From a bacterium (lineage in GTDB: Bacteria > Patescibacteriota > CPR2 > UBA1875 > CAIMLA01): a stretch of 64,000 nt of DNA. This document shows, one piece after another, positions 1 to 64,000 of the stretch. The stretch covers positions 87,275 through 151,274 of the forward strand of contig JBAXUE010000003.1 of the NCBI GenBank assembly GCA_037129835.1, given 5' to 3'. The translations under genes and the position numbers were made by a program. Numbering within the stretch: the stretch's first letter is position 1; each line of letters opens with the position of its first letter. The notes below the pieces were generated by a model, which searched no databases, was not told the DNA's origin, and saw only the letters and a list, made by a program, of their open reading frames with translations.

Positions 1-23
1 GAGACGAGGCTGCACAGGCACTA

Positions 24-350
24 GTGGTGTCTGAAAACAAGGGTCTTTCAGAACAAAGCTTTATGCAAGAAAAAAGGGCTCGCCTTGATAGGCGTCTTGA
101 TATCCTTAGCCAATTAATTAATCCTAGCGATAGCGGACAGTCGGTCGATGAATTGTTAAAAATAGTGCGCACTTTACACAGGGGAACAAAAAGCGAAGTA
201 ACTTTAGATGGTGGTAAATATATTGAAATTGTACAAGATTATGAAGATCTAGAGGGCTTTTTACTGCAATTTAATGATTCAAATAAAATCGAATCATATC
301 GACAAGACAATTTTTCATACAGAAATTGGTTAGAAAGTGGTGAAGTATAA
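24..350 (+). CDS. hypothetical protein; the frame is open back to window position 1, so it may be 5'-truncated
   Basis: ORF with a GTG at 24 and no upstream in-frame stop to the window edge. No recognisable motif. Confidence 0.4.
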   Translation: MVSENKGLSEQSFMQEKRARLDRRLDILSQLINPSDSGQSVDELLKIVRTLHRGTKSEVTLDGGKYIEIVQDYEDLEGFLLQFNDSNKIESYRQDNFSYRNWLESGEV

Positions 351-457
351 ACTTAATTGAGGTTTTCGCGGATAACCGTTTTTTGATGATTGGTAAGCTG
401 GGTAGTATTTTCTGGCACTTTCCTCCGTTGAATATTTGATTAACAGGATTATATAAC

Positions 458-751
458 ATGGATTATACAAAGTTTATTAATAAAATCGAAGGTGAAAACA
501 GGGGAGATTTCTTGCTATTTACACTTTCAACGTGTATTTGGTGTCGTAAAACCAAGTCCTTTCTTGATAGTTTAGGGGTAGAATATGGCTATATTGATGT
601 TGACCTAGTAGATGGCGATGAAGGGGAGATGGTAATGTTGGAGATGCATAAATACAATCCCAAAACCTCTTTCCCTACGATCGTGGTTAATAAGGGCGAA
701 AAGGTTATTCTTGGTTTTGAGGAAGATCAAATTCGCGAAAGTCTTAAATAA
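458..751 (+). CDS. glutaredoxin-like / thioredoxin-fold protein (CxxC)
   Basis: Contains CIWC (CxxC), a downstream cis-Pro-like FPTI and a GF motif; ~97 aa, the usual Grx/NrdH size. Its stop overlaps the start of the next gene (taATGa). Confidence 0.65.
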   Translation: MDYTKFINKIEGENRGDFLLFTLSTCIWCRKTKSFLDSLGVEYGYIDVDLVDGDEGEMVMLEMHKYNPKTSFPTIVVNKGEKVILGFEEDQIRESLK

Positions 752-1260
752 TGATCGAAAAAGAAAGAGTTAATGACCTTAGGGGTAAATTGGCAGAACT
801 CAATCAACGACGAGGGTACTATCTAAATCCAGACGTTGAATTTACTAAGGAATTACTAGAAAGTCTACTCGTTAACGAAGACCGGTATGGATATCAGGCT
901 TGCCCTTGTAGGCTGGCGACAGGTAAACGTGCTGAGGATTTGGATATTGTCTGCCCGTGCGATTATCGTGACGCCGATATAATTGATTACGGAGCTTGTT
1001 ACTGTGGGTTATACGTTTCAAAAGATATATATGAAGGTAAAAGCCGGCTTAAGCCAATACCAGAAAGAAGAAAGTTTAAGATAGAAGGGGTGATTATGGA
1101 ATCAAAAAAGGAATTTGATGTTGTAAAATTACCAGTATGGCGATGTACAGTTTGCGGTTATCTCTGTGCTAGAGAAAATCCACCAGAGATTTGCCCTATA
1201 TGTGGCGTCGCACACGATAGGTTCGAGAGGTTCGAGCGAAGCAAACATTGCCCGAAATAA
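751..1260 (+). CDS. ferredoxin-thioredoxin reductase catalytic-subunit-like domain fused to a C-terminal rubredoxin-like domain (FDR-like ferredoxin:disulfide reductase)
   Basis: Spacing ACPCR...(17 aa)...CPC...(13 aa)...CYC matches the CPC/CPC/CHC redox-active motif of the FTR catalytic chain. The C-terminus has CTVCGY...CPICG, a rubredoxin-type CxxCG...CPxCG pair. Confidence 0.7.
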   Translation: MIEKERVNDLRGKLAELNQRRGYYLNPDVEFTKELLESLLVNEDRYGYQACPCRLATGKRAEDLDIVCPCDYRDADIIDYGACYCGLYVSKDIYEGKSRLKPIPERRKFKIEGVIMESKKEFDVVKLPVWRCTVCGYLCARENPPEICPICGVAHDRFERFERSKHCPK

Positions 1261-1493
1261 AACTTGGAATATATCGAAATTATAAAGGGCATGACTACGA
1301 GGTGATGGGTGTGGGTACCAATACAGAAACACGAGAAATATTTGTGGTATACAAAATGCTATACGATTCAGAAGGCTATAAATGTGGTTCTATTTGGATG
1401 CGGCCTTTTGATATGTTTACTGGTAAAGTTACTATTGAAGGGAAAGAACAACAGCGCTTTAAATATATCGGGACTCAGAAGGAAGACAAATAA
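1248..1493 (+). CDS. DUF1653-family small protein
   Basis: 81 aa with YRNYKGHDYEV...ETREIFVVYKMLY, the signature of the DUF1653 family. It overlaps the previous gene by 13 nt in another frame. Confidence 0.55.
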   Translation: MPEIKLGIYRNYKGHDYEVMGVGTNTETREIFVVYKMLYDSEGYKCGSIWMRPFDMFTGKVTIEGKEQQRFKYIGTQKEDK

Positions 1494-1537
1494 CTTCAAA
1501 ATTTGTCTTGGATGAGCTATAATACCGCCACGGAGAA

Positions 1538-3295
1538 GTGGATTTGAATGAACTTGATGAAATAAAGAATCGGCTGGACATAGTCGAGTACATCGGAAAA
1601 TATGTTCCACTAAAGCAAGCTGGCAGGAACTGGAAAGGCCTGTGCCCTTTTCATAATGAGAAAACGGGCTCCTTTATGGTGAGTTCAGAAAAACAAATAT
1701 TTCATTGTTTTGGTTGTGGTGAAGGCGGGGATATCGTCACTTTTGCCGAAAAAATCGAAGGCATCGACTTTCAAACTGCCCTCAAAGAGCTTGCCGATAA
1801 GGCTGGAGTGAAATTACCAGACAATTATCAGGCCAAAAAAGAGCCAACAGATAAGCTTTTTGACATTAGTAAACAAGCTGCAGATATTTACGAAAAAGAA
1901 CTATATAAATCAGAAAATAAGAAGGTGTACCAATATTTGCTTGATAGAGGCATGACAAAAGAAACCATAAAAACTTTTAATCTCGGTTTCGCACCTGTTT
2001 CGGGCACAATAATAGTGAAAGACCTGGGCGAGCTCGGTTATATCCAAGAAGACTTGATAAAGGCCGGTGTCGCAAAAGAGAGAAACGGGCGACTTCTTGA
2101 CCAATTCTATAACCGCATTATTTTCCCTATTCGTAACGCGAGTGGTAAGATCGTTGCTTTTACGGCTCGTGTTCTTGACGATTCTTTGCCAAAATATATT
2201 AATACTCCAGAGACGCCGATATATCACAAGTCAGATATACTTTTTGGTTTTGATATGGCAAAAGAGCAGATTCGTAAGCAAGATCACATTATTATCGTCG
2301 AGGGTCAGATGGACGCTATTTTTTCTCACCAGGCAGGAGTAAATAACGTCGTCGCCTCTAGTGGGACCGCACTTACTGTGGCACAACTAGACATCATAAA
2401 GCGTTTTACCAAGAATATTAAAATTGCTTTTGATGTTGATATGGCAGGTCAGAATGCGACACGTCGAGCCATCGAGCTCGCCTGGGAGCGTGAATTCAAT
2501 ATCAAGGTGATTAGTGTGCCCGAAGGTAAGGACCCCGCTGACCTAGTAAAAAGTGACCCGAAGAAGTGGATTCAGGCTTGCAAAAAGGCTAAATATGTTG
2601 TAGACTATATTTTTGACAGCACCTTTGAAAAATACAACATAACGAATATTTTAGATAAAAAGCAAGCAACCAAAGAGTTACTTGTGATGATAAAAAAGCT
2701 ACCAGACCCAGTCGAAAGAGAGCACTATCTCAAATTATTAGCCGGTAAAGTAAATGTCAGTGAGCAAGCTTTGAGCGATGCCCTGACAAAAGTAAAAAAT
2801 ACTCCGGTAAAAACGACTTCTGGTGATAGCGAAAAGGCGACAATTTACAAATCGCCTACAAAAAACAAAGAAGAGCACACGTTGTCTATGTTGCTCCTCT
2901 CACCTAAATATTGCGAATTTTTCTTTAATAAATTGAACGTATCCGACTTTGAGGACGAAAAAGTCCGAGACATAGTCGTCACGATAGAAAAATATTACGC
3001 AAAAGAAGCCAAATTCGACACCAAGAAATGGCAAAAAAAATTGAATAAAGAAGAATCTGATTATGTCGATAGACTGGTTATGATTACTGAAGATGAGTTT
3101 TCTGAAGCTGATGAGGAGATACTTCTCGAAGAGACTTTTTATACCGTTGTTCGACTCAAAAAAGACGTTATCGAGCGCGAAAAACATGAGCTCAACAATA
3201 GATTAATGGTTGCAGAAAGGTCTGCCGACAAAAAAGAACAAGCAAAATTATTGCAAGAATTTCAAAAACTTATAGAAAAAGAAAGAAATATCTAA
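1538..3295 (+). CDS. dnaG: DNA primase DnaG
   Basis: N-terminal zinc-binding motif CPFHNEKTGSF...HCFGCGEGGD and the TOPRIM motif VEGQMDAIF. It lies directly upstream of rpoD (the conserved dnaG-rpoD arrangement). GTG start. Confidence 0.9.
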   Translation: MDLNELDEIKNRLDIVEYIGKYVPLKQAGRNWKGLCPFHNEKTGSFMVSSEKQIFHCFGCGEGGDIVTFAEKIEGIDFQTALKELADKAGVKLPDNYQAKKEPTDKLFDISKQAADIYEKELYKSENKKVYQYLLDRGMTKETIKTFNLGFAPVSGTIIVKDLGELGYIQEDLIKAGVAKERNGRLLDQFYNRIIFPIRNASGKIVAFTARVLDDSLPKYINTPETPIYHKSDILFGFDMAKEQIRKQDHIIIVEGQMDAIFSHQAGVNNVVASSGTALTVAQLDIIKRFTKNIKIAFDVDMAGQNATRRAIELAWEREFNIKVISVPEGKDPADLVKSDPKKWIQACKKAKYVVDYIFDSTFEKYNITNILDKKQATKELLVMIKKLPDPVEREHYLKLLAGKVNVSEQALSDALTKVKNTPVKTTSGDSEKATIYKSPTKNKEEHTLSMLLLSPKYCEFFFNKLNVSDFEDEKVRDIVVTIEKYYAKEAKFDTKKWQKKLNKEESDYVDRLVMITEDEFSEADEEILLEETFYTVVRLKKDVIEREKHELNNRLMVAERSADKKEQAKLLQEFQKLIEKERNI

Positions 3296-3365
3296 GCAGT
3301 AAATATCCAATATTACCAAAAAAACATAAGAAAATAAGTATTTACGAATATTTAAAGGAGCAAAA

Positions 3366-4445
3366 TTGGCTAAAGAAAAAGATTTTGGGAAAATAGTAGA
3401 AGCACTAGTTACTAAGGGGCGTGAACAAGGTTTCGTCACACAAGAAGAAATTTTGGGAAAGTTTCCAGAAGTTGAAGAAAACGTAGAGAAGCTCGATGAA
3501 CTTTATGCAACACTTTCCGAACAGGGCATCGAAGTCGTCGATAATAGAGAAAAAATGATCTGGGGTGAGGATGACGAAGACCCAGCTGCTGTTGAAACAT
3601 TTGATGATATTTCAGAGCTTGCCGATGACTCAGTCAGAATGTATCTACGCGAAATCGGCAAAATACCGCTTTTAACCCAAGCCGAAGAAGTAGATTTGGC
3701 TAAAAAAATATTAAAAGGTGATAAGCAAGCAAAAAAGAAACTCGCAGAAGCAAATATGAGACTAGTAGTTTCGATTGCTAAGAAATATATCGGTAGAGGT
3801 CTGGATCTTCTCGATCTTATTCAAGAAGGAAATACTGGCCTTCTTCGTGCTGTAGTTAAGTTTGATTATACCAAGGGCTTTAAGTTCTCAACTTATGCGA
3901 CTTGGTGGATCCGTCAGGCTATTACTCGTGCCATTGCCGACCAAGCTAGGACTATTCGTATTCCAGTGCATATGGTAGAAACCATTAACAAACTTATCCG
4001 AACTCAGAGAAGATTACTTCAAGAGCTTGGGCGTGAGCCGCTTCCTGAAGAAATTGCTCTAGAAATGGGGATTGAGACAGAAAAAGTAAACTACATCCTA
4101 AAGATTAAAGAAGATACTGTTTCTATTGAAGCACCTGTTGGTGAAGAAGAAGACAGTAGGCTTGCGGACTTTATCGAGGATCGTGATTCGGTCACTCCCG
4201 ATGAGGCTGCTACCTACCAACTTCTGAAAGAGAATATTGCTGATGTTCTGCAGCTTCTTACTCCGCGAGAGCAAAAGATTTTACGTATGAGGTTTGGTCT
4301 TGATGATGGCCGTTCTCACACTCTTGAGGAAACAGGGCAAGAGTTTGGCGTTACTCGTGAACGTATCAGGCAGATCGAGTCAAAGGCACTACAAAAGCTT
4401 AAGAAACATCGTGAAAGCAAAAAACTACGAGATTATTTGTACTAA
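3366..4445 (+). CDS. rpoD: RNA polymerase sigma-70 factor RpoD
   Basis: Region 2 [19 protein letters not shown]...[20 protein letters not shown] and the region 4 HTH. TTG start with an aaaggag RBS. Confidence 0.95.
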
Positions 4446-4449
4446 TAAT

Positions 4450-4473
4450 AAGCCCCATTAGGGGCTTATTTCT
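4450..4473 (+). terminator. rho-independent terminator-like hairpin after rpoD
   Basis: aagccccattaggggctt followed by a T-rich run, immediately after the rpoD stop. Confidence 0.6.
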
Positions 4474-4487
4474 GCTATAATATACCT

Positions 4488-7286
4488 ATGAAAAGACCAA
4501 AATTTGTACTTATAGATGGTCATGCATTAATTCACCGAGCATATCATGCCATCCCACCACTCACCACCAAAAAAGGTGAGATAGTGAACGCTGTATATGG
4601 TTTTACGATGATTGTGTTAAACGTTTTACGTGATCTGAAGCCAGACTACATAGCGGTGGCGATGGATCTTCCTGGAAAAACTTTCCGTCACCATGATTTC
4701 GCGGACTATAAAGCCACAAGGAAGAAAGCGGATGATGACCTGGTAGCACAGTTTCCCCGTGTTTATGATGTTATTAATGCCTTAAATATCCCAATTTATG
4801 AACAAAAAGGCTTCGAAGCAGATGATATTATCGGATCGGCAGCAGAAAAGCTTAAAAACGACTACGAAGTGTACGTTGTTACTGGCGATCTTGATGAATT
4901 GCAACTCGTCGATGACCACGTCCACATCTACACAATGAAACGAGGATTTTCGGATATCTTTATCTATGATAAAGCAGCAGTAATGGAAAGATATGGTCTA
5001 ACTCCAGAAGAATTCGTCATTTTAAAGGCTCTCAAGGGCGATACTTCTGACAATATTCCAGGCGTCGCAGGCATCGGAGAAAAAACTGCTATCGATCTCG
5101 CATCAAAATACAAAAGTTTAGACGATTTATATGACAATTTGTATGAAATAAAGTCCTCAATTGCAAAGAAACTAGAAGACGGCAAAGAAAGTGCTTATCT
5201 CAGCTTGCATCTTTCAACAATAGTTCGTGATATCCCACTCGATATTTGCGAAGATGATTGTAAAACGCACCAATTTGACCGAGATAAAGCATTGGAATTA
5301 TTTCGTGAACTTGAGTTTAAATCATTATTAACTAGATTGCCAGTGAATAAGGACGATAAGGATATGGATTCCCGCCTACGCGGGAATGACAAGGGGGAGG
5401 GTAAGGATGACAAATATGATAATAATGGCAACATGGTAGTGAGTGAAAGCCGAGACCATTATACCAAAGAAAATTATATTCTCATTAATAATGAAGCAGA
5501 ACTAGTAAATCTAGCTAGTAAATTGTCGGCTCAGAAAATTATCGCTGTCGATACAGAGACAGATTCATTGGATACTATCTCTGCAAATCTGGTAGGAATA
5601 TCGTTTTCTTTTGAAGAAGGTAAGGCATATTATATTGCGATACTTGGTCTAGGTGGAGATACACTATCAAAGGAAACCGTTATAAGGCACTTGGATCCGA
5701 TACTTCGAGATCCGAAGGTTTCTAAAGTCGGCCATAATATCAAGTTTGATTACGAAGTACTTTTTGCAAACGGGTTTAGTTTTGAAGGTATCGTTTTTGA
5801 TACTATGGTGGCGGCATATCTGATTAATCCTAATGCAAGAGCTCAAAGATTAGACGAGCTAGCTTTCACTGAGCTTGGTATCGAGATGACGAAAATCGAT
5901 GAACTGATAGGAAAAGGTAAAGAGGAGATAACTTTTGATAAAGTGGACATCAATTCAGCTGCACTTTATGCCGCCGAAGATGCTGACATTACTTTACGCT
6001 TATACCATCATCTGCAGACAGATTTAGCAGAAGGCGGCTTCAATGAACTGATGGGCAAAATAGAGGCACCACTGATAACTGTTTTGGCTCGTGTGGAAAT
6101 GAATGGAGTAAAAATAGATTTGCCTTTGCTTTCTGATTTGTCTAAATCTTTTGGTTTAAGAATAGAAAAGCTGCAAACAGAGATTTACAAATTGGCTGGT
6201 GAAGAATTCAATATTGCCTCGCCTCTTCAAATGCAAAAAGTGCTTTATGACAACCTGGACCTTAGAAATAAAATACCATTTCCAAAAGACATAAAGAAAT
6301 TACCATCTGGCGGTTACTCGACAGGAGCAGAGCAACTGGAAAAGCTACGAGATTCTGGTCACCCAATAATAGAAAAAATTTTAGAATATAGAGAGCTTGC
6401 AAAACTAAAGAGTACGTATATCGACTCCCTGCCGAAGCTTGTTAGCTCTAAAACTGGACGGATTCACACTAGCTTTAACCAAGCTATTGTGGCAACGGGC
6501 AGACTTTCTTCTACAAATCCAAATCTCCAGAATATTCCTATTCGCACAGAGACAGGCATGCAGATACGCAAAGCATTTATTGCAGATCCCGGAAACAAAA
6601 TATTATCTGCAGATTACTCCCAGATAGAGCTACGAATTATTGCTCATATGTCAGGTGACACTGAAATGATAAAAGCCTTTAATGATGGCATAGATATCCA
6701 TACGGCGACAGCTGCCAAAGTATTTGCAGTCGATGAAAAAGATGTGACCAAAGAGATGCGTCGTACAGCGAAGATCGTGAATTTCGGAATCGTATATGGA
6801 GTTTCTGCCCATGGGCTACAGCGCCAAAGCAATCTTGAGTATGCAAGTGCTAAAGATTTTATTGATAAATATTTCGAAACATACAAAGGCGTTAAGCTTT
6901 ATCTAGACGCAGCTGTAAAAATAGCAAAAGAAAGAGGTTTCGCCGAAACTTTATTTGGGCGCAGACGGTATTTACCAGAGCTAAATAGTTCGAATTTCGC
7001 GGTTCGCGGCTCTGCAGAACGTATGGCTGCGAATATGCCGATTCAAGGGACAGCCGCAGATCTTATCAAACTTGCGATGATAGAAATAGACAAAGATTTA
7101 ACTACGTTTAGCCCTAAAACTAGGCTACTTCTTACGGTTCACGACGAGCTTGTTTTCGAAATTCCAGAAGACGAGGTCCAAAAAGTACAAGACTTTGTAA
7201 AGAAAAAGATGGAAAATGTAGTCAAGCTAGACGTGCCTGTAGTAGTAGACATCGGAGTAGGCGATAACTGGGGAGAAGCGAAATGA
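4488..7286 (+). CDS. polA: DNA polymerase I (5'-3' exonuclease + 3'-5' exonuclease + polymerase domains)
   Basis: N-terminal FEN-like domain, a 3'-5' exonuclease domain (AVDTETDSL...YAAEDAD) and the pol A motifs (RRTAKIVNFGIVYG; TVHDELVFE). It carries an in-frame palindromic element at 5366-5390. Confidence 0.95.
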   Translation: MKRPKFVLIDGHALIHRAYHAIPPLTTKKGEIVNAVYGFTMIVLNVLRDLKPDYIAVAMDLPGKTFRHHDFADYKATRKKADDDLVAQFPRVYDVINALNIPIYEQKGFEADDIIGSAAEKLKNDYEVYVVTGDLDELQLVDDHVHIYTMKRGFSDIFIYDKAAVMERYGLTPEEFVILKALKGDTSDNIPGVAGIGEKTAIDLASKYKSLDDLYDNLYEIKSSIAKKLEDGKESAYLSLHLSTIVRDIPLDICEDDCKTHQFDRDKALELFRELEFKSLLTRLPVNKDDKDMDSRLRGNDKGEGKDDKYDNNGNMVVSESRDHYTKENYILINNEAELVNLASKLSAQKIIAVDTETDSLDTISANLVGISFSFEEGKAYYIAILGLGGDTLSKETVIRHLDPILRDPKVSKVGHNIKFDYEVLFANGFSFEGIVFDTMVAAYLINPNARAQRLDELAFTELGIEMTKIDELIGKGKEEITFDKVDINSAALYAAEDADITLRLYHHLQTDLAEGGFNELMGKIEAPLITVLARVEMNGVKIDLPLLSDLSKSFGLRIEKLQTEIYKLAGEEFNIASPLQMQKVLYDNLDLRNKIPFPKDIKKLPSGGYSTGAEQLEKLRDSGHPIIEKILEYRELAKLKSTYIDSLPKLVSSKTGRIHTSFNQAIVATGRLSSTNPNLQNIPIRTETGMQIRKAFIADPGNKILSADYSQIELRIIAHMSGDTEMIKAFNDGIDIHTATAAKVFAVDEKDVTKEMRRTAKIVNFGIVYGVSAHGLQRQSNLEYASAKDFIDKYFETYKGVKLYLDAAVKIAKERGFAETLFGRRRYLPELNSSNFAVRGSAERMAANMPIQGTAADLIKLAMIEIDKDLTTFSPKTRLLLTVHDELVFEIPEDEVQKVQDFVKKKMENVVKLDVPVVVDIGVGDNWGEAK
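5366..5390. repeat. GC-rich palindromic hairpin element inserted in-frame in the polA inter-domain linker
   Basis: ggattcccgc-ctac-gcgggaatgac is a perfect 9-bp inverted repeat, nearly identical to the intergenic copy at 53425-53448. The antisense pseudo-ORF 5195-5434 reads SFPRRRESI. Confidence 0.7.
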
Positions 7287-7804
7287 AAACATGGCATAAG
7301 ATTGGCTTCGTAATTTCGACCCTGCTAACATTGGCAAGCTGGGCTATAGCACTATATTATTGGGACAAGCTACCTAGTGTGATACCAACGCATTTTGGAT
7401 TCAATGGACCAGCTAATGGTTGGAGCAACAAATCAATATTTTATGTATTCATGATACCTTTTATACAAAGTCTGATGCTAGCTTGTTTCGGCTTTTTGTA
7501 CTGGAAACCACAGTTTTCTGACATGCCAACTACTTTGTGGCTTATGACTATGGGAGAAACAAAACGCGTACACGCCTTTGACCTCATTCGCACTATGTTA
7601 GTGGTAATCGGATTGTGGGTCGGGGTGCTCCTTACATATATTACTTACGGAATGAATATCTCGGCTTTAGATAATAGTATGGGTCTTAATACGTGGCTGC
7701 TCATGACGATAATAGTATTAATGATTATTTGGTTAATCTGGTGGACAGCAAAGGTGTATAAAGCAACTAAGGCTGCTATTGGGGATAATAAAACTGAGAA
7801 ATAA
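7283..7804 (+). CDS. DUF1648-type integral membrane protein
   Basis: Four predicted TM helices; the N-terminus WAIALYYWDKLPSVIPTHFGFNG resembles the DUF1648/SdpI-like pattern. Its start overlaps the polA stop. Confidence 0.45.
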   Translation: MKTWHKIGFVISTLLTLASWAIALYYWDKLPSVIPTHFGFNGPANGWSNKSIFYVFMIPFIQSLMLACFGFLYWKPQFSDMPTTLWLMTMGETKRVHAFDLIRTMLVVIGLWVGVLLTYITYGMNISALDNSMGLNTWLLMTIIVLMIIWLIWWTAKVYKATKAAIGDNKTEK

Positions 7805-8925
7805 TGAATATATATATTCACATTCCTTTTTGTCATTCAAAGTGCGCTTATTGCGCATTTTTGAGTCATTGCGATGTTCAGAAGGAAGACGAGTATGTGG
7901 ATGCGCTATGTGAAGAAATCAAAACTCGACTCTCTGAATATTTTTCTAGAGAGCAAGGCGACTTGGGAAGTAGTTATCGGCTACGTTCGAACAACAGAGT
8001 GGAGACAGTATACTTTGGTGGCGGAACGCCGAGTTTACTAAAAAAATGTAATATTAGTAAAATTATTCAAACACTAAATAGTTGTGTAGTTTTCGGAAAA
8101 GATATAGAAATCACGCTAGAATGCAACCCAGAAGATATAACAAAAGCTAATCTTATTAGCTGGAAGGAATCCGGAGTAAATCGTCTTAGTATAGGTGTGC
8201 AAACGCTTAATAATGACGCTAGAAGTATTGTTGGCAGAGAACTAACTTCAAACGAGACGATAAATCGAATAGTTTTGACACAAAAATATTTTACAAATAT
8301 CGGAATTGATATAATTTCTGGATTGCCAGGAGAAAGTACCGAAAGTCTGCTGGGAGGAATAGAAATTATCAGTAATTTAGGCATCGATCACATCTCATTT
8401 TATGACCTGGAAATAAATCAGGGCTCACAATTGTCAAAAACACCGCAGAAGTTTACTCTACTAGTGGAAGACACTAGGGCAGATATGCTAATAGCGGGTT
8501 GGCAGAAACTTTCAAATTTGGGCTACAAACAGTATGAAATATCGAATTTTACCAGCAATAAGCATAATTGTCGACATAATCTCGATTTTTGGAAAGGTAG
8601 AGACTATCATGGTTTTGGGCTCGGCGCTACATCAAGGCTTGGAAACCAAATATTAACGAATACGACAGATTTTGAGCTATATTTATTGGGTAATATGTCT
8701 GAACGAGCAGACACCCTCTCCGCTTATGAGATAAATAGAATGAATTTATTGTCGGCGATGCGCCTTCTCACAACATTTAAGAAGGAATACCGTAAATTGT
8801 TGGGTTCAAAAGCCTTACCGCAAGACTTGATAGATGCAAAATATATTACTACGGACTTTCGGCTGACTCCCGCTGGCAAGCTAGTGTATAATCTAATCGT
8901 AAATAGGTTGGTATTAGATGAATAA
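7804..8925 (+). CDS. hemW: radical SAM heme chaperone HemW / HemN-like protein
   Basis: N-terminal radical-SAM cluster motif CHSKCAYCAF, YFGGGTPS and the HemN C-terminal domain. Confidence 0.8.
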   Translation: MNIYIHIPFCHSKCAYCAFLSHCDVQKEDEYVDALCEEIKTRLSEYFSREQGDLGSSYRLRSNNRVETVYFGGGTPSLLKKCNISKIIQTLNSCVVFGKDIEITLECNPEDITKANLISWKESGVNRLSIGVQTLNNDARSIVGRELTSNETINRIVLTQKYFTNIGIDIISGLPGESTESLLGGIEIISNLGIDHISFYDLEINQGSQLSKTPQKFTLLVEDTRADMLIAGWQKLSNLGYKQYEISNFTSNKHNCRHNLDFWKGRDYHGFGLGATSRLGNQILTNTTDFELYLLGNMSERADTLSAYEINRMNLLSAMRLLTTFKKEYRKLLGSKALPQDLIDAKYITTDFRLTPAGKLVYNLIVNRLVLDE

Positions 8926-9682
8926 AAAAATATTAGTTTTATGTTTATATATATTCTCAGTGATAGTGGGCGGAGCAATAATAGGGATTGCTAGATATCA
9001 ATATATAAATTCTGAAGTTTTAAATAACAAAGAAAGAGTTTCGGCGCCGATTGAAACAGCAAAAAATCCTACTGTTTCAATACAGCCCACGATTACTACG
9101 TTTATAGAAAAATCCTTACCGGCGAGCGCAGATATAACAGTTCCATATGCGGCTCAAGCACCATTCTCAAACTGGGCAGTTCACGAAGAGTCTTGTGAAG
9201 AGGCCGCGCTACTTATGTATCATGAGTTTCTGGTCGGGACCACATACCCGGCGAATAAAATACCAGATGCCATGGACGACACCACACTCCGCGATATGAA
9301 GTCTTGGCAAATTAAGAACTATGGTTCTGAGGCAGATCTATCTATGGACACTTTGGGAAAGTTCGCTGCAAATTATTATGGCTTAAAGCCAGTTGTAAAG
9401 AAGGATATTGGTGAAGCAGATATTAAAAGGGCTCTTGCGACAGGTTCTCCAGTTCTCGTTCCTGTGATGACTCATTCGCTTCAAAATAGTATGTATGGGC
9501 CTTATACGGTATATCACATCTTACTTATCAAGGGCTATGACGCTGCAGGGGTAATTACCAACGATGCCGGCGTTGGTAATGGTGTAAACAAACACTATTC
9601 ATGGGATATTCTCTGGCAGGCTATTGATGCTCAAACAGCCAAAATGAACCAGAGTAGAACTATGCTGATATTATCAAAATAG
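8918..9682 (+). CDS. membrane-anchored papain-like (C39-like) peptidase-domain protein
   Basis: N-terminal TM helix, then YAAQAPFSNW...ESCEEAALLM (candidate catalytic Cys) and a later His (VYHILLIKGYD), as in Peptidase_C39_2-type domains. Confidence 0.4.
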   Translation: MNKKILVLCLYIFSVIVGGAIIGIARYQYINSEVLNNKERVSAPIETAKNPTVSIQPTITTFIEKSLPASADITVPYAAQAPFSNWAVHEESCEEAALLMYHEFLVGTTYPANKIPDAMDDTTLRDMKSWQIKNYGSEADLSMDTLGKFAANYYGLKPVVKKDIGEADIKRALATGSPVLVPVMTHSLQNSMYGPYTVYHILLIKGYDAAGVITNDAGVGNGVNKHYSWDILWQAIDAQTAKMNQSRTMLILSK

Positions 9683-9765
9683 AACACTAAAACTGTATAC
9701 TAAACAAAACTCTTGACATGTGGATAACTCTAGGTATACACTATTGGTATACAAAAGGAGGCACA

Positions 9766-10398
9766 GTGAAAGCATTAACAACAAAACAAAAGACAGTTCT
9801 CGGTTGGATAGAAGATTCTGTCCAAAAAACTGGCCAAGCCCCGACGGTTCGTGAGCTACAAGAGAGGCTTGGTTGCTCATCCCCTATGGGTGCGGTATCT
9901 CATCTTAACGCTCTTGAGGCAAAAGGATATATTACCAAAGTTGATGGCAAGGCAAGAGGTTTAATACTTAATACCGGCGATGATATCAAATCAAATGATG
10001 ATATCATACAAGTTCCGCTAGTTGGTAATGTAGCCTGCGGTATGCCTATCTGGGCTGAGGAAATGGTAGAAGAGATTATCCCCCTACCCAAGGCATTTGT
10101 ACATTATACTTCAGATGTTTTTATGCTACGTGCCCAAGGCGATTCTATGAATATGGGCGGAATCGATGATGGCGACTACGTAATCTTTCATAAACAAAAC
10201 AGTGCTGACGAGGGAGATAAAGTAGTTGTCCTGATGGGTAGTGAGGCAACAGTTAAAAAATATCGAATAGAAAAAGACAAAAAACGAGTGGTTTTCCAAC
10301 CCATGAGTGATAATCCTAATCATGCACCGATTATACCCGAGCTTGGCACATTTATGATTCAAGGTAAGGTTATCGGCGTAGTAAAGAATAATTTCTAA
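9766..10398 (+). CDS. lexA: LexA repressor (start refined to the GTG at 9766, behind an aaggagg RBS)
   Basis: Winged-helix N-terminus (TVRELQERLG...SHLNALEAKGYI) and an S24 peptidase C-terminus with the Ser in AQGDSM and a Lys in the KKY motif. Confidence 0.85.
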   Translation: MKALTTKQKTVLGWIEDSVQKTGQAPTVRELQERLGCSSPMGAVSHLNALEAKGYITKVDGKARGLILNTGDDIKSNDDIIQVPLVGNVACGMPIWAEEMVEEIIPLPKAFVHYTSDVFMLRAQGDSMNMGGIDDGDYVIFHKQNSADEGDKVVVLMGSEATVKKYRIEKDKKRVVFQPMSDNPNHAPIIPELGTFMIQGKVIGVVKNNF

Positions 10399-10402
10399 GA
10401 TT

Positions 10403-10768
10403 ATGGAAAAATTTCACGCACTCGTAATTATAAATAGTTTGACTAAGGCAGAAATATTTTCTGATTATAAATTATTAAGCAAGAAAACTGACGGAAGTTG
10501 GTTAATTTTTAAACTAGAACTAAATAATGATAACATTGATAGATTTATCAAAGATATTCAGAGGAATCTAAAAGAAGACCAGGGCTGGTATACACATCTC
10601 TACAATCAAGATGGAAGTAAATTGATAATTATCTTTAAGAACAAAGTCTTCCATACAAATTCATTAAGAGATAATTGGCAAGATGCTATAAAATATGGCG
10701 TATCTATTAGAATCCCAATAGAGCAGCTTGATTTTCGTCCAAATAACTTTGAAAACGAAAAATATTAG
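10403..10768 (+). CDS. hypothetical protein
   Basis: 121-aa ORF tightly packed between lexA and the next gene. No recognisable motif. Confidence 0.4.
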   Translation: MEKFHALVIINSLTKAEIFSDYKLLSKKTDGSWLIFKLELNNDNIDRFIKDIQRNLKEDQGWYTHLYNQDGSKLIIIFKNKVFHTNSLRDNWQDAIKYGVSIRIPIEQLDFRPNNFENEKY

Positions 10769-10780
10769 GGGGATTTATAA

Positions 10781-11191
10781 ATGAACAAAAAAATTTCATG
10801 TAAGCCAATAACTCAAGAAGATCCATTCGGTTGCGGGGTAGCTTGTACTGCACTCTTGTTAGATCAATCTTATCAAGAAACAATAAAAATGTTTAATATC
10901 AAAAAAATTGAGAATTATGGTTGCGATTGCCCCGATATATCAAAAGTTCTGAATAAGAACGGACTGGCATATAAATGGAAAAAATATACAACAGGTTTGA
11001 TACCAAGCTTTTCTGTAGTCTACCTTGGGCCAAATGACTATTACCAGGTCGGTCATTGGCTTGTCAAGTACAATGATACTTGGATGAATCCATGGGTTTC
11101 TGGCAAGACCATAAAAGAAGCTGAAGCAGGGATGGTAAATAATTTATTAGGCAAAATAACATATATAGTTTACCCATATAATAAAGAATAA
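10781..11191 (+). CDS. small papain-like (C39-like) peptidase-domain protein
   Basis: DPFGCGVACTALLL (Cys) ... QVGHWLVKY (His), the spacing typical of C39/BtrH-type cysteine peptidases. Confidence 0.4.
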   Translation: MNKKISCKPITQEDPFGCGVACTALLLDQSYQETIKMFNIKKIENYGCDCPDISKVLNKNGLAYKWKKYTTGLIPSFSVVYLGPNDYYQVGHWLVKYNDTWMNPWVSGKTIKEAEAGMVNNLLGKITYIVYPYNKE

Positions 11192-11200
11192 GGAGAAAAG

Positions 11201-12223
11201 ATGACAACCAAAGAAACAAAAGCTGAGAAACAGGCAAGCAATACGGAGAGAATGGACAATATACAGACAGCAGTAGACGCGATAGAAAAACAATTCGGTA
11301 AAGGCTCGATTATGAAGCTTGGAGAGGCTGGTAACTGCCACGTTGAAACAATTTCTACAGGTTCGCTATCACTGGATCTAGCACTCGGAGGCGGAGTGCC
11401 TAAAGGAAGAATTATCGAAATATACGGACCTGAGTCTTCTGGCAAAACCACCTTAGCTTATCATGTAGTAGCGGAAGCTCAGAGAAATGGCGGTATTGCT
11501 GCCTTTATCGACGCAGAGCATGCTCTGGATCCTGATTATGCTAAAAATATTGGAGTTGATATCGATAAACTCTTAATTTCGCAACCAGATACTGGCGAGC
11601 AGGCCTTAGAAATTGCCGAAACCCTGGTCCGATCCAATTCTATTGATGTTTTGGTTATAGACTCAGTCGCAGCACTAGTACCGCGAGCTGAAATAGAAGG
11701 TGATATGGGCGACTCCCATATGGGCCTTCAGGCAAGATTGATGTCTCAAGCTTTAAGAAAAATGACTGGAGCTATATCTAAATCAAATACCGTCGTAATA
11801 TTTATTAACCAAATACGTATGAAAATAGGAGTTATGTTTGGCAATCCAGAGACGACTTCTGGTGGACAGGCCTTGAAGTTTTTTTCTTCTGTAAGAATGG
11901 ACATACGCCGTAGTGAGCAGCTAAAAGATGGTGACAACGTTATCGGCAACCGTGTAAAAGTCAAAGTTGTAAAAAATAAAGTAGCACCGCCATTCAGAGT
12001 TGCCGAGTTTGATATTATGTACAACGAGGGAATAGCTAGAACTGGCGAGATTATAGACTTGGGGGTAAAGTACGGTTTGGTTGGAAAGGCAGGGTCCTGG
12101 TATGAATATAAAGAAGAAAAAATCGGACAAGGCCGTGAAGCAGCGAAGCAGTATTTAAAAGATAACCCGAAAATATGTTCCGAAATTGAAAAGCAAGTCA
12201 GAATAGCAGCTGTTTCAAAGTAG
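11201..12223 (+). CDS. recA: recombinase RecA
   Basis: Walker [11 protein letters not shown], the [14 protein letters not shown] motif and the L2 loop. Strong RBS aaggagaaaag. Confidence 0.97.
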
Positions 12224-12240
12224 ATACGGAGTCTCATAAA

Positions 12241-12855
12241 ATGAAGATAACATCGCTTGAGCCACAGGCTCATACGAAAAACCGCTTTAATATGTATGTG
12301 GATGGTAAATTTCATTCAGGTTTGCTAATTTCTACTGCGGCTTCTTTGGGACTTTATGAGAATAAAGAGGTAACGGCCTTTGAGATAGCTAATATTGACG
12401 TAGAAGAAGAATATCAGAAGTGTATGACTTCTGCCTTGCTATTAGCATCTAGAAGAATGCAATCTGAAAAAGAATATTGGCAAAAACTTGGAAGGCGCTA
12501 TGACAAGGCAGTAATTGGTACCTGCTTAGATAGATTGCGAGTACTTGGTTATGCAGACGACAAGCATTTTGCAGAGATGTGGGTAAGAGAAAGATCTCTT
12601 AACCGAGGAGTGGTGTTATTGAGGCAGGAGCTGACTCAAAAAGGAGTAGACAAACATATCGTTGAAGATTGTTTGGGCGATATTGCAGACGATTTTACTA
12701 TAGAAAGTGCTAAGTCATTGGCTTTGCGAAGATATAAACCGCAAATCGCCAGAAAAGAAAATTTTGCAAAAATAGTCGGATATTTGAACCGCCGAGGTTA
12801 TAGTTACGATACGGCAAAATCTGTATTTAATATAATTGATAAGACCACTGACTAG
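12241..12855 (+). CDS. recX: RecA regulator RecX
   Basis: Immediately downstream of recA; three-helix-repeat architecture and basic character typical of RecX. Confidence 0.7.
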   Translation: MKITSLEPQAHTKNRFNMYVDGKFHSGLLISTAASLGLYENKEVTAFEIANIDVEEEYQKCMTSALLLASRRMQSEKEYWQKLGRRYDKAVIGTCLDRLRVLGYADDKHFAEMWVRERSLNRGVVLLRQELTQKGVDKHIVEDCLGDIADDFTIESAKSLALRRYKPQIARKENFAKIVGYLNRRGYSYDTAKSVFNIIDKTTD

Positions 12856-12868
12856 CAGTGGTCTTATC
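12838..12868 (+). terminator. terminator hairpin at the recX stop
   Basis: gataagaccactg-acta-gcagtggtcttatc is a perfect 13-bp stem overlapping the stop codon. Confidence 0.6.
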
Positions 12869-13172
12869 GTGTGCTTCCGCGATATTATTGATTTTGAATG
12901 CTGAGCACCTTGTAGGTAAACGCAAACGCGGCTCCCCACATGAGTAATGGTAACATCCTACCTCCTCTACGCATTTCAGCGTGTTAGTATTATAGGCTCA
13001 GGAGCCCTATTTGTCAATCGATTTATCCTGTTAAATTCATACTAAAAGCCTTAGCAAAGGGAAAATAGATTTGTGCATAACTTCTCAAATTAAACATTAT
13101 TTATAATCTTATCCTTTACAACACTCTTATCTTGTGCTAAAATCTGATAGCAAATAAGAAGGATTTAGGTCA

Positions 13173-13541
13173 ATGCCAATCACAAAATCAGCCATTAAGG
13201 CAATGAAACAAAGCCGTAAGGCGAACGATCGTAATAAAGTAGTTAAGGCAGATTATAAAGCTAAGGTCAAGGCTGTCAAAAAAGAATCAGCCGGTGACTC
13301 AAAAAATCTAGGCAAGCTAGCTTCTCTTGCGGTTCAGTCTTTAGACAAAGCTGCTAAAAACGGAGTTATCCATAAAAGAACCGCGGCAAGAAAGAAATCC
13401 AGGCTTGCTAAGGCACTTGAGAGAACTACAGGTAAATCGATAGAGCTAAATTCTATTAAAGAGCCGGTTTCTCTAGCTAAACCAAAGGTTTCTGCAAAAT
13501 CAAAAACTACTCCCAAGAAAACTATAAAAAAAGAGGCTTAG
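13173..13541 (+). CDS. rpsT: 30S ribosomal protein S20 with a Lys/Ala-rich C-terminal extension
   Basis: ITKSAIKAMKQSRKANDRNK...KNGVIHKRTAARKKSRLAKAL matches S20. It is 122 aa against ~87 typical, because of the basic tail. Confidence 0.85.
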   Translation: MPITKSAIKAMKQSRKANDRNKVVKADYKAKVKAVKKESAGDSKNLGKLASLAVQSLDKAAKNGVIHKRTAARKKSRLAKALERTTGKSIELNSIKEPVSLAKPKVSAKSKTTPKKTIKKEA

Positions 13542-14500
13542 GCCTCTTTTTTACTTAAACGAATTACCAGACGCTCTAGTAAAGTGGTAGGATCTCCAAA
13601 GCCTTGCTTTATCATCGAATCTGTTTTCAATACAGCTTCGTGCATAGTTAGTAATTGGGGCATAGTGAAATAACGAATTTGGCCAAGAGATTTTTGTACA
13701 ACGAACTGGTGAAGTTTAGTCCTAGATTGTATTTCGAATTCGTTTAATCTGTGTTCGTGGAGATCTCTCACCAATAATAAGTTGCGAACCTGCCCCCCTA
13801 TCATGCCAAGTATCCCAAGTGGCTCCTCGCCAATACTTAGAAGTTTTTCTAAATGATACAGCGCTTTTTTACTATTCTTACTCGATATTGCATCTGTGAG
13901 GTCAAAAATACGGTTAAAATACCCGGCGTCTACCAATAGATCCACGTTAATAGTTGAAATGTTGGGATTATAAGCTATAAGTTTATCTATTTCATTATTG
14001 ACTGAGTTTAGATCAGTGCCGCAGGCAAACTGTAGATTGCGGGCAGTAAGCTCGTCAATTGTACCGCTTTTTTCCAATACTCGTTTTTTTATATACGAGA
14101 CTATATCTGCGACACTCATTGGTTTAAATTCATGTATTTCGCCAAATTTACTAATATTTTTATATATTTTCAGTCTTTTGTCTGGTGTGTCATTATCTAT
14201 AATAACTATATCGGTAAAATCGGGAACATTTTCGAGCCATGTTGCAAAAGTGTCTAAAAAATTCTTATCCTTAGACTTAAAAACGCCTTCTAATACAATC
14301 ATTCGGCGGTCAGATAAGAAGGGTAACGATGATGCTTCTAAAATAATCTTTCCTACTTCGAAAGTATTCCGGTGAAAGGTGAGATTTATACTATCATTTA
14401 CGAAACCCAGTTTTTCCTTTAATCCAGAATAAAAACGGTCACGTCCATATTTGTCTTCTCCAAAAAGTAGATATATCATTATCTTTGGCACCTTGGGCAA
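13538..14500 (-). CDS. holA: DNA polymerase III delta subunit (HolA)
   Basis: N-terminal MIYLLFGEDKYGRD and overall delta-subunit clamp-loader architecture; ~320 aa. Confidence 0.7.
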   Translation of the reverse strand: MPKVPKIMIYLLFGEDKYGRDRFYSGLKEKLGFVNDSINLTFHRNTFEVGKIILEASSLPFLSDRRMIVLEGVFKSKDKNFLDTFATWLENVPDFTDIVIIDNDTPDKRLKIYKNISKFGEIHEFKPMSVADIVSYIKKRVLEKSGTIDELTARNLQFACGTDLNSVNNEIDKLIAYNPNISTINVDLLVDAGYFNRIFDLTDAISSKNSKKALYHLEKLLSIGEEPLGILGMIGGQVRNLLLVRDLHEHRLNEFEIQSRTKLHQFVVQKSLGQIRYFTMPQLLTMHEAVLKTDSMIKQGFGDPTTLLERLVIRLSKKEA

Positions 14501-15327
14501 TAGTGTGTACCCCTACCTGCTAGTTTTATTTTTTCGATTGTCCCACCGCAGTGGTATGGGCACATCTCGCCTTCTTTATGATAGACATTCAGATAATTTT
14601 GCATGCCACCCTTTTCTCCAAATACATTTAAATAATCACTGTCCGTTGTTCCGCCTTTCGATATTGAGAAGGCTAAGATATCAGATATATTAGTTGACAA
14701 CAAGTTCCATTCTGTCGGAGATACTTTTGATATCACTCTTTCGGGATTAATTTTACTTTTAAATAGAGCCTCATCAGCATAAATATTGCCCACCCCTGCT
14801 ATAACTCCTTGGTCCATGATAAACTTTTTTATTTGCGATTTTGGCGACCTCTTGGCCCGCTCTATAAGGTAGTTGGTATCTATTGATGGATACGCTTCAG
14901 GGCCGAATTTAGAAAAATAATTATTATATCCATCTTGATTCACTACCCTGCACCAGCCAAACTTTCTTAAATCATTAAAATATAATTTCTTATCTTTTCC
15001 AAAAGAGAAAATGACGCGGGTATGTTTACTAGGGAGTTTTTCGTGCCATTCGTGTGAAGCATGACCACCAGCAAGTCGGGTTCCATGGTTGATATATATA
15101 AGTTGACCAGTCATCTTGAGATGGATAAGCAAACATAGTTTGTTTTCGAAGGATATAATTATAGTCTTAGCTCGTCTCCCGACTGAAGAAATTTTAATAT
15201 TTGCAATCTTCCTTCCGTCGTCAGTAAATGAACCGTAATTAAGTACTTCAATATCGGTTATCTTTTCTCCCGAGATAACTTTGTTTAGTTGCTTTACAAT
15301 TGTTTCTACTTCAGGAAGTTCTGGCAT
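14479..15327 (-). CDS. mutM: formamidopyrimidine-DNA glycosylase (Fpg/MutM-Nei family)
   Basis: N-terminal MPELPEVE (catalytic Pro2/Glu3), an H2TH domain and a C-terminal zinc finger CPYHCG...CPRCQ. Confidence 0.9.
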   Translation of the reverse strand: MPELPEVETIVKQLNKVISGEKITDIEVLNYGSFTDDGRKIANIKISSVGRRAKTIIISFENKLCLLIHLKMTGQLIYINHGTRLAGGHASHEWHEKLPSKHTRVIFSFGKDKKLYFNDLRKFGWCRVVNQDGYNNYFSKFGPEAYPSIDTNYLIERAKRSPKSQIKKFIMDQGVIAGVGNIYADEALFKSKINPERVISKVSPTEWNLLSTNISDILAFSISKGGTTDSDYLNVFGEKGGMQNYLNVYHKEGEMCPYHCGGTIEKIKLAGRGTHYCPRCQR

Positions 15328-15352
15328 AGCATCTTTCTTACGTTTACGGGTA

Positions 15353-16207
15353 TTATTCCGTAATTTGTTTTGCAGATTCGCTTTTTATTTCTTTTTCCAT
15401 CCTTCTATGGGACGGGAATTTTATAATCTCTGCTTGTTTTTTTCTGGGTCCAAAAACAATAGTTCTTATTAAGATACGAAAACCTTTTGGCCACATAAAA
15501 AAAGCGTATCTGAAAATACCATTAAGTTCCCATTTGTCATTCATGGATTGAGTTTGTGAATCTAAAATAGCTTCTTTTAAGTCACTTGCTGTTTGGCCTT
15601 CAAAAATTGTGAAGCCTTTTCCTATAGATTCTAAAATATGGGCATCACTTCCGCCAACTTCAGCTTCGAAAAGAAGTAACTGATTAATGTACTTGGCTTT
15701 TAGATTTTCTTGTTCATAGGTAGGGATTCCGTTAACTGTTTCAATACCATCGAGGCCGTTTTTTTCCTTAATTAAACCGGCCGCACCGATCCCTTTAGCC
15801 GCGTAGACCTTATTACTGTTAAACCTAGTGGTGAGAAACGGGTGAGCTGCGATGGCAATTCCGCCTTGTTTGTGGATATTCTTAATTACTTCATGGGCTG
15901 GCTGCAAAGGTTCTATTTTTTCATTTATATAAAGTGCAAGGATGTGACCTTCATTTGATGATACTTCTTCCCCCACAACTAGGTCAAAACGATATTTTTT
16001 TTTCGCCATTAATTCTTTGGCATATATGGCACCATTGATTGTATCATGGTCAGTTATAGCGATAACGCAAAAGTCTGTTTCGTTTTCGACATATTCTAAT
16101 ATTTCTTCTATTGACGGTTTTCCATCCGAGAAGTTGCTGTGTATATGGAGATCAGCTTTACCAAGATGAGGAAACTGCTTGTGAATCTGTTTTTTAAATC
16201 TAACCAT
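15353..16207 (-). CDS. PHP-domain metal-dependent phosphoesterase (TrpH/YciV-like)
   Basis: DLHIHSNFSDG...ITDHD...AHP motif series of the PHP family. Confidence 0.8.
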   Translation of the reverse strand: MVRFKKQIHKQFPHLGKADLHIHSNFSDGKPSIEEILEYVENETDFCVIAITDHDTINGAIYAKELMAKKKYRFDLVVGEEVSSNEGHILALYINEKIEPLQPAHEVIKNIHKQGGIAIAAHPFLTTRFNSNKVYAAKGIGAAGLIKEKNGLDGIETVNGIPTYEQENLKAKYINQLLLFEAEVGGSDAHILESIGKGFTIFEGQTASDLKEAILDSQTQSMNDKWELNGIFRYAFFMWPKGFRILIRTIVFGPRKKQAEIIKFPSHRRMEKEIKSESAKQITE

Positions 16208-16234
16208 ATGTAGATTATAGCATTTTATACTCGC

Positions 16235-16933
16235 TTAAAAAATACTGATTGCTACGAAAATGTCGGCAATAACGTGTGTTACTATGGCCGGCAGCAAACT
16301 TTTGTATTTTTTTGTCATGTAACCCCAAGCCAAACCAAGGAAAAAGGTTAGTCCTACGAAAAGCCAAAGATTACTGCTCATGGGGTTAAAAACATGAATA
16401 AGCGCGAAGGCAGTGGCTTGAAAGAAGTTAGCGAACCAAAAACCATATTTTCTAGTGAACATCTCGAGACCGATACCTCGAAAAAAAACTTCTTCTACAA
16501 AGGCATTACTAACTGCGTATAAAATAAATATAGGAAAGTTGGTTAGATAAAAAATCAGGGTGAAAGAGGCGCTTTTTAAAAAGAAGGGGTATAGAATTAC
16601 ACCAAGAATCGTAAAAATAAAGGTTCCCCAAAAAGTAAAAAGAAAGAGATTTTTGTTATTTTTGAAACCTAAGTATATGTCCTCTCCGTCCAAGCCTATA
16701 TTTTGCGAGAGAAAGAATATCAATGGTAATATCACGGCTACTCTGATGAGCCCCCACAATATAAGATAGCTAGGCTGTATCATTGACACGAGGTCTTGGT
16801 GGAAAACAAGCTTGCTCGCTGCCATACTGAGCGGATATTGTAATAATATGAGCAGATATATGATGGATAAAAAAATCCATCTAGTGTTATGAACGAGTAA
16901 ATTATTTTTGTGCGTTTTTTGAAGCATATTCAC
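16235..16933 (-). CDS. CPBP-family intramembrane metalloprotease (CAAX protease / Abi)
   Basis: Multi-TM protein with EEVFFRG and the downstream FxxxH / HxxxN motifs of the CPBP family. Confidence 0.8.
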   Translation of the reverse strand: MNMLQKTHKNNLLVHNTRWIFLSIIYLLILLQYPLSMAASKLVFHQDLVSMIQPSYLILWGLIRVAVILPLIFFLSQNIGLDGEDIYLGFKNNKNLFLFTFWGTFIFTILGVILYPFFLKSASFTLIFYLTNFPIFILYAVSNAFVEEVFFRGIGLEMFTRKYGFWFANFFQATAFALIHVFNPMSSNLWLFVGLTFFLGLAWGYMTKKYKSLLPAIVTHVIADIFVAISIF

Positions 16934-18137
16934 CCGCTATTTTACCACTTGACCAAGCCCATTGTAAGTTATAACCCCCAGAGTCTCCATCTATATCCAA
17001 AATTTCCCCCGCAAAATACAATTTCGGGATTATTCTTGATTGTAGTGTTCCGTCTATATCGGAGAGAGGTATGCCGCCAGATGTTACCTGTGCTTCTTTT
17101 AGAGGACGGACAGATTTTACTGTCAGGCTAAAAAATTTGATGTTATTAATAATCGTTAATCTCTGGATTCTTGAAATTTCTGAAGCGTTTTGATTATCTT
17201 TTAGTTTTGAAATACTAGCGATAAGCTCGGCGACACTTTTTGGCAGAACGCCAGCGATAATATTTCCTGCTGATTTTTTCGGGTACTTTTCAATTTGTTC
17301 TAATAACATTTTATCAAGTTCTTCCTCGGACATATTCGGTATTAGATCAATAGATAACTTAATTACTTCTTTACCAATCTTGGGTGCAACTATCCCGGCG
17401 ATACTCATAGCGGCGGGTCCAGAAATCCCGAAATGAGTAAAAATAATGTCACCAGACCTTTGTATTAAAGGTTCATCCCTTACGGTTGCAGATATTGTTA
17501 CTGGAAACTTAACGCCCATTATTTTTGATATAAATGATTCCTCTATTTCTATTGGTGTAAGAGCTGCATATATTTCAGTAATATTGTGCCCTAGTTTTTT
17601 GGCCCAAAATAAACCATCACCGCTTGAACCAAATTGGTGTGCTGCCCTTCCACCAGTCGCTAGTATTAATGTTTTTGATTCGAATTTCGTTCCATTTTCA
17701 AGAAATACAACGTAATTATCTGTAACTTCAATATTCTTAACAGTTGAATCGAGTAAAACTTTTACGCCGCAATGTTTAAGTTCTTCTGATAGTGACGTTA
17801 CAATAGTACTTGCCTGATTCGTAGCTGGGAAAATTCTGCCCCTATCCTCTTTTTTTGTAACTACACCTAGGCCGTTAAAATATTTGATGGTTTGAATTTG
17901 GTTAAATCTGCCGATTATATCCATCGAAATATTTGACACACTGCCATGATAATTATCAGCTGAGATAGTTTCGTTTGTTAAATTACAACGACCATTGCCA
18001 GTTGCTAGTATCTTTCTGCCTATCAAATTATTTTTTTCGATTAATAAGACTTTTGAGCCGGAGTTTGCTGCCGCAATCGCTGCGAAAATACCGGAGGGGC
18101 CAGAACCAATTACTATTACATCCCGCATATTGGACAT
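16902..18137 (-). CDS. NAD(P)/FAD-binding flavoprotein, HI0933/BaiN/YhiN family
   Basis: N-terminal Rossmann GSGPSG followed by GRCNLTN and the C-terminal HI0933-like region. Confidence 0.85.
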   Translation of the reverse strand: MSNMRDVIVIGSGPSGIFAAIAAANSGSKVLLIEKNNLIGRKILATGNGRCNLTNETISADNYHGSVSNISMDIIGRFNQIQTIKYFNGLGVVTKKEDRGRIFPATNQASTIVTSLSEELKHCGVKVLLDSTVKNIEVTDNYVVFLENGTKFESKTLILATGGRAAHQFGSSGDGLFWAKKLGHNITEIYAALTPIEIEESFISKIMGVKFPVTISATVRDEPLIQRSGDIIFTHFGISGPAAMSIAGIVAPKIGKEVIKLSIDLIPNMSEEELDKMLLEQIEKYPKKSAGNIIAGVLPKSVAELIASISKLKDNQNASEISRIQRLTIINNIKFFSLTVKSVRPLKEAQVTSGGIPLSDIDGTLQSRIIPKLYFAGEILDIDGDSGGYNLQWAWSSGKIAGEYASKNAQK

Positions 18138-18139
18138 TA

Positions 18140-18640
18140 TTAACGATAGTTTCCGAATTGCAGAGGCATTTCTAGGTCGCTAGAGTTGAGTAACTGCATA
18201 ATTTCTTGTAGTTCATTTTTTGACTTGGATGAGACTCTAATTTCCTCACCTTGTATGGATGGCTTTGCTTTAGGAAATGAATCTCTGATATTTTTAGAGA
18301 TTTTTTTTGCATCCTCACTATTAAGTCCGCTTCTGAGGGTAATTTTTTTACGAATTGTGTTTCCTGTTGCGTTTTCTTCAGGTGTCGATTTATCCAAGAC
18401 TTTTAAACTAAGCTCTCTTTTAACCATTTTTGATTCGATAATATCAATGATCGATTGGAGCTTGTAATCACTTTCAGTATGAATGGTGATTAGATTTTCT
18501 TTTTCTGAATAGTCTATATCGGCAAGAACTCCTTTGAAGTCAAATCTCCCGATAATTTCCTTTTTACTTTGGTTAATTGCGTTTGCCATTTCTTGATGGT
18601 CGAAATCGCATGTTATATCAAATGAATAGTCGCTGGCCAT
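18140..18640 (-). CDS. yajQ: YajQ-family nucleotide-binding protein (UPF0234)
   Basis: SFDI...FDHQE...RFDFKGV N-terminal pattern and ~165-aa length typical of YajQ. Confidence 0.8.
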   Translation of the reverse strand: MASDYSFDITCDFDHQEMANAINQSKKEIIGRFDFKGVLADIDYSEKENLITIHTESDYKLQSIIDIIESKMVKRELSLKVLDKSTPEENATGNTIRKKITLRSGLNSEDAKKISKNIRDSFPKAKPSIQGEEIRVSSKSKNELQEIMQLLNSSDLEMPLQFGNYR

Positions 18641-18650
18641 AGTAAACTCC

Positions 18651-19616
18651 TTATTTAATAGTCATTCCTTTTACAAATTCTCTGGTAGTATTTTCGTTTG
18701 CCTTTCCTAGAAAGCCCACCGATTGGTCGTTATAGGTTGCCTGGACAGATCCGCCATCATTTGTGGTAATCTTGATAGTTTCATTCGCCTTATATGTCTG
18801 AGAAACTCCAGCTAACATGATAATAGCTTTTTCGGTAACTTTTTTACCATCAATGTCCACCTGTAATGACGCCGATCTGGGCCCAATAGTCACCTTCACT
18901 TCGAAGGCGCCTGGCGCAGGCGTTGCAGCTCCGATGTACTGTGACACTACAGTTCGGTCTACTTGATTAGTTCTACCTAGCTTGTTTAGTGCCTTTACTT
19001 TAATAATATTGACCCCGGTTTGTAAGTTTACTTTTTCTTTAAAACTACCATTCTGACCTATACCGACCTCGACTTCGTTAATTAGAAGGGTAGAGCCGGG
19101 TGATGTTTCTCCGGCTACAACTACGGAGTTGTCTGATGTAGTAAAATCGTCTGCAGGTCCAGATATGGATAATATCGGAGGAGAAGTTAATATATTAACT
19201 TGCCACCCAATGTAACTAAAGATCAGAAGAAAGAAAAGTGTTATTAAAAAAATAGTAATAGTTTTAGGTGTTATCACCAACTTGGGCGTATTCAATACCT
19301 TTCCAGAAGGTTTATTTTTTATATTTTTTGCACTTTCTTCTAGGCCTCTTTCCCTTTCATATAATCTGATGACCTTGTCGGGATCAAGGCCCAGAAAGGT
19401 TGAATAATTTGAAATAAACCCGCGAACGTAGACGTCAGGAGGAAGTCCAGTGTAGTTCCCACTTTCTATTGCATCGATATGTTTTGCCCTGATTCTGATA
19501 GCCTTTTCGACATCTCTAATATCTAAACCAAGAGAGATTCTTTTTTTTGCTAGTTTTTCTCCTAGTCCCTCTTTTTGAGGTAAGGTTTTACGGGTGAACT
19601 TAACAGCTGCTGTCAT
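18651..19616 (-). CDS. rodZ: RodZ-like cytoskeleton protein (HTH + TM + C-terminal domain)
   Basis: N-terminal XRE-type HTH (LGEKLAKKRISLGLDIRDVEKAIRIRAKHIDAIE), a single TM helix and a C-terminal beta-rich domain. Confidence 0.6.
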   Translation of the reverse strand: MTAAVKFTRKTLPQKEGLGEKLAKKRISLGLDIRDVEKAIRIRAKHIDAIESGNYTGLPPDVYVRGFISNYSTFLGLDPDKVIRLYERERGLEESAKNIKNKPSGKVLNTPKLVITPKTITIFLITLFFLLIFSYIGWQVNILTSPPILSISGPADDFTTSDNSVVVAGETSPGSTLLINEVEVGIGQNGSFKEKVNLQTGVNIIKVKALNKLGRTNQVDRTVVSQYIGAATPAPGAFEVKVTIGPRSASLQVDIDGKKVTEKAIIMLAGVSQTYKANETIKITTNDGGSVQATYNDQSVGFLGKANENTTREFVKGMTIK

Positions 19617-21724
19617 TACATTTCTCCGTCTGAGAGCTCACTCATGTCATCAATAAGTACATCTCTAGGCCTTGCACCATCTTGAGGACCGACCACACCC
19701 CTGTCTTCAAGTATGTCTAGTAGTCTTGCGGCACGAGCATAGCCAACGCGAAGTCTTCGTTGTAATAGAGAGGCTGATGCTTTACCGGCTCTAATAACGC
19801 AGTCTGCGGCATCATAAAAAAGTTCATCATCTATATCTCCTATTTCTCCACTCCGGTTTGCCTTTGCGTTTTGTAAAGTAATTTCTTCATTATATTCGGG
19901 CTCTGCTTGTTGTTTCACAAACTCCGTTACCATTTTGACTTCTTCTTCAGATACATAAGCACCTTGAACACGTTTTGGTTTGGAAAGTTCTGCAGAAAGA
20001 AAGAGCATATCTCCCATACCGAGAAGTTTTTCGGCGCCGCCTTGATCCAAAATAGTACGAGAATCTGCGTTGGCAGCAACAGAAAAAGCAATCCTTGTCG
20101 GAATGTTTGCTTTTATTAGCCCAGTAATAACATCTACTGATGGCCTTTGAGTGGCTACTATCAAGTGTATTCCTACAGCTCTAGCCATTTGCGCAATACG
20201 ACAGATTAGAGCTTCCGCCTCATTTGCAGACGCCATCATCAGATCGTTAAGTTCGTCTATTACTATAACGATATACGGCATGCCGTCTTTGCCTTTAATG
20301 GTATTGAACTCTTCAATATTCCTTTTTCCTGCATCTTGAAGCACGTGGTATCTTCTTTCCATTTCAGCTACCGACCATTTTAGGGCGCTAATTGTTTTGT
20401 CTGGGTCAACTATAACTGGAGTTAAAAGGTGTGGAATATTGTTGTATAGCGACAGTTCGACTCTTTTTGGGTCTACCAGTATCAACCGAAGTTCCCTTGG
20501 CGTATTTTGGTAAAGAAGACTCATTAATAATGAATTGATACAGACGGATTTGCCAGAACCTGTTGATCCTGCGACTAAGAGGTGTGGCATCTTTGTTATA
20601 TCGGCTATCTGAGGATGCCCAGCGACATCAAGCCCGAGAACTACTGATAATTTTGATTTTCTGTTTTTAAATGTCTCGGAGGATAAGATATTTCTCATTC
20701 TTACAATCTGAGCAGTTTTATTTGGGATTTCCACCCCAACAAGGCTTTTGCCCGGAATTGGTGCTTCGATACGGATGGGATGAGCTGCAAGAGAGAGGGC
20801 TAAGTTTTTGTCTAGCCCAGTGATTTTTTCGAGTTTAACTCCCTCGCTGGGTTTTAGTGTATATTGAGTTACCGTTGGTCCCACGTTGACATCACCCATC
20901 CCAACCTCGATTCCGAAGTTTGATAGAGTTTTTTGAATAGTGGCTGCGTTTTCTCGTACATTTCCGCTATCAGCCCTCGTTGTCATTTCTTCAAATAAAC
21001 TAAGAGGAGGTAATTTCCAACCAGAAGTATCTACTGTTGTGGCTACTGGTTGCTCTGCTTTTTCTTTCTCTAATTGATTCTTTTTAAAATCAGCTAAACT
21101 GGTTTTTGGGGCTGAGACTGTTTCGTGAATTTTAATATCATTTTTTGCATCTGTATTTTTTTCATCGTCTTTATTGAAAACATTTTTAATATTTTTAATC
21201 GGAGTATTTGTTGCTAGTAGCATGCCAATAACCGCAAGGGCTATCAATAGTACAAACGAAACTGGAGCGTTGAAAATGAGCAGTAATAGTTTTTGAATGT
21301 ACTCACCGATTAAGCCGCCTCTATCCCCAAGCATTGCGACTTGGTGTGCTGTAAGAGGAGAGACAAAAATGTGGAAAATACCCGAGAAGGCGAAAACTGA
21401 TAATATAATTCCAATAATGGTAGCCGGAGTGATTTCATATTCATCTGGGTTAAAAAGACTGTAACCTACGCCTAATAATATTATCGGTAGTACAAAAACA
21501 GTCCAACCGAAAGTCAGTCTGAGATATTGGTTCATATATCCACCAAAAGGACCACCAAAATTAAGCGAACTCACCAGTATAAGAAATGACAATACAAAAA
21601 GAACAACCGCTAGTATTTGATTTCTAACATAAGGATCTATGCTAGAAAATGTGCTGGCCTGTTCTTTGTTTGATTTTCTGTTTGAGGAGCCTTTTGGTCT
21701 CCCTGGTTTTCTGTGTCGTGCCAT
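19616..21724 (-). CDS. ftsK: DNA translocase FtsK/SpoIIIE
   Basis: N-terminal TM helices, the motor-domain Walker A AGSTGSGKS, and a C-terminal gamma (winged-helix) domain LLQRRLRVGYARAARLLD. Confidence 0.95.
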   Translation of the reverse strand: MARHRKPGRPKGSSNRKSNKEQASTFSSIDPYVRNQILAVVLFVLSFLILVSSLNFGGPFGGYMNQYLRLTFGWTVFVLPIILLGVGYSLFNPDEYEITPATIIGIILSVFAFSGIFHIFVSPLTAHQVAMLGDRGGLIGEYIQKLLLLIFNAPVSFVLLIALAVIGMLLATNTPIKNIKNVFNKDDEKNTDAKNDIKIHETVSAPKTSLADFKKNQLEKEKAEQPVATTVDTSGWKLPPLSLFEEMTTRADSGNVRENAATIQKTLSNFGIEVGMGDVNVGPTVTQYTLKPSEGVKLEKITGLDKNLALSLAAHPIRIEAPIPGKSLVGVEIPNKTAQIVRMRNILSSETFKNRKSKLSVVLGLDVAGHPQIADITKMPHLLVAGSTGSGKSVCINSLLMSLLYQNTPRELRLILVDPKRVELSLYNNIPHLLTPVIVDPDKTISALKWSVAEMERRYHVLQDAGKRNIEEFNTIKGKDGMPYIVIVIDELNDLMMASANEAEALICRIAQMARAVGIHLIVATQRPSVDVITGLIKANIPTRIAFSVAANADSRTILDQGGAEKLLGMGDMLFLSAELSKPKRVQGAYVSEEEVKMVTEFVKQQAEPEYNEEITLQNAKANRSGEIGDIDDELFYDAADCVIRAGKASASLLQRRLRVGYARAARLLDILEDRGVVGPQDGARPRDVLIDDMSELSDGEM

Positions 21725-21836
21725 TTTATACCTTTAAAAACGAGTTTATTATAGCATTGTTTGTGTATAATATGAATATATAAATAAGGAGCTTCTCTAA
21801 TGACAGTATCCAAGATATTGTGTAAAATATATTTAT

Positions 21837-23183
21837 ATGGATAATAATATATTTAAAGCCTATGATATTCGTGGCATTTATCCGACAGAAATAAACGCTG
21901 CAGATGTAAAAAATATAGCAATGGCCTATGCTGATTGGCTGAAACCTAGACGCATAGCACTTGGCCGGGATGTTCGCTTATCAGGAGAAGAACTCTGGAA
22001 GGCTGCTGCAGATGGGCTAATAGAGATGGGCGTAGAAGTGGTTGATATTGGCGTGATTTCTACAGATATGTTATATTTTGCTGTCGCAAACTACAACCTT
22101 GATGGCGGTATTACAATTTCGGCATCGCACAATGCTGGTAATTTTAATGGTATGAAGTTCGTCAAGGAGCGTTCAAGACCGATATCTATTGATACCGGTC
22201 TTGCCGAAATACGAGACAGGGCAATTTTTGGGAAATTTGAAGCCCATAAACAAACTGGTAAAATAGTAAAAAAAGATATTATAAACGATTATGTCGAAAA
22301 AATGACTTCCTTTGTTGATAGGTCCGAAATAAGATCCCTTAAAGTGGTGGTCAATCCGAATTTTGGCTCAGCGGGTGATGTAATCCAAAGGGTAGCAAAT
22401 TATTATGGTATAGAGCTTGTAAAAATTAATTTTGAGCCAAATGGAAACTTTCCTAAGGGTAAGCCCGACCCCACAAAAACAGAGAATAGAAGCGAAACGG
22501 CTGCGCTAGTTAAGTCTAGCGGAGTTGATTTTGGGGTTACATGGGATGCGGATGCAGATCGTTGTTTCTTTTTTGATGAAAAAGGTAATTTTATCCTGCC
22601 GTATTATGCTACGGGAAATTTCATTGACTATTTTCTCAGGGGTCAGCCGGGCCAAACGATTATTATCGATCCTAGGCTTCGTTGGCTTTCCGCATATTTA
22701 GTAGGGAAAAAACAAGGAAAACTTATAATAAATAAATCCGGACACTCATTCATAAAAGAACGGATGAGAAAAGAAAATGCAATATTCGGTGCTGAAGCTA
22801 GTGCTCATTATTATTTTAGAGATCTTTGGTATACAGACAACGGTATTTTACCATTTATTCTTATGCTTAAGACCGTTTCAAGCTCTGCCTTACCCCTCTC
22901 TGCAGTAATTAAAAAATACCAGCATAGCTATTTTGCGCTTGAAGAACAGAATTATATTGTGGATAGCGTTGAAGAAACAATAAAGAAAGTAAAACATGCA
23001 TTTCCAAGCGACAATACAGATGATATAGATGGTTATTCGGCAGAGTTTATAGATTGGAGAATGAATTTAAGAGGTTCTAATACGGAGCTGCTAATACGGC
23101 TTAATATTGAAGCCACAAATAAAGAAATTGCTTTTAATCGGCTTAAGATATTAGAGGAGGTTATAGGTGGGGAAAAAGCTTAA
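21837..23183 (+). CDS. phosphoglucomutase/phosphomannomutase (alpha-D-phosphohexomutase)
   Basis: FKAYDIRG, the active-site Ser loop SASHNAGNFNGMK and the metal-binding DGDADR motif. Confidence 0.85.
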   Translation: MDNNIFKAYDIRGIYPTEINAADVKNIAMAYADWLKPRRIALGRDVRLSGEELWKAAADGLIEMGVEVVDIGVISTDMLYFAVANYNLDGGITISASHNAGNFNGMKFVKERSRPISIDTGLAEIRDRAIFGKFEAHKQTGKIVKKDIINDYVEKMTSFVDRSEIRSLKVVVNPNFGSAGDVIQRVANYYGIELVKINFEPNGNFPKGKPDPTKTENRSETAALVKSSGVDFGVTWDADADRCFFFDEKGNFILPYYATGNFIDYFLRGQPGQTIIIDPRLRWLSAYLVGKKQGKLIINKSGHSFIKERMRKENAIFGAEASAHYYFRDLWYTDNGILPFILMLKTVSSSALPLSAVIKKYQHSYFALEEQNYIVDSVEETIKKVKHAFPSDNTDDIDGYSAEFIDWRMNLRGSNTELLIRLNIEATNKEIAFNRLKILEEVIGGEKA

Positions 23184-23556
23184 AGAAAAAAAAGCAGAAA
23201 AGTACCAAGAAGGTTTCATTAAGGGGAAAAAGGTATTTTTAATAGGAATTCTGCCCGTAATTATTATGTTTGTTATTTTTGGTGGGATTGCTTGGATTGT
23301 GACTAACTACTACTATGAGAAGCCCGTGAATAATGACTCTGGAGATGCTGGAATTTGTAATACCGTCAGGAAACAGTACCCATCTAGTTTGGGCAAGGAC
23401 TTTCCTTGTGAGGTAACAGATAGCGGTGACTACTGGTTAGTTACTTTTACACAAAATGCGAATGCGAATTCAATACCAGCGTATATGACATTTAAGGTTC
23501 AAAAATCTAGTAAAGCCGTCACTCCTGCTATTGATATCAACAATCCTAATAAATAG
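23167..23556 (+). CDS. hypothetical membrane protein
   Basis: Basic N-terminus plus one TM helix (VFLIGILPVIIMFVIFGGIAWIV). Overlaps the pgm stop. Confidence 0.4.
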   Translation: MGKKLKEKKAEKYQEGFIKGKKVFLIGILPVIIMFVIFGGIAWIVTNYYYEKPVNNDSGDAGICNTVRKQYPSSLGKDFPCEVTDSGDYWLVTFTQNANANSIPAYMTFKVQKSSKAVTPAIDINNPNK

Positions 23557-23640
23557 ACTATATTATAACAGTACTTCGTGTTAATATTTGCGAACCAGAA
23601 ATATTCTGGCCTGTTCCATGACAACTGATAGGAGGAAGCG

Positions 23641-24087
23641 ATGGAAGGCTATTACCGTGTAGTAGATAAGCGTGGCAATGTCCATGAATATGACACACGA
23701 GTAAGTGGTTTGGATGATGGCTTCCTTCTTTTTTCTAAGGAAGAAGAAGTAGCCTATTTGGGCTCTGGTGGTTTCGTTGTTGGCCAAAAGGTGAAAGATA
23801 TCACGTATTTTGGCTCCATAGCACACCACCTCGTAACGCTAGAAACATCTGGCCAAATCGTTACTGTCACATGTCATCCTGCGAAATTGAGCATAGTCTG
23901 TCCTGACTGGCAAATGCCGAAAAGAACAAATGACATTAGGCTGGATCGCTCACTAGCCATCTCGGTAAAACGCGTACTCGAAGGCAGCGCAAGGCCGAGA
24001 GACTTCGGAATTATAGAAGCAACTAAGCGCTTTGTCCGAGTAACGACGTTGAGACTTCGACAGGGACAGGATGGGGTGTCGGTTTAA
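23641..24087 (+). CDS. hypothetical protein (higher GC than its surroundings)
   Basis: 148-aa ORF with an upstream ggaggaag RBS and a hairpin at 24073-24098 spanning its stop. No recognisable motif. Confidence 0.4.
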   Translation: MEGYYRVVDKRGNVHEYDTRVSGLDDGFLLFSKEEEVAYLGSGGFVVGQKVKDITYFGSIAHHLVTLETSGQIVTVTCHPAKLSIVCPDWQMPKRTNDIRLDRSLAISVKRVLEGSARPRDFGIIEATKRFVRVTTLRLRQGQDGVSV

Positions 24088-24127
24088 TATCGCACCCCTT
24101 CTTCAATATTTAAGGTAGAATATACTT

Positions 24128-24949
24128 ATGAAAAATATTTTATTAATTGATAAACAGGCTGGTTGGACAAGCTTTGATGTGGTGGCGAAGATTCGTAATG
24201 CTGTAAATCAAATAAATAAAAATCAGGGTTTACCGAAAACAAAACATGGAGTGAAGGTCGGACACGCTGGAACGCTAGACCCCTTTGCAACAGGTTTATT
24301 GATAGTTTTGGTTGGTAAAGAAACCACTGCCAAGCAAGAGATGTTTATGAAGCAAGATAAAGAATATCAAGCGACGCTTAGGCTTGGGTTCACTAGCAGT
24401 ACTGGAGACCCAGAGGGGGATATTACGTCATTTATTCCGTTGGCATCTCTGGTTCCTGAATCAAGTTCAGGACAGACTCCAGCCCAGGGATCTATCCTGT
24501 CTTCCGAAGGAGATCCTCGCGTTCGCAAGGATGACAAGCCATTTTTAGAAGATATAGAGGGTGTGTTACAGACATTTCTTGGCGAAATAGAGCAAATCCC
24601 CCCCATTTATAGCGCAATTAAGATAGATGGCAAACGAGCATACAAGCTTGCTAGGGCTGGGGAAAAAGTTGTAATGAAACCACGGCTAGTGAATATTCTG
24701 AAACTAAAGATAGACAAATACGCATACCCAGAACTGCGAGTCACTGTTAAATGTTCTTCGGGGACATACATCAGAAGCTTGGCAGAAGATATTGGTAAGA
24801 CACTTGGTTGCGGTGCCTATTTGACTGAACTCAGGCGTACAAAGATCGGCCACTACTCGATAGCAGATGCCGTAACTGTTGAGGCTGCTTTGAAAACCCT
24901 TGTTAATCCATTGAATAATGCACCTGATTGTAGTATAATTGATGCATAA
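24128..24949 (+). CDS. truB: tRNA pseudouridine(55) synthase TruB with an in-frame ~25-aa insertion; no PUA domain
   Basis: Motif II GHAGTLDPFATGLL (catalytic Asp) and EQIPPIYSAIK. The segment between LRLGFTSSTGD and EQIPP is ~25 aa longer than in canonical TruB and holds hairpin repeats. Confidence 0.9.
   Translation: MKNILLIDKQAGWTSFDVVAKIRNAVNQINKNQGLPKTKHGVKVGHAGTLDPFATGLLIVLVGKETTAKQEMFMKQDKEYQATLRLGFTSSTGDPEGDITSFIPLASLVPESSSGQTPAQGSILSSEGDPRVRKDDKPFLEDIEGVLQTFLGEIEQIPPIYSAIKIDGKRAYKLARAGEKVVMKPRLVNILKLKIDKYAYPELRVTVKCSSGTYIRSLAEDIGKTLGCGAYLTELRRTKIGHYSIADAVTVEAALKTLVNPLNNAPDCSIIDA
24455..24536. repeat. degenerate two-hairpin palindromic element inserted in-frame in truB
   Basis: ttcctgaa-tcaag-ttcagga (24455-24474) and gatcctcgc-gttc-gcaaggatgac (24512-24535). 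In reverse complement the order is hairpin A then a cttgat-loop hairpin, the same arrangement as the intergenic element at 53398-53448. Both this and the polA copy end in tgacaag. Confidence 0.6.
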
Positions 24950-25023
24950 TTAAGTAACACCCACCATGAGGCTGAATCCGTCGATCGCCGGACAGGCTTC
25001 GGGTCGGGCAAGAAGGAAGAAAC

Positions 25024-25293
25024 GTGTCAATCAAAAAAGAAGAAAAAGAACAGATAGTAAAAGAAGTAGGTAGAAGTGATAAAGACACTGGTTCGCCAGA
25101 AGTTCAAGTAGCTATTTTTACTGAAAAAATCAAGCAACTTACGGACCATTTAAAGACTCATAAAAAGGATGAACATTCTAGGCGTGGTCTTTTAAAAATG
25201 GTAGGTAAAAGACGTAGGCTCCTCGACTATTTATCGCGAAAAAACAAAGAAGTTTACGAAGCTTTAGTCAAAAAACTAGGTCTTCGCAAATAA
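25024..25293 (+). CDS. rpsO: 30S ribosomal protein S15
   Basis: [48 protein letters not shown]; GTG start; followed by pnp. Confidence 0.95.
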
Positions 25294-25303
25294 TTAGCTA
25301 ATA

Positions 25304-25321
25304 CCGGCCCCAAGGGGCCGC
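25304..25321 (+). promoter_or_regulatory. GC-rich hairpin in the rpsO-pnp intergenic region (terminator/attenuator; processing-site candidate)
   Basis: ccggcccc-aa-ggggccg sits between rpsO and pnp, where an RNase III-processed attenuator hairpin is found in other bacteria. Confidence 0.5.
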
Positions 25322-25426
25322 AATTAGTTCATTAAACAATTGAATAGGAATCAGAGACAGGAAGTCGCATATGCGGTCGATTTGACTTCTTCCCCTGACT
25401 CCTATTCTATAAAAGAAAGGAGCATT

Positions 25427-27526
25427 ATGAGCTCAAACAAAGTTTCGACATACGAAACGGATTTTAACGGTACCAAAATGGTCTTCGAGACCGGAAAAAT
25501 GGGTTTACTTGCTGATGGCGCAGTTGTTATTAAATATAACGACTCTGTTGTTCTCGCTACTGTAGTAATAAATAATAAGGTAAGAGATAAGCAAGATTTT
25601 TTTCCTCTATCGGTAGAATTCCAGGATAAATGGTCTGCAACAGGGAAAATAAGTGGTTCCAGATTTATTAAAAGAGAAGGCCGACCTTCTGAATTAGCAG
25701 TTTTGCGTTCAAGAATGATAGATAGACCAATCCGACCAATGTTTCCTAAGGGATATCTTAATGAAGTTCAAATTATTATTTCACCATTGTCGCTCGATCT
25801 TACTATAGATCCTGCGGTCTTGGGTCTAAATGCTGCTTCAGCTGCATTAATGCTAACTGGAGCACCCTTCGAAGGACCACTAGCAGCAGTGAGAATTGGT
25901 CAGATAGAAGGTGAATTTGTCGTAAATCCAACAGAAGAGCAAGAAATAGCTTCTGACCTCGACTTACTGGTGGCTGGTTCAGAAGAGGCGATAACTATGA
26001 TTGAAGGCGAAGCAAAAGAATTATCAGAAGAAAGAATTGCCGAAGCACTAGAGCTAGCACACAAGGCCATCCAAAATAGTATCAAGACTCAAAAAGAAAT
26101 GGTTAAAGCTCTTTCGGTAGAGAAAATGAAGTTTTCAGTTCAACTGCCTGATGAGGATGTCTATAAAGATGTTTCCAAGTATTTATCAGACAAGCTGGGA
26201 GACTCTATTCGACATAAAGACAAAATAGCAAGAAATCTCATAATATCCGACCTTGAAGATATGGTTCAAATAGAATTTGATGAAAAGTATGAAGACTATC
26301 AGATCTCAGAAGCTTTTGAGAAAGTTATCAAGTCAGAAGTAAGGCGTTCAGTCCTCGAGGACGGCATTAGACCCGATCACCGCAAGATGGACCAAGTTAG
26401 AGACCTATCTTCTGAAGTCGGTATTTTACCGAGAACACACGGTTCAGGCTTATTCCAAAGAGGTCAGACACAGGTACTGTCTATTGTTACTTTGGCATCA
26501 CCTTCGAAGGCACAAATCGTAGAAAGCATGGACCAAGACTTTAGTAAACGTTATATGCACCACTATATGGATACACCTGCTAGCTATGGCGACACTGGAC
26601 GTATTGGCGCTGGACGACGAGCAATAGGTCATGGTTTTCTCGCAGAAAAAGCACTTGAGGCCGTACTTCCAGATGAAAAAGATTTTCCATACACTATTAG
26701 AGTTGTTTCAGAAATACTAAGCTGTAATGGCTCTAGCTCTATGGGTTCAGTTTGTGGCTCTTCGCTGGCTTTGATGGACGCCGGTGTCCCTATTAAGTCG
26801 CAAATAGCAGGTATTGCTATTGGTTTAATGTCTACGGACGGTGATTTGTCGCAAAAATATGAAATTCTTACCGACATACAAGGAGCCGAGGACTTTGCTG
26901 GAGATATGGATTTCAAGCTTGCCGGTAGCAGAAAAGGTATAACAGCAATACAAATGGATATCAAGGTTAAGGGGCTTACGCTTGATTTCTTAAAGGAAGT
27001 TATGAAACGTGCTACCACTGCAAAGTTGGAAATTTTGGATGTTATGGATGCAGCTATCGGAGCCCCCAAAAAAGATTTATCTAAATACGCTCCTAGACTT
27101 ACTTCATTCCAGATTAATCCTGAAAAAATCCGTGAAGTTATTGGTAAAGGTGGCGAAGTAATTAATAAAATTATCGCAGAGACTGGTGTAGAGATTGATA
27201 TCGAAGACGATGGTACTGTAGTAGTAGCAGCAGTTGACGGGGAAGCTGCAGATAAAGCGGTTGCTTGGATCAAATCCATTATTGCCGAACCAGAAGTCGG
27301 TAAAATATATGACGGAAGAGTCGTAAAGCTTATGGACTTCGGTGCTTTTGTAGAATTTATGCCAGGCAAAGAAGGTCTAGTCCACGTTTCTCAAATATCA
27401 AATGATCGTGTTGAAAAAGTTTCCGATGTACTCAAAGAGGGGCAAGAAGTAAAGGTGAAACTTACTGAGATAGACTCACAAGGTAGAAAAAATCTTTCGA
27501 TTAAGGCAGCATTGCCAAAAGATTAA
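25427..27526 (+). CDS. pnp: polynucleotide phosphorylase (start refined to the ATG at 25427, behind an aaaggag RBS)
   Basis: Two RNase PH domains, then KH (INPEKIREVIGKGGEVINKI) and S1 (KIYDGRVVKLMDFGAFVEF) domains. Confidence 0.97.
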   Translation: MSSNKVSTYETDFNGTKMVFETGKMGLLADGAVVIKYNDSVVLATVVINNKVRDKQDFFPLSVEFQDKWSATGKISGSRFIKREGRPSELAVLRSRMIDRPIRPMFPKGYLNEVQIIISPLSLDLTIDPAVLGLNAASAALMLTGAPFEGPLAAVRIGQIEGEFVVNPTEEQEIASDLDLLVAGSEEAITMIEGEAKELSEERIAEALELAHKAIQNSIKTQKEMVKALSVEKMKFSVQLPDEDVYKDVSKYLSDKLGDSIRHKDKIARNLIISDLEDMVQIEFDEKYEDYQISEAFEKVIKSEVRRSVLEDGIRPDHRKMDQVRDLSSEVGILPRTHGSGLFQRGQTQVLSIVTLASPSKAQIVESMDQDFSKRYMHHYMDTPASYGDTGRIGAGRRAIGHGFLAEKALEAVLPDEKDFPYTIRVVSEILSCNGSSSMGSVCGSSLALMDAGVPIKSQIAGIAIGLMSTDGDLSQKYEILTDIQGAEDFAGDMDFKLAGSRKGITAIQMDIKVKGLTLDFLKEVMKRATTAKLEILDVMDAAIGAPKKDLSKYAPRLTSFQINPEKIREVIGKGGEVINKIIAETGVEIDIEDDGTVVVAAVDGEAADKAVAWIKSIIAEPEVGKIYDGRVVKLMDFGAFVEFMPGKEGLVHVSQISNDRVEKVSDVLKEGQEVKVKLTEIDSQGRKNLSIKAALPKD

Positions 27527-27585
27527 TGGGTAGATAATAATATATCTTAAACGTATCTTACGTATTTAATTGCTAGCTTGAGAGT

Positions 27586-27616
27586 TAAAAAAGAGGCCGA
27601 AAGGCCTCTTTTTTGT
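27586..27616. terminator. bidirectional rho-independent terminator after pnp
   Basis: aaaaaagaggccgaaaggcctctttttt is a perfect stem flanked by an A-run and a T-run. Confidence 0.8.
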
Positions 27617-27639
27617 TATAATAAGAAAAAGGATAGCAT

Positions 27640-28239
27640 ATGAATGAACGTCCGCAAACACCAAGTGAAGTAATAGAAAGCTTCCAGAAAACCTTCCCAG
27701 GGACAAAAGAAAAGGATATTCGGGAGGTTATTACAGCGCATGCGAGTAATATTGCCAGTCAAGAAGGCCGCGAGGTCGCTATTAAGGACTATCGAGCCAT
27801 CTTGAAGGCATATGCTGACGGTTTGAAATCTAATCCATATTTATTAAAAGAGGTTTTTGATACTGCGTATATGAGTATCAAATTTGATGAGTTGTTGGGA
27901 CCCGAGAACGCAAGTAGATTTGGCGATAGGGTAAAATATTTAGTTGCCCAAAAAAACAGCAACAACATTACAGAAATTATAATTAAGTGTATCACCGAAT
28001 CGGACAGTACAGATGAATCGGAATTAATAATGTCGATATATGACGAGATAGATAAACAGGTGGCAGAATTGGTTACCCAGATATTTTACGACGATGAAAT
28101 CAAAGAAATGTTTGATGACGACCCAGTTTTGAAAAATAAAATTAAAGAATTTGAGATAGATTCTATCAGTGGGCTACTCCGCAAAATGGTAGGTGCAGGG
28201 ATAGAAATGTATAGCCAAGCCACCGCAGATAACGAGTAA
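27640..28239 (+). CDS. hypothetical acidic protein
   Basis: 199-aa ORF with an RBS aaaaggatagcat. No recognisable motif. Confidence 0.45.
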   Translation: MNERPQTPSEVIESFQKTFPGTKEKDIREVITAHASNIASQEGREVAIKDYRAILKAYADGLKSNPYLLKEVFDTAYMSIKFDELLGPENASRFGDRVKYLVAQKNSNNITEIIIKCITESDSTDESELIMSIYDEIDKQVAELVTQIFYDDEIKEMFDDDPVLKNKIKEFEIDSISGLLRKMVGAGIEMYSQATADNE

Positions 28240-28248
28240 TGGGCAGCA

Positions 28249-28971
28249 CTAACCATTTAGCATAATAACATTGGCAAACCTACCGGTATGTCCATTGCCG
28301 GCTCTGTGAGAGTAAAATATGTCGTTACTGCAGCAAGTACAAATATTTGAATGCTCGATATTTTCTTGTGAAACGCCGGCAATAATTAGCTGATTGTTTA
28401 TTAGCCTAGGTAAGTCTATTTCGTAACAACAAGAATGTATACAGGGGCCAATTCCGACCAACAAATTATCGGGCCTACTATTATACTTTATTGTCATTTG
28501 GGTAATCGTACCACCCACTATATTTGATTCTGTTCCTTTTTTCCCCGAGTGTGCAATGCCGATGGCATTATTGATAGGATCATAGATAAATATCGATGCG
28601 CAGTCAGCAGTAACAACTAGTAATGGGACGTCGACTATTTTTGTTATTAACCCATCTGTCTCGGTGAACCCATCTTTCCAACTATTTGAGCCCTTGCCGA
28701 AGTCTTTTTGCGTAACTACTTTTATATTAGTACTGTGTGTTTGTTGCCCGCAAGTAAATGCCTTTTCCGAGACCGAAATTGCTTTTGCGAGTATTCTTCG
28801 ATTATTTAGTACGATATGATTTTCATCACCAACGTGAAGGCCGACATTAAGCTCTGCAAAATTGCCTTTACTATTACCGCCCTTTCTGGTCGACACTACC
28901 GCAGTTATTTTATGCTTTTTAAATATTTTAAAATAATAAAGTGGAATGACTTTTTTTGTTTTTATTATCAT
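28249..28971 (-). CDS. pgeF: YfiH/PgeF-family purine nucleoside phosphorylase / peptidoglycan editing factor (laccase-domain, DUF152)
   Basis: Conserved His/Cys/His set: HS..I (QTHSTNI), VVTADCASIF, IGIAHSGKKG, as in Cu-oxidase_4/YfiH proteins. Confidence 0.75.
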   Translation of the reverse strand: MIIKTKKVIPLYYFKIFKKHKITAVVSTRKGGNSKGNFAELNVGLHVGDENHIVLNNRRILAKAISVSEKAFTCGQQTHSTNIKVVTQKDFGKGSNSWKDGFTETDGLITKIVDVPLLVVTADCASIFIYDPINNAIGIAHSGKKGTESNIVGGTITQMTIKYNSRPDNLLVGIGPCIHSCCYEIDLPRLINNQLIIAGVSQENIEHSNICTCCSNDIFYSHRAGNGHTGRFANVIMLNG

Positions 28972-29031
28972 AACCTTAGTATACTAGAATACCGACTTCG
29001 CGAGAATGTTAAGAACGGTTATAATGTAATT

Positions 29032-29526
29032 ATGAAAATAGCTGTAATATCGGACATCCATGGTAATATGGCCTACCTCGGAAGAGCAAAAAAGATTATC
29101 GATGATAAAAAACTATCCTTGGTTATTTGCTGTGGCGATATGCAGGACATTGAAACATTTTCTGAGCTAGATAGTTGGAGCCAGAAAGTATATTGTTCTT
29201 TGGGCAATGCCGACTACGAAATTCGTTATAGGTTAGACATAGGAACTCTTTTAGCAAAAAAAATGGAAATATTCTTAGATTATGGGGTTTTAAATATTGA
29301 TGGTTCGAAAATAGCGTTTTGTCATTATCCAAAATTTGCTAAAAAACTAGCTGAGGACGGAAGGTACGACGTCGTTTTTTATGGCCATAATCACAAGCCA
29401 TGGGAAGAAAAAATCGGTAATACAGTCCTTTTGAACCCCGGTGAATTACAAGCCAGAGATGGTAAACCTACTTTTGCTATATATGATCTTAAAAATATGA
29501 GCGCTGAACTAAAGCTCCTGGTATAA
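29032..29526 (+). CDS. YfcE/MJ0936-type metallophosphoesterase (start refined to the ATG at 29032)
   Basis: MKIAVISDIHGN...CCGDMQD...GHNH, the calcineurin-like phosphoesterase motifs I to V. Confidence 0.8.
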   Translation: MKIAVISDIHGNMAYLGRAKKIIDDKKLSLVICCGDMQDIETFSELDSWSQKVYCSLGNADYEIRYRLDIGTLLAKKMEIFLDYGVLNIDGSKIAFCHYPKFAKKLAEDGRYDVVFYGHNHKPWEEKIGNTVLLNPGELQARDGKPTFAIYDLKNMSAELKLLV

Positions 29527-29652
29527 ATAAGTTTACAAAGCTAACATAAGGCGTATAATTATCAAGTTCCCATATTTGTGGGTCATCCTAGTGGATACTA
29601 GGATAAGGATGTCTGTCTCTGCATCAACTCAGGGACAAAGGAGGTGTGCCGG

Positions 29653-29955
29653 ATGGCCGCTAGCATAGAGATCGTTGATGGGCCAAGTAAGTATGGACTC
29701 ATCGAAAGTCTTACGGAAGGCGACAGCAGAAGTAGACACGAGGTCTACTTCAAGATTCTCGCCAAGGTACATGATGAGATCGTCGAAGACACTATCAGTG
29801 GCTGGGTTAACACACTCGGTCGTGAGGATGGTTCTTCATTCCTCTGGAACGTAAATCTCTACCTGCGAGAAGCGCCTGGGTTTATTGCAAAGCATGGAGG
29901 TTGTATTAAGTTCCAATACGATGCACGTAAGCGCAAAGGAATGGTACAACTCTAA
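29653..29955 (+). CDS. hypothetical protein in a higher-GC islet
   Basis: ATG at 29653 is 8 nt after an aaaggagg RBS. The ORF has ~47% GC against a ~38% background. Hairpins flank it upstream (29585-29608) and downstream (29979-30010). Confidence 0.45.
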   Translation: MAASIEIVDGPSKYGLIESLTEGDSRSRHEVYFKILAKVHDEIVEDTISGWVNTLGREDGSSFLWNVNLYLREAPGFIAKHGGCIKFQYDARKRKGMVQL

Positions 29956-29978
29956 GGCCGCGATCTGACCTGCCTCCG

Positions 29979-30010
29979 CCTTCTACCGCCTAATTCCAGG
30001 CGGTAGAAGG
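29979..30010 (+). terminator. terminator-like hairpin
   Basis: ccttctaccgcc-taattccag-gcggtagaagg is a 12-bp stem. Confidence 0.55.
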
Positions 30011-30076
30011 CATCTACATTGACTTTTCACGCGATATTTGATATAATTAATTTAATTTAAAAGCTCTCCAATAAAT

Positions 30077-30679
30077 ATGCAAGTGACGAAAAACCAAATT
30101 AACGATGCCAAAAGTCTAAACGAGTTAGAAAAACTTGTTGCTGTTTGTGAGCTATGTGAGTTATCAAAAACCAAAACAAACGATGTTTTTGGAGTTGGAA
30201 GGGATACAGCTGATATCTTATTTATTGGCGAAGCGCCTGGGAAAAGTGAGGATTTGCTGGGAGAACCTTTCGTAGGGGCTGCAGGTAAATTCTTAAATGA
30301 AATGCTTGAGAGTATTTGCCTCTCGAGAAAAGAAATATATATTGCAAACGTACTTAAACATCGTCCACCAAATAATAGGGACCCGCTACCCAAGGAAGCC
30401 GAGCTGTGCTGGCCCTTCTTGAGACGTCAAATAGAGCTTATTAACCCAAAGTTAATTATCTTTCTTGGGCGCCACTCGATGAATCGTTTTTTTCCAGAGT
30501 TTAAGATATCTGAAGTACATGGGAACGCATTTCGTAAAGAAATGTGGGGAAGAAATCAAGTCTTTTTGGCCTTATATCACCCTGCAGCAGCACTATATAA
30601 CGGTGGGATGCGCGATACCTTGAAAAATGATTTTTCAAAAATACCTAAAATAGTCGAAGGAATCGACGAAGAATATTAA
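30077..30679 (+). CDS. uracil-DNA glycosylase, family 4
   Basis: CELCELS...GEAPG..ED..G.PFVG.AG..L motif series typical of family-4 UDG. Confidence 0.85.
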
Positions 30680-30787
30680 TAAATAATTAAATTATTATTC
30701 GACTGAAATAGAGAAGTTCTCGACTTCGCTCGAATAAGACTCCTCTGTGTTAATACCATAGAAGGAAAAGAAGGAAAACCATAAAAT

Positions 30788-32596
30788 ATGGAAAAAGTAC
30801 TCCGTAAACCCGAGAGAAAACCTCGGAAACAACCACAGAATCATCAGTCAAATCCGATGTTTCGAAAAAACAATATTAAAACAAATTCTGATGTAAACCA
30901 GAATGGCTCACAAACAAAAGATATGAAAAACGGTCTTCTCAAGATAACTCCACTCGGAGGTCTGGGTGAAGTAGGTAAAAACCTAACCGTTTATGAATAT
31001 GAAAATGATATCATCATTGTCGATATGGGATTCAAATTTCCTGACAATGAGATGTTGGGTATCGATTACATCATTCCGGACATTGCCTATCTTGAAGACA
31101 AGAAAGACAAAATACGAGGTATCGTAATTACTCATGGACACGAAGATCATATTGGCGCAATACCCTATATCTGGCCTAAGCTCGGGGTGCCAATCTACGG
31201 AACAAAGCTAACCATTGGAATGATTGAATCAAAGTTATCAGAATATAGCTTTGACTATTCATCGGCTCTTAAGGTTATAGATCCAGAAAAAGATATCCTA
31301 AAGCTTGGTGGTTTTGAAGTAGAAGCCTTTCGTGTTACACACTCAATACCTGATGCGGTTGGCTATTCGATTAAAACACCACTTGGAAGAGTGATATACA
31401 CCGGAGATTTTAAAATTGATCATTCACCGATGGACGGTCGAAAGATTGATTGGAATAAGCTTTCGCATTTTGCCCAAGAAGGGGTCTTATTGTTACTTTC
31501 TGATAGCACAAACGCAGAACAACCAGGATTCTCTATGAGTGAAAAATCGCTAGAACAGAGTTTTGAAGATCTTTTTGACAAAGCTACTGGTCGTATTATC
31601 GTCGCCTCATTTGCTTCTCAAATAAATAGAATTCAGATGATTATCGATTCGGCTCGTGACCACGGGCGCAAGCTTGCTTTTTCTGGTCGATCGCTTCTCA
31701 AAAACGTCGAAATAGCAGTTCGGCTTGGATATCTGAAGGTCCCCGCTGGTATGGTAGTAAGAATTCAGGAAATCGGTAAATTTCCCGATAATATGGTAAC
31801 TATCATGAGTACAGGTTCTCAGGGTGAAGCGATGTCTGCACTTGCACGTATGGCACGTGGTGAGCATAAAAACATCAAGATTAAAAAAGGTGATACTGTA
31901 ATCTTTTCTAGCTCCCCTATTCCTGGAAATGAAAATTCAGTTACGTCTGTAATGGATGATCTTTTCCGAGAAGGTGCGAATGTTGTTTTCGATGCAGAAA
32001 GAAGCCGTACACATGTTACTGGACATCCTTGTCGCGAAGAAATCAAAATGATGCTTGCATTTCTAATGCCAAAATATTTTTCACCTTGGCACGGAGAGCG
32101 GCATATGCTTGTTAGACATGCAGAAGTAGCTAAGGAAGTAGGCGTGCCAGAACAAAATATCTTTATTTTAGACAATGGTAACCAAATACTGATTGATGAA
32201 AACGGGGCTCGTATGGGCGAACAAAAAGTTCAGAACGGCATCGTTCTTATCGACGGACTTGGGATAGGTGATGTAGGAGAGATAGTTCTTCGTGAAAGAA
32301 AAGCCATGTCTACAGAAGGGATTTTTGTTGTTATCTGCACGCTTGATCGTAAGACGGGCAGAATAATGACTAGCCCAGACATCATTTCTAGAGGATTTAT
32401 CTATATGCGTGAAAATGAAAAATTAGTAAGTAGTGCCAGGACTGAGATTAAACGAATTGTCGAGTCTGTACCAAAAGAAGATAGTAGTCAAAATCACCAG
32501 GTTCTGAAGGTAAAACTTCGAGAATCAATTGGAGATTTACTATATAACGAAACACAGCGAAGGCCGCTGGTTCTACCAGTTGTAATAGACATTTAG
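30788..32596 (+). CDS. rnj: ribonuclease J (beta-CASP metallo-beta-lactamase) with a basic ~50-aa N-terminal extension
   Basis: LGGLGEVGKN, HGHEDHIG (HxHxDH), the beta-CASP motifs and a C-terminal domain. Confidence 0.9.
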   Translation: MEKVLRKPERKPRKQPQNHQSNPMFRKNNIKTNSDVNQNGSQTKDMKNGLLKITPLGGLGEVGKNLTVYEYENDIIIVDMGFKFPDNEMLGIDYIIPDIAYLEDKKDKIRGIVITHGHEDHIGAIPYIWPKLGVPIYGTKLTIGMIESKLSEYSFDYSSALKVIDPEKDILKLGGFEVEAFRVTHSIPDAVGYSIKTPLGRVIYTGDFKIDHSPMDGRKIDWNKLSHFAQEGVLLLLSDSTNAEQPGFSMSEKSLEQSFEDLFDKATGRIIVASFASQINRIQMIIDSARDHGRKLAFSGRSLLKNVEIAVRLGYLKVPAGMVVRIQEIGKFPDNMVTIMSTGSQGEAMSALARMARGEHKNIKIKKGDTVIFSSSPIPGNENSVTSVMDDLFREGANVVFDAERSRTHVTGHPCREEIKMMLAFLMPKYFSPWHGERHMLVRHAEVAKEVGVPEQNIFILDNGNQILIDENGARMGEQKVQNGIVLIDGLGIGDVGEIVLRERKAMSTEGIFVVICTLDRKTGRIMTSPDIISRGFIYMRENEKLVSSARTEIKRIVESVPKEDSSQNHQVLKVKLRESIGDLLYNETQRRPLVLPVVIDI

Positions 32597-32601
32597 AGAA
32601 A

Positions 32602-32628
32602 AGAGCGGGAAACCGCTCTTTTTTTTAT
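32602..32628 (+). terminator. rho-independent terminator after rnj
   Basis: agagcggg-aaa-ccgctct followed by T9. Confidence 0.8.
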
Positions 32629-32999
32629 ATTCTTTTTTTGGTTCTGTCAGCAAAGAAAGAAAAATGTCTTATCGTTTTGTCATTCCAAACTAGATTTGGG
32701 ATCCATGTCTAAAATATTTTAATACTTTTGTCTATCGTCACAAAAGTATCCAAAAAGACTCTTTTTCTCGCGATCAGAAAGCAGATCCGCGGTCTCAAGT
32801 GCTTATGTTTAGGTATAATTAAATTATTTTTTAACGCTCCCACGAACTCGGGTATCGTGTGTCGCCCAAAATCGGCTATAATTTTGGCAGAACCTCGCTT
32901 GTGACAGCTAACTCTATTATTTGATAAGGGAATATTGAAATTTAAATATATTTTATATCTTATTGTCAGAAAGTCTGAACTTGTGAGATAATGACCCTG

Positions 33000-33470
33000 A
33001 CCGAACGGCCGTGAGACGACCTTGAGGAGGGGATTTCTACGACGCCTGGAAAAGGACGTTCTATGGGCCCAGGTGGAACCTGGGGCTGCTCCCGAAATTC
33101 GGGTGGACAAAGACGGGTGGACTGTCAAAGTCGCCGTCTGCCTCGGAGTAGTCTGGCTGGGTATAGTACCCACAAGCTTCAGGCTGGCACGTTGCCAACA
33201 GAAATCGTCAGGGAAAAGTACGATTTCTGAACCTGCTACCAAGAAAGAGGTGAATTGGGATGAAAGCCCAAACACACATAGGGCATCACTCCGATAAGCG
33301 AGGGCGAAAGCTCCTCTGACCTAGGAGGTGATAGGCTTCGGCCTATCTAGGCCTGCTAATAACAGGCTAGGAGACCTCGCTATGGCCTCTGATTCGGGCT
33401 AAACCCCGGCAAGTGAGTTACGGCTCAAACCCCCCGTCTGTTCCAGATATTTTGGGACACGGGGGGTTTC
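33000..33470. ncRNA. candidate structured non-coding RNA; ~470-nt GC-rich island of unknown identity and strand
   Basis: ~55% GC over 470 nt in a ~38% GC genome, between two + strand genes. Many stem-loops, e.g. a perfect 10-bp stem cagaaatcgt/acgatttctg at 33199-33229, and a terminal C7/G6 hairpin at 33429-33468. Only low-complexity ORFs overlap it. Partial resemblances to RNase P P4 (gaugaaagccc...auagggca) and to a tmRNA post-tag region (gcuaauaa + hairpin) are not convincing. Confidence 0.4.
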
Positions 33471-33496
33471 CAGTATATAGATGATATAATATACAA

Positions 33497-34024
33497 ATGA
33501 TAAAAAAATCTAGTGAATTGATAGGTAAGCCAGTAATACTACAGCGTGAAAAAGCTGTAGTAGGCCTTGTTAAGTCATTTGTAATAGACCCAGAAACGGG
33601 TGAATTGGTAGGCTTACTAGTGTTAGAGGGTTTTGGTAGCAGAAATCTCAAAAGTTTAGCTATTAAAGATGTCACCACAATAACAAAAGAATATTTTCTG
33701 ATAGGTAGCTATGAAAATCTGGGAGAGCTTGACGAAATTGTAAGAATAAAAAAAGTTTTGGATAAAAAAATAGGAATAAATAAATGTAATGTATATACAG
33801 TTAGCGGCAAGTTCCTCGGCCGCGTTAAAGACTTTAGTATTAATCTCACTTTTATGCGATTAGAAAAAATTTTTGTAGATTCTCTTTGGATAATAAGCAC
33901 AGCGAGGCACTATATAATATCTTTTAATCAAATAATAAGTATTGAACCTGGAAAAATAATTGTTGAAGATGCTACAGTGAGCAAAAAGAAAAGTGTTTTA
34001 GAAGAAGTCGCAGAAGCTTCATAA
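33497..34024 (+). CDS. PRC-barrel domain protein (two PRC-like repeats)
   Basis: Two repeats of the LIGKPV...G..LG.V.D..ID pattern seen in PRC-barrel proteins. Confidence 0.5.
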   Translation: MIKKSSELIGKPVILQREKAVVGLVKSFVIDPETGELVGLLVLEGFGSRNLKSLAIKDVTTITKEYFLIGSYENLGELDEIVRIKKVLDKKIGINKCNVYTVSGKFLGRVKDFSINLTFMRLEKIFVDSLWIISTARHYIISFNQIISIEPGKIIVEDATVSKKKSVLEEVAEAS

Positions 34025-34025
34025 C

Positions 34026-34054
34026 TTGACCAATTTACCTTAAATTGTTATAAT
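34026..34054 (+). promoter_or_regulatory. sigma-70-type promoter for the rpsF-ssb-rpsR operon
   Basis: TTGACC, a 17-nt spacer, then TATAAT. It is followed by a ~95-nt leader ending in aaaggag. Confidence 0.6.
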
Positions 34055-34153
34055 GTTTTTATTGATAAATAAATACGGATTTACTCTCCATATCGCCTTA
34101 GTGAAAAATCTAGGGCTCGCGAAAAAGCGATCCGTGAGAAAGGAGTTTTTTTA

Positions 34154-34723
34154 ATGCAAAAAAACTATGAATTACTCTACATCGTCCATCCGGACCTTGA
34201 GGGAAGTATTGATAAAGTGTCAGAAAAAGTTGCTAGCTTTGTAGCAAAAGCTGACGGAAAGATCACTAGCCAGGACGATTGGGGCAAGCGCAAGCTCGCA
34301 TACAAGATTGCCAAAAATGATTTCGGTATCTATTCTTTAGTATATTTTTCTGCAGAATCAGAAAAACTTTCTAATTTAGAGCGAGAGCTTATGCTTTCAG
34401 AAGAAATTATTCGTTCGATGGTCGTAGCGATACCTGTAATTAGTCCGGTAAAGGCCGCGAAAAAAGCTGCCAAAAAACCTAGAGTTAAGCCAGAAGACAG
34501 AGTAGATGCGCCTTCATCGATTATCGTAAACGCCGAAAAACCGAAGAAAGCTACTATCGAAAAAGCAGTGGAAAAAGAAGTCAAAGAGGTTAAGGGAACC
34601 ATTACTAAGGAAGATAAGCCAGCGAAAAAGGCCGCAGTAAAGAAAACTGCCAAAACCGAGGAAAAAGAAGAAAAAGCACGTCTTAAGAAGCTTGACGAAA
34701 AGCTAGATGAGCTGTTGAAATAA
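34154..34723 (+). CDS. rpsF: 30S ribosomal protein S6 with a long Lys/Ala/Glu-rich C-terminal tail
   Basis: YELLYIVHPDLEG...DWGKRKLAYKI. It is 189 aa against ~100-130 typical, because of the KAAKKAAKK tail. Confidence 0.9.
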   Translation: MQKNYELLYIVHPDLEGSIDKVSEKVASFVAKADGKITSQDDWGKRKLAYKIAKNDFGIYSLVYFSAESEKLSNLERELMLSEEIIRSMVVAIPVISPVKAAKKAAKKPRVKPEDRVDAPSSIIVNAEKPKKATIEKAVEKEVKEVKGTITKEDKPAKKAAVKKTAKTEEKEEKARLKKLDEKLDELLK

Positions 34724-34798
34724 ATTCAATATTATACTTCGAGCGAACTCGAGAAGTCCTCAATTCTGTTCGAAAGATATATATCTAAGGAGTACAAC

Positions 34799-35257
34799 AT
34801 GAAAAGCGTAAATATGGTTATCTTAATGGGAAATATGACACGAGAAGCAGAGCTTCGCTACACCCCAAATGGTAAAGCAGTTGCCAGCTTTGGTCTCGCC
34901 GTAAACAGAAGTTATACAGATGCATCTGGCGAAAAACATGATGAAGTAGATTTTTTTGACATTGTAGCTTGGGGTAAACTCGCCGAAATTATTAGCCAAT
35001 ATGGTAGTAAAGGTCAGGGCGTCCACGTGATGGGAAGATTGCAAAATCGTAGCTGGGAAGGCACCGATGGCGCAAAGAGAAATAAAACTGAGGTTATCGC
35101 AAACGATATTTCCCTTATCGGTGGTAAGGGTACCGGTTCAGGTGCTAGCGCGGCCAAAGAAACAGGGGTATCTTCTGGTGTCGATAAACCAGCACCAGAG
35201 ATAGCCACACAAGAGGTCGAAGAAGATACGATAAACATCGACGACATCCCGTTTTAA
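34799..35257 (+). CDS. ssb: single-stranded DNA-binding protein
   Basis: OB-fold MVILMGNMTREAELRYTPNGKAV.SFGLAVNR, a Gly/Ser-rich linker and the acidic C-terminal tip DDIPF. Confidence 0.9.
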   Translation: MKSVNMVILMGNMTREAELRYTPNGKAVASFGLAVNRSYTDASGEKHDEVDFFDIVAWGKLAEIISQYGSKGQGVHVMGRLQNRSWEGTDGAKRNKTEVIANDISLIGGKGTGSGASAAKETGVSSGVDKPAPEIATQEVEEDTINIDDIPF

Positions 35258-35306
35258 ACGGATATCAAATAGTTATTAACAAAGGTTAAATAAAAGGAAA
35301 TATATT

Positions 35307-35543
35307 ATGGCTTATCAAAAGCAAGAACCACAATTTTTCACAAAAAAAGTATGCCGCTTCTGTGAAGGTCAAGTAGACTTTATTGACTACAAAGACGTTA
35401 AATCTTTACAGAAATATACTTCTAGTATAGGTAAAATAGAAACCAAAAAAAGAACGGGATGTTGTCCTAAACATCAAAGAGCGTTATCTACAGCTATAAA
35501 AAGAGCTAGGATTATGGCTCTAATGCCGTTTTTAAATAGATAA
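35307..35543 (+). CDS. rpsR: 30S ribosomal protein S18
   Basis: CRFC...[19 protein letters not shown]...[17 protein letters not shown]. Confidence 0.9.
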
Positions 35544-35623
35544 CAAGCAAAATATTCTTCGAGATTTCTGAGAAGTTCTAGATATAGTCCTCGACTTTAC
35601 TCGAACAATAATAGGAGAATGAT

Positions 35624-36184
35624 ATGTACGGAATAAATGACCTAAAAAATGGGGTAACCTTTGAGGTTGATTCACAACCCTTTGTGGTCCTTGATTATCA
35701 GCACTCGAAACAGGGACGTAGTGGTGCTGTGCTTCGAACAAAGCTCAGGAATCTATTGACTGGCGCTACTGTTAATAAAACTTTTTCAGGCAATGAGAAA
35801 TTTATGGAAGTACAGATAGAACGCAAAAAAGTACAATACCTGTATCTTGATAGTGGCAGATACTATTTTATGGACCAGAACGATTATACTCAGTTTGACC
35901 TTTCCGTGGAAGATCTTGGTATCAATGTTAACTATCTTAAAGATGGTGAAGTCGTTCAATTCCAATTCTACGGCGAGAAACCGATAAATCTTGACCTCCC
36001 AGTGAAGATGGATTTTGAAGTAACGGAAGCCAGTGAAGGACTAAAAGGAGACACTGCATCGGGTGCTACAAAAGCTGTCAAGATAGAGACCGGACTTTCG
36101 GTAAATGTACCTCTTTTTATTAAAAAGGGCGACAAAATTCGTATAAATACCACCGACGGTTCATATGTGGAGAGAGCAAAATAA
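35624..36184 (+). CDS. efp: elongation factor P
   Basis: GVTFEVD..PFVVLDYQHSKQGRSGAVLRTKLRNLLTG, the KOW-like domain with the conserved loop Lys, and two OB domains. Confidence 0.95.
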   Translation: MYGINDLKNGVTFEVDSQPFVVLDYQHSKQGRSGAVLRTKLRNLLTGATVNKTFSGNEKFMEVQIERKKVQYLYLDSGRYYFMDQNDYTQFDLSVEDLGINVNYLKDGEVVQFQFYGEKPINLDLPVKMDFEVTEASEGLKGDTASGATKAVKIETGLSVNVPLFIKKGDKIRINTTDGSYVERAK

Positions 36185-36206
36185 GGGCATCTTTGCTCCT
36201 ATATTT

Positions 36207-36929
36207 ATGAAAAATAGATTAGACCAATTACTCGTAGATAATGGACTCGCGGAAAGTAAAACAAAGGCCCAGGCTCTTATAATGGCTGGGCAGGTCTACG
36301 TTGATGGTTTGCGTTCTGACAAATCGGGTAGGCCAACATCTAATGAGGCAAAAATATGTGTTAAGGAACTCTTCCCATATGTTTCTCGGGGAGCTCTTAA
36401 GCTGGAAAAAGCTTATCAGGAATTTAGTTTGGACTTTAACGACAAAATTGTTTGCGATATCGGTTCATCGACCGGCGGATTTACCGATTTTGCACTCCAA
36501 AATGGTGCAAAAAAAGTATATGCCATTGACGTTGGCACTGGACAACTCGCTCAAAAAATTCGCGAGAACGTAAAAGCCGTAGTAATGGAAAAAACTGATT
36601 TTCGGAACATAGAACCTCTCGGAGACAGAATTGATATATTTGTCTGTGATGTTTCTTTTATTTCACTAAAAAATATTATTCCTAAAATCAAACTATTAGC
36701 AAATGAAAACAGCCAAATTGTCTTATTAATAAAGCCTCAGTTTGAGGCTGGCATCAAGGAAGTAAGCAAGGGCAAGGGTATAATAAGGGACGAAAATTTA
36801 AGGTGTGAAATAGTTGAAGATATTAAGCTCTTTTCAGAGAGCAATGGATTTAGAGTTTCCGGTCTAGTAGAATCACCCATTACGGGCGCTAAAGGTAACG
36901 TCGAGTATCTGCTTCATCTTGTGGTATAA
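36207..36929 (+). CDS. tlyA: TlyA-family rRNA 2'-O-methyltransferase (S4-like + FtsJ-like domains)
   Basis: N-terminal S4 RNA-binding domain (RLDQLLVDNGLAESKTKAQALIMAGQVYVDG) and the SAM motif DIGSSTGGFTD. The start overlaps the efp stop region. Confidence 0.85.
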   Translation: MKNRLDQLLVDNGLAESKTKAQALIMAGQVYVDGLRSDKSGRPTSNEAKICVKELFPYVSRGALKLEKAYQEFSLDFNDKIVCDIGSSTGGFTDFALQNGAKKVYAIDVGTGQLAQKIRENVKAVVMEKTDFRNIEPLGDRIDIFVCDVSFISLKNIIPKIKLLANENSQIVLLIKPQFEAGIKEVSKGKGIIRDENLRCEIVEDIKLFSESNGFRVSGLVESPITGAKGNVEYLLHLVV

Positions 36930-36936
36930 TCTCACC

Positions 36937-37635
36937 ATGCTTAAAGTAAAAAATCTTTCCATAACTTATAAAACCACTGGGCAAAAAGTTATTAATAGCC
37001 TCAATTTCAGTGTAGAAAAGGGTGAGGTGGTAGCAATCATGGGTCCTAGTGGCTGTGGTAAAACTACTTTATTGAAAGCTATAGCTGATCTTTTTGAAAG
37101 TAATGAAATATTTCAAAAAGGAGAGTTGGTTCTGAAAAAGGATGCGAACATACGAATCGTCTTTCAAGAGGCAAATCTTCTCCCATGGAGAAATGTTTTA
37201 AGAAATGTAACCTTTGGTCTAGAAACGCAAAATATTGAAGATGCTATTGCCATCCCTAGAGCCACTAACACACTAGGGTTAGTTGGGCTTTCTAAATATG
37301 AAAAATACTTTCCACATCAACTTTCTCTTGGGATGAAACAGCGGGTAAATTTTGCCAGAGCGATTACGTGTGAACCAGATATTTTACTTCTAGATGAACC
37401 CTTTTCAGCTCTTGATACGGTCATAAAAGAAGATATTATAAGAGAGTTTAAGAAAATAATTAAACAGAAACATATTACTACTATTTTTGTTACTCACAAT
37501 GAAGTTGAAGCAAAAATACTTTCCGATAAGATAATCACTCTTGGTGAAAACTTCACCGGAATCAGAGAAAATGACAACACGAAAGCAAGGACGATATTGG
37601 ACCCTTACGACAATTTATTGGAGCTAGAAGGATGA
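36937..37635 (+). CDS. ABC transporter ATP-binding protein (NitT/TauT-like)
   Basis: Walker A GPSGCGKTT, Q-loop, signature LSLGMKQRV, Walker B LLLDEPFSALD. Confidence 0.85.
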   Translation: MLKVKNLSITYKTTGQKVINSLNFSVEKGEVVAIMGPSGCGKTTLLKAIADLFESNEIFQKGELVLKKDANIRIVFQEANLLPWRNVLRNVTFGLETQNIEDAIAIPRATNTLGLVGLSKYEKYFPHQLSLGMKQRVNFARAITCEPDILLLDEPFSALDTVIKEDIIREFKKIIKQKHITTIFVTHNEVEAKILSDKIITLGENFTGIRENDNTKARTILDPYDNLLELEG

Positions 37636-38393
37636 AAGAGGTTGATAATAAAAAACGTTCATGGAATTATGGCTATTTCTCTGTAATTCTGTTCCTTCTT
37701 TTATGGGAATATGTAGCGTCCCAATCGATAATAGACCCGATATATATCGGTACACCTCATATTATTATGGTCAAGCTTTATCAGATGTTTTTGAAACCAG
37801 ATTTTTATGATAGCTTCAAGAATAGTGCCCAAGCATTTTTTATTGGGTATGTACTAGCCGTGGTGTTTGGTGCTGGCTTCGGGTTGCTACTCGGTACAAA
37901 GAAAAAACTATATCAGATAATGTCACCGTTCGTTTTTACAATTAACTCTCTACCATTTGTAGCTATTTTGCCACTTATTATAATTTGGTTTGGTGTTGGC
38001 TTGGTTGCTAAGAGCTTTGTTGTGTTTTTGATGGTAGTTTCGCCGGTGATAATTTATACCCTAGATAGTACAAAGACTCTCGATGAGGGGCTACTTCTTA
38101 TGTCAAAATCATTTAAAGCGAGTGAATGGATCAAGTTAAAGAGTATATATTTTTATCATAGCCTTCCTTACATATTTTCAGGAGCTAGAGTGGGTGTGGG
38201 GAGAGGGATTATTGCAATTGTAGTTTCGGAACTTTATGGTTTTGGTATGGGAATGGCCTACTACATTCAATATTACGGATCAACCTACCAAACGGATAAG
38301 TTGATGGCAAATATATTATTAATAGTTAGTTTTAATTTCGTGCTTATTTATCTTTTGAAAAAAATACAAAAAAAGGTTGTTTTTTGGAGATAA
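37632..38393 (+). CDS. ABC transporter permease (NitT/TauT-like)
   Basis: 6-TM protein translationally coupled to the ATPase gene (overlapping stop/start). Confidence 0.75.
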   Translation: MKEVDNKKRSWNYGYFSVILFLLLWEYVASQSIIDPIYIGTPHIIMVKLYQMFLKPDFYDSFKNSAQAFFIGYVLAVVFGAGFGLLLGTKKKLYQIMSPFVFTINSLPFVAILPLIIIWFGVGLVAKSFVVFLMVVSPVIIYTLDSTKTLDEGLLLMSKSFKASEWIKLKSIYFYHSLPYIFSGARVGVGRGIIAIVVSELYGFGMGMAYYIQYYGSTYQTDKLMANILLIVSFNFVLIYLLKKIQKKVVFWR

Positions 38394-38454
38394 TTTGGTA
38401 GAATTTTAATCTGCAAGTGGTAATTGTTAAAATAATGGTGGGTGGGAGAAAAAC

Positions 38455-39468
38455 ATGAAGTCAAACAAGACAATTTTGTTGGTTGCTGTAGCAGTGGTGC
38501 TATTAGTAGGTGGTTGGCTGTGGTATTCAAAGGTAGAGACAGACAAAGCTGAAAAGGCAGCTGCAGCGGTTAAGGCTGCTGAGCTAAAGGAGGCTAGTGT
38601 GCCGATTCAAACTGTAAAAGTAGCATTTCAGGCAGATGAGTTAATTACGGCTTCTCTTTTGGGCCTGGCAGAAGATAAGGGTATCTTTACAAAAAACCGT
38701 ATAGAGATCAAAAAAGTTACAAGCGCAAGCGCGATATCAACTTTACTAAAGTCTGGTGAAGCAGATGTTTCTATCACTTCGGCAGCTACTGTTTTGCTTG
38801 GTTACTTAAACAAGCAAGATACACAATGGATAGACAAAATAGCTGACTACCCTGCGCTATTTGGTTTTGTTGGTAAGGCTGGGGATATCTCTACTTTCAA
38901 AAATGCTGGAGTGTCCAAGCTTGGAACTTCACCGCAGATATATACCGAAGTAGTTGCTCCAAATCTTGGTATTAAAGGAAAGATTGATTTCGTAGTTGCA
39001 GCCAATGGGGCTCCCCAGCTAGCAATGATAGACCAAGGAAAACTAGATTTTATAGTATCAAATGTTTACAACGATACGTTACAAAAAATAATATCTGAAA
39101 AGAAATATCAGTCAAAAAGTTCAAAAGACACCTTTAAAAATAAGAAAGTACCAGTAGGCGTCTTTACAAATCAGAAGCAAATAGATACCAACTCAGATGC
39201 TCTTGCACGTTTTGTAAAATCAATAAACGAAGTAAGTGACTACGTTCTTACACATAAAAATGAATTTAAGGAAGAGATTAAGAAAGACGACAGCGTTAAT
39301 GATGCGTTAGCTCAGCAAATAGTTGACGCTTTTATCTCAGCTCGTTCCAAAACTAATAAACCTGTAGTGTCAGATTTAAATGACTTGATGCCAGTATTAA
39401 AAGGTTTAGAACCGGCAGAACCGGGGCGAGATCTGAACAAGTTCGTAAATACAAAATATGTGAAATAA
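38455..39468 (+). CDS. ABC transporter substrate-binding protein (NMT1/SsuA-like), membrane-anchored
   Basis: N-terminal signal-anchor helix, then a periplasmic-binding-protein-like two-lobe pattern. Completes the importer operon. Confidence 0.6.
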   Translation: MKSNKTILLVAVAVVLLVGGWLWYSKVETDKAEKAAAAVKAAELKEASVPIQTVKVAFQADELITASLLGLAEDKGIFTKNRIEIKKVTSASAISTLLKSGEADVSITSAATVLLGYLNKQDTQWIDKIADYPALFGFVGKAGDISTFKNAGVSKLGTSPQIYTEVVAPNLGIKGKIDFVVAANGAPQLAMIDQGKLDFIVSNVYNDTLQKIISEKKYQSKSSKDTFKNKKVPVGVFTNQKQIDTNSDALARFVKSINEVSDYVLTHKNEFKEEIKKDDSVNDALAQQIVDAFISARSKTNKPVVSDLNDLMPVLKGLEPAEPGRDLNKFVNTKYVK

Positions 39469-39471
39469 GCA

Positions 39472-40761
39472 TTATTCTAAGTGCGATATAATGTGTTTCG
39501 ATTTGGCCTCTACGGGGGCCTTTTCGATAAATTTTACTTTTAGCGGTAAGAATAGGCCTTCGTCTACTAGGTCCTCGAGGGTTTTTGTTGCAGTGAGGTA
39601 AAGTTGTTTCTGGACCAATTTGGCAATATCTGTTTCTTTGCCCTTAACATTGTTAATATCCTCAGAAGCTAAGTGAAGTTCTAGTTCGTTGATCATCATG
39701 TCACCTTGATTTCTTTCAAAAACGTGTAGTTGAAACCATGGAACTCCGGGCGTATCGAACTCTGGAATAGCGTCTGCGATTACTTGCGTGTGAAGTGTAA
39801 CCCCAGAAAATCTTAAAACGTCGAAATCTCTCTTCCCATTTACCTTTATAGTATATTTTTCACCGCAGTCACATGTGTTACTCGTTATATCCGCATAATC
39901 AGCTGTTTGGTAGCGTATCAATGGGAATGCCGGTAGTTTTAATGAGGTAAGTATTATCTGGCCGCTTGAAACAGGTGTTATGTCATCTTCATCCAACACC
40001 TCTAGAATATTTCTCTTGTGAGGATGGAAAAAACTTGGAGCTTCGTGTTCAATATATGCACATCTATAGCCAATTAATCCCGCCATTTCGGAGCTACCAT
40101 AAGCGAAACTGACATCTGCGTTTGGAAAAGATTTTCGAAAATAGTCTGCTCTTTGTTTTGAGCAAAATTCTGAACCTAACCGAATAAGCCGAATTTGTTG
40201 TAAGTCAAAATCAACCTTCTTGAGTTCTGCTATAAACAGAGTTAATAGTGTCGGGGTCGACAATATTGCATCTGGCGAAAGTTCCTTTGCTATTTTCGCT
40301 GCTAAACTCAACTTTTGCGGATCTCCTGGGAACATTGGTATTGGTGAGTTTTCAACTTTTCCAATTGCCCTGATTGTTGGGAGCAGAACAAAGCCTCTTT
40401 TGAGTCCGAGGTGTGAGAAAGGAAAATAATAAGAATTTTTTTCCGTGGCCGGGATAAGGTGGTCATCAGTTCGCGGTAAAATAAGTGGCTTATTAGTATT
40501 TGTAGTTCCACTCGAAGCAGAATATTTAGTTATTTTATCTATGTCGACAAAAATGCGCTCATTTAAGGGTACTTGGAGTATTTCGTCCTTGGTCAGGATC
40601 GGTATTCTTAAGAAATCGGCATAACTGTTTATGCTTTTTGAACTAATATTTAGTCCCTTATATTTGTTTATATAAAAATCTGAATACTGGCTTTCTAAAA
40701 CATAGTCAAGCAAACTTTTCACTTGTGCTAGAAATTTTTCTTTAAATTCATTTTCTGTCAT
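39472..40761 (-). CDS. adenylate-forming enzyme of the phenylacetate-CoA ligase (PaaK)/F390-synthetase family
   Basis: SSGTTNTNKPLIL matches the SSGTTGKP AMP-binding motif of the PaaK family; also AYGSSEMAGLIGY and a C-terminal lid domain. Confidence 0.55.
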   Translation of the reverse strand: MTENEFKEKFLAQVKSLLDYVLESQYSDFYINKYKGLNISSKSINSYADFLRIPILTKDEILQVPLNERIFVDIDKITKYSASSGTTNTNKPLILPRTDDHLIPATEKNSYYFPFSHLGLKRGFVLLPTIRAIGKVENSPIPMFPGDPQKLSLAAKIAKELSPDAILSTPTLLTLFIAELKKVDFDLQQIRLIRLGSEFCSKQRADYFRKSFPNADVSFAYGSSEMAGLIGYRCAYIEHEAPSFFHPHKRNILEVLDEDDITPVSSGQIILTSLKLPAFPLIRYQTADYADITSNTCDCGEKYTIKVNGKRDFDVLRFSGVTLHTQVIADAIPEFDTPGVPWFQLHVFERNQGDMMINELELHLASEDINNVKGKETDIAKLVQKQLYLTATKTLEDLVDEGLFLPLKVKFIEKAPVEAKSKHIISHLE

Positions 40762-40897
40762 ACAATTAAGTATAATATATAATGAGCTTGAACGACAGAA
40801 GAAGTCCTAATGTCGGTTAGTTGTTAGAAGACTCAGCGCTTTTCGTATATTTTCGGCTTATCGCTTTATTCAAGTACTAATATAAAGTATTATTGAT

Positions 40898-42577
40898 ATG
40901 AAGATGAAGAAACAAAAGATAAATATAAAGATACCTCGTTTAGGGATATTCTTTGGAATATTGACACTTACAGTCATTTTACTAATTACTTATTCGATAT
41001 TTTTATACTATCCGCTGAAACATGAGAGTATTGATAATATTTCATTAACGGGAGACTCGAATGTTTATAGATTGGAAAAAGGCATATTTCTCCAAGGTCA
41101 AAACGGCACAGCTATTGTGATACAGCCACTTACTTGGTGGCGGCTCGCCAAACTAGCGAATTTCTATTTGGCCGTAAAGTATGAACCGATTTTTATAGAT
41201 AGCAGTTTGTCCGAAAATGACTATCATGACGCGGTACAAAGTATTAGTGAAAATCAGGATAAAATAAAAAATTATTACAAGTTGAAGGAAGATTTTATTC
41301 CAACCGAATTTATGATGAATTTATACACCCTATCGGGAAAATACAAGAAATTCATAGATACACCTAGTGAGAAGCGAGCGGAAGAAATTTTAGATGATTA
41401 TGTAAAAGCAAACCAGGCATACTTGCAGAGCGCACAAAAACTAAAGAGTGTTGTGATAAGGGCCTTTCCAAAATCACAATCGCTCAATTTTATTAATTCT
41501 ATGTCTACAAGCGCTATTATAGAAAATAACATTGATATGATAATAATAAATTCAAGATCATTAGCCAAGGAAATCGACGATTTTAGGGGAGTTTTTTCCG
41601 GTTTACCACAGCTTAGTTACTATCCCAAAATATCACAAATCGCAGATGTGATTAAAGAAGATAATGCCCTGCTCCCGTTAGAAGATTTGGGGATAGCGGG
41701 TGGCATTACAACATCAGGTCCTTATCAGGTCGAGACAGGTTGTTTTGGTGGTGTTAATGAGCCTAAGTTATTTTATGTTAGAAATTTGCCTGATAAAAAT
41801 GGTGATAAGACATTTATCGCACCCAAATATGCAGAAAATAACTATTATTATTTACTCTCCTTAGAAGTTCCTGCGGAGGCTAAGCTTATTAGCCAGGGCT
41901 ACAAATACAAGCTAGCTAGAGAAACAAATACATACAAATGCAACGATTTGACATATCTGATCGATATTTTGTCGCTTGATGAATATAGACAGAATTATTC
42001 AGAAAAAATTCTCGGCGGTATCGATATATCTAGACCAGGATTTTCAAAAAAAGATTTAGAAATTATTAATAAAGCCCAAAAGGCTGAAGAAGTATTTTAT
42101 TCTGATAAAATTAAGCGCAGTGCCTCCTTGAAAAATCTTTCTAACGATTACTTCTTGGTTTATAAAGCTTTAAAGAATACCGACTACCCAGACAAGAGTC
42201 TGATAATAAATCTATTTACTCGTTATAGCTCAGTCCGAGGTGGCACAGTGGGTATTAGCAGAATCTTAAACACTAAGTTGTATCTCGAGCATTTGAATGA
42301 ATCATTATCGCTTGTCAGCGATAAGAAGACAGTCGATGAACGTTATATTAACGTTGCGCGTAGTGCTTATTCTTTGACATATTTTTCATATAGTCCATTT
42401 GTCTGGAAGCAGCCAAAGCCACTGCTATATCAATTAAATGTTAAATCGCCCACGAATCCAAGCCAAACGGATTATTTAACCTTGATCAAAAAAGTAGGTA
42501 GAGAAGAAATTCTTTCTTACCATGCCATTACGGAAGATACAGTTTTTGAGATACAAAAACAGAGCGTTAAAAACTAG
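40898..42577 (+). CDS. hypothetical membrane-anchored protein (559 aa)
   Basis: N-terminal TM helix (LGIFFGILTLTVILLITYSIFLYY) and a large extracytoplasmic region. No recognisable motif. Confidence 0.5.
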   Translation: MKMKKQKINIKIPRLGIFFGILTLTVILLITYSIFLYYPLKHESIDNISLTGDSNVYRLEKGIFLQGQNGTAIVIQPLTWWRLAKLANFYLAVKYEPIFIDSSLSENDYHDAVQSISENQDKIKNYYKLKEDFIPTEFMMNLYTLSGKYKKFIDTPSEKRAEEILDDYVKANQAYLQSAQKLKSVVIRAFPKSQSLNFINSMSTSAIIENNIDMIIINSRSLAKEIDDFRGVFSGLPQLSYYPKISQIADVIKEDNALLPLEDLGIAGGITTSGPYQVETGCFGGVNEPKLFYVRNLPDKNGDKTFIAPKYAENNYYYLLSLEVPAEAKLISQGYKYKLARETNTYKCNDLTYLIDILSLDEYRQNYSEKILGGIDISRPGFSKKDLEIINKAQKAEEVFYSDKIKRSASLKNLSNDYFLVYKALKNTDYPDKSLIINLFTRYSSVRGGTVGISRILNTKLYLEHLNESLSLVSDKKTVDERYINVARSAYSLTYFSYSPFVWKQPKPLLYQLNVKSPTNPSQTDYLTLIKKVGREEILSYHAITEDTVFEIQKQSVKN

Positions 42578-42798
42578 AAAAAATTATTACAGCCGACCCA
42601 TAGGCAGTCATTTTTAGGTGGCGATTTAGCCAGCTCCGCATTCTTTGTTTCTGCTGTTTTAATTTTTAATTCATTCTGTGCTATATAATAATTATTTATT
42701 CCAAAACCAACAAAAAAAAGTACCGTCAAAACTATTAGAAGAATAACGATCTTGTGTAATTTGTTAAATTTGTTTTTCCTGGTACTTGGTTCCCTCAT
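42574..42798 (-). CDS. small membrane protein
   Basis: 74 aa with one TM helix (IVILLIVLTVLFFVGFGI); convergent with the 40898 gene. Confidence 0.35.
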   Translation of the reverse strand: MREPSTRKNKFNKLHKIVILLIVLTVLFFVGFGINNYYIAQNELKIKTAETKNAELAKSPPKNDCLWVGCNNFF

Positions 42799-42917
42799 AA
42801 ATTCATTATTAACAATATTGATTCTTATGTCAAGTAGGACAAAGCTAAAGAATAGTACAAATATTATTGTATTGTTACGATTATAAATATAAAATATATA
42901 TATAATTTGAGAGGGTA

Positions 42918-45900
42918 ATGAAACCTAAAAAGGCTTATTTCAAGTTTCAGAAGAAAGAAGCTATTATTAGACCGTCAAAAATCGGTTCTTTTAGTGTTCA
43001 TGATTACTTTATAAAAACACAACTATTTATTTTAGAAATATTTTCTAAGCTTCATCTGGTTTTGCGCAAGCCGCACGATCAGGCTTATAAAAATATTAAA
43101 ATTTATAAAAATTATAGTGACCACCCCGCTTCTGGACCGATAAATCGCTCGGTAGCAGCCGGTTTCGTAGCTTCATTGGCGATTTTCCTAACTTTGCAAT
43201 ATGTTGTTCCAAATCTCTTTGACACCTTTAAGCCAAATAAGGCAGAAGCTTCATCAACTTCAAAACAATGGACATTAGATACAGATTTTAACAATAACAC
43301 CCCCACAACTGGTGTCGCTACCAACAGAGTTCTTGCCGTTTTGCCGGGTACTTCTTCCGTAACACTCGGTTCAAAAACAGTTACAGGTACAGGTACTGAT
43401 TTTACCACTTCGGTTAATACATATTCACCGAAAGAGGTGGCGATAAATGGTATAAGCTACGCAGTTGCGTCTGTAGAAAGCAATACTTCTCTTACATTAC
43501 GGGATAACTATCCTACAGCCACTGCTTCTGGATTAGCCTTGAGCCACAAAAGTGATACTGCGCTTCTAGGTACAGCCACATTAGTATCTGGCTCAGCTGC
43601 AGTGGTTGGTGTTGGTACAAATTTTAACACCAGTGTCAAAAAATTTGCTTCACCAATATTGATTAGAATATCGGGTACGGCCTATACGGTTTCTACGGTA
43701 ACCGACGACACACATCTTACACTCAGTGCCAATTCTGCAGTTTCTGGAGCTGGGCTACCGATTAGTTACGATAATGCTGTTGTAGGTAACAACGCAGTAT
43801 CACTGCACTCAGGTCCCGTAGCAACGACCTTGACATACGGTCTTGGTGGAAATGTGGGCAAAACAACTGCCGGTACATATTCTCTAGCGGTACCAGCGGG
43901 CATCACTGGTTTTACTGTAGATATCAAGGGCGCTGGCGGCGGCGGTGATACCGGTGGAGGGGCGGCTGGTACTGCTGGCGGGGTGACAAAGCTGTCTTAT
44001 AGTACTTACGATGCGACTGCGAACAGCGGTAGCGGTACCGGAGTGGTTGGCACGGCAAGTATCAGCGGATTTACCGGTCTGACGGCTGTAAGCGGTCAAG
44101 GTAACGCAGGAGGAGCTGGCGGTTATGGCACACCTGTTTACTATGACGGCGGTTGTCAATATGATTCCTGCGATCAACCATATGGCTGCTGGGCTCCTTA
44201 TTGGGACTACGGACCACTAGGTGCTAGCGGTGGCGCTGGTGGTAGGATTACTGGCTCTATTACTACGGCGCAAGTCGCAGGGCAGACACTATCTGTCGTT
44301 GTTGGTGCGGGCGGTGGTGGATATACAGCTGGTTCGATCGGTACAATCGTCGTAACCTATTTCACCACTGGTTATAACAGTACTGGCACGCTTTCAGGCT
44401 TAAAGATTGACTCTGGATCTAATGTAAAATCCAAGTGGAACACAGTATCTTGGGTGGGGACAACTACTGGAGCAGGGACTAATCCTATAAAGTTTCGGAC
44501 CCGGGGCTCGAATATGGCAAGCCCAACCACAGTTACTGGAAGCGCTGATACTGGATGGACGTATTGGAATAATGATGCAACTAACGTAGCTTATTACACA
44601 AGTACGGGAGCAACACTAGTAACCATCCCAACTAGATGGCTAGAAATAGAAGCTACCTTGACCACATCGGATATTACTGTTACTCCATCTTTGACTGATT
44701 TTACGATAAATTATGATACCTTAGATGCTCCTACAAACCTTGCTCAATACAAGGCAGATACTACGACGGCTATCAGTGCTAACTATACTAACGAAACTAG
44801 CTTTGTCGCCAAGGCGAATCTGGGCGTGCCACTCAAAAATTCTACACCTATCACGCCTCAGTTTGAAATCCGAACCACCGATACTGGCTGGACTGGGGCA
44901 GTAGCAGTACCGGCTGGCGTTACAGCCACTCCTACTAGCATAGTCTACACATGTACTGTTGATCCTTGTGCTGCTCTGGGAGTCCAAACGGTTGGAACCA
45001 TCACTGGTCTAACAGCTGGGACTAGCTATTATTACCGAGTTCGCACTACAGATGCCACAGGTCGGGTGTCTGGTTGGAGTGCCAGCTCTTCTTTTGTAAA
45101 TCCAGATCAGGCAGCACCTACTATTATTGCCTTCGTCAATGATGGGACAAGTGCGGACATTATATATTCATCTTCTTTGTCTCAGCTTTCTGCGAACTGG
45201 GGTGCTTCCACAGATGCAATTTCTGGTTTACAAAAATATCAATATGCCATCGGCACTACATCTGGGGGCACGAATACATTGACATGGACGGACAATGGTA
45301 CGGCTACTGCAGTGACAAAAACTGGACTATCACTTGTAGAAGGAACTACATATTATTTCACTGTTAGGGCTGTCGACAATGTTGGTAACACAAGCTTAGT
45401 TACAACTTCAAATGGTCAGCTTGTGGATGTATCGTCTCCAACGGGAACAATATCTATTAAAGATACAGAGAGTCCTTATAGTGATAATTATTCCAATGCG
45501 AAGCTCGTTAAACTTATTTTGACACCAGTAGAAACAGGCTCGGGTATGAAAGATTTCCAACTGTCTAATGACGGTGTTACATGGGGAACGGCAACAAGTA
45601 CTTTGGGAGTAGTGACAAACTCAGGAACTTGGGGGACATGGAGTGATGCCTATAATTCGACCGGATTTAGCGGTTGGTATCTAAGCGGGGCAGACGGGTC
45701 GAAGTCGGTTTATGTAAAGTATCGAGATGTAGCTTTGAATGTTTCTGGAACTCAGGGATCATATTCCCCGACAGCTTCTACGTCATGGACCATTCCTAAT
45801 GGTATTGCATCAATCAATTTTACTTTCGTTGGGGCTGGTGGTGGGGGTTGTTATGGCCCTAGATATAAACATACTGGTACTAGTGGCGGCAATGGTGGAG

Positions 45901-48900
45901 ACTCAGGAATCACAATCGGCGCCAACATCTATAAGGCGCTAGGCGGCACGGGAGCGACAGGAGAATATGATAGTGATTGTGGTATAGGCACTGATGGTGG
46001 GACTTCTTTCCCGGCCGGTTTTGTTCCGACACAAAATGTTACAGGAGGCGCAGGCAACGGTGGTCCAAATCCGGGCGATGATTATTACGCAGGTGGCCCT
46101 GGTGGCGCCGGAGGTTTATTGGCGGGTACAATTGGTGTAAGTGGCGGCAGTGCTACTATTTCTGTTGGAGCCATGGGTTCTCCAAATGGTGGCGCTGGAT
46201 CGGTTTTGATAACTTATTCTCAAAATATATCAGCCACTACCACGCTTGATACTACGGCTCCAACGGCCGCTATCACTTATTCATTATCACGTAACGTGAA
46301 GACCGGTGATGTACAGCGCATTACTGCTACATTTAATGAAGATATACTAGCAGGTACTTTACCAAAAGTGGCTATATCTGGCTCAAATACACTTGCCGCT
46401 ACAGATATGGTTAGGACAGATGCCACTCACTATTATTATGACTACACCGTAGGAGCTGGCAATGGAGCGTCAACGATCGCTTTGAGCGTGGGAACTGATC
46501 TTGCCGGTAATGTGGTAACGTCAGCCCCAACATCTGGTGCAACCTTTACCGTTGACAATGTCCTGCCAACAATTACATCAGCTACTTCAACGACCGCTAA
46601 TGGCTATTACAAGGCCGCAAATATAGTAAATGTTACAGTAAATTTCTCTGAAATCGTGTCTTCAATAGGTAGTGTTACTGTCAACTTAGATTCAGGTGGC
46701 GCTTGTAGTTTTATAATTACGAATTCTAACAGCGGTAGCTGTAATTATACAGTCGGAGCGAGCGATAATAGCTCTGACTTGAATACTAGTTCCATCTCCG
46801 GAAATATCAAAGATTTGGCTTTAAATACCTTAACCAACTTCGCTCCAGCTGCTTCTTTAGCTTCATCGAAAGCAATAGTTATCGATACCACAGCCCCAAC
46901 GGCTGCTATCACTTATTCATTATCACGTAATGTGAAGACTGGTGATGTACAGCGCATTACTGCTACATTCAATGAAGCTATGTTAGTAGGTACTTTGCCA
47001 AAAGTTGCTATATCCGGCTCAAATACACTTGCCGCTACAGATATGGTCAGGACAGATGCCACTCACTATTATTATGACTACACCGTAGGAGCTGGCAATG
47101 GAGCGTCAACGATCGCTTTGAGCGTGGGAACTGATCTTGCCGGTAATGTGGTAACATCAGCCCCAACATCTGGTGCAACCTTTACAATCGATAATATTGT
47201 ACCGACTCTCACAACGGTGACGATAGCTTCGAATAACACCATAAACCATGTGGCCAAGATGGGTAATCAAATCACACTTACAATAGTGGCTAGTGAAAGT
47301 GTTACTACACCTACTGTTATAATTGCGGGGAACTCGGCGACCGTAACGGGTACAGGAACTAACTATTCCGCAGTTTATACTATGGTAAGTGGAGATACAC
47401 AAGGGACGGTGCTATTCTCTATTTCAGCTTTTCAGGATTCAGCACTCAATACAGGATCGGTTGTAAGCACGAATACAGGTGGTAACAACATCACTTACGA
47501 TAGAACAAACCCTGATCAAATAACTATTACCAGTGTTAGTCCCGCTACAAACAATACCGGAGAGCAGACTGTCACTTGGGCAGATTATACAGATTCCGCT
47601 CCAACTTCTGGTTTTGGTAAATATGTATTACAAAGAAAGAAATCAACAGATGTGGACTTCTCAGATATAAGTCCAAGCGTAGAGATAACAAGTCAATCGA
47701 CTCATACATATTTGGACCATATAGCTCAGTCTAGTAATAGCTCTGGCACTTATTACTATCGCGTTATCGCCTATGATAGAGCTGGTAATAGTAGTAATGG
47801 GGCTGCATCTCAGGCGGTTGTTATAGATAATCAGGCACCAGCCGGTACTTTGCACATTCTTGACACAGTTAATGGGACAGATCCAAAGGCGACAAAGAAC
47901 AGCACTGTAAACCTTTCTTTCATTCTTACAGATGATTATTCCGGAGTTTCTAGCTACTCTATAGATAATGGTGATGGAAATTGGTCGGAGTCTACAGATA
48001 TCTCTAGCGATGGCCTTAGCCATAGCGGTACTTATACTGGATGGGCTCTCGTAAACCCTAGCACCGAAGGAACTAAGACGGTACGAATAAAACTTGCCGA
48101 TAAGGCTGGAAATGAAGTAACCAACATCTCTCATACTATTATCCTAGATACTACTTCACCGGACAGCATTAGCTCAGTTGTTGCTTATAGTGACGATACT
48201 CAGGAAACATCAATCTCTGAAACTGGCGATAGCCTAGGATGGTACCCTTATACTGGCCCGAATTTTAAATTTATATCTTCGGATCAAGTATCTGGAATAA
48301 AAGAATTTAAGTATTGTATCTATCGCCCGTCTTCCGAGAGCTGTGATTATACGGCCAATTCAGCGGTATCGGCTAGCCAAATAAACAATTCGAAAAGCTA
48401 TACTGGCAATGTTACATTAGAGCTTACAGACTTTGGTAATAATAATATGCAGGGGGAATTGCTCTTTAAGGTAATCGGCGTAGATTATGTTGGTAAGACT
48501 AGTGCGCCGTCGACATATACTTACAAGTTTGATAATACAGTGCCAACTTATGTTAATAATTTTTCCGCTACCCAGGGCACCTATACTGACAAGATAGTCC
48601 TTACTTGGGACAAATCTTCAAATATTACCCCAGTCGCACCGATTGAAAAATATAAAATAGAGCGGGTTCAGTCGAGCTATTACAATGGAATCAACGACAG
48701 CGATTGGACTCAGTTTATAAATTATCAGAATATCACTTGTCAGACAGCTACACCTTATGTTTGTTTAGATAAAGATGGAGTCCAGGTCGGTAATATTAGT
48801 TTAGACGGGAGTAGTTATAAATTTGAGAATAAACCTGAGGTCGATGGTATATCGTCTACCTCTACCGATGCTTCTCTCTTGTCTTCAACTAAATATATTT

Positions 48901-51900
48901 ATCGTATCAGTGCAAAAGACTATTCAAATGAAGAGTATGGACCGGTGCCCGCGAATGGTAATCAAAATCAGTTCGAGGTTTATGGCTACACCAAAGATAC
49001 CGAGAGTCCAGGGGTTTTGCCAACAGATGTGACTGCAGTAACCTGTGACGGTGCAAGTGTTCTAGCTTGTAATGATGACCTGGCCATGAGGGGCAGAAGA
49101 GTTTATGTTAGCTGGGCACCAGCAGAAGATAATATCTCAGCAATAGATTATTACGATATTTATAGAAGAGAAGGTGGCCCTAATGATCTAAACGGCTGGG
49201 ATAAAGTCGGTACGCTACCAGAAACTACGGATAACGAATTTACAAAGAGGGTATTTTACGACGACACCGTCGTAGATGCGAAATCATATTCTTACCGTAT
49301 TGTTGCGGTTGATAAGGCTAGACCATTGCCAGCGAATGCGACTGAGATAGTCCCAGGCGGTATGATTGATAATATTGAAAACGCTACCCAATCGGCAGTA
49401 TATGTTTATGATATTACACCGCCAGTAGTGCCCACTTCGTTTACTGTTCAACCCAAAGGCATTGATTGCTTTGATGTCGAGTGTACTCCGAAACAGATGG
49501 TCGGTATTAGTTGGCAAGAAACGACGGATAATACTCCAAGCAATAATATTTCGTATGAGCTGTATCGATCATTGTCAGCGACCTCGGGCTTCGGAGAAGT
49601 GGCGGCGGCGGCAACCATCTCGCCAGACAATACAGGCAAGTATTTCTATGAAGACAAGGCCTTGGATGATAGGACTACATATTATTACTACCTCAGGGTT
49701 ATTGACGGTCATGAAAATAGCGCAAATACTACGGTTATGGTAGTTACCACTGGTAATAGTTCAGCACCAACACCACCAAAAGATGTTTTAGTTTCTAATA
49801 GTGATAGTTCACTTACAGATCAAGCACATCAGCTTAGGGTCAGCTTTGTCGGTAGTTATGCAAGAGGGTTTGATTCAGTCACTAAAGAAAACGGAATCGT
49901 AGGTTATGATTCGTACATCTCGCAAACAAATATTATACCTGATATGCTTCAAGACCCAACAGACGGTACTACGAATAACTGTATTGATAACGAAACCGCC
50001 GATGACTGTTGGATAAGAATAAATAATGCTACGGTTGCAAATACCCAGACCCTTACTACACCGATCGGAGACGATTCTCATATTGTTAGAGCGTTTACTG
50101 CCGCAAATCTTACAGAAACAACACAATATTATTTCCGCATTCGTGCAGTGGACAACGGAAAAAATATTGACGGTTCAGATGCACCTCTTAAGTCACTTTT
50201 TACAGCGGTAACGCCTCTAGTTAAAAAAAGTGGTGGCTGGGAGGTTACGCGCGATCTCACTGTACCGCCGCTTCCAACTGGAGGCCTAGAGGTGAAAGTT
50301 ACTAATACTCACCCAAATACCACAGTACTTCGCAACATCGTTACTTGGAAGATTCTTAGTGAAAAACCTTTAAGAAAGAAACTACCATTTGAAATAGCTT
50401 ATAACGCCACGACGAATCCAAAAGGTTGTAAAGCGGTAGCAGTAAACGGAGTAGACTACTGCAACGATTTTTATAGCTTTGAATTATATAGAGAGGTATT
50501 GGACGTAGATAATAATGTAATATACGAAAGTTCTACCCCGATAAAGACAGAAATTAATCCTGAGACAAACTTTTATATCGATGAGATAGGTAACACAGAT
50601 CTTATCGGTGGTACGGGTGATAGCTCATTCCTTATCGATGCCAAAATAAGATATTATGTTAAAGTCGTTGATAGTTCTATCTATAACTTCAACTACCCAG
50701 ATGGCACTAGTATCAATGCACTTCCAAACAAAACCGAGAGGCAAGATTCTGGATCCACTATTATTCCTGCCAAGTCGATACCAAGCATATTGGGTTTAGT
50801 CACGGTTTCTGACATTGGTGTTTCTTCGGCGACTGTTTCGTGGACGACCAATCAATCAACAGATGCCGTAGTTGAATTTCGGAAAAAGTATAAAAATGGT
50901 AACTCAGGGGAGTTAAATGACGGTACTTATCAGGTTATCGGAGAGAATAGTAACCCTGTTATACACGTAGAAACAGAAAATCATGCCGTACAAATGTTCG
51001 GCCTTCAAGCAGAGACTGAATATGATTATCGAGTTGTTTCAAAGAATTATTTGGCGAACACAGTTTATAGAAGTGGTAATGACGTGCCAACCTTAAAGAC
51101 TAAAGGATTCACCATCACCTATTTGCCGAATCGACTATCAACTACAACTGTATCTGCAGAACTACGTTGGTCTACCAATATGCCGTCAAATTCAAATATG
51201 GTTGAGTTTAGAGAAAGCAATGGGACACAAAACGGTGCAGTGGCTGAAACGCCACTAAAAACAGAGGAAGTTACTACTTGGGCAAAAAACTGTGAAGCGA
51301 ATCCAAACTCTCAGCTTTGCTCTCATTCGGTAATTATCTCTCCTTTAAAGAAAAGTACAGAGTATACAATAAATATAGTTTCTGTTTCTCTCGACAATTA
51401 TAATACAAGCTCTGGGCTTCAGAAATTTACGACTGCAAGCTCTGATTCTAAACAGTTTACGGTTAAGCCATCTGCTTCGAATGTCGCTGAAAGAAATATT
51501 ACTGCCACTTCGGCTCAAATAGTTTTCCAGACCGCAGAGAGCACAACTGCTACTCTTTACTATGATGTTGAGAGCGGTGCTCCAACCTATGAGCCAAAAG
51601 ATTATAAGCTTACTGCTACAGACGCATTGAATAGCACTACTCATCAGATCCTCGTCGATGGACTCGAGCCGGGCAAAAAATATTATTATATTGTAAAGGT
51701 TGATAATGGGCTTCTTTCCTACACTTCCCCAGAGTCTTCGTTTACTGCGGTTCTAAAACCAAAAATATCAAATCTTAAAGTAGCCGAAGTAAAGCCATAC
51801 TCATTCCAGGTTACCTGGGAAACAAATATTGATACTGAAACGCTCATCAATTTAGGTGCGGGCTCGGCAAACTATAGCGAGAAAAGAGGCAAGCCCGGAC

Positions 51901-52451
51901 TAGTTAAGAGTCACGACCTCATGGTTGATCAACTTACTGATAACACAGAGTATCATTATCAGATATTAGCCAAAGATGACACTGGCAATGAAGTTGCCTC
52001 TAGTGACTCTATTATAAGAACACCACTAGATACAGAGGGGCCAAAGATATCTGGCGTAAAAGTAGATATCTTACCAATGGGAGAAAATGATACCAAGTCT
52101 TCGGTAATCATTTCCTGGATAACTGACAAGCCAGCCACCACCTTGGTAGAGTATGACAAAGGTGTCATCGGCGGCGATTATGGCAACCGTTCTGTAGAAG
52201 ATACTTCTCTTAATAATTCACACACCGTTATCATTAAGGGTCTTGATCCCGCTGCTTCCTATCACTATCGTATTATTTCCAAGGATAAACGAAATAATAT
52301 TACTGAATCACAGGATTATACGTTTGTTACGCCTAGTAGAGAAAAATCTATCTTACAGCTTATACTTAAATCATTTGAAGAAACATTTGCTTGGACCCAG
52401 AGATTAAACGAGTTTTTTGGGAGTTTGGGCAAGAGATTTGCCGGAAAGTAA
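42918..52451 (+). CDS. giant cell-surface protein (3177 aa): N-terminal membrane anchor, Thr/Ser/Gly-rich Ig-like repeats, Gly-rich modules, C-terminal FN3-like repeats
   Basis: Uninterrupted 9.5-kb ORF. TM helix VAAGFVASLAIFLTL near the N-terminus, so the true start may be a non-ATG codon downstream of 42918. Repeated domain boundaries of the form (V/I)DxTAPT/VDNxxP. GGxGG-rich blocks at ~43.9-44.3 kb and ~45.8-46.2 kb. Tandem ~90-100-aa FN3-like units in the last ~2 kb (e.g. VSWTTNQSTDAVVEF...YDYRV). Confidence 0.85.
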   Translation: MKPKKAYFKFQKKEAIIRPSKIGSFSVHDYFIKTQLFILEIFSKLHLVLRKPHDQAYKNIKIYKNYSDHPASGPINRSVAAGFVASLAIFLTLQYVVPNLFDTFKPNKAEASSTSKQWTLDTDFNNNTPTTGVATNRVLAVLPGTSSVTLGSKTVTGTGTDFTTSVNTYSPKEVAINGISYAVASVESNTSLTLRDNYPTATASGLALSHKSDTALLGTATLVSGSAAVVGVGTNFNTSVKKFASPILIRISGTAYTVSTVTDDTHLTLSANSAVSGAGLPISYDNAVVGNNAVSLHSGPVATTLTYGLGGNVGKTTAGTYSLAVPAGITGFTVDIKGAGGGGDTGGGAAGTAGGVTKLSYSTYDATANSGSGTGVVGTASISGFTGLTAVSGQGNAGGAGGYGTPVYYDGGCQYDSCDQPYGCWAPYWDYGPLGASGGAGGRITGSITTAQVAGQTLSVVVGAGGGGYTAGSIGTIVVTYFTTGYNSTGTLSGLKIDSGSNVKSKWNTVSWVGTTTGAGTNPIKFRTRGSNMASPTTVTGSADTGWTYWNNDATNVAYYTSTGATLVTIPTRWLEIEATLTTSDITVTPSLTDFTINYDTLDAPTNLAQYKADTTTAISANYTNETSFVAKANLGVPLKNSTPITPQFEIRTTDTGWTGAVAVPAGVTATPTSIVYTCTVDPCAALGVQTVGTITGLTAGTSYYYRVRTTDATGRVSGWSASSSFVNPDQAAPTIIAFVNDGTSADIIYSSSLSQLSANWGASTDAISGLQKYQYAIGTTSGGTNTLTWTDNGTATAVTKTGLSLVEGTTYYFTVRAVDNVGNTSLVTTSNGQLVDVSSPTGTISIKDTESPYSDNYSNAKLVKLILTPVETGSGMKDFQLSNDGVTWGTATSTLGVVTNSGTWGTWSDAYNSTGFSGWYLSGADGSKSVYVKYRDVALNVSGTQGSYSPTASTSWTIPNGIASINFTFVGAGGGGCYGPRYKHTGTSGGNGGDSGITIGANIYKALGGTGATGEYDSDCGIGTDGGTSFPAGFVPTQNVTGGAGNGGPNPGDDYYAGGPGGAGGLLAGTIGVSGGSATISVGAMGSPNGGAGSVLITYSQNISATTTLDTTAPTAAITYSLSRNVKTGDVQRITATFNEDILAGTLPKVAISGSNTLAATDMVRTDATHYYYDYTVGAGNGASTIALSVGTDLAGNVVTSAPTSGATFTVDNVLPTITSATSTTANGYYKAANIVNVTVNFSEIVSSIGSVTVNLDSGGACSFIITNSNSGSCNYTVGASDNSSDLNTSSISGNIKDLALNTLTNFAPAASLASSKAIVIDTTAPTAAITYSLSRNVKTGDVQRITATFNEAMLVGTLPKVAISGSNTLAATDMVRTDATHYYYDYTVGAGNGASTIALSVGTDLAGNVVTSAPTSGATFTIDNIVPTLTTVTIASNNTINHVAKMGNQITLTIVASESVTTPTVIIAGNSATVTGTGTNYSAVYTMVSGDTQGTVLFSISAFQDSALNTGSVVSTNTGGNNITYDRTNPDQITITSVSPATNNTGEQTVTWADYTDSAPTSGFGKYVLQRKKSTDVDFSDISPSVEITSQSTHTYLDHIAQSSNSSGTYYYRVIAYDRAGNSSNGAASQAVVIDNQAPAGTLHILDTVNGTDPKATKNSTVNLSFILTDDYSGVSSYSIDNGDGNWSESTDISSDGLSHSGTYTGWALVNPSTEGTKTVRIKLADKAGNEVTNISHTIILDTTSPDSISSVVAYSDDTQETSISETGDSLGWYPYTGPNFKFISSDQVSGIKEFKYCIYRPSSESCDYTANSAVSASQINNSKSYTGNVTLELTDFGNNNMQGELLFKVIGVDYVGKTSAPSTYTYKFDNTVPTYVNNFSATQGTYTDKIVLTWDKSSNITPVAPIEKYKIERVQSSYYNGINDSDWTQFINYQNITCQTATPYVCLDKDGVQVGNISLDGSSYKFENKPEVDGISSTSTDASLLSSTKYIYRISAKDYSNEEYGPVPANGNQNQFEVYGYTKDTESPGVLPTDVTAVTCDGASVLACNDDLAMRGRRVYVSWAPAEDNISAIDYYDIYRREGGPNDLNGWDKVGTLPETTDNEFTKRVFYDDTVVDAKSYSYRIVAVDKARPLPANATEIVPGGMIDNIENATQSAVYVYDITPPVVPTSFTVQPKGIDCFDVECTPKQMVGISWQETTDNTPSNNISYELYRSLSATSGFGEVAAAATISPDNTGKYFYEDKALDDRTTYYYYLRVIDGHENSANTTVMVVTTGNSSAPTPPKDVLVSNSDSSLTDQAHQLRVSFVGSYARGFDSVTKENGIVGYDSYISQTNIIPDMLQDPTDGTTNNCIDNETADDCWIRINNATVANTQTLTTPIGDDSHIVRAFTAANLTETTQYYFRIRAVDNGKNIDGSDAPLKSLFTAVTPLVKKSGGWEVTRDLTVPPLPTGGLEVKVTNTHPNTTVLRNIVTWKILSEKPLRKKLPFEIAYNATTNPKGCKAVAVNGVDYCNDFYSFELYREVLDVDNNVIYESSTPIKTEINPETNFYIDEIGNTDLIGGTGDSSFLIDAKIRYYVKVVDSSIYNFNYPDGTSINALPNKTERQDSGSTIIPAKSIPSILGLVTVSDIGVSSATVSWTTNQSTDAVVEFRKKYKNGNSGELNDGTYQVIGENSNPVIHVETENHAVQMFGLQAETEYDYRVVSKNYLANTVYRSGNDVPTLKTKGFTITYLPNRLSTTTVSAELRWSTNMPSNSNMVEFRESNGTQNGAVAETPLKTEEVTTWAKNCEANPNSQLCSHSVIISPLKKSTEYTINIVSVSLDNYNTSSGLQKFTTASSDSKQFTVKPSASNVAERNITATSAQIVFQTAESTTATLYYDVESGAPTYEPKDYKLTATDALNSTTHQILVDGLEPGKKYYYIVKVDNGLLSYTSPESSFTAVLKPKISNLKVAEVKPYSFQVTWETNIDTETLINLGAGSANYSEKRGKPGLVKSHDLMVDQLTDNTEYHYQILAKDDTGNEVASSDSIIRTPLDTEGPKISGVKVDILPMGENDTKSSVIISWITDKPATTLVEYDKGVIGGDYGNRSVEDTSLNNSHTVIIKGLDPAASYHYRIISKDKRNNITESQDYTFVTPSREKSILQLILKSFEETFAWTQRLNEFFGSLGKRFAGK
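46251..46550 (+). repeat. intragenic repeat copy 1 (~300 bp) inside the giant gene
   Basis: ~95% nucleotide identity to 46886-47186. It encodes TAPTAAITYSLSRNVKTGDVQRITATFNE...VTSAPTSGATFTVDN. Confidence 0.85.
46886..47186 (+). repeat. intragenic repeat copy 2 (~300 bp) inside the giant gene
   Basis: Near-identical to copy 1, with an in-frame 636-bp period. The intervening domain, and the domain following copy 2, are divergent. Confidence 0.85.
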
Positions 52452-52501
52452 CTTTCTCGTCTAAAGTAGCCGCCTACATACAAAATCATAAAGTCGAAAA
52501 T

Positions 52502-52530
52502 TATAGCCCGAAACAAGTATTCGGGCTATA
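52502..52530 (+). terminator. terminator hairpin after the giant gene
   Basis: tatagcccgaa-acaagta-ttcgggctata is an 11-bp stem. Confidence 0.6.
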
Positions 52531-52538
52531 ATCTATTC

Positions 52539-52982
52539 ATGCGTATTACCAAACAAGAAATAAAAAATAATGAAATCAGCGCCAGAAAATATCTTGAAGA
52601 TTATAATCTTGGGCAAGAACTTGCCTTTGATCATTTTGGTCTCCAGGCCCTGACAACAGACGAGTATCTTGAGCTAAAAGAGTTTTTCATTATAAGAGCA
52701 AAATTTGAGGGGGAAATTCATTTTCATGAACGACGTTTGGGCAAGTTTTACCTCGGTGATAAAAAGGACAAAATGGAACTTATTGAGCCGCATCCAGGAC
52801 AGGTATTTGTCCAGTATGATTGTTTCGTGGAACACGTAGCATTTAAGGTAAAATATATCGATAGGCTAAGAGATATACTCAAAGACAGAATTATCACCGA
52901 TTTTAACATTGAGGGTGCAAAAGGATTTAAGGTACAAGGACCAGGGGCACTTCTTATTGAGTTTCGGAATAACGAATTCTAG
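52539..52982 (+). CDS. hypothetical protein, possibly a VOC/glyoxalase-fold protein
   Basis: 147 aa with H/E-containing motifs (DHFGLQ, IEPHPGQ, EHVAFKV) that weakly suggest a VOC metal-binding fold. Confidence 0.35.
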   Translation: MRITKQEIKNNEISARKYLEDYNLGQELAFDHFGLQALTTDEYLELKEFFIIRAKFEGEIHFHERRLGKFYLGDKKDKMELIEPHPGQVFVQYDCFVEHVAFKVKYIDRLRDILKDRIITDFNIEGAKGFKVQGPGALLIEFRNNEF

Positions 52983-53197
52983 CTGTAATTATTACTATAT
53001 CTTCTTTTTTTATAATAACTTACTCCACTTTTGCATAGCCAGGGTGGAGGCATTAACCTGTCTGTTGCAGGCAGAGACCGAGCCTCAATATTTTACTGTT
53101 CGAAGTCTGGTAGTAGTTGGCTTGAGAACTGCTCCCCACGTCATTCCTCAATCTAGTTGAGGACAGGCTCTAAACTTGATTTAGGATCTCTTTCATA

Positions 53198-53247
53198 TTG
53201 TTCGAATTCTAATGAGAACTATAGACACATGTTATGTGTTATTTTCT
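53198..53247. repeat. 50-bp AT-rich direct repeat, copy 1
   Basis: ttgttcgaattctaatgagaactatagacacatgttatgtgttattttc; repeated at 53590-53638 with ~90% identity. Confidence 0.8.
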
Positions 53248-53397
53248 TTTCAATTTTCTCTTGAAAGAAAAATGAGTTAACCTGCCTGCCGCAGGCGGGA
53301 TTCAAGAAAAATCCTTCTTCGCACCCTAGCTTCCGACGTCGCTAAAGCTATGCTGGACAAATCGGACGGACAGGTCGAACTATTTCTACTCCCCGTT

Positions 53398-53448
53398 GTC
53401 ATTCCGGACTTGATCCGGAATCTAGATTCCCGCTTTCGCGGGAATGAC
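53398..53448. repeat. canonical double palindromic hairpin element (intergenic copy)
   Basis: gtcattccgga-cttga-tccggaatctag + gattcccgc-tttc-gcgggaatgac. Antisense pseudo-ORFs read SFPRKRESRFRIKSGMT. This is the same hairpin family as the polA and truB inserts. Confidence 0.8.
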
Positions 53449-53589
53449 GGGAGTGGGGACGATTGTCGGGTGCGTGACACCAAAGCGATTTTTCATAGGA
53501 ATTAACACTCAAAGCCCAAACCCTTACATCATCCTGAGTCGAAACGAAGCTTGCCTGCGGTAAGCAGGGATCCATGTCCACTCTCCTTA

Positions 53590-53638
53590 TCGTTCGAATT
53601 CTAATGAGAACTATAGATACAAGTTATATGTTATTTTT
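53590..53638. repeat. 50-bp AT-rich direct repeat, copy 2
   Basis: tcgttcgaattctaatgagaactatagatacaagttatatgttattttt. Confidence 0.8.
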
Positions 53639-53888
53639 CATAGAACCTACGTAATCCAACCATCAGGTCGAAAAGAAAGAGAGTTAAGTAGCGAACATAT
53701 AATAAATAACTTCCGGTATCGGCTTGTTGTTATTTATTATATTAGAGTTACTGTAACGAAAGATGCTTTAAAGAATCTGCTTGCTCGTTCCGCCCGCCCG
53801 AACGACCTTCAGGTCGGGCAGGTAACCTTGGTGAAGGAGGGTTAGGTTGGGCTTTTTGCACCACTTTTATCAAAAAAGTGGTAGTAAA

Positions 53889-54968
53889 CTACACATTAAA
53901 TTTAAATATCATTACATCGCCGTCTTGAACGATGTAATCTCGACCTTCGAGCCGAACCTTACCATCTGTTTTTGCCCCTACCCAGCCGTTATTTGAGATT
54001 AGATCACTGTAATTAACAACCTCTGCTTTGATAAAGCCTTTCTCGAAATCTCCATGAATTACGCCTGCGGCTTGTGGTGCCGTCCAGCCTTTTTTGATCG
54101 TCCAGGCTTTTATCTCTTTTTCTCCTGCAGTAAAGTACGTCTGTAGTCCTAGAAGGTCGAAACCTTTTTTTACGAGCGTGTCTAGGCCAGGTTCGTTCTG
54201 TCCTAGTTCTGCAAGATATTCGCGCTTTTCTTCTTTTGATAGTTCATTTAGCTCTGATTCTATTTTGGCTGAAATAAATACAGCATTTTGTGGTTTGATA
54301 TTTGTTTTTTGTATCAACGCCTTCGTATTTACTAGATGTTTTTCATCCCCATTAAGGACATAAATATGTGGTTTTGCCGTTAATAGACTTAGATCGGCTA
54401 TATGTTCATGTTCTTTTTCATTTAGTTCCATTTCTCGGATAGGGATAGTTGAGTTTAGAGATATTTCTACTTTCTCTAAAGTATCTAGAAGTGGTTTCAG
54501 TTTTGGTTCTTTTTTAATTTCTTTTTGTGTTTTTTCTAGCTTGCGAGTAACTGTTTCTATGTCTGCAAGTATTAGTTCGGTTTTAATCGTTTCAATGTCA
54601 GATATGGGGTCAATAACACCCGAAACATGCAGTACATTGCTGTCTTCAAATACCCGGACTACTTCTGCGATAGCGTCACAAGAGCGAATATTCGCTAAAA
54701 ATTTGTTCCCTAGGCCCTCACCAGTGCTAGCTCCCTTTACTATACCGGCTATATCTATAAATTCTACGACTGCGGGGACTAGTTGTTTAGTGGATATAAC
54801 TTTTTCCATTTCTGATAGACGATTGTCGGGTACGGCAACAATCCCAACATTTGGGTCTATAGTACAAAACGGGTAGTTTTGTGCCTCAACTTGATTGTTG
54901 GTGATAGCGTTGAACATTGTTGATTTGCCCACATTGGGTAATCCTACTATGCCGATAGATAGATTCAT
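53889..54968 (-). CDS. ychF: ribosome-binding ATPase YchF (Obg-like GTPase family)
   Basis: G1 GIVGLPNVGKST, G3 DIAGIV.GAS.G.GLG, and a TGS C-terminal domain ending VMIFKFNV. Confidence 0.95.
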   Translation of the reverse strand: MNLSIGIVGLPNVGKSTMFNAITNNQVEAQNYPFCTIDPNVGIVAVPDNRLSEMEKVISTKQLVPAVVEFIDIAGIVKGASTGEGLGNKFLANIRSCDAIAEVVRVFEDSNVLHVSGVIDPISDIETIKTELILADIETVTRKLEKTQKEIKKEPKLKPLLDTLEKVEISLNSTIPIREMELNEKEHEHIADLSLLTAKPHIYVLNGDEKHLVNTKALIQKTNIKPQNAVFISAKIESELNELSKEEKREYLAELGQNEPGLDTLVKKGFDLLGLQTYFTAGEKEIKAWTIKKGWTAPQAAGVIHGDFEKGFIKAEVVNYSDLISNNGWVGAKTDGKVRLEGRDYIVQDGDVMIFKFNV

Positions 54969-55178
54969 TATGCCTCATAATTGTTTATTTTCAGTCAGTA
55001 TTTTAGCACAAAATCACATATTTTGCACATGCCCTACAGAAAAATGTAGAACATTAGTTTAGTGAAAGCATAAACTGGGTAATTATAAGCCACTTAACCT
55101 ACTATTTTTGATATTAATATACTTGTTGGCAATAGTATTTATTGTATAATGTACTTAGTGATATAACTCGGAGGGGAT

Positions 55179-55289
55179 ATGGTTATTATGAATTCTTTGG
55201 GTAATATAACATGTTGGCCTATTTTTGATGTTCGCCATCCTGTTTTTTTTGGTAGTCCATTTTTAAAAATAACAAATAGAGGCGAATAA
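55179..55289 (+). CDS. 36-codon upstream ORF translationally coupled to pilM (taaATG)
   Basis: ggaggggatATG is the same RBS context as the major pilin gene at 61917-61931. Translation MVIMNSLGNITCWPIFDVRHPVFFGSPFLKITNRGE. Its stop abuts the pilM start codon. Confidence 0.3.
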   Translation: MVIMNSLGNITCWPIFDVRHPVFFGSPFLKITNRGE

Positions 55290-56324
55290 ATGGGTCTTTT
55301 CTTTAATAACAATGATTTTGTAGGAATCGAAATAGGAAATACCGCAATCCGTTTAGTTCAGCTTCGGTTGGTCGGGAAAAAGTATACTTTAATTTCTTTT
55401 GGCTCAGCACAGTTACCGCCAAAAATCGTTCAAAGCGATAGCAAGCTCGATATGCAGAAGGTTGCAGCTATTATTCAGCAGTTAGTAAAGTCATCTAAGG
55501 TCACAACTAAAAATGTCGCAACTGCTCTTCCTGCTTCTGCGGTATTCTCATTTATCGCAAAGATGCCACCGATGTCTCATGCCGAGTTAGAAAATGCTAT
55601 CAGATACCAAGCAGAACAAAATATTCCTCTGAAAATCGAAGATGTAAGAATAGATTGGCAAGTGATTCGAGAAAATCCAACAACTCATGAGACAGCAGTT
55701 ATGGTTGTCTCTGCGCCCAATAAAAACGCTTCAAGACTCCTCGAAATATTCAACATGGCAGATATGAATGTTATATTTCTTGAAACAAATTCTATCGCCA
55801 ATTCTAGGTCACTATCAAATCTGAATGATCCAATTGTGATGATTGTCGATATCGGAGCCGCCACAACAGAGATCACTATCGTTGAGAATAGTGTAGTTTC
55901 TCACGTGCGTAGTGTTTCTTCGGGCGGATACGCCTTTACTAGAGCTATTTCGCAAGGTCTGGGTTTGGACATTACCCAAGCCGAACAATTCAAACAAAAG
56001 TTTGGCATGTCGCAAGATAAGCTAGAGGGACAAGTATATAAGACACTAAAGCCTTTTGTCGGAAATATAACAGATGAGATACGAAGATCGATGAAATACT
56101 ATTATGAACAATTCGGAACCTCGGTACAAAAGATAGTTTTGACTGGTGGTAGTTCTCGCATGCTATTACTAGCAGAAAATATAAAAAATACATTAAATGT
56201 TGAAGTTACCTTTGGCAATCCGTGGATAAATGTAAAGGCTCAGCCCGAAGTAGTAGCGAAATTAAATGACATAGCCCCAGAGTTCGCTACAGTTGTCGGT
56301 CTTGCCATGAGAGATAACAAGTGA
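55290..56324 (+). CDS. pilM: type IV pilus assembly protein PilM (actin-like ATPase fold)
   Basis: GIEIGNTAIRLVQL N-terminus and an FtsA/actin-like fold; first gene of the pilMNO block. Confidence 0.85.
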   Translation: MGLFFNNNDFVGIEIGNTAIRLVQLRLVGKKYTLISFGSAQLPPKIVQSDSKLDMQKVAAIIQQLVKSSKVTTKNVATALPASAVFSFIAKMPPMSHAELENAIRYQAEQNIPLKIEDVRIDWQVIRENPTTHETAVMVVSAPNKNASRLLEIFNMADMNVIFLETNSIANSRSLSNLNDPIVMIVDIGAATTEITIVENSVVSHVRSVSSGGYAFTRAISQGLGLDITQAEQFKQKFGMSQDKLEGQVYKTLKPFVGNITDEIRRSMKYYYEQFGTSVQKIVLTGGSSRMLLLAENIKNTLNVEVTFGNPWINVKAQPEVVAKLNDIAPEFATVVGLAMRDNK

Positions 56325-56893
56325 AAATCAATTTAATCCCAGAGATTAGACAAGAGCAAGTCAGGATACAAAAGACAAATGCCCTTGTCACAATGATAGC
56401 CATTATTCTGGCGGTAGTTTTGGGGGCGATAATTTTACTTCTAAGTGGAATGTTTCTAGCTAGAATGGCACAGGCCAATCAGTACAACGCTTCAATTACA
56501 CAAATAAATAAGAATATTAAGTCTCAAGCTGCATTAGAAAAAACGGTAATAGATGTTTCAAAAGGCATCCAAGATGTAAAAAGTATTTTAGGAACAGATA
56601 ATAAATGGAAGAATTTTTTTAGTGATCTCGAAAAAGCAACCCCTGGAGATGTTAGATTCAAATCGCTTAGTATTACGTCAGACGGCAAGGCCTCTGCCGA
56701 AATGGAAGCAAGAGATGTTACTTCATTGGACCGATTTCTTACGTCTTTTTCAACGTATAAACGAAAAGACCTAGTTACAAATACTGATAAAAATAATTTA
56801 TTTTCAGACGTAGTGGTAGCAGGCTATAATGTGGATGATACAGGTAAAATAAATTTTTCTGCTACTTTCTTAGTAAATTTAAAGGAACTATAA
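56321..56893 (+). CDS. pilN: PilN-like bitopic pilus assembly protein
   Basis: Short cytoplasmic N-terminus (INLIPE), a single TM helix and a periplasmic domain. Overlaps the pilM stop. Confidence 0.6.
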   Translation: MKINLIPEIRQEQVRIQKTNALVTMIAIILAVVLGAIILLLSGMFLARMAQANQYNASITQINKNIKSQAALEKTVIDVSKGIQDVKSILGTDNKWKNFFSDLEKATPGDVRFKSLSITSDGKASAEMEARDVTSLDRFLTSFSTYKRKDLVTNTDKNNLFSDVVVAGYNVDDTGKINFSATFLVNLKEL

Positions 56894-57481
56894 GTGGATA
56901 TAGAATTCGATAAAGAAATATTTAATCATTATAAATACGCGATTATTACGGGCCTTGCTGCTTTTTTTATATTCATTTTTACAGTATTTATTATCATCAT
57001 CCCACTGTATCAAACCGCGAGTGCAAAAGCCAAAGAGGCAGAAGCGGCATTGGTTTTACTAAAGGAAACACAAGAAAAAGAAGCTGTTTTAAATAACCTT
57101 AAAAGCCAAGGAGATGAACTTAAAAAGACTTCCGAGCTTCTTGCTACCGCCCTACCGATATCTAATGATGTCGGGCCTCTCTTTATCCAGCTTAGCGCGC
57201 TGATAGTCCAAAACGGCGGTAAGGTTAAAGGGATTGCCGGTGCAGCGGGTAATGAACTGGTTGCAACAACAACCGAGCAAATAACTTCGATGGTAAATCT
57301 AAACAAGTATACGTATGTTCTACCAATAGAATTTAGTAGCTATAGTAAGCTCAAGACTTTTATCGATGATGCGAAGCAGGCATTGCGCTTGATAGAAATC
57401 AGTAGTATTACGATATCTTCATCAGATAAAGAAAAAATAAACGCAACGATAACGGTAGTTACATATACTAGGAGCAAATAA
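56894..57481 (+). CDS. pilO: PilO-like bitopic pilus assembly protein
   Basis: TM helix, a coiled-coil and a periplasmic domain. GTG start abutting pilN. Confidence 0.55.
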   Translation: MDIEFDKEIFNHYKYAIITGLAAFFIFIFTVFIIIIPLYQTASAKAKEAEAALVLLKETQEKEAVLNNLKSQGDELKKTSELLATALPISNDVGPLFIQLSALIVQNGGKVKGIAGAAGNELVATTTEQITSMVNLNKYTYVLPIEFSSYSKLKTFIDDAKQALRLIEISSITISSSDKEKINATITVVTYTRSK

Positions 57482-57754
57482 ATGAAAAAAAAGGACATAA
57501 TAACATTGGCAGTTAGTGGAGTAATACTGATTGGTTGCGCGGTATTTGTGATAATGGTATTTTTTCCTTCTTTTGGTCTCAACCCCAGTGCTACAGTAGA
57601 AACAAAAACGGTAACAAGCCAGACAAAAATAACCGAAGAGGCGATAAATAGTCAAGAAAGCAAAGATGTAATAAATAAAATAAATGAATTAAAAAAATAT
57701 GGCGAAACAGATTTGGATAATATCGGTCGGCCCAACCCTTTTGGGCCATTATAG
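57482..57754 (+). CDS. small membrane-anchored protein in the pilus operon (PilP-position)
   Basis: 90 aa with an N-terminal TM helix; sits between pilO and pilB. Confidence 0.4.
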   Translation: MKKKDIITLAVSGVILIGCAVFVIMVFFPSFGLNPSATVETKTVTSQTKITEEAINSQESKDVINKINELKKYGETDLDNIGRPNPFGPL

Positions 57755-57773
57755 ATTGACGGAGTGATAATAA

Positions 57774-59537
57774 ATGCTTGTTAAGGACGAAAACAAATTT
57801 CTAGACACTTTGATCGAGTTGAACTTGGTAACTCGAGAGCAGACAGAGCTAGTAAAAATAGAAAGTGCCAGGAGCGGTAACAACTATGAAGACGTACTTG
57901 TTGATCTTAAGTTACTGGGTGAAGAAGATATCGTCAAGGCAGAAGCTATAGCGGCGGGATTGGCGTATGTCAACTTAGCAAACTTCAAATTGCCAATAGA
58001 ACTACAGAAAGATGTAAGTAAAGAGATCGCTACCAAATATACTGCGGTGCCATTTGGCTTCACGGGCGAAGTTCTCAATGTCGCTATGGTTGACCCGAAT
58101 GATGTCCAGGCACTTGAGTTTATAGAAAAGAAAAGTGGTTTTCATGTACAGCCTTATCTTGCTTCGGAAACAGGCGTTAGTGGTGTTATTGGCCAATACG
58201 AGGATGCGGCGGATGAGGTATCAGAGGCACTGCAAAACTATGACACCGAGGCGGTTCCAAAGACAGAAGCCGTAGACCCAGAAGCTGGTGATCTTATCCA
58301 AGATGCGCCAGTTACTAGGGCGGTTAACACGATTATCGAATACGCCGCTAGGGCAAAGGCTTCAGATATCCATATTGAACCCAGAGAAAAAACAGTTAAA
58401 GTGAGGTATCGCATAGATGGTATCTTGCACGAAACCATGGATTTGCCGATTCATATTCATACAGCACTAGTTTCTAGGATAAAAATACTATCAAATCTGA
58501 AGATTGATGAGCATCGCATACCTCAAGACGGCCGTTTTGGCACCACAGTGGATAAGAGGCCTATTGATATGCGTATTTCTATATCTCCGACTGTATTTGG
58601 TGAAAAGGTTGTAATCCGTCTTCTTGATAAATCGGCGGGAGTTATCACTCTAGATAAGCTTGGAGTCCGCGGGCGCGCTTTTAAGATTATCGAGGCAGGA
58701 GCATTGAGACCTCATGGAATGGTGCTTTCGACAGGGCCTACCGGTTCTGGTAAGTCTACTACGCTCTATGCACTGCTAACAGTAATGAATAAGCCCGATG
58801 TAAACATTATTACCTTAGAGGATCCAGTTGAGTATCAGGTAGATGGAGTAAACCAAATCCAGGTGAACACAGCGGTTGGGCTCACCTTTGAATCTGGGCT
58901 ACGCTCTATATTGCGTCAAGATCCGGATGTAATCATGGTTGGTGAGATACGCGATGTACAAACTGCTGGCCTTGCTGTCCAGTCTGCTCTTACGGGGCAT
59001 ACCGTACTGTCGACTCTACATACCAATAGTGCAGCTGGTGTACTCCCAAGACTTCTTGATATGGAGATAGAGCCTTTTTTGATAGCTTCAACTGTCAGCA
59101 CCGTTATCGGTCAAAGGCTAGTTAGGAAGATTTGTGATGATTGTAAGGAGCAATACGAAGCCTCGCCAGCAGTCGTAGACAGTATTAAGAAGGCCCTTGA
59201 GGGGCTGTTGCCTAGTCATACTGGGCAGACAATGTCTCCCGAAGAATCTGGTTACAAGGATTTACCATTTGTCGAAGATGATACATTTCCACTATATAGA
59301 GGAAAAGGATGCCCCACTTGTAACAATAGTGGATACAAAGGTCGTGTCGGTATCTACGAAGTATTTGCCGTTAGCGACCGCTTAGAAAAGCTCATTGTCG
59401 GTCATGCCACTAGCTCAGAGATACAAGAAGTGGCCGTAAAAAACGGGATGGTTACGATGAGACAAGATGGATTTTTGAAGGCTTTAGAAGGCATCACTAC
59501 GATTGAAGAGGTTATTTCTAAAGCGACAGAAGACTAG
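57774..59537 (+). CDS. pilB: type IV pilus assembly (extension) ATPase PilB/GspE
   Basis: N-terminal T2SSE_N domain, Walker A LSTGPTGSGKSTTL, Asp box, His box, and a tetracysteine CxxC...CxxC zinc motif. Confidence 0.95.
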   Translation: MLVKDENKFLDTLIELNLVTREQTELVKIESARSGNNYEDVLVDLKLLGEEDIVKAEAIAAGLAYVNLANFKLPIELQKDVSKEIATKYTAVPFGFTGEVLNVAMVDPNDVQALEFIEKKSGFHVQPYLASETGVSGVIGQYEDAADEVSEALQNYDTEAVPKTEAVDPEAGDLIQDAPVTRAVNTIIEYAARAKASDIHIEPREKTVKVRYRIDGILHETMDLPIHIHTALVSRIKILSNLKIDEHRIPQDGRFGTTVDKRPIDMRISISPTVFGEKVVIRLLDKSAGVITLDKLGVRGRAFKIIEAGALRPHGMVLSTGPTGSGKSTTLYALLTVMNKPDVNIITLEDPVEYQVDGVNQIQVNTAVGLTFESGLRSILRQDPDVIMVGEIRDVQTAGLAVQSALTGHTVLSTLHTNSAAGVLPRLLDMEIEPFLIASTVSTVIGQRLVRKICDDCKEQYEASPAVVDSIKKALEGLLPSHTGQTMSPEESGYKDLPFVEDDTFPLYRGKGCPTCNNSGYKGRVGIYEVFAVSDRLEKLIVGHATSSEIQEVAVKNGMVTMRQDGFLKALEGITTIEEVISKATED

Positions 59538-59597
59538 GCATAGAGTTAACAATCCAAAATATATATGATATTCTAGATAAAGAAAATAGGAGGGTCA

Positions 59598-60662
59598 ATG
59601 GTAGAACTTAAAATAGAGAATCTGCTCGAGGAAGTGGTTACGAAACATGCTTCGGATTTGCATATCTCGGTAGGGGTACCACCGATGTTTAGGATAGACG
59701 GTGCCTTGGTCCCCGCAGATGACATGGGACCGCTTGCATCAGCAGATGTAGAAAAAATAGTATATTCCGTGATGGATGATATACAGAAAGATATACTCGA
59801 AAAAGACAAAGAAGTTGACTTTTCTTTTTCATTTGGAGATGTGGCAAGATTTCGTGCAAATGCCTTTCATCAAAAAGGAAATCTGGGTTTGGCTCTGAGA
59901 ATTATTCCCAACAATATCCTTACTTTATCTGAGCTTGGCATGCCACCCATCATAGAGCAATTCGCTAATATTCCCCGGGGCCTAGTGCTAGTAACTGGAC
60001 CGACAGGTTCGGGGAAGTCTACTACTCTGGCTGCAATGGTAGATAAGATAAACACAGAAAAAAGCGTCCACATTATTACGATTGAAGATCCAATCGAATA
60101 TACCCACTCACACAAAAAAGCACTTATTGACCAGAGAGAAGTCCATTATGATACTAGGTCTTTTGGTGCTGCGCTACGGAGTGCACTTCGTGAAGATCCA
60201 GATGTTGTTCTTATTGGTGAGATGAGAGACCTAGAGACTATCTCTGCCGCTATCACAATCGCAGAAACGGGACATCTTGTTTTGGCAACACTGCATACAA
60301 ATACTGCCGCCCAATCTATAGACCGTATGATTGACGTATTTCCTCCATATCAGCAACAACAAGTACGTGTTCAGCTTTCAAACATTTTGCAGGGTGTCGT
60401 CTCACAAAGGCTGATACCTGCCATTGGTGGTGGTCGTCTTGCGGCTGCAGAAATCATGGTTGTTTCGCCGGCAGTTAGAAATATTATACGAGAAGGCAAG
60501 ACACATCAGTTAGATGCCGTTATCCAAACTAGCGCGGATCAGGGCATGATCCAAATGGACAAGTCTTTGGTAAATTTAGTAAATTCTGGTTCAATAACTG
60601 CAGAAGAGGCGCATGGATATTGTGTTGACCCCCATGAGTTTGATAGACAACTTCATGGCTAG
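59598..60662 (+). CDS. pilT: type IV pilus retraction ATPase PilT
   Basis: Walker A VTGPTGSGKSTTL, HIITIEDPIEY, and the PilT C-terminal AIRNIIREGK-type motif. ~350 aa without the GspE N-terminal domain. Confidence 0.93.
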   Translation: MVELKIENLLEEVVTKHASDLHISVGVPPMFRIDGALVPADDMGPLASADVEKIVYSVMDDIQKDILEKDKEVDFSFSFGDVARFRANAFHQKGNLGLALRIIPNNILTLSELGMPPIIEQFANIPRGLVLVTGPTGSGKSTTLAAMVDKINTEKSVHIITIEDPIEYTHSHKKALIDQREVHYDTRSFGAALRSALREDPDVVLIGEMRDLETISAAITIAETGHLVLATLHTNTAAQSIDRMIDVFPPYQQQQVRVQLSNILQGVVSQRLIPAIGGGRLAAAEIMVVSPAVRNIIREGKTHQLDAVIQTSADQGMIQMDKSLVNLVNSGSITAEEAHGYCVDPHEFDRQLHG

Positions 60663-60670
60663 GAGCTAGA

Positions 60671-61873
60671 TTGAAAGAATTTTTTTATAGTGGCAAAAAC
60701 CATGACGGAGAAATCCAAAAAGGTTCGATAGAGGCAGAAAACGAAGAAGGGGCCGCTAAGTATCTTAATGATCACAATATTTATCCCATCCGGATATCAG
60801 AGAAGAATAAAAACACTTTTGGGCTAGCTATTCTCAATCATGTTTCAGCCAAAGAAAAGGTTTTCTTTATCCGTCAGCTTTCTACTACCATAAGCGCAGG
60901 GTTGCCAGTTTCTCAGGCGCTAGTAACCCTTTCTGAGGGTTCAAAAAAAGGACCATTACAGGATATCGTCACGCAAATAGTTCGTGACGTAGGCGGAGGC
61001 TCGACATTAGCAGATGCATTTGGTAAATATCCGAAGCTTTTTAATGTCATAGATGTCACTTTGATCAAGGCTGGTGAGAGTAGTGGTAGTTTGGACGCTG
61101 TGCTTTCTCGTTTGGCAGATAGTACGGAGAATGAATATCGTATCTCGAGTAAGATTCGGGGGGCTATGGTCTATCCGGCCTTTGTTATAGTTTTAATTAT
61201 GGGTGTGCTGGTGGTGATGAACTACTTTGTTTTACCAAAAATGAAAGAATTATACGCTTCTTTTGGTAAAGCCAAGCTTCCAGCAGTGACACAGGGGTTG
61301 ATGACAGCAAACGAATTTACCACGAAGTATTGGTATATTATGATAGTGCTTATCATCGGTCTTATCGTACTCTTTCGTTGGTATTTGACTACAAGTGCTG
61401 GGCGGCATCAATATGATTATTTCAAGCTGATTATGCCAGGCTTTGGAAAGTTTTTCCAAAGTGTGTATATGAGTCGCTTCACTCGTACTCTCGCAGGTCT
61501 TATTAGTTCTGGTGTATCTATTCTAGACGCCTTGAGGATAGTGACCAATGCGACTGGTAATGTCGTCATCGCTGATGAAATACGGAAAGTAATCCCCAAG
61601 GTCAAGGCAGGGACACCGCTTTCGAAGCCTCTTAAAGAAAGTCCAAACTTTCCTCCTATTGTTTCGCAAATGGTGGGAATAGGCGAAGAGACAGGTGATA
61701 TAGATAAGATGTTGACAAATCTGGCCAACTATTTTGATGACGAAGTTAGTAGTTTTGTATCCGCCATCACTAGTGTTATTGAGCCGTTTATCATCATCAC
61801 CCTCGCTGGTATCGTCGGCTTTATTCTGATCGCTGTAATGTTGCCGATATATCAGTTTGGGAGTGTCTTGTAG
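60671..61873 (+). CDS. pilC: type IV pilus platform protein PilC/GspF
   Basis: Two T2SSF repeats with 3 TM helices. TTG start. Confidence 0.9.
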   Translation: MKEFFYSGKNHDGEIQKGSIEAENEEGAAKYLNDHNIYPIRISEKNKNTFGLAILNHVSAKEKVFFIRQLSTTISAGLPVSQALVTLSEGSKKGPLQDIVTQIVRDVGGGSTLADAFGKYPKLFNVIDVTLIKAGESSGSLDAVLSRLADSTENEYRISSKIRGAMVYPAFVIVLIMGVLVVMNYFVLPKMKELYASFGKAKLPAVTQGLMTANEFTTKYWYIMIVLIIGLIVLFRWYLTTSAGRHQYDYFKLIMPGFGKFFQSVYMSRFTRTLAGLISSGVSILDALRIVTNATGNVVIADEIRKVIPKVKAGTPLSKPLKESPNFPPIVSQMVGIGEETGDIDKMLTNLANYFDDEVSSFVSAITSVIEPFIIITLAGIVGFILIAVMLPIYQFGSVL

Positions 61874-61928
61874 TTGACATACGATATAGTATATATATAA
61901 TAATTATTAGAAATATATAGGAGGGGAT

Positions 61929-62417
61929 ATGAATAAAATAAGCAAAACAGCTCAAAAAATGGGTTTCACTCTAGCAGAACTTATGGTAGTAATAGCACTC
62001 ATGGCAGTGCTTGGGACACTGATAGCCGGAGCTATACGGCTCGCATCAGATAAAGCAAAGGTCACAGCTCATCAAACAAACGCAAAAATGATTATTGCCG
62101 CTCTCGAAGACGGAAATTCAAAGTTTAGAGTATTCTGTGGCACCAATATGCCCACTTGCAGTGCTACTACCGCTTTGACTACCATTGGGACAGGGACTCA
62201 AGTATCTTTTACGGCAGCCGCTAAATCTATGGGACTTGAAGCTAGACTAACTCAAACTTCTGAATGTTCAGGCACAACTGCTGGCGGTGGCGTAATAGCT
62301 GCTGATAGTTATAGGTATTATGTATTAACTGCTGACGCAGCATGTACAAAGAAAATTAATGGCGCAGTCTTTGGAGATACAGTCATAGACCCAGTCAATG
62401 ATACTATTAACTTCTAA
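61929..62417 (+). CDS. pilA: type IV (major) pilin with a class III signal peptide
   Basis: KMG|FTLAELMVVIALMAVLGT: Gly at -1, Phe at +1, Glu at +5. Strong RBS ggaggggat. Confidence 0.85.
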   Translation: MNKISKTAQKMGFTLAELMVVIALMAVLGTLIAGAIRLASDKAKVTAHQTNAKMIIAALEDGNSKFRVFCGTNMPTCSATTALTTIGTGTQVSFTAAAKSMGLEARLTQTSECSGTTAGGGVIAADSYRYYVLTADAACTKKINGAVFGDTVIDPVNDTINF

Positions 62418-62427
62418 ATTATATATA

Positions 62428-62454
62428 AAGAGCGCGAAGGCGCTCTTTTTTTTT
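62428..62454 (+). terminator. rho-independent terminator after the pilin gene
   Basis: aaagagcgcg-aa-ggcgctctt followed by T9. Confidence 0.8.
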
Positions 62455-62480
62455 ATCCCAGATTATACTAGAATAGTATT

Positions 62481-63359
62481 ATGATATTTATAATTATAAT
62501 ATTTTTGCTCGGTCTAGTTATTGGTAGTTTTATCAATGCCCTAGAGTATCGGATTACCGAAAAAAAAACTATGGCTGGACGTTCTTTTTGTCCTCATTGC
62601 AAGCACCAGCTTGCCTGGTATGATTTATTCCCGCTTCTTAGCTTTGCTTTTCTCGGCGGCAATTGCAGATATTGCAAAAAGAAGATATCTTGGCAATATC
62701 CTTTGATAGAGCTTATTACTGGGATTACGTTCGTCGGCGTCTTGCTAGCGTCACCATTTGCTACTCTCTATGATTTTACTAAAGTAGCCTTAGATTTGCC
62801 GATATTATCTCAGAGCTTAGCCTTGTATCAAGAAAACTTTTTCTTGATTTCTGGGATTAAGCTATTTCTGACCTTGATTGTATTCTCGGTTCTAGTACTT
62901 GTCGCGCTTCATGATGCTAAGACGGGATACATTCTCTCGACGTATGTCTACGTAGCGGCGGCTATGTCTTTTGTTATCATTATCCTAGCCTTCTCGGGAG
63001 GAGCCGATATGACCAATATTATTAGCTACTTTTTTCCCTATCTCTGGAGCGCCATTGTGCCTGCAAGCATCTTTTTCTCTCTTTACTTTTTTTCTAAAGG
63101 GAAGTGGATGGGGGCTGGCGATAGTGAGCTCGCGGTCCTTATGGGACTTGTTCTTGGGTACCCCTTGGTAATTGTTGCTTTCTACGTCACCTTTATTGTT
63201 GGTAGTGTCTGGTCACTTATTCAGATATATATTACAAAAAAAGCTAAAATGAGGTCTGCAATACCTCTGGGGCCCTTTATGGTTCTCGGGATCTTTGTAG
63301 CTTATTTCTACGGACAACAAATGATCGATTTATACTTTAAAATGTTTTTGGGGGCCTGA
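62481..63359 (+). CDS. pilD: prepilin peptidase PilD (A24 family) with an N-terminal zinc-binding CxxC...CxxC
   Basis: CPHCKHQ...CRYCKKKI, 8 TM helices and the conserved Asp-containing motifs (GAGD). Confidence 0.9.
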   Translation: MIFIIIIFLLGLVIGSFINALEYRITEKKTMAGRSFCPHCKHQLAWYDLFPLLSFAFLGGNCRYCKKKISWQYPLIELITGITFVGVLLASPFATLYDFTKVALDLPILSQSLALYQENFFLISGIKLFLTLIVFSVLVLVALHDAKTGYILSTYVYVAAAMSFVIIILAFSGGADMTNIISYFFPYLWSAIVPASIFFSLYFFSKGKWMGAGDSELAVLMGLVLGYPLVIVAFYVTFIVGSVWSLIQIYITKKAKMRSAIPLGPFMVLGIFVAYFYGQQMIDLYFKMFLGA

Positions 63360-63363
63360 GCAA

Positions 63364-64000
63364 ATGAAGAGGAGGGAGGGGTTTACTTTGTCTGAGCTGA
63401 TGGTGGTGATGGCCATTATCGCTGTACTTACTTCTCTTGGAGGCTTTTTTCTCCAGGATATCTATAATAGCTATATGGCGGACCAGGGTGCACAGGATGT
63501 ATTGGGTGCGATCCGTGATGTTCAGAACAAGAGCCTCACAATCAAAGATGGTAAAAAGGTTTGGGCGGTTTCGATAAGTGCAAAAAAACCGGGTTCTCTC
63601 CCCACAGTAGGAGGGGAGATAAAGATCCTCTCATATAATAATACTATATCTGCCCCGACTATATTAATAGCCGACCCACCTTCAGGGATTCGCCAGATCG
63701 CGGCAAATTCTGTTACCCTGGTCACCGGAAGTACTTTACCAACTACTCCAGCTTCATACGTAGAACCAACCGACCACTTTGTTTTTTCATTCAGTGCTCC
63801 CTTTGGGCGCCCGAGTTTTTATCGAGGGTCAACTACGGGGATTCCACTGGACGATTGTGCTGTCGCTATACCGATAGCAGATTGTAAATGGGAAAGAGGT
63901 GTCGGTTTTCTAGGCGAGTGGGTGCTAAATCCAGACCCGCTTGTTCCTCTCGACAGCGCGTATAAAATAATTGACGGTCCAGACGCATTAATTAAAATTA
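63364..64000 (+). CDS. prepilin-type N-terminal cleavage/methylation domain protein (minor pilin/pseudopilin); 3'-truncated by the window edge
   Basis: MKRREG|FTLSELMVVMAIIAVL class III signal; the ORF is open to the window end. Confidence 0.7.
   Translation, partial: MKRREGFTLSELMVVMAIIAVLTSLGGFFLQDIYNSYMADQGAQDVLGAIRDVQNKSLTIKDGKKVWAVSISAKKPGSLPTVGGEIKILSYNNTISAPTILIADPPSGIRQIAANSVTLVTGSTLPTTPASYVEPTDHFVFSFSAPFGRPSFYRGSTTGIPLDDCAVAIPIADCKWERGVGFLGEWVLNPDPLVPLDSAYKIIDGPDALIKI

Follow-up and report, generated by a model that had tools for sequence, protein, structure and literature searches.

Archaea and bacteria contain Fe-S enzymes known as ferredoxin:disulfide reductases (FDRs), relatives of the catalytic chain of ferredoxin-thioredoxin reductase, FTRc (PMC6262447). 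The enzyme of Methanosarcina acetivorans, deposited as PDB entry 4TPU under the title ferredoxin-dependent disulfide reductase, is built from an FTR catalytic domain, a linker, and a rubredoxin-like domain, in that order. This FDR also reduces a thioredoxin, MaTrx5 (PMC6262447), and it is used by methanoredoxin (PMC6491703), a glutaredoxin (Grx)-like protein named for its coenzyme M-dependent insulin-reductase activity, with coenzyme M serving as a further reductant (PMC7278568). Both halves of such a module are held on a single 196-aa polypeptide in 7PWE, a crystallised glutaredoxin/ferredoxin disulfide reductase fusion from Desulfotalea psychrophila that has no rubredoxin domain. The classical FTR of plants and cyanobacteria (catalytic subunits 1DJ7, 2PVD, and 7BZK) pairs its catalytic subunit with a variable one, FTRV, in a heterodimer, and FTRV is exclusive to oxygenic phototrophs (PMC9025218); the catalytic subunit of this enzyme carries a CHC motif and no rubredoxin domain, and its substrate is thioredoxin.

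The locus described here belongs to a CPR bacterium and lies on a 64-kb stretch of DNA (positions 1..64000), referred to throughout as the window. Two ORFs were read from the sequence of the + strand, at 458..751 and 751..1260, and the features assigned to them are as follows.

458..751, + strand: gene for a predicted Grx-like (methanoredoxin-like) thiol-disulfide oxidoreductase, 97 aa (Pfam and PDB matches)
533..544, + strand: codons of the C26-I-W-C29 redox-active motif of the Grx-like protein (sequence)
749..753, + strand: TAATG stop/start overlap of the Grx-like and FDR genes (sequence)
751..1260, + strand: gene for a predicted ferredoxin:disulfide reductase (FDR), 169 aa (full-length match to 4TPU)
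787..1041, + strand: FTR catalytic domain (putative [4Fe-4S] cluster and redox-active disulfide), FDR residues 13-97 (Pfam FeThRed_B)
1078..1116, + strand: predicted flexible linker, FDR residues 110-122 (AF2 pLDDT below 50, alignment)
1138..1227, + strand: rubredoxin-like, putative Fe(Cys)4 domain, FDR residues 130-159 (Pfam RUBY_RBDX)

The stop codon of the Grx-like gene (TAA, 749-751) and the start codon of the FDR gene (ATG, 751-753) have one base, 751, in common. GC contents of 0.364 and 0.414 for the two genes compare with 0.395 across the window, and the window is syntenic with L001, a locus on the MAG of an uncultured Candidatus Saccharibacteria, over Grx (63% identity), FDR (69%), DnaG (68%), RpoD (92%), and PolA (87%). 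By this synteny, the host would be a relative of Saccharibacteria. Because gene GC is close to that of the window and the locus is syntenic with this MAG, there is no indication of recent horizontal transfer of the Grx/FDR genes. A promoter and terminator scan of positions 1..4600 returned 14 and 4 candidates, respectively, against 11.1 and 3.4 in shuffled sequences; at counts no different from shuffles, the scan leaves the transcription unit of the pair undefined.

The initial annotation had read the 169-aa product as an FTR catalytic chain fused to a C-terminal rubredoxin, the architecture of the methanogen FDR, and had named an HMM search as the check that could overturn this reading. That search found the FTR catalytic domain decisively: residues 13-97 match FeThRed_B (PF02943) at E=8.7e-23 and 80.8 bits against a cut-off of 22, while residues 130-159 match the rubrerythrin-type rubredoxin-like family RUBY_RBDX (PF21349) at E=3e-14 and 52.6 bits against a cut-off of 26.5. 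The Pfam scores of both proteins of the pair are far beyond chance. Against all PDB sequences (phmmer), the best match is 4TPU, aligned full length over query residues 4-161 at E=1.2e-50, followed by 7PWE at E=1.1e-31. The window FDR thus follows the domain order of the M. acetivorans enzyme and has in common with it the motifs CPC, CPC, and CYC, the four rubredoxin cysteines, and an extra cysteine in CGYLCA. The two differ in that the linker of the window protein is shorter, its host is a CPR bacterium rather than a methanogen, coenzyme M chemistry probably plays no part here, and the window FDR is known from its sequence. NCBIfam gave sub-threshold matches only for the two proteins, to YruB-type Grx-like proteins, an FtrB double-selenoprotein family, and rubrerythrin.

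The cysteine motifs of the FDR fall at CPC 51-53, CPC 68-70, CYC 83-85, CTVCG 132-136, and CPICG 148-152. In HMMER alignments, the pairs C51/C53, C68/C70, and C83/C85 coincide column by column with CPC/CPC/CHC of 7BZK, 2PVD, and 2PVG, and the same six cysteines align with those of 4TPU and 7PWE. Across an alignment of 54 homologues, C51, P52, C53, C68, P69, C70, C83, and C85 are invariant, as are C132, C135, C148, and C151 of the rubredoxin domain (54/54). A fifth cysteine of that domain, C139 (1165..1167, in CGYLCAR), lies outside the four canonical rubredoxin ligands; it too is invariant in 54/54 homologues and is present in 4TPU.

These six aligned cysteines, the catalytic fold, and the FeThRed_B match would also suit a classical FTR. 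The catalytic domain, however, matches classical FTRc at E=1e-4 to 2e-3 only, as against 1.3e-37 for 4TPU over the same domain; the FTR histidine is replaced by tyrosine, the protein has a rubredoxin domain attached, and the flanking genes encode Grx and DUF1653 rather than a variable subunit. FTRV, moreover, is confined to oxygenic phototrophs, as noted above. With neither CHC nor an FTRV partner at the flanking genes, the classical FTR is effectively refuted as an identity for this protein. The initial annotation had already remarked on CYC in the place of CHC, and the alignments agree; since 4TPU and 7PWE carry CYC too, the substitution is a feature of the family and not a defect. By its sequence, then, the 169-aa protein is of FDR type, its FTR catalytic domain being followed at the C terminus by a rubredoxin-like one, with putative cofactors in each.

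The middle residue of this motif, Y84, is tyrosine in 46 of the 54 homologues and phenylalanine in the remaining 8, and CFC replaces CYC in 7 FDR ORFs of the 80 related loci described below. Prakash et al. in 2018 reportedly proposed a functional role for the tyrosine of CYC in FDR. Given phenylalanine at this position in 8/54 homologues, a catalytic role of Y84 is not universal, and if the tyrosine hydroxyl took over proton donation from the FTR histidine, the CFC variants would need another explanation.

An AF2 model of the FDR reached a mean pLDDT of 77.8, with the linker (residues 110-122) below 50; the alignment consensus is undefined over this segment, and homologues range from 160 to 218 aa in length. 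Foldseek ranked 4TPU first for the model (E=5.1e-14, probability 1.00, identity 43%), at a TM score of just 0.50 and a full-length superposition rmsd of 19.7 A, because the model leaves the interdomain orientation unpredicted. Taken domain by domain, the model superimposes on 7PWE over about 104 columns (rmsd about 3 A) and on rubrerythrin/rubredoxin domains over 36-38 columns (rmsd about 1 A); classical FTR and rubredoxin domains are likewise among its matches.

The 97-aa product of the upstream gene belongs to the Pfam Glutaredoxin family (PF00462, E=3.9e-11, 43.4 bits, cut-off 22.9), which bears out the earlier description of a CIWC Grx-like gene directly upstream of the FDR gene and overlapping it. 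Among solved structures it comes closest to two entries with the title 'Glutaredoxin', 3NZN at E=5.4e-25 and 5CAX at E=3.1e-23, which we take to be a Grx-like protein of M. mazei and the methanoredoxin of M. acetivorans, respectively. The alignment with these two spans residues 8-96, and the three proteins have in common STC-x-WC-KKTK, FPT (with the cis-Pro), and a C-terminal GF..IRE. The Methanosarcina proteins are of the same size as the window protein and differ from it in carrying CVWC where the latter has CIWC. A further match (E=1.6e-10) is the Grx half of the 7PWE fusion, the FTRc part of which contains CPC, CPC, and CYC as does the window FDR; in the window, by contrast, the two halves are encoded by two overlapping genes and a rubredoxin domain is added. 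Across 72 paired loci, conservation of LSTC.WC and FPT is 90% or more. A single-sequence AF2 model of the 97-aa protein was too poor to use (pLDDT 35.6; the Foldseek matches obtained from it are noise), and the Grx-like assignment therefore rests on sequence, by which the protein is the predicted glutaredoxin-like, methanoredoxin-type partner of FDR.

The Grx/FDR module is widespread in anaerobic Bacteria and Archaea. At E<=1e-3, at least 7,984 FDR homologues were found among 8,000 scored candidates, the top-scoring of which are 160-218 aa long and contain both Pfam domains as in the window FDR; when sequences are clustered at 50%, 1,053 representatives match. A scan of one genome per species gave 222 relatives, and the best 80 of these 222 were taken as loci L001-L080 for comparison of gene neighbourhoods. 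Bacterial hosts among these best 80 are Saccharibacteria, Actinomycetota, Bacillota, Chloroflexota/Dehalococcoidia, Thermotogota, Caldisericota, WOR-3, Zixibacteria, Acidobacteria, and Armatimonadota, and the archaeal hosts include Methanomicrobiales/Methanoregula, Methanofastidiosum, Thermoplasmatota, Thermococci, and Altiarchaeia.

A Grx-like homologue (E 1e-7 to 1e-41) lies immediately upstream of FDR on the same strand at 77 of these best 80 loci. Of the three exceptions, two lack upstream DNA, which leaves 77 of 78 testable genomes with the upstream gene. The sole locus with upstream DNA yet no Grx-like gene (L078:3990-4462, an Altiarchaeia MAG) has an in-frame TAA within the conserved RYGY motif of its FDR frame and is likely a pseudogene or an assembly error. 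C-x-W-C is present in 75/77 of the upstream homologues (CGWC 28, CVWC 21, CIWC 10, CQWC 10, CPWC 4, CAWC 2), and two of the 77 ORFs have no CxxC motif. An overlap of 1-8 nt between the Grx stop and a candidate start codon of FDR occurs at 71/77 loci: 4 nt at 50 loci, 1 nt at 15, and 8 nt at 6. These numbers, together with the fusions described below and with CPR homologues that already bear names in GenBank, contradict the initial annotation in one respect, namely that such wiring would be unusual for a non-photosynthetic bacterium: 'ferredoxin:glutaredoxin reductase' is the GenBank name of homologues from Jacksonbacteria/Parcubacteria (CPR) and WOR-3.

A census of neighbours at the 80 loci found no third conserved component beside Grx and FDR. 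Synteny beyond the pair is lineage specific only, with carbamoyl-phosphate synthase in Methanoregula, a ferritin/rubrerythrin-like protein at 6 loci, and a redoxin in Caldisericota. As no other neighbouring gene is conserved in the 80 loci, the pair is self-contained. The census also bears on the idea that the pair is a dedicated supply of reductant for an anaerobic (class III) ribonucleotide reductase, with the Grx-like protein acting in the manner of NrdH as reported for Methanosarcina barkeri. Weak similarity of the Grx-like protein to the NCBIfam NrdH model (E=2.5e-6) speaks for such a role; the score of 27.6 bits, however, is far under the cut-off of 85.75, the NrdD and NrdG families are absent from the recurrent neighbours of the 80 loci, and the 64-kb window contains neither a glycyl-radical motif (RV[CS]GY) nor a candidate of NrdD size. 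We consider this role unlikely.

All ten of the N-extended homologues tested (10/10) are Grx-FTRc fusions, of which one retains the rubredoxin domain and one has a MarR domain. Among the fusion architectures of the family, P0129 (256 aa) has Grx, FTRc, and rubredoxin on one chain; P0203 (341 aa) combines Grx and FTRc with a C-terminal MarR winged-helix domain and is possibly a ferredoxin- or disulfide-sensing transcription factor; P0235 (326 aa) is a further example. The distance matrices of FDR and Grx are correlated (Mantel r=0.74; none of 2000 permutations reached this value), which is no proof of physical interaction because co-inheritance alone would yield such a correlation.

A separate observation concerns four Chloroflexi/Dehalococcoidia loci (L059:3181-3786, L062:3514-4023, L073:1499-2020, and L075:3989-4498), in which the FDR gene contains an in-frame TGA. 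The codon falls on the second cysteine of CYC (ACY*GLYVS), and conserved sequence continues beyond it; from this reading of the frames, the TGA probably encodes selenocysteine in a C-Y-U variant. NCBIfam already has a model named 'FtrB family double-selenoprotein'.

Adjacency might also reflect no more than co-regulation, with a low-molecular-weight thiol reducing the Grx-like protein and FDR mainly reducing thioredoxin or a small-molecule disulfide. The naming of methanoredoxin after a coenzyme M-dependent activity and the reduction of MaTrx5 by FDR are both in keeping with this arrangement. To our knowledge, however, coenzyme M is not to be expected in this CPR bacterium; the recurrent covalent Grx-FTRc fusions point to direct coupling, overlapping adjacency is near-universal across phyla, the 64-kb window contains no thioredoxin, and methanoredoxin itself uses FDR. 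Mere co-regulation is accordingly judged quite improbable. Since the host presumably lacks coenzyme M, it is probably FDR, rather than a low-molecular-weight thiol, that the Grx-like protein of this bacterium relies on.

Returning to the coupling of the two proteins, we consider it very probable that the Grx and FDR genes encode a translationally coupled, ferredoxin-driven disulfide-reduction module of the kind that FDR and methanoredoxin make up in Methanosarcina. The initial annotation had likewise suggested a dedicated relay from ferredoxin to Grx, a proposal that gains support from adjacency in 77/78 testable genomes, recurrent fusions, and the use of FDR by methanoredoxin (PMC6491703). 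The present analysis contributes to such a relay the identity of the domains, the conservation of the metal-binding and redox cysteines, the adjacency and fusion of the two partners, and their joint inheritance. The donor, the loading of cofactors, the order of electron transfer, and the downstream targets are those that we infer for it in what follows.

A low-potential ferredoxin, encoded outside the window, would donate electrons one at a time to the Fe(Cys)4 centre that C132, C135, C148, and C151 form in the rubredoxin-like domain. From there, electrons would move to the [4Fe-4S] cluster. Alignment with FTR places the ligands of this cluster at C51, C68, C70, and C83, and places C53 and C85 as the redox-active disulfide; both assignments are our assumption, carried over from the residue roles of the Synechocystis FTR (Dai et al. 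2000, 2007). The cluster would adjoin the C53-C85 disulfide, with Y84 at the position of the FTR histidine, and two successive electrons would reduce this disulfide. C53 would then attack the C26-C29 disulfide of the Grx-like protein, which, once reduced, would serve the cell as its general reductant of protein disulfides. Because the M. acetivorans FDR reduces MaTrx5 too, the Grx-like protein may, by analogy, not be the sole acceptor of FDR. Motif searches of the 64-kb window for ferredoxin (CxxCxxCxxxCP), thioredoxin, peroxiredoxin, Msr, TrxR, and NrdD found none of these.

Downstream of the pair, an 81-aa DUF1653 gene (1248..1493, + strand; Pfam E=6.2e-20; PDB 3BE3, 'uncharacterized protein', E=5.5e-7) shares 13 nt with the 3′ end of FDR, and 44 nt separate its own end from dnaG. 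This gene is present on all contigs with an identical FDR (L081-L084) and absent at the syntenic Saccharibacteria locus and at all 80 related loci. A speculative extension would make the ferredoxin/FDR/Grx-like relay the main or sole disulfide-reducing system of this genome-reduced cell, operating without NADPH-thioredoxin reductase, glutathione, or coenzyme M, and would make the DUF1653 protein, whose gene overlaps FDR and precedes dnaG-rpoD, a third component or a client of the relay; we hold this to be unlikely.

Other features of the window lie apart from the pair. Upstream of the Grx gene, an ORF at 24..350 (+ strand) is cut by the start of the window; its counterpart at L083 is 183 aa long, has no Pfam match, and is preceded by a DUF3267 gene. 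A 3,177-aa ORF (42918..52451, + strand) contains fibronectin-III, Ig-like, and purple-acid-phosphatase-N-type beta-sandwich repeats and probably encodes a giant surface protein; the 559-aa protein encoded upstream of it (40898..42577) has no Pfam match. By Pfam, a type IV pilus cluster (55290..63359, + strand) encodes PilM, PilO, a PilB-type ATPase with MshEN, a PilT-type ATPase, PilC, and a prepilin peptidase, and includes a 162-aa ORF with a pilin-like N terminus (FTLAELMVV) and no Pfam match. Such a cluster suits a host related to Saccharibacteria. Across the whole window (1..64000), ARAGORN found neither a tRNA nor a tmRNA gene, and every Rfam family stayed below its gathering score.

Earlier work had already described this enzyme and its structure, the replacement of His by Tyr, the Grx-like partner, and the distribution in bacteria, and the locus is not a new kind of system; it adds one more correctly annotated FDR/Grx-like module, in a CPR genome. 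From the standpoint of comparative genomics, the Grx and FDR genes of anaerobic Bacteria and Archaea are almost always found together as one unit, coupled in translation and in some cases fused, which supports the transfer of the function 'ferredoxin:glutaredoxin-like protein reductase' to the bacterial homologues. Read from its sequence, the module would imply that thiol upkeep in this organism is driven by low-potential ferredoxin and not by NADPH.

Follow-up and report, generated by a model that had tools for sequence, protein, structure and literature searches.

A translated hairpin in the interdomain linker of PolA

The polA gene of the DNA analyzed here contains a short palindrome that recurs elsewhere in the same 64-kb window, by which we mean the whole stretch of DNA under analysis. 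This raises the question of what kind of repeat can reside in frame inside a DNA polymerase I gene, and how it came to be there. The gene (4488-7286, plus strand) encodes an intact DNA polymerase I of 932 aa in which all three domains are present, with Pfam matches to 5_3_exonuc_N/5_3_exonuc at residues 5-265, to DNA_pol_A_exo1 at residues 330-513, and to DNA_pol_A at residues 548-930. The letters at 5366-5390 are GGATTCCCGC-CTAC-GCGGGAATGAC, and the initial annotation of this DNA had described all of them as a perfect hairpin. That description fits only 20 of the 25 nucleotides because the outer GG...GAC has no complementarity and is unpaired; what stands is a stem-loop at 5368-5387 with a perfect 8-bp stem, ATTCCCGC/GCGGGAAT, and the 4-nt loop CTAC. 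Folded as ssDNA, this hairpin has a predicted energy of -8.9 kcal/mol (z -4.4), and none of 200 shuffled sequences was equally stable. It corresponds to PolA residues 294-300, which lie in the linker between the 5'-nuclease and 3'-5' exonuclease domains, so the location and the preserved frame reported earlier are both borne out. The sense frame across the hairpin gives MDSRLRGNDKGEGKDD, with (M)DSRLRGND as the element peptide, and the antisense frame gives the pseudo-peptide SFPRRRESI, exactly as had been claimed. In an AlphaFold2 model of PolA, pLDDT is below 50 at residues 249-324, the linker included.

Adjoining the hairpin is a G-rich tail (5391-5411, plus strand; AAGGGGGAGGGTAAGGATGAC) that ends in a second ATGAC and is translated as KGEGKDD. 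The tail probably belongs to the inserted segment, whose exact boundaries we infer: hairpin and tail together would amount to about 45 nt, or 15 codons, and the PolA segment across the insert reads DSRLRGNDKGEGK. A similar tail, GACAAGGAGAGGGGTGGTAATGAC, is found in the polA-linker element of one relative (L116). Subtraction of 15 codons from the 43-aa linker leaves approximately the 30-aa baseline of close relatives.

Assignment of the hairpin to the NTS/SRM family

NTS/SRM sequences, described in 2025, are the ssDNA targets of small GIY-YIG nucleases termed Ssn (Chenal et al., Nat Commun; PMC11893778). The Neisseria NTS consensus is 28 nt long, CGTCATTCCCGCGMAVGCGGGAATCYRG, with one mismatch allowed in that study, and the published SRM search sequence is HGTCWYN(0-2)YYVSBRHN(0-5)WNVSBRGN(0-2)RNCYNB; a GTC 5' of the palindrome and a C 3' of it are critical for cleavage and binding (PMC11893778). 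When the minus strand is compared with the NTS consensus, the polA copy matches at 25 of 28 positions and a second, intergenic copy matches at 28 of 28. The mismatches of the polA copy fall at position 1, at one loop position, and at the last position. They exceed the one-mismatch rule, but despite these three departures the copy retains the GTC, the palindrome, and the 3' C. The SRM pattern matches the window at 5364-5391 and at 53422-53449, both on the minus strand, as compared with 0.12 ± 0.32 matches in 100 dinucleotide shuffles. The polA unit (5364-5391, minus strand; TGTCATTCCCGCGTAGGCGGGAATCCAT) also scores 41.1 bits with R1, a covariance model run on the window (E 4.5e-9). In both strict copies the GTC is directly 5' and the C directly 3' of the palindrome, and both contain the Neisseria dRS3 core, ATTCCC-N8-GGGAAT.

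Dozens more units are present in approximately 1.6 Mb of related Patescibacteria DNA, a lineage (CPR) to which the initial annotation had only conditionally assigned the host and to which the host does belong. Twenty-five distinct perfect units from this lineage have conserved flanks and differing stems. The GTCA...TC found in all 25 of these seed units was imposed by the selection pattern, and their 100% pairing is circular because the seeds were selected as perfect stems. Outside the selection pattern, a Y precedes GTC in 22 of 25 units and a Y follows ATC in every one.

Since the stem has only 8 bp and the 64 kb contain no more than two strict copies, one might ask whether the palindrome arose by chance or in assembly. 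The arms ATTCCCGC-N4-GCGGGAAT, with up to three mismatches, match the window twice against 0.11 matches expected, and none of 100 shuffles reaches two. Thus, by either search, two strict matches are observed where 0.11-0.12 are expected; moreover, their flanks are identical and one of them agrees with a published consensus at every position. The PolA protein is recorded from NCBI, JGI, ENA, and Logan, and an independent Logan assembly (L003) contains the identical protein and DNA, which argues that the polA insertion is not an assembly artifact since the same sequence stands in independent records. Moreover, the polA of a relative at 70% identity contains this element as well, read in an identical frame. 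On the basis of the copy counts, the independent assembly, and the relative's polA, we rejected an origin by chance or artifact, the probability of which is negligible.

The initial annotation had likened the insertion to the Rickettsia palindromic elements (RPEs), which are approximately 100-150 bp long and comprise 10 Rickettsia families whose definition is based on consensus sequences from that genus. The behavior is indeed the same, in that a palindromic repeat is translated in frame within housekeeping genes, and some RPEs might contain SRM modules because Rickettsia is among the genomes with more than 300 SRMs (PMC11893778). Nonetheless, size and description set RPEs apart from a unit that measures 28 nt, or about 45 nt if the tail is counted; its host is a Patescibacterium and its sequence fits the NTS/SRM consensus, so that actual membership in an RPE family is highly improbable. 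By the evidence of its sequence, the polA element is a member of the NTS/SRM family, and by its size and description it is very probably not an RPE; that the hairpin belongs to the motifs recognized as ssDNA by GIY-YIG Ssn nucleases had been missed.

Further units in the window

The second strict copy forms a hairpin at 53426-53445 with arms identical to those of the polA copy and the same asymmetric flanks (G...GAC), so the match reported earlier for the intergenic element holds in both arms and flanks over 53426-53448. This copy is the right half of an intergenic convergent pair. The left half is an SRM-like unit at 53396-53426 (plus strand; TTGTCATTCCGGACTTGATCCGGAATCTAGA) with an 8-bp stem, scoring 44.8 bits with R1 (E 4e-10), and the right half, at 53421-53450 (minus strand; CGTCATTCCCGCGAAAGCGGGAATCTAG), is the NTS unit that carries the perfect consensus match. 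Over its whole length (53396-53450), the pair is predicted to form two hairpins, with the flanks of the pair closing the structure (-19.2 kcal/mol, z -5.5). It lies within 0.9 kb of non-coding DNA (52983-53888) built as a mosaic of hairpin modules, among them the pair itself and additional GTCATTCC and GGATC modules. The mosaic also contains a direct repeat of 50 nt whose copies, at 53196-53245 and 53588-53637, are 92% identical. Scanning the complete window for Rfam families and tRNAs gave no hits, which indicates that the mosaic does not correspond to any known RNA gene.

Another intergenic SRM-like unit, at 32677-32707 (plus strand; TTGTCATTCCAAACTAGATTTGGGATCCATG), scores 33.6 bits with R1 (E 6e-7) and is situated between the end of one ORF at 32596 and the start of another at 32709; the fold of its weak stem (-3.2 kcal/mol) does not reach significance. 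In total, R1 recovers five units in the window with E<1e-5 and one weaker unit with E 0.03, which, together with the dozens of units in related DNA, substantiates the earlier description of a dispersed repeat. The density is low, at about six units in 64 kb, and three of the six are intragenic. Their orientations are mixed, with too few units for replication-strand bias to be inferred.

In-frame units in the PolA linker of relatives

Relatives of the window's PolA were found at 74-76% identity, and the interdomain linker proved to be hypervariable. The block taken earlier for an insertion is absent from most relatives, whose linkers comprise 24-33 aa without the element, as compared with 43 aa in the window; close relatives, including P0004 (76% identity), have a baseline linker of about 30 aa that lacks it. 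SRM units are found in the same PolA linker in four relatives, mostly as convergent pairs. The linker of L001/P0011 (PolA 70% identical) contains GTCATTCCTGG...CCAGGAAC plus GATTCCCGCCTTCGCGGGAATGAC, in the same frame that yields DSRLRGND, and those of L115, L116, and L117 contain convergent pairs. In a distant relative (L088), an SRM pair lies within the polymerase domain of PolA. The element-bearing PolA proteins fall in at least two separate clades of a neighbor-joining tree. Because this tree is poorly resolved, a single ancient gain followed by losses could account for the clade of the window and P0011. A search of genome contigs with the single protein gave few close relatives, and an alignment-based scan of metagenome contigs was more productive. 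Since the locus set was assembled around polA, this gene accounts for more than its share of the coding insertions.

In-frame units in truB and other genes

Two SRM-like units lie on the minus strand within the window's truB gene (24128-24949, plus strand). One is at 24508-24537 (R1 30.8 bits, E 3e-6); the other, at 24448-24475, is degenerate (16.6 bits, E 0.03). They are read in frame as ...LVPESSSGQ...GDPRVRKDDK.... When TruB is aligned with the solved structure 1sgv, their span (24448-24537) falls on a gap of about 30 aa. Among 34 aligned TruB sequences, the window's included, an insertion at this site is present in 15 and absent in 19. At the DNA level, SRM units are also found inside truB in L123 and L124, and L123 carries a translated copy within a DHH-family gene. 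With intact ORFs as the sole criterion of in-frame translation, the RPE-like behavior is therefore broader than had been claimed for polA, extending to truB, the polA linkers of relatives, the polymerase domain in L088, and the DHH-family gene. The peptides encoded by SRM units include DSRLRGND, RHSEFISES, SFPRRRES, and VIPAKAGI.

Given that SRM units recur at the PolA linker and at one truB loop in many relatives, and that the polA stem is perfect and far more stable than its shuffles, the hairpin could instead be a selected cis-acting structure in polA. Such a structure might act in the mRNA, through translation pausing between domains or RNase protection, or in the DNA, for instance as an NTS by which polA ssDNA taken up in natural transformation becomes accessible to Ssn. 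Such a role is reported for Neisseria, where the NTS/Ssn interaction modulates transformation (PMC11893778). However, the linker element is missing from most close relatives, P0004 among them, and the type, number, and position of the elements vary, which is unexpected for a conserved regulatory site. SsnA has no action on RNA (PMC11893778), and an intrinsic-terminator scan made no call at the polA hairpin, which is followed by no terminator-like tail. Recurrence at the same sites is explained equally well if those loops alone are permissive. We therefore regard a selected cis-acting role as unlikely and favor the residence of a dispersed NTS/SRM unit.

ssn cassettes in close relatives

In the published system an ssn gene, which encodes a single-domain GIY-YIG protein of the cd10448 type, usually has SRMs on its flanks. 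Two close relatives encode a 94-97-aa GIY-YIG homolog of Ssn that is bracketed by inverted SRMs, and they do so at different loci. The gene lies at 271-552 (minus strand) in L035, whose PolA is 72% identical, and at 10001-10294 (plus strand) in L122, the genome of P0003 (PolA 74%); both proteins match Pfam GIY-YIG with E 8.6e-17, and they are 80% identical to one another. The brackets of the two cassettes are CGTCATCCTGACCACAGGAAGGATCCAG and CTGGATTCTTCGC..GGCTCTGAATGAC. One cassette adjoins trpS and the other lies between pgk and tpi. Searches of the 64-kb window with an Ssn-like tblastn query, a GIY-YIG regular expression, and the L035 Ssn yielded no ssn gene; the Ssn-like query was validated afterwards by its match to L035 and by the Pfam result. 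By eye, no target-site duplication is evident around 53396-53450 or around the ssn cassettes.

The ends of the convergent pairs are the same as the ends of the ssn cassettes, and the linker element of L115, GTCACCCTGAGCGGTACGAAGGGTCCAGG-CCTGGATTCTTCGGTCCAACCTCAGAATGACG, resembles the two cassette ends joined together. The polA unit of the window is solo and has no such paired ends: it has no recognizable left partner, and the sequence upstream of the hairpin, GTGAATAAGGACGATAAGGATATGG, when compared by eye with the left end of the cassette, resembles it too weakly for a decayed left-hand unit.

REPs, too, are imperfect palindromes of 20-40 nt that are dispersed and clustered in mosaics. They typically carry a GTAG head. 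The units might therefore be REP-like sequences moved by a RAYT/IS200-IS605-type tyrosine transposase, or targets of an IS110-type recombinase, with the GIY-YIG genes as mere neighbors. Transposition of IS200/IS605 through ssDNA hairpins is established, a parallel drawn by Chenal et al., and Neisseria dRS3 is an integration target of a filamentous-phage recombinase (cited in PMC11893778). Nevertheless, the conserved head of the units is YGTCAY rather than GTAG, and their flanks fit the Ssn recognition determinants exactly. Furthermore, among the related loci collected, ssn is the one gene that inverted units were seen to bracket, and it encodes a GIY-YIG protein, not a Y1 transposase. On balance, mobilization of the units by a RAYT-type transposase or an IS110-type recombinase seems improbable, and the association with Ssn is the reading that we retain.

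A model for the polA insertion

We consider it very probable that the polA hairpin is an NTS/SRM unit that was inserted in frame into the disordered PolA linker and is translated as a passenger. NTS/SRM units are short oriented palindromes of the form 5'-YGTCAY-stem-loop-stem-ATCYR-3', which Ssn, a small, single-domain GIY-YIG protein, binds as ssDNA and cuts a few nucleotides upstream. The activity demonstrated for Ssn is the cutting of ssDNA (PMC11893778); that Ssn or another ssDNA-based process moved the units is what we infer. In the Patescibacteria lineage the units exist singly or as convergent pairs (GTCAT...ATGAC); these pairs look like the ends of SRM-ssn-SRM without the nuclease gene and would therefore be MITE-like. 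One unit with its G-rich tail (about 45 nt, 15 codons) would have entered the DNA encoding the linker, and the insertion would have survived purifying selection because its orientation offers two stop-free frames, its length preserves the frame, and the linker is tolerant of extra residues. The insert would be translated as the passenger peptide DSRLRGNDKGEGKDD, which is presumably neutral.

A bolder proposal, which we advance tentatively and hold to be doubtful, is that SRM-ssn-SRM cassettes are true mobile elements whose movement depends on a GIY-YIG ssDNA nuclease and that their gene-less derivatives repeatedly colonize the same permissive surface loops of essential proteins. If so, gene-less derivatives would keep lengthening the linkers and loops encoded by the reduced genomes of Patescibacteria, and the recurrence of different SRM variants at identical protein positions would point to hairpin-directed targeting or to copy-to-copy conversion among dispersed units. 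The permissive sites under such a proposal are the PolA linker, one TruB loop, a loop of the PolA polymerase domain, and the DHH protein.

This locus and its relatives provide comparative evidence that bears directly on how NTS/SRM repeats spread. An ssn cassette at different loci, gene-less pairs, and fixed in-frame units make the mobile-element/MITE hypothesis testable. They also extend to the Candidate Phyla Radiation the phenomenon of selfish DNA inside proteins that Rickettsia had shown; in CPR, SRM insertions may explain part of the variation in linker and loop length among streamlined proteins. In practical terms, SRM-coded peptides offer a signature by which such insertions, and spurious ORFs, can be recognized when MAGs are annotated.

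Comparison with known systems

The units described here resemble those of the REP/BIME-RAYT systems and bacterial MITEs in being short, dispersed palindromes that form mosaic clusters, with non-autonomous pairs that share their ends with a gene-carrying unit. Unlike those, they lack the GTAG head, their partner is a GIY-YIG nuclease and not a Y1 transposase, no target-site duplication is evident by eye, and many copies are intragenic. With RPEs they share the residence of palindromic repeats, in frame, in unrelated housekeeping genes, translated at positions compatible with the protein structure. They differ from RPEs, as these are described, in a module of 28 nt, in composites of about 60-105 nt, and in having Ssn as a candidate partner enzyme.

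The core palindrome is identical to that of the Neisseria dRS3/NIMEs, and the mosaic at 52983-53888, with its hairpin modules and repeats, looks like a NIME-type array. The host, however, belongs to a different phylum, and in the published description dRS3/NIMEs lie between genes in Neisseria and are a phage-recombinase target (PMC11893778); hundreds of dRS3 copies flank RS repeats (NIMEs) in Neisseria, as compared with two strict copies in the window.

From the NTS/SRM-Ssn system of PMC11893778 the present case differs in its CPR/Patescibacterium host, its low density of units, and a window without an ssn gene, as well as in gene-less convergent pairs that resemble MITEs. According to its main text, the published survey covered RefSeq reference genomes; the word Patescibacteria does not appear in the main text of that article, nor does its main text appear to mention in-frame translated units in essential genes of the kind found here. 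In sequence, in the oriented GTC...C flanks, in the hairpin, and in their dispersal, the units are nonetheless like those of the NTS/SRM-Ssn system, and near relatives of the host have the SRM-ssn-SRM architecture itself.

Results

The hairpin at window positions 5366-5390 (GGATTCCCGC-CTAC-GCGGGAATGAC) lies within an intact open reading frame (4488-7286) encoding DNA polymerase I of 932 residues. Its 8-bp stem (ATTCCCGC/GCGGGAAT, 5368-5387) pairs perfectly around a 4-nt loop, as the initial annotation had described, but the outer GG...GAC, which that description included, is unpaired. Folding of the hairpin as ssDNA gave -8.9 kcal/mol (z = -4.4), with no shuffled sequence equally stable, and the stem is 62% G+C, compared with 37-47% in the window and ~39% around polA. 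The hairpin encodes residues 294-300, between the 5'-nuclease (residues 5-265) and 3'-5' exonuclease (residues 330-513) domains identified using Pfam, with the polymerase domain at residues 548-930; both the interdomain linker location and the unbroken frame read from the sequence alone are thereby confirmed. Translated in the sense frame, the hairpin gives MDSRLRGNDKGEGKDD, and one of the antisense frames yields the previously noted pseudo-peptide SFPRRRESI; two of the three frames are open for the orientation present in polA. An independent Logan assembly (L003) contains an identical polA, and the protein is on record from four sources, so an assembly artefact is ruled out. A regulatory role for the hairpin is not supported, as a terminator scan made no call there and the element is absent from close relatives. 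The nearest PolA relatives are 74-76% identical to the window's; more distant matches and genome records bear the labels Patescibacteria or Candidatus Saccharibacteria/Saccharimonadia, and the earlier guess of a CPR lineage was right.

The intergenic copy to which the hairpin had been likened (53426-53445) shares both arms with it, as well as the asymmetric flanks (G...GAC). When up to 3 mismatches are allowed, ATTCCCGC-N4-GCGGGAAT matches twice in the window, versus 0.11 expected. A full-text literature search with the hairpin arm sequence led to the study of Chenal et al. 2025 (PMC11893778) on the Neisseria Transformation Sequence (NTS), a 28-nt repeat, CGTCATTCCCGCGMAVGCGGGAATCYRG, within which lies the classical dRS3 repeat, ATTCCC-N8-GGGAAT. 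A wider class, the Ssn-related motif (SRM), is set out in the same study and searched for as HGTCWYN(0-2)YYVSBRHN(0-5)WNVSBRGN(0-2)RNCYNB. SsnA, a single-domain GIY-YIG protein of 94 residues, binds the motif solely as hairpin-forming ssDNA, cutting a few nucleotides upstream of it, and does not act on the reverse strand, dsDNA or RNA; cleavage depends critically on the GTC 5' of the palindrome and binding on the C 3' of it (PMC11893778). The NTS consensus is matched on the minus strand at 28/28 positions by the intergenic copy (CGTCATTCCCGCGAAAGCGGGAATCTAG) and at 25/28 by the polA copy (TGTCATTCCCGCGTAGGCGGGAATCCAT), which differs from it at position 1, at the final base and at one base in the loop. 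Both copies also match the published SRM pattern (2 matches versus 0.12 ± 0.32 in shuffles). Judged by sequence, these matches place the polA hairpin in the described NTS/SRM family; it is not one of the Rickettsia palindromic elements (RPEs), from which it differs in size and origin.

In ~1.6 Mb of relatives' polA neighbourhoods, we collected 25 distinct SRM units with perfect 8-bp stems. The units share YGTCAY...ATCYR flanks, and the stems vary (ATTCCCGC, ATTCCTGC, ATTCCAGC, ATTCCGGA, ATCCTGAA, ATTCTGAA, ATTGCGGG), with two-sided changes at 6 of the 7 modelled pairs; pairing of 100% among these seeds is by construction, because they were picked as perfect hairpins. A covariance model of SRM units (R1) identified ~40 units at E<0.01 in these loci, mostly intergenic and many in convergent pairs, facing each other (GTCAT...ATGAC) at spacings of 25-200 nt. 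Within the window, R1 found five units at E<1e-5 and a weaker one at E 0.03: the polA unit in the 5366-5390 region, whose NTS match is on the minus strand, an intergenic pair (53396-53450), an intergenic unit (32677-32707) and two units in truB (24508-24537, 30.8 bits; 24448-24475, 16.6 bits). The element is thus a dispersed repeat with other copies, as first proposed.

The intergenic pair is part of a 0.9-kb non-coding mosaic (52983-53888) with further hairpin modules (GTCATTCCTCAATCTAGTTGAGGACAGGCTCT..., CCTGCCTGCCGCAGGCGGG, CATCATCCTGAG...CAGGGATCCATG) and a 50-nt direct repeat (53196-53245 and 53588-53637, 92% identical, 392 nt apart). The arrangement is reminiscent of Neisseria NIMEs or enterobacterial BIMEs; an Rfam search of the mosaic gave no match. 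The SRM-like unit at 32677 (region 32677-32718) ends in the 12-mer GGGATCCATGTC, which also follows a long hairpin module in the mosaic (53567-53580), suggesting a larger common module. Directly upstream of the mosaic is a giant open reading frame (42918-52451, 3177 residues), presumably encoding a surface protein, with long near-identical internal repeats (for example, ...TAPTAAITYSLSRNVKTGDVQRITATFNE... occurs twice).

An alignment of 38 PolA sequences revealed a single hypervariable part, which lies between two conserved motifs, FKSLL..LP and HY...NY. This linker is 24-33 residues long in most sequences and ~30 residues in many close relatives, including P0004, a PolA 76% identical to the window's; it reaches 43 residues in the window's PolA and up to 63 elsewhere. 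The block is thus absent from most relatives, and the hairpin with its G-rich tail (~45 nt, 15 codons) would account for the window's excess over the 30-residue baseline. At the DNA level, several other expanded linkers hold SRM units. That of L001 (PolA P0011, 70% identity) contains GTCATTCCTGGTCGCAAGCCAGGAAC on the plus strand and, ~50 nt downstream, GATTCCCGCCTTCGCGGGAATGAC in the same NTS orientation and frame (DSRLRGND) as in the window. Those of L115, L116 and L117 (PolAs P0018, P0021 and P0022) hold convergent pairs of other SRM variants, and the L116 tail GACAAGGAGAGGGGTGGTAATGAC resembles the window's GACAAGGGGGAGGGTAAGGATGAC. In a neighbour-joining tree from which the linker columns were left out, P0018, P0021 and P0022 form one clade nested among sequences with 30-residue linkers, and the window's PolA and P0011 fall in a separate clade with P0004 between them. 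This topology points to at least two gains of SRM units, and possibly three, although we do not insist on the third because the tree is weakly resolved. An AlphaFold2 model (shallow alignment, mean pLDDT 71) has pLDDT <50 over residues 249-324, which is consistent with a flexible linker, one conserved region also being modelled poorly.

The truB reading frame (24128-24949) carries an SRM-derived in-frame insert (~24433-24537) of ~30-35 residues (...FIPLASLVPESSSGQTPAQGSILSSEGDPRVRKDDK...). Alignment to the M. tuberculosis TruB structure (1sgv) pairs the window's residues 4-111 with chain residues 8-101 and its residues 140-251 with chain residues 100-215; the ~30 residues left over as an insertion fall exactly at the SRM units. 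Among 34 aligned TruBs (the window's and 33 relatives), 19 have no insertion at this site and 15 do, with peptides typical of differing SRM variants (RHSEFISES, CHSEPSEESR, CHPEQSEGS...SPQNDN, MDSCLRRNDK). The truB genes of L123 and L124 have convergent SRM pairs at the DNA level. The plus-strand unit of the L123 pair (CGTCATTCTGAATTTATTTCAGAATC ... GATCCTGAAACGAGTTCAGGATGACG) shares its core with an intergenic unit of the distant L063 (PolA 49% identical to the window's), which argues for a circulating pool of copies as its source and not for evolution in situ. L088, from a Patescibacterium (PolA 44% identical), has a convergent pair within the polymerase domain itself (12484-12573), directly before the QVHDEL motif, reading ...GCHPRAMPTGRQENGDLPKRGADSRFRGNDNV... 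and adding ~26 residues that include DSRFRGND. A DHH-family gene of L123 (597-2312) contains a multi-unit SRM composite in frame (~1745-1900; peptides VISTEVEKS, RHSELVSES, EIPESSSGQAL and RQVQDD), of which the module ATTCCTGAATCAAGTTCAGGACAG(G/A)CTC also occurs in the window's truB insert. Together, the polA, truB, L088 and DHH-gene insertions indicate, at the sequence level, that in-frame residence is a recurrent property of the SRM family in CPR. The Rickettsia-like behaviour suggested in the initial annotation is thus borne out, RPE residence within coding genes having been reviewed (PMC10969869).

A tblastn search with an Ssn-like sequence matched L035, the contig of P0012 (PolA 72% identical), where locus 271-630 encodes a 94-residue GIY-YIG protein (Pfam E 8.6e-17). 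The gene lies just downstream of a tRNA-synthetase gene, taken to be trpS by position only; in a neighbouring relative, L001, the equivalent position holds a gene with the Pfam domain tRNA-synt_1b. Two same-orientation SRMs, CGTCATTCCAGCGTAGGCTGGAATCCAG and CGTCATCCTGACCACAGGAAGGATCCAG, precede ssn, and a third, inverted SRM, CTGGATTCTTCGCACGGCTCTGAATGACAG, lies across the 3' end of the gene; in the ssn cassettes, this right-hand SRM encodes the last Ssn residues (...DWIDLDSS). A second homologue (L122, 9966-10297; the two proteins are 94-97 residues long and 80% identical) is on a 721-kb contig with P0003 (PolA 74%). Its cassette has the same left and right ends as that of L035 and is inserted between pgk and tpi in a glycolytic gene row; near relatives thus carry the SRM-ssn-SRM unit at differing loci. 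The L115 linker element, GTCACCCTGAGCGGTACGAAGGGTCCAGG|CCTGGATTCTTCGGTCCAACCTCAGAATGACG, amounts essentially to the two cassette ends placed side by side. We found no ssn gene by tblastn in the 64-kb window or the other polA-neighbourhood loci. At E<1e-10 there are 897 Ssn homologues, some with Daviesbacteria or Berkelbacteria annotations; many are on contigs of ~0.5-1.5 kb, as would be expected of a multi-copy cassette that interrupts assembly. In L122, the called tpi (10291-11184) begins at the ATG within the ATGAC that ends the SRM and so gains 26 N-terminal residues ahead of its probable genuine start (MNKKMVIGNWKMN). Gene annotations can thus acquire false start codons and extensions from SRM ends.

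Discussion

The initial observation is confirmed in all details open to checking, and its interpretation is supported, with the family now identified. The repeat family was already known, and a single polA hairpin is an ordinary member of it. What appears to be new is SRM presence in CPR, MITE-like gene-less pairs and the repeated occurrence of translated copies within housekeeping proteins. The Ssn paper, in its main text (PMC11893778), mentions neither intragenic or in-frame copies nor Patescibacteria, and our literature searches returned nothing further on either. The unreported pattern is that SRMs recur as in-frame insertions in the same loops and that ssn cassettes sit at differing loci, and it makes the mode of SRM spread directly testable.

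Family identity, dispersal, presence/absence polymorphism, in-frame residence at several protein sites and the location of ssn cassettes with matching ends at differing loci were observed directly. We infer that SRM units and pairs spread through an ssDNA-based process involving Ssn. Insertions in essential genes would persist only if they keep the frame, bring no stops and hit a tolerant loop, and the peptide encoded by the polA insert would be a passenger.

The authors of the Ssn study pointed out the IS-like NTS-ssnA-NTS architecture and its parallel to REP/RAYT (PMC11893778). Compared with REPs, the element described here differs in head sequence, partner gene and intragenic location. It is like RPEs in behaviour but not in size or origin, and it contains the core of the Neisseria dRS3 repeat.

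Follow-up and report, generated by a model that had tools for sequence, protein, structure and literature searches.

In the 64-kb stretch of DNA that was analysed as a whole (the window), the intact gene truB for tRNA pseudouridine-55 synthase contains an in-frame segment with two hairpins. The homologues of this gene have PF01509/PF16198 domains, and its product matched PDB TruB chains with E = 1e-36. The features of the gene are as follows.

24128 to 24949, + strand: truB (tRNA pseudouridine-55 synthase), intact ORF of 273 aa, the host gene
about 24446 to 24535, + strand: inserted segment in truB, ~87 nt = 29 codons
24452 to 24479, + strand: REP unit 1, (g)TTCCTGAAtcaagTTCAGGAcagactc, a perfect 7-bp hairpin
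24480 to 24512, + strand: spacer between the units, containing CCAGCCC, which is also present in a copy inside a DHH-family gene of genome L137
24513 to 24535, + strand: REP unit 2, ATCCTCGC-gttc-GCAAGGAT plus GAC head, a strict match to the CGTC descriptor

From GDPEG to QIPP, TruB spans 58 aa in the window. The closest orthologues without the insert have 29 aa here and E. coli has 27 aa, and the excess is therefore ~29 aa. An initial annotation of this DNA had rightly described the TruB loop as longer than canonical, but its estimate of ~25 extra residues was too low according to the orthologue alignment. The right edge of the insert is the GAC head (24533-24535) and the left edge is uncertain by ~10 nt. 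The whole segment is absent from truB of L219 and L220, two close relatives with a syntenic locus.

The insert site lies between the beta-strand that follows the TGD(P)EG motif and the next helix, which corresponds to residues ~100-106 of E. coli TruB. HMMER alignments to PDB chains were split at this point, with query residues 112-139 lacking a counterpart in M. tuberculosis TruB and residues 105-140 lacking one in E. coli TruB. In the AlphaFold model (whole-model mean pLDDT 83), pLDDT fell below 50 at residues 109-132, a stretch flanked by strand 99-101 and helix 140-148. The insert is thus predicted to be a disordered loop, and the proposed placement in a surface loop agrees with the model and with the solved TruB structures, which have no counterpart to it. 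As in the in-frame Rickettsia palindromic elements (RPEs), which keep the reading frame and lie in surface or permissive regions, the ORF stays open; the added residues are predicted to be disordered and to sit between secondary-structure elements. Judging by the open frame, the insert is probably translated.

Two hairpin units in the truB insert

We compared both hairpins with the CGTC-tagged REPs, of which families CGTC-1 and CGTC-2 were described by Di Nocera, De Gregorio & Rocco (2013, BMC Genomics 14:522; PMC3733652). A unit of this kind has a CGTC head (variants TGTC and CCTC), an 8-9-bp stem starting with AT, a loop of 4-5 nt and, opposite the head, a short unpaired tail with the consensus CCA; most units are arranged in head-outward (HH) dimers, often heterodimers, with a short spacer (PMC3733652).

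Unit 1 has the stem TCCTGAA-tcaag-TTCAGGA, with arms at 24454-24460 and 24466-24472 and a 5-nt loop at 24461-24465. The ttcctgaa hairpin string named in the initial annotation is present, but it starts at 24453 and not at 24455. The 5' CGTC head of this unit has been lost and ctgg stands in its position; the outer pair is T.C instead of A-T, and cag(a)ctc follows on the 3' side at the tail position. Unit 1 is identical at 26 of 28 positions to L137:1830-1857, which lies inside the DHH-family gene of that other Saccharimonadia genome, and at 25 of 28 to the intergenic window sequence 53143-53170. A search with the 28-mer of hairpin 1 and its 3' flank, for which the L137 copy served as the reference and up to 6 mismatches were allowed, returned only 3 occurrences in 1.38 Mb (2 mismatches for the truB copy and 3 for the copy at 53143). 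These three share the subfamily sequence ATTCCTGAATCAAGTTCAGGACAGGCTC.

Unit 2 has arms at 24513-24520 and 24525-24532 that pair at 7 of 8 positions, the exception being a C.A mismatch, enclose a 4-nt loop and are followed by GACaag. Its stem falls within the published definition (8-9 bp, first pairs A-T and T-A, loop of 4-5 nt), its end GACa corresponds to the TGTC head variant, and no CCA-type tail was recognisable at this unit. Compared with the CGTC-1 consensus, unit 2 matches at only 15 of 20 positions, and ~0.5 such matches are expected by chance in the window. The unit encodes DPRVRKDD. Two likenesses to the repeat in polA had been pointed out before and were borne out, namely the shared end tgacaag (24530-24536 in truB, 5387-5393 in polA) and the related peptides GDPRVRKDDK in truB and MDSRLRGNDK in polA.

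We infer from the sequence that the insert is a head-outward dimer in which the head of unit 1 would be 5' and that of unit 2 (GAC) 3', because unit 1 is homologous to the copy at 53139-53170, which has a 5' CGTC head. The reverse-complement order of hairpins that had been put forward earlier is not needed, as the insert reads head-outward on the + strand like the intergenic dimer at 53397-53449. Three other readings were dropped. Hairpin 1 could be a flipped unit in tandem, with the loop tcaag as the reverse complement of cttga; this was dropped because the 53139 and L137 copies reveal a subfamily that has a loop of its own and is extended by CAGGCTC on the 3' side. An older unit with the arms ATCTCTGG (24445-24452) and CCAGGGAT (24484-24491) could also enclose hairpin 1 in its loop, a reading that was not kept because the L137 copy likewise contains CCAGCCC internally. 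Finally, we took the string CGTCATT at 24426-24432 as coincidence, since it lies in native T-S-F codons common to insert-free-type sequences.

Other copies in the window and the expectation from chance

The window contains about 8 family-like units, 5 of which are in the small intergenic fraction, so that within these 64 kb of genome the copies are many, dispersed and mostly intergenic. Those outside truB are listed here.

5366 to 5391, + strand: pristine CGTC-1 unit in-frame in polA (4488-7286), ggATTCCCGCctacGCGGGAATGACa, an exact palindrome
29581 to 29604, + strand: intergenic single unit, GGTC-ATCCTAGTggatACTAGGAT, strict descriptor match
32678 to 32705, + strand: intergenic single unit downstream of the RNase J gene, TGTC-ATTCCAAActagaTTTGGGAT-cca, strict descriptor match
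53139 to 53170, + strand: intergenic single unit of the truB unit 1 subfamily, CGTC-AT-TCCTCAAtctagTTGAGGA-CAGGCTC, CGTC head intact
53397 to 53449, + strand: intergenic head-outward (HH) dimer, TGTC-ATTCCGGActtgaTCCGGAAT-ctag-ATTCCCGCtttcGCGGGAAT-GACG

The polA copy and both units of the intergenic dimer carry TGTC/CGTC heads, and tails are seen as cca at 32703-32705 and cta at 53422-53424. The polA unit encodes MDSRLRGND in the linker that joins the 5'-nuclease domain to the 3'-5' exonuclease domain, and in the closest polA orthologue (P0121, 69% identical in A2) 13 aa are missing at this place. The intergenic dimer is present at no fewer than 119 loci of many phyla. The truB insert had been called a copy of the same element as the intergenic composite at 53398-53448; the two do share the family and the head-outward order, but the units of the dimer are ATTCCGGA and ATTCCCGC, while unit 1 of truB belongs to the subfamily described above.

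The strict nhmmer profiles were built from the A and B units of 120 pristine dimers. They detected the polA and intergenic copies with E = 1e-8 to 1e-11 (3e-8 for the polA unit against the 120-copy profile, 1e-11 and 1e-9 for the dimer), and neither truB unit was detected by them. These profiles were too narrow and were therefore replaced by a strict descriptor taken from the published family definition, which specified an 8-bp stem starting with AT, at least 5 of 6 inner pairs, a loop of 4-5 nt and a GAC head. It matched 6 times in the 64-kb window, once at truB 24513, whereas 200 dinucleotide shuffles gave 0.14 matches on average. A relaxed descriptor gave 17 matches in the window (4.9 +/- 2.3 expected), both truB hairpins among them; for the 87-nt insert the expectation was ~0.007 and 2 were seen.

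Folding had been named earlier as a check on the truB segment. The whole 95-nt segment folded no better than shuffles (z = -0.27 for RNA, -0.93 for DNA), and the DNA fold z was -2.05 for hairpin 1 and -0.36 for hairpin 2 alone. For the intergenic dimer and the unit at 53139-53170 the corresponding values were -5.7 and -3.2. As the truB insert is a decayed copy, folding energy is of little use here. No Rfam covariance model matched at any unit in the window or in 20 loci that carry the dimer.

These figures bear on the view that TruB has undergone a lineage-specific, low-complexity loop expansion by slippage or ordinary indels, with hairpins and a DxRxRxxDK peptide that resemble the repeat by chance. 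Such a view would fit the unremarkable folding of the insert, the imperfect hairpin 2 that strict profiles miss and the variable length of TruB surface loops in many lineages. Against it stand the two descriptor matches within 87 nt and the copy in a different gene and genome that agrees with unit 1 at 26/28 positions, with no background matches in 1.38 Mb. The relatives described below, which have clean dimers at the same site or, when free of the repeat, short loops, also contradict it, and we regard a chance origin as hardly credible.

The TruB loop in relatives

Among the 116 closest orthologues, the TruB loop measured 27-31 aa in 72 and was expanded to 32-77 aa in 44. Both head peptides of a dimer were found in at least 18 of the 44 expanded loops versus none of the 72 unexpanded ones, and the two classes were interspersed on an NJ tree (a weak tree of a 220-aa protein). 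Each of the family-carrying genomes (that of the window, L001, L137 and L138) has the repeat in its TruB loop. In L001 the loop contains ttGTCATTCCGGActtgaTCCGGAATct...GATTCCTGCtttcaCAGGAATGAC, the first unit of which is identical at 28 of 28 positions to window 53396-53423. The loop of L137 holds a clean dimer with a unit that matches another L137 copy, and both of these inserts are head-outward like the dimer at 53397-53449. L138 has a clean unit, GATTCCTGCctacGCAGGAATGAC, in the position of unit 2 and with the right junction of the window; the right junction ..AGGATGACAAGCCnTTTTTA / ..GGATGACAAGCC.TTTTTA is common to the window and its close relative L136. In other low-GC genomes, pristine dimers were found in-frame in genes for a GT2-GT4 fusion, a GT4 and thymidylate kinase.

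The idea of an inserted repeat would have been in trouble if relatives without the repeat had an equally long loop. As far as their DNA was sampled, they do not: 55 metagenome TruB loci (201 kb) had 0 strict units and loops of 19-31 aa, and the syntenic L219 and L220 (41 kb) had 0 strict units and 29-aa loops. The metagenome scan with the TruB protein covered 80 loci, of which 64 had a recognisable loop, unexpanded in every case. These 64 loops cannot help to trace the insert and serve as a repeat-free control.

Stem changes among the relatives are paired, and the hairpins are kept (ATTCTGAA/TTCAGAAT, ATTCCGGA/TCCGGAAT and TCCTGAA/TTCAGGA). This persistence could suggest that the hairpins are retained for a role in RNA or DNA, such as stabilising or processing the mRNA, pausing translation, or binding a nucleoid protein or recombinase, and REPs outside genes do affect mRNA stability and termination (PMC3733652). 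The paired differences are explained equally well if each genome inserts, or converts to, its own repeat subtype; moreover, only hairpin 1 is stable in the window, unlike hairpin 2 and the whole segment, and no Rfam family applies. We consider such a role very improbable.

Selection could also have adopted the insert, with the extra loop giving TruB an RNA- or partner-binding or chaperone activity. An adopted role for REP-tagged repair and RNA-modification genes was a speculation of the authors of the family (PMC3733652), and the recurrence of truB and polA as targets in unrelated phyla, together with a loop that is expanded in 44 of 116 orthologues with the frame kept open, would be in keeping with it. 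However, insert sequence and length vary widely among relatives, many of which have no insert, and it is the palindromes that are conserved at the DNA level and not the peptides. The insert is moreover predicted to be disordered, and the window copy is decaying. Adoption therefore appears improbable to us, if somewhat less so than a role of the hairpins themselves.

Origin of the insert and comparison with known systems

The extra truB codons are very probably a partly decayed dimer of the CGTC-tagged REP superfamily (which includes dRS3 and RPE-6/RPE-4), carried as a passenger in a disordered loop. The core of the initial annotation, namely that a hairpin repeat has proliferated and is tolerated in-frame within a surface loop and that coincidence is not the cause, is supported by the loops of the relatives, the descriptor counts and the matches of unit 1. 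By analogy, the repeat would be a non-autonomous element that spreads via an intermediate of hairpin-forming single-stranded DNA, with the enzyme acting in trans. Selection would leave those insertions that are in-frame, avoid the one stop-containing frame and lie in permissive loops or linkers; an existing site could then be re-used or overwritten by further units, which would turn the TruB loop into a hot spot. The window copy may have been inherited and may now be decaying by point mutation, translated as a harmless surface loop without a function of its own. The mobility step rests on analogy since no transposase was found: no transposase Pfam domain occurred in 10 small or unknown window ORFs, the rest of the window having been judged by N-terminal sequences only, and clustering of 1,893 ORFs in search of a recurrent neighbour gene of the 120 dimers gave only generic families. 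The four largest neighbour clusters, assigned by eye without a Pfam scan, were an ABC ATPase, a PAS kinase, an SDR and an acyl-CoA ligase, and the fifth was encoded by the repeat.

An ancient insertion that was lost many times, recurrent insertion, or gene conversion may account for the site shared by the TruB loops. In Saccharimonadia, each genome has its own subtype at the same nucleotide junction, ...GAC / AAR CCN (ATTCCGGA in L001, ATTCTGAA in L137, TCCTGAA in the window). A tentative and rather unlikely extension is that the loop after TGDPEG is a genuine landing pad, through site-directed insertion into or beside units or through gene conversion among dispersed copies. If so, the same system would keep the 50-70-nt dimer identical in no fewer than 10 phyla, CPR and a Methanosarcina bin among them, and the loop would provide a handle on the mobilising activity of CGTC repeats.

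The finding explains GC-rich hairpin stretches and peptides (xDSRFRGNDx, VIPDLIRN and PESSSGQ, for example) inside CPR housekeeping proteins; these are passengers, not domains, and we advise masking them in alignments, phylogenies and structure predictions. It also extends the CGTC-tagged repeats from five catalogued phyla to Patescibacteria and several uncultivated phyla, and the recurrence of truB and polA as hosts is repeated independently in a distant lineage. With 44 of 116 loops expanded, Saccharimonadia TruB provides a natural series in which to date gain, decay and loss and could aid the search for the mobilising enzyme.

Several known systems resemble the repeat. Like a REPIN, two inverted hairpin units form a larger palindrome that is non-autonomous and would move via single-stranded DNA. 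In contrast to the GTAG head of REPIN-RAYT systems, the head here is CGTC/TGTC, and whereas REPIN populations are lineage-specific, an identical dimer here spans many phyla; no RAYT/IS200-like (Y1 HUH) gene was seen in the window or beside the dimers. In-frame MITEs (Coxiella QMITEs, PMC5896051; cyanobacterial Nezha) are likewise short repeats with inverted ends that are occasionally read through as protein. MITEs have terminal inverted repeats of 15-30 bp, however, while units of 24-28 nt are much shorter than a MITE, and no target-site duplication was seen by eye in the flanks of 120 dimers or of the truB inserts. Genomes outside the CPR often have the dimer at the centre of a longer inverted repeat (ctttaca...tgtaaag), perhaps MITE-like, which is absent here.

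The repeat also resembles the Neisseria dRS3/NIMEs, with the palindrome ATTCCCnnnnnnnnGGGAAT and the exact string ATTCCCGCGAAAGCGGGAAT in a Neisseria paper. In Neisseria, dRS3 elements cluster in intergenic mosaics, and prophages and IS110-type elements integrate at the units; we saw no comparable link here. The Rickettsia palindromic elements RPE-1 to RPE-8, reportedly described by Ogata et al. in 2000 and 2002, are similar in that palindromic repeats lie in-frame within the housekeeping genes of a genome that is small and AT-rich, at fold-compatible positions. RPE-1 is a longer element of 100-150 bp with a sequence unrelated to CGTC REPs. Translation of the pristine window units yields the R. 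conorii CGTC-1/RPE-6 peptides LDSRFRGND and DSRLRGND (a likeness at the peptide level), and the truB units are of other subtypes. Neisseria dRS3 and RPE-6 both equal CGTC-1, RPE-4 equals CGTC-4, and truB of R. conorii carries RPE-1 (PMC3733652).

The closest match is the CGTC-tagged family itself, whose published members are mostly intergenic and dispersed, with a minority in-frame in genes, including truB and polA of Proteobacteria and Rickettsia, and have no known dedicated transposase (PMC3733652). Translated peptides from this study are identical to ones in the published list (VIPAKAGI, SFPRKRES, LDSRFRGND and DSRLRGND; PMC3733652). TruB proteins that bear such a REP include those of S. 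alaskensis (aa 169-177), E. litoralis (164-190) and S. maltophilia. The window truB copy differs from published ones in being decayed, with unit 1 headless and unit 2 mismatched, and whereas insertions in genes of one functional category are mostly at different sites (PMC3733652), Saccharimonadia TruB was hit, or retained its insert, at one loop in many lineages. We found no relevant literature on CPR palindromic elements or with the translated peptides. The hosts listed in 2013 were Proteobacteria, Chlorobi, Bacteroidetes, Spirochaetes and Thermotogae (PMC3733652), as compared to Patescibacteria/Saccharimonadia here, and the dimer also has hosts beyond that list in Chloroflexota, Aminicenantes, Nitrospirota, Cloacimonadota and others. 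Since the family and its truB and polA copies had already been described (PMC3733652), the in-frame CGTC repeat is a known phenomenon, and its host phylum, Patescibacteria, is new.

Anatomy of the truB insert

The G+C content of the window is 39.5%, and the nearest matches of its proteins are Patescibacteria/Saccharimonadales proteins. The stretch from the TGDPEG to the EQIPPIYSA motif of its TruB protein spans 58 residues, compared with 29 in the closest insert-free orthologues (P0002, P0004, P0005, P0006, and P0022) and 27 in E. coli TruB, so that about 29 codons are in excess.

24128-24949, + strand: truB, an ORF of 273 aa
Roughly 24446-24535, + strand: truB insert, ~29 excess codons with two hairpins
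24454-24472, + strand: hairpin 1, TCCTGAA-tcaag-TTCAGGA, a perfect 7-bp stem
24513-24532, + strand: hairpin 2, ATCCTCGC-gttc-GCAAGGAT, 7/8 pairs, then GACaag

An AlphaFold2 model of this TruB, built with a 41-sequence alignment, had a mean pLDDT of 83, and its residues 109-132, located between strand 99-101 and helix 140-148, had a pLDDT below 50 and were without secondary structure. In a HMMER search of PDB chains the match to E. coli TruB was interrupted at the insert (query 5-104 to 15-100, and query 141-260 to 106-224). The insert is therefore an extra loop, probably disordered, and its place in E. coli TruB would be between residues ~100 and ~106.

Hairpin units beyond chance

We considered whether the hairpins could be fortuitous. 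The 95-nt truB insert folded no better than its shuffles (z = -0.27 as RNA and -0.93 as DNA), with z values of -2.05 for hairpin 1, -0.36 for hairpin 2 by itself, and -5.7 for the intergenic dimer at 53397-53449. Thermodynamics does not settle the question of chance for the insert, and its units went undetected by narrow sequence profiles made from 120 pristine dimer copies. A strict descriptor was taken from the published definition of the CGTC-tagged REP family (8-nt stem beginning with AT, at least 5/6 inner pairs, a 4-5-nt loop, and a GAC head). It gave 6 matches in the window, compared with a mean of 0.14 in 200 dinucleotide-preserving shuffles.

5368: polA
24513: truB
53426
53398-53421, - strand
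29582-29604: intergenic
32679-32702: intergenic

A relaxed descriptor gave 17 matches (4.9 +/- 2.3 expected), both truB hairpins among them; by our own arithmetic, about 0.007 matches would be expected within the insert. Furthermore, the 28-mer formed by hairpin 1 and its 3' flank (24452-24479) was identical at 26/28 positions to an in-frame copy within the DHH-family gene of a different Saccharimonadia genome (L137:1830-1857) and at 25/28 positions to window 53143-53170, with no other matches at up to 6 mismatches in the 1.38 Mb searched. The two descriptors and the recurrence of this 28-mer are decisive: the hairpins are more than chance.

The initial annotation had described the hairpins in truB, polA, and the intergenic dimer accurately, save for small offsets. 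Its reading of the truB insert in reverse complement is needless: by comparison with the 53139-53170 copy, which retains a CGTC head, unit 1 (24452-24479) is read as head-5', and with unit 2 (24513-24535) head-3' the two heads point outward on the + strand. The insert is a decayed dimer. It had also been equated with the dimer at 53397-53449 (TGTC-ATTCCGGActtgaTCCGGAAT-ctag-ATTCCCGCtttcGCGGGAAT-GACG); both belong to the same superfamily, but the insert is not a copy of that dimer. Unit 1 is of the ATTCCTGAATCAAGTTCAGGACAGGCTC subfamily.

The polA unit (5368-5393, in polA 4488-7286) is a perfect ATTCCCGC-ctac-GCGGGAAT-GACaag in the linker that joins the 5'-nuclease domain to the 3'-5' exonuclease domain, and is missing in the closest orthologue, P0121 (69% identical in the aligned region). 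The peptide frame that it shares with truB (DSRLRGNDK and DPRVRKDDK) is real, but adds little as evidence because only two frames are open in that orientation. The pristine polA unit is flanked by AAGGACGATAAG (5350-5361) and AAGGATGACAAA (5403-5414), which both encode KDDK and resemble the 3' arm and head of truB unit 2 (GCAAGGATGACAAG); older units in this polA linker may have left them behind.

Several other features of the window were observed. Two 50-nt direct repeats (53196-53245 and 53588-53637; 392 nt apart, with 92% identity) lie on either side of the repeat-rich intergenic DNA around the dimer. The segment 29527-30076, located between the genes for a metallophosphoesterase and UDG, measures ~550 bp vs ~100 bp in the syntenic relatives L219 and L220. 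It contains a perfect 14-bp hairpin (29978-30011), a GC-rich ORF of 103 aa without Pfam match (29644-29955), and a repeat unit (29581-29604), and has the appearance of a small cassette inserted beside that unit. GC-rich islands at 24957-25026 (truB-rpsO gap, ...ggacaggcttcgggtcgggcaag...) and 53773-53834 (...cgaccttcaggtcgggcagg...) have a motif in common and may represent another small repeat family, or the first may be an rpsO leader. Downstream of the RNase J gene, a GC-rich stretch of ~460 nt without a convincing ORF (32990-33450) may be an unrecognised structured RNA; 33288-33390 weakly matches Rfam CssrA (E = 2e-4; 32 bits, far short of the gathering score, 93). Neither ARAGORN nor Rfam, the latter at gathering threshold, detected a tRNA or tmRNA in the 64 kb. 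Finally, a 3,177-aa ORF (42918-52451) with a 95% identical internal 300-nt repeat (46248-46547 and 46884-47183) and several glycine-rich GC islands probably encodes a giant surface protein.

The TruB loop in relatives

Among the 120 closest TruB homologues, loop length was scored in 116. The loop measured 27-31 aa in 72 of these and 32-77 aa in the remaining 44, with the expansion exactly at the site of the window insert, and expanded and short loops were intermixed on an NJ tree. Peptides of both the left head (RHS/CHS/CHP/VIP...) and the right head (..QDD/NDK) occurred in 18/44 expanded loops and in 0/72 short ones. We read the DNA of five relatives, four of which are tabulated with the content of their TruB loop.

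CGTC-type units in the TruB loop of four relatives
L001 (P0032, 55% identical): ttGTCATTCCGGActtgaTCCGGAATct, identical to window 53396-53423, then GATTCCTGCtttcaCAGGAATGAC
L137 (P0007): clean dimer CGTCATTCTGAAtttatTTCAGAATcta...ATCCTGAAacgagTTCAGGATGACg
L138 (P0013): GATTCCTGCctacGCAGGAATGACaaacct
L136 (P0003, syntenic with the window): decaying dimer; right junction ..GGATGACAAGCCCTTTTTAAAAGATATAGAGGGTGTGTTAC almost identical to that of the window

Judged by the loop DNA of these relatives, unit 2 of the window is the counterpart of a repeat unit in them, and the insert was probably inherited. Repeat-free relatives do not carry an equally long loop, the finding by which the initial annotation would have been refuted: strict units were absent from 41 kb of L219 and L220, close and syntenic relatives whose loops measured 29 aa, and from 201 kb covering 55 metagenome TruB loci, whose loops measured 19-31 aa. 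Relatives and controls therefore support the core proposal of the initial annotation, an inserted repeat. Saccharimonadia TruB appears as a notable insertion hot spot. The loop may be used by other repeat families too, since in L002 (P0078) and L003 (P0061) it holds another kind of GC-rich insert (...gagcactctttacggg...cccgtggcgttcggctgacgggg...; peptide SEHSLRE..ARGVRLTG) that does not fit the CGTC descriptor.

The truB unit of L137 (ATTCTGAA...TTCAGAAT) was found again at 1786-1809 of the same locus, in a cluster of in-frame repeat-like stretches (1750-1900) in its DHH-family gene. Three of these were identified at the DNA level: this clean unit, the unit-1-type copy (1830-1857), and a GGTTCAGGATGACG end (~1886-1899). 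The protein has 571 aa vs 540-541 aa in L001, L219, and L220, with VISTEVEKSSPPRHSELVSESTKTVTEIPESSSGQ...RQVQDD as repeat peptide.

A dispersed family and its published counterpart

Scanning one genome per species with a two-unit pattern gave at least 119 loci (120 dimer copies), with the consensus GTCATTCCGGACTTGATCCGGAATCCAG-spacer-CTGGATTCCCGCTTTCGCGGGAATGAC. Hosts among the listed matches were Dehalococcoidia, Aminicenantes, Nitrospirota, Thermodesulfobacteriota, Syntrophaceae, Cloacimonadota, Ignavibacteriaceae, several Patescibacteria, and a Methanosarcina bin; the first dimer unit was present on thirteen viral contigs. The pristine dimer of that archaeal bin (L078 1506-1572, contig JADGNM010000222.1) reflects either erroneous binning or a repeat that occurs in both domains. 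In many non-CPR genomes (L017-L135, e.g. L077, L058, and L056) further inverted-repeat arms surround the dimer (for instance ...actttacaatgtt[dimer]...cattgtaaag..., or the pair cgtaaaaagt...actttttacg), and it forms the core of a palindromic element measuring ~130 nt. Pristine in-frame dimers occurred in low-GC genomes in a GT2-GT4 fusion (L126), a GT4 glycosyltransferase (L121), and thymidylate kinase (L025). This is a dispersed hairpin-forming repeat family; most copies are intergenic, and a minority lie in-frame within loops or linkers.

We infer that the repeat moves via single-stranded hairpin DNA with an enzyme acting in trans, and that frame-breaking copies would be purged by selection; a head-3' unit has TGA in one of its three frames. 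Further units may be attracted to, or overwrite, existing units, which would explain why each genome has its own subtype at one TruB junction, as illustrated by the truB unit of L137 with its second copy at 1786-1809. No transposase was found among 10 small or unknown window ORFs and the ORFs around the 120 dimers, in line with the absence of a dedicated transposase reported by Di Nocera, De Gregorio and Rocco 2013 (PMC3733652).

Rfam holds no family matching the repeat, and the literature searched gave no description of REPs in Patescibacteria. Exactly this family was named 'CGTC-tagged REPs' in the 2013 paper, with a CGTC, often TGTC, head, an 8-9-bp stem starting with AT, a loop of 4 nt in CGTC-1 and 5 nt in CGTC-2 to -4, a CCA tail, and mostly head-outward dimers; CGTC-1 equals Neisseria dRS3 and R. 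conorii RPE-6 (PMC3733652). In-frame copies were already on record there: the supplementary table has the same peptides as here (VIPAKAGI, SFPRKRES, LDSRFRGND, and DSRLRGND), a copy in R. palustris DNA polymerase I (aa 338-367), and copies in TruB of S. alaskensis, E. litoralis, and S. maltophilia, and the main text gives R. conorii truB with an RPE-1 (PMC3733652). The feature is real, the core proposal of the initial annotation is correct, and the insert represents a new member of a known repeat family in a new host phylum.

Follow-up and report, generated by a model that had tools for sequence, protein, structure and literature searches.

A GC-rich, hairpin-dense island upstream of a PRC-barrel gene in Saccharibacteria-like Patescibacteria: a candidate lineage-restricted structured RNA of mRNA origin

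Results

Location, composition and folding of the island

The window, by which we mean the whole stretch of 64,000 nucleotides that was analysed, carries a GC-rich island at positions 33000-33470. As a preliminary description of the sequence had it, the island is flanked by rnj and a PRC-barrel gene on the same strand; we place these genes at 30788-32596 and 33497-34024, both +. We measured a GC content of 55.0% for the island (0.550 over 33000-33470) and 39.4% for the rest of the window (0.394); the earlier estimates were about 55% and about 38%, the background figure thus being close. In a 200-nt profile the island ranged from 0.51 to 0.59. Only 0.28% of 471-nt segments are equally GC-rich, the others being located inside a 3177-aa ORF at ~43.6-44.0 kb.

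The impression of hairpin density was also borne out, in that the island folds far better than shuffled sequences do, with minimum free energy (MFE) z-scores of -4.3 for the + strand and -3.6 for the - strand. By halves, the folding excess was greater on the 3' side, with z -4.6 for 33233-33472 and z -2.5 for 32998-33232. The 10-bp stem noticed earlier is perfect and is located at 33199-33208/33220-33229, and the terminal hairpin, previously placed at 33429-33468, has its arms at 33427-33437/33459-33469. Loops of UUCG, GAAA and GUAA are among those of the hairpins of the unit. The full-length MFE structure pairs the 5' leader with the 3' region (33007-33014:33418-33425); a pairing test between the leader and the conserved 3' module was not significant. 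A string said to be shared with positions 53796-53816 is indeed present, at 53798-53813, and had 0 matches in shuffled sequences, although the search pattern was designed post hoc. Also, no frame holds an ORF conserved between the island and L004, a relative 89-90% identical to it, in agreement with the earlier statement that there is no credible CDS.

Relatives of the unit

The unit is always found directly upstream of a leaderless PRC-barrel gene, which is followed by rpsF-ssb-rpsR-efp, and this position is kept in six lineages of the host group, a small, rare clade of Saccharibacteria-like Patescibacteria. On the upstream side the neighbour varies, and may be rnj, a GT4 glycosyltransferase gene or a PGM gene in divergent orientation. 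Even L003 and L004 have different genes there, which marks the locus as a rearrangement hotspot; also, the adjoining PRC gene, 51% identical at third codon positions, resembles a recombined allele. A contig scan with the PRC alignment yielded three genomes, and a metagenome pattern scan yielded no further family member. The sequences of L020 and L022 end before the island.

In sister lineages the unit consists of an SD-bearing leader, an unstructured CDS of 112-121 aa (ORF1) directly after the leader SD, a structured 3' region of 150-310 nt, and a terminal hairpin. ORF1 is a real gene in these relatives, as its differences at the three codon positions number 23/12/57. Its motifs are GGCCQxD, PxEV and WxVP, and its family (P0011-P0017) comprises six clusters among 1.84 billion representative proteins. 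Pfam gave no match for ORF1 or for the 104-aa ORF of L007, which has no homologue besides itself, and the AlphaFold model of ORF1 (pLDDT 58) was too poor for a structure search. In the window, ORF1 is replaced by ~250 nt of lineage-specific hairpins, with the leader and the 3' module retained. When the whole window, L004 and L007 were translated in six frames and searched with the ORF1 profile (hmmsearch), only noise was returned (E>3), and six-frame comparison among the divergent islands detected no protein similarity.

We observed that the island is 90.5% identical to that of the nearest relative, L004, whereas identity at third codon positions is 81-86% for rnj, rpsF, ssb, rpsR and efp. By our arithmetic there are 45 differences in the island versus ~80 expected (z ~-4), and the island evolves at about half the rate of the synonymous sites of its flanking genes. 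These numbers bear on the view that the island is a non-functional remnant, left by a decayed gene or by foreign GC-rich DNA between rnj and the PRC gene. Such a view would accommodate the loss here of an ORF1 that is present in sister lineages, the rearrangements at the locus and the recombined appearance of the PRC allele. We consider it highly improbable, however, given the halved rate of change, the persistence of 55% GC in a genome of 39% GC and, as described below, the folding excess, the compensatory changes and the retention of promoter elements, SD and 3' module.

Predicted promoter and 5' leader

Two elements were recognized at the 5' end of the unit.

32963-32992, + strand: predicted sigma-70-type promoter, TTGTCA, 18-nt spacer, TGaGATAAT (extended -10); 10/12 in a consensus scan, with TG before the -10
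32998-33038, + strand: 5' leader with a strong SD-like tract, GAGGAGGGG (33024-33032); recognized by conservation

The predicted 5' end of the RNA would accordingly fall at ~32998-33000. In L004 the -35 element (as TTGTAA) and TGaGATAAT are retained, the spacer has diverged, and the promoter block as a whole is 83.8% identical. No segment is better conserved in L004 than the leader (97.6%). At the same leader position, relatives have GACGAGUACC..GGGAGG followed 7-9 nt on by a real CDS start; similarity of the window leader to those of the other relatives is weak (P=0.044 for L007, not significant for L009 and L018).

Middle region and short reading frames

Between the leader and the 3' module we distinguished the following.

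33039-33230, + strand: lineage-specific hairpin region; MFE helices
33246-33319, + strand: second SD-like tract, AGAGGUG (33246-33252), and a possible micro-ORF, MKAQTHIGHHSDKRGRKLL and stop (33260-33319); read in the sequence

The MFE hairpins of the middle region are at 33068-33084, 33091-33103, 33111-33139, 33158-33172 and 33185-33197, in addition to the perfect 10-bp stem (33199-33229). This region is 90.6% identical to that of L004, which exceeds the synonymous-site level, and shows no similarity to the middle regions of L007, L018 and L009. Its folding z of -2.5 is intermediate; the real CDSs of relatives gave -0.4 and -0.5. It coincides with an open frame of 63 codons that has an ACG start and lacks a canonical start codon. 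The micro-ORF has its AUG at 33260, comprises 19 codons and stops within the 5' strand of helix P1 of the 3' module.

Possibly, the unit is mainly a small-protein mRNA, in which the leader SD would drive the 63-codon frame from the near-cognate ACG, the second SD would drive a 19-aa peptide, and the hairpins would be only UTR or stability elements. The leader SD, the best conserved element, is placed where relatives begin a real CDS, and the 63-codon frame is correctly spaced from it and is open in L004 too, with the same stop. Substitutions in this frame between the window and L004 are 9 synonymous:9 non-synonymous (P=0.027 for one frame), and eight consecutive third-position transitions are found from 33071 to 33155. 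The same transitions, however, also keep G-U pairs in the hairpins, and with three frames considered the P value rises to 0.088. The frame does not begin with AUG, GUG or UUG, and its single AUG (33063) is replaced by AAG in L004. The gene caller called no gene in the middle region, a Pfam search of the window's ORFs gave no match (Gly, Arg and Ser are abundant in the 63-codon peptide), and the folding excess of the region is larger than that of real CDSs.

The evidence for the micro-ORF is similarly divided. Five other lineages (L007, L009, L017, L023 and L025), but not L018, also have an SD (GGAGGUG) with a start codon 5-7 nt on, the starts alternating between AUG and GUG and the stops among UGA, UAA and UAG, and both window/L004 differences in the micro-ORF (33280, 33307) are synonymous in its frame. 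Against this, the corresponding region of L009 and L023 has no third-position bias, and a conserved AAGUGCG falls in different frames in L009 versus L017. On this evidence we regard a mainly protein-coding unit as rather unlikely.

The conserved 3' module

The part of the island that could be traced across lineages is a structured module near its 3' end, the helices of which are given below from the predicted fold.

33297-33410, + strand: conserved structured 3' module; fold, local alignment and signature
33297-33303/33375-33381, + strand: outer helix
33313-33317/33324-33328, + strand: P1, CCUCU/GGAGG
33330-33336/33341-33347, + strand: HP1, with a UUCG loop
33350-33355/33363-33368, + strand: HP2
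33395-33398/33405-33408, + strand: HP3, CGGG-CUAAAC-CCCG

P1 and HP1 together lock a 10-nt SD-like tract, AGGAGGUGAU (33323-33332), HP1 pairing its GAU after GGAGG, and this tract is held in stems in all lineages. We take it to be an orphan SD, because the reading frame of the sequence after it differs between L007 and L018, with no start codon or ORF conserved there. The SD-like and anti-SD-like segments of the module can also form alternative pairings.

Local alignment of the 3' core to L007 and L018 gave z ~5 (P<=0.001), and the module is 92.1% identical to that of L004. The conserved RNA module is limited to the 3' ~130-180 nt across lineages. Beyond this 3' core we detected no homology between the window's island and those of its relatives; the window's island was missed by nhmmer searches with profiles built from the 3' regions of relatives, and likewise by z-scores of global alignments, and MAFFT with RNAalifold gave no single consensus fold for all lineages, the alignments being mis-registered. 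The module could be defined by a signature in two parts, the first being YCUC-N4-9-GAGGUGAY and the second, downstream, GGGCUAAAC(A)CCC or GGAUAWCMCC. This occurs once in the window, at 33313-33332 and 33396-33407, with the hairpin 33427-33469 downstream. It is found, on the + strand, in every locus that covers the DNA upstream of the clade's PRC gene and is absent elsewhere in the window and from more distant loci. The order of signature and long terminal hairpin is kept in L004, L007, L018, L009, L017 and L023 (truncated).

Folding z-scores for the 3' region were -4.6 in the window, -5.9 in L009, -3.1 in L007 and -2.3 in L018. Several hairpins show changes that are compensatory or keep a wobble pair, among them a compensatory change in HP2 between the window and L004 (C-G to U-A) and another between L007 and L018 (CGUGGG:CCCACG to CAUGGG:CCCAUG). 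Between the window and L004, 10 pairs are broken versus 14.2 +/- 2.4 expected (P=0.07), a comparison that does not discriminate between strands. Covariation is thin, the window's own type being represented by just two sequences, the window and L004.

The terminal hairpin and the end of the unit

Two further elements delimit the unit on its 3' side.

33427-33469, + strand: terminal long hairpin, AAACCCCCCGU...ACGGGGGGUUU; arms 100% complementary over 11 nt
33482-33499, + strand: the PRC-barrel gene's own promoter, TGaTATAAT, with ATG 6 nt on (leaderless); supported by conservation and marking the end of the unit

Judged from its sequence, the terminal hairpin is probably a 3'-end or terminator stem, though its U-tract is poor (UUUCCAGU); a terminator scan did not call it, there being no U-run. 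It is the least conserved segment relative to L004 (80%). A perfect hairpin, unrelated in sequence, occupies the terminal position in all covered relatives, and L009 and L017 differ in it by five double-compensated pairs. The TATAAT followed 6-7 nt on by ATG is kept in the window, L007, L018, L009 and L017, and the leaderless TATAAT-ATG layout is also seen in front of other genes in the window (4488, 36937). For rpsF, we read in the sequence a further promoter, TTGACC-N17-TATAAT, and a 5' UTR of its own.

With so poor a U-tract at the terminal hairpin, transcription may run on into the PRC gene, and one may ask whether the island is a cis-acting leader or attenuator of PRC-barrel and rpsF-ssb-rpsR-efp, the module sensing translational capacity or a ribosomal protein in transcripts that read through from 32992. 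The constancy of the module within ~30 nt of the PRC promoter, when everything upstream varies, would be consistent with such a role, as would the alternative SD/anti-SD-like pairings and the ribosomal neighbourhood. However, the PRC gene is served by a conserved leaderless promoter of its own and offers no SD for translation from a read-through mRNA, rpsF is separately provided for, and we found no significant or consistent pairing of the terminator arm with an upstream antiterminator. Also, no known ribosomal-protein leader family scored above noise, the L20 and S15 leaders reaching 12-15 bits. We therefore consider the cis-acting reading improbable. A leader of the S6:S18 type acting on rpsF was rejected separately, as the PRC gene with its leaderless promoter and then the rpsF promoter and 5' UTR intervene before rpsF.

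Comparison with known RNA classes

The preliminary description had suggested that the island might be a stable RNA or an intron. At gathering thresholds, Rfam gave no match in the window or in five relatives. With the threshold relaxed to E<=10, for 32600-33600 of the window and for relatives, there was no RNase P RNA, tmRNA, 6S RNA, SRP RNA or group I/II intron, nor OLE, GOLLD, ROOL, HEARO or raiA, so that none of the proposed classes was recovered.

Two local resemblances had been put forward. RNase P RNA is recognized by a conserved core of P1-P4 and CR-I to CR-V; the supposed P4 likeness, GGGAUGAAAGCCC...AUAGGGCA, proved to be a local hairpin (33266-33269/33281-33284); this string follows the SD-like AGAGGUG, and its AUG (33260) opens the 19-codon ORF. 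The long-range P4 pairing (GAGGAAAGUCC with ACAGAA..GGCUUA) was not found, and the sequence contains no 3' P4 strand. A tmRNA combines a tRNA-like domain (acceptor stem and T-arm) with a tag reading frame; the supposed tag end, GCUAAUAA, is the loop of HP2 and reads CAUAA in L004, and ARAGORN found 0 genes in the window.

The sole sub-threshold Rfam match was to CssrA (RF02798), at 33288-33390, with 32 bits and E=2.4e-4, the gathering score being 93. In E. coli/Shigella, CssrA is an rpsB-tsf intergenic element (traced to the E. coli copy), and the likeness consists of a run of GC-rich hairpins beside ribosomal or translation genes. We ascribe it to a chance similarity of architecture, because neither the 90% identical L004 nor the other relatives (L007, L009, L017 and L018) give the match.

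It could still be argued that the island is a highly divergent RNase P RNA, tmRNA, 6S RNA, SRP RNA or group I/II intron, in view of its comparable size, its GC-richness in an AT-rich genome and an MFE structure that closes the leader onto the 3' region. We hold the chance of this to be extremely small: neither the covariance models, even at E<=10, nor ARAGORN gave a match; most of the island is unconserved beyond the 90% identical relative; and sister units contain a protein-coding gene. A universal housekeeping RNA fits poorly with the last two of these observations.

Discussion

The RNA described here matches no existing family. We propose, with a confidence that is about evenly balanced, that the island is the body of a functional structured RNA of ~470 nt, restricted to its lineage and derived from an mRNA, which would be transcribed independently from the + strand. 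The earlier suggestion of a divergent or novel structured RNA thus stands insofar as the island is hairpin-dense, probably functional and accommodated by no family, and needs amending insofar as the sister units are mRNAs with a 112-121-aa CDS. Because of the latter, and because only the 3' ~130-180 nt are conserved, the island is not one ancient stable RNA of 470 nt. The loss of ORF1, with retention of leader and 3' module, points instead to a functional structured RNA whose origin lies in an mRNA and the element in its 3' UTR. The 3' module would be the conserved core of this RNA, with a role independent of ORF1.

As to the likeliest mode of action, we tentatively suggest regulation by pairing of the SD/anti-SD type, a proposal that we regard as possible but on the doubtful side. 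P1 and HP1 would hold the perfect 10-nt SD-like tract against the anti-SD-like CCUCU, and a C-rich loop (CUAAACCCC) may be free to pair with G-rich ribosome-binding sites, including the one in the leader of the same RNA. Translation may also persist from one or two short ORFs (33039-33230, 33260-33319). More speculatively, and in our estimation unlikely, the unit could represent a transition from mRNA to RNA that is in progress, in which a 3' UTR module outlived its protein gene to become the core of a larger RNA, with the ribosome's anti-SD tail or ribosome-binding sites as potential targets of that RNA and the PRC-barrel protein as a possible partner. The setting for such a transition would be organisms that mix leaderless and SD-led translation.

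Several known systems offer partial parallels. RNAIII of S. aureus is likewise ~0.5 kb in length, with its own promoter, a terminal hairpin, many stable hairpins, embedded short ORF(s) and C-rich loops. However, the island has no sequence or Rfam similarity to it, comes from another phylum and genomic context, and has ORFs and targets that are only putative. The 3'UTR-derived sRNAs may be compared with the module of the sister lineages, which there forms the 3' UTR of an mRNA for a small protein and ends in a terminal hairpin. In the window the module persists without the CDS, as expected of independent action, but is part of a larger, apparently non-coding RNA and not a 3' UTR. ROSE and fourU thermometers and translational riboswitches resemble the module in that P1 pairs GGAGG with CCUCU, so that an SD-like tract is locked. 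They differ from it in that no conserved start codon or ORF follows the SD, and no Rfam thermometer or riboswitch matched.

To our knowledge, hardly any work has been done on the non-coding RNAs of Patescibacteria (CPR), and our search of the literature on those of Saccharibacteria found nothing relevant. The value of the present case is moderate, the family being rare and its function hypothetical. For annotation, it illustrates that GC-rich islands of AT-rich genomes are not necessarily classical stable RNAs. If our proposal is true, the island would define a new structured RNA family confined to one clade, with an unusual evolution, in that one transcription unit would carry a protein gene in some lineages and only a folded RNA in others, its tail being retained. 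If, moreover, the orphan SD tract engages ribosomes or ribosome-binding sites, the RNA would bear on how initiation is tuned in tiny genomes that employ both leaderless and SD-led mRNAs.

Composition, boundaries and transcription signals of the island

The island was confirmed as a GC-rich, hairpin-dense segment lying, as the preliminary description had placed it, between rnj and a PRC-barrel gene of the same strand. Its GC content was 55.0%, against 39.4% for the remaining window (0.51-0.59 in a 200-nt profile), and its folding energy lay well beyond that of dinucleotide shuffles, with z-scores of -4.3 for the + strand and -3.6 for the - strand. As few as 0.28% of 471-nt windows were as GC-rich, the others being located inside a giant ORF at ~43.6-44.0 kb. 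This ORF (3177 aa, 42918-52451) contains repeated segments, and, apart from the island, its Gly/Ala/Thr-rich N-terminal part (~43.6-44.4 kb) is the one region of the window with such a high GC content. The landmarks, including the perfect stem and terminal hairpin noted previously, are as follows.

Landmarks of the island and its flanks
30788-32596, + strand: RNase J gene (rnj), flanking the island
32963-32992, + strand: predicted sigma-70-type promoter, TTGTCA-18 nt-TGaGATAAT (extended -10), from a sequence scan
33000-33470, + strand: island
33199-33208/33220-33229: perfect 10-bp stem
33246-33252: second Shine-Dalgarno (SD) sequence, then AUG and a 19-codon ORF (33260-33319)
33427-33437/33459-33469: arms of the terminal hairpin
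33497-34024, + strand: PRC-barrel gene, flanking the island

As read from these signals, the island RNA would begin at ~32998 and finish at the long terminal hairpin. L004, the locus of the nearest relative, keeps the -35 element and the TGnGATAAT of this promoter, and the spacer diverges. The terminal hairpin is poor in U-tract and drew no call in a terminator scan; rnj, unlike the island, has a canonical terminator at its end (32594-32627). A separate TGaTATAAT precedes the PRC gene, with the ATG 6 nt downstream, a leaderless arrangement that recurs at other window genes. TATAAT stands 6-8 nt before ATG, without an SD, at 4488, 33497 and 36937 (probably also 21837), which suggests leaderless mRNAs, and GGAG-type SDs precede ~40% of the remaining long ORFs in the window; the genome therefore appears to mix leaderless and SD-led initiation.

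Comparison with known RNA classes

A divergent RNase P RNA or tmRNA, which had been considered earlier, was rejected. The cmscan search with Rfam 15 over the whole 64-kb window gave no match to any family at gathering thresholds, ARAGORN found no tRNA or tmRNA in the window, and the local resemblances proved to be hairpins: the 'P4-like' RNase P string is a local hairpin carrying an AUG after an SD-like tract, and the tmRNA 'tag-end' GCUAAUAA is a hairpin loop, for which L004 reads CAUAA. At E<=10, the sole notable Rfam match in 32600-33600 was to CssrA, with 32 bits (gathering score 93). Since this match was absent from L004, which is 90% identical, and from every other relative examined, we discarded it as a chance likeness between GC-rich hairpin runs. 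CssrA ('Shigella sRNA A') itself was traced to the E. coli rpsB-tsf intergenic region, which is unannotated (L024 1501-1610, from E. coli NZ_CP027548.1); it was found in 5424 of 5426 complete E. coli genomes.

Distribution and synteny

Only 10 homolog clusters of the PRC-barrel protein were found among 5.8 billion proteins, and the contigs with homologs came from a Patescibacteria group bacterium and from uncultured Candidatus Saccharibacteria MAGs. A GC-rich island lay directly upstream of PRC-rpsF-ssb-rpsR-efp in every lineage with a PRC protein of >=50% identity and a contig covering the upstream region (the window, also L001 and L002; L003-L006; L007/L008/L019; L018; L009-L011; L017). No island was present at the upstream position in L012-L016, which hold more distant PRC homologs. 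The upstream neighbor of the island varies, being rnj, a GT4 glycosyltransferase gene or a divergently transcribed phosphoglucomutase gene. The strains L003 and L004 share the island, and their PRC proteins do not differ; their upstream genes do (GT4 glycosyltransferase versus RNase J), so that the 5' side of the island is a rearrangement breakpoint.

The PRC-barrel gene of the window is unusually divergent from that of L004 (4001-4528), being 76.5% identical in nucleotides and just 51% at third codon positions; identity is 93-94% for its neighbors and reaches 100% for the UDG gene (30077-30679). By this pattern, the gene looks like a case of mosaic recombination or allele replacement. In L012 (1530-1720), the PRC gene follows efp, and a 506-nt gap before rpsF opens with GAAGGGAGGUGG, holds a 24-codon CxxC-containing ORF and has GAUAAGCGAG in common with window 33293-33302. 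The gap may be related to the island, in reduced form, or the likeness may be due to chance.

A protein-coding unit with a folded tail in sister lineages

In L009, L017 and L023, the 5' two-thirds of the island is a real gene, a 112-codon ORF (ORF1) that starts 8-9 nt past a conserved GGGAGG. Codon positions 1/2/3 account for 23/12/57 of the L009-L017 differences. Homologs of 120 aa and 116 aa occur in L018 and L025, respectively; in L023 and L025 the unit is present on short contigs that stop before the PRC gene. When 1.84 billion representative proteins were scanned in full with HMMER, six clusters of the family were found, and Pfam had no match to it. The relatives' CDSs are unstructured (z of -0.4 and -0.5), and the 150-310 nt after them fold beyond shuffles (z of -5.9 in L009, -3.1 in L007 and -2.3 in L018). 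L007 lacks ORF1 and has instead ~470 nt of other GC-rich sequence; a 104-aa ORF in this locus has no homolog except itself. ORF1 is also absent from the entire window and from L004, and the middle region of the window island (33040-33295) bears no likeness to that of any other relative compared.

Global alignment and profile searches did not connect the islands. The 3' core (33290-33425) aligned to L007 and L018 (alignment z ~5, P<=0.001), and a bipartite signature was present in every locus that covers the PRC-upstream position: YCUC-N4-9-GAGGUGAY and then GGGCUAAAC(A)CCC, or GGAUAWCMCC for the L009 group. In the window and in the relatives' loci compared, the signature was confined to that position and to the + strand. 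This 3' module comprises P1 (CCUCU/GGAGG); HP1, at whose base the GAU after P1 pairs with AUC and whose loop is UUCG, GUAA or UUUUG; one or two further hairpins; HP3 (GGG-CUAAAC(A)-CCC); and the terminal hairpin. The 10-nt tract AGGAGGUGAU, which should be perfectly complementary to the 3' tail conserved in 16S rRNA, is wholly base-paired because the P1 and HP1 fold takes it up. No conserved ORF follows this tract: the frame of the conserved downstream bases differs between L007 and L018. The earlier proposal of a novel structured RNA is supported in part, with the corrections that the unit encodes a protein in sister lineages and that its conserved element is the module.

Possible selection on the island RNA

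The island RNA is 90.5% identical overall to L004: 97.6% in the 5' leader, 90.6% in the middle region, 92.4% in the SD2 region, 92.1% in the 3' core and 80.0% in the terminal hairpin. At third codon positions, rnj, rpsF, ssb, rpsR and efp show 81-86% identity, and by our own arithmetic the 45 differences observed in the island compare with ~80 expected at the synonymous rate. Compensatory changes were seen in HP2, from C-G to U-A together with a stem extension (window versus L004) and from G-C to A-U (L007 versus L018), in an L009/L017 hairpin (GUACUG:CAGUAC to GCGCUG:CAGUGC), and in terminal hairpins. Broken pairs between the window and L004 numbered 10, against 14.2 +/- 2.4 expected (P=0.07), a result that is only suggestive.

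Possible coding frames

Both 33039-33230 and 33260-33319 may be translated. The former opens with ACG at the relatives' start-codon position, 8 nt past the SD core, and is open in L004 too. The two genomes differ in this frame by 9 synonymous and 9 non-synonymous substitutions, including eight consecutive third-position transitions, a pattern with P of 0.027 for one frame and 0.088 when three frames are allowed for; these transitions also preserve hairpin G-U pairs. The frame has no canonical start codon, its sole AUG being AAG in L004, and the predicted peptide, rich in Gly, Arg and Ser, has no Pfam match. As for the second frame, the SD-plus-start layout recurs in L007, L009, L017, L023 and L025, where starts alternate between AUG and GUG and stops among UGA, UAA and UAG. 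The ORF shows no codon-position bias in L009 and L023, and L009 and L017 do not read conserved nucleotides in the same frame.

The window also holds a second GC-rich island (29540-30020, ~50% GC), with a TATAAT promoter-like site, an AUG after the SD GGAGGUGUGCCGG, and a strong hairpin at ~29978-30011. Its 100-aa orphan ORF (29653-29955) has no Pfam match, and gene calling also reports it in L004 (1-303); the 12-mer GGAGGUGUGCCG matches the second SD block of L009 at every position.

A leader-like insertion elsewhere in the window

The string reported as common to the island and a distant site is real, at 53798-53813. It lies within a 62-nt insertion (~53771-53832), specific to the window genome, in an intergenic element (53380-53880) that is 20 kb from the island in the window and directly upstream of it in L004. 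The insert resembles the island leader (CCGAACG..ACCUUSAGG...GGAGGG) and carries CCGAACGACCUUCAGG...GAAGGAGGG; the only thing after it is a terminator that also serves the converging gene. The element (L004 3110-3440) is ~300-500 nt long with GC-rich palindromes such as GUCAUUCCGGACUUGAUCCGGAAU, and the window copy has a second insertion of ~145 nt.

Interpretation

Because the 3' module is kept, with promoter and leader, in a genome without ORF1, its function cannot be limited to cis-regulation of ORF1. A possible target of the module is the neighboring set of PRC and ribosomal-protein genes; however, the PRC gene and rpsF each have their own promoter, and a test for an antiterminator was not significant. 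Pairing between the leader and the 3' module was likewise not significant. On these grounds we favor a stand-alone structured RNA, possibly of dual function, a reading in which our confidence is evenly balanced. Such an RNA might act in trans, as a regulatory RNA using SD/anti-SD-type pairing through the locked SD tract, the anti-SD-like CCUCU and the C-rich HP3 loop; we hold this mechanism tentatively, with fairly low confidence. The unit to which the island belongs is specific to this clade and encodes a protein in sister lineages; what is conserved in it is the 3' module of ~110-180 nt. Members of the island family are very scarce in the data now available.
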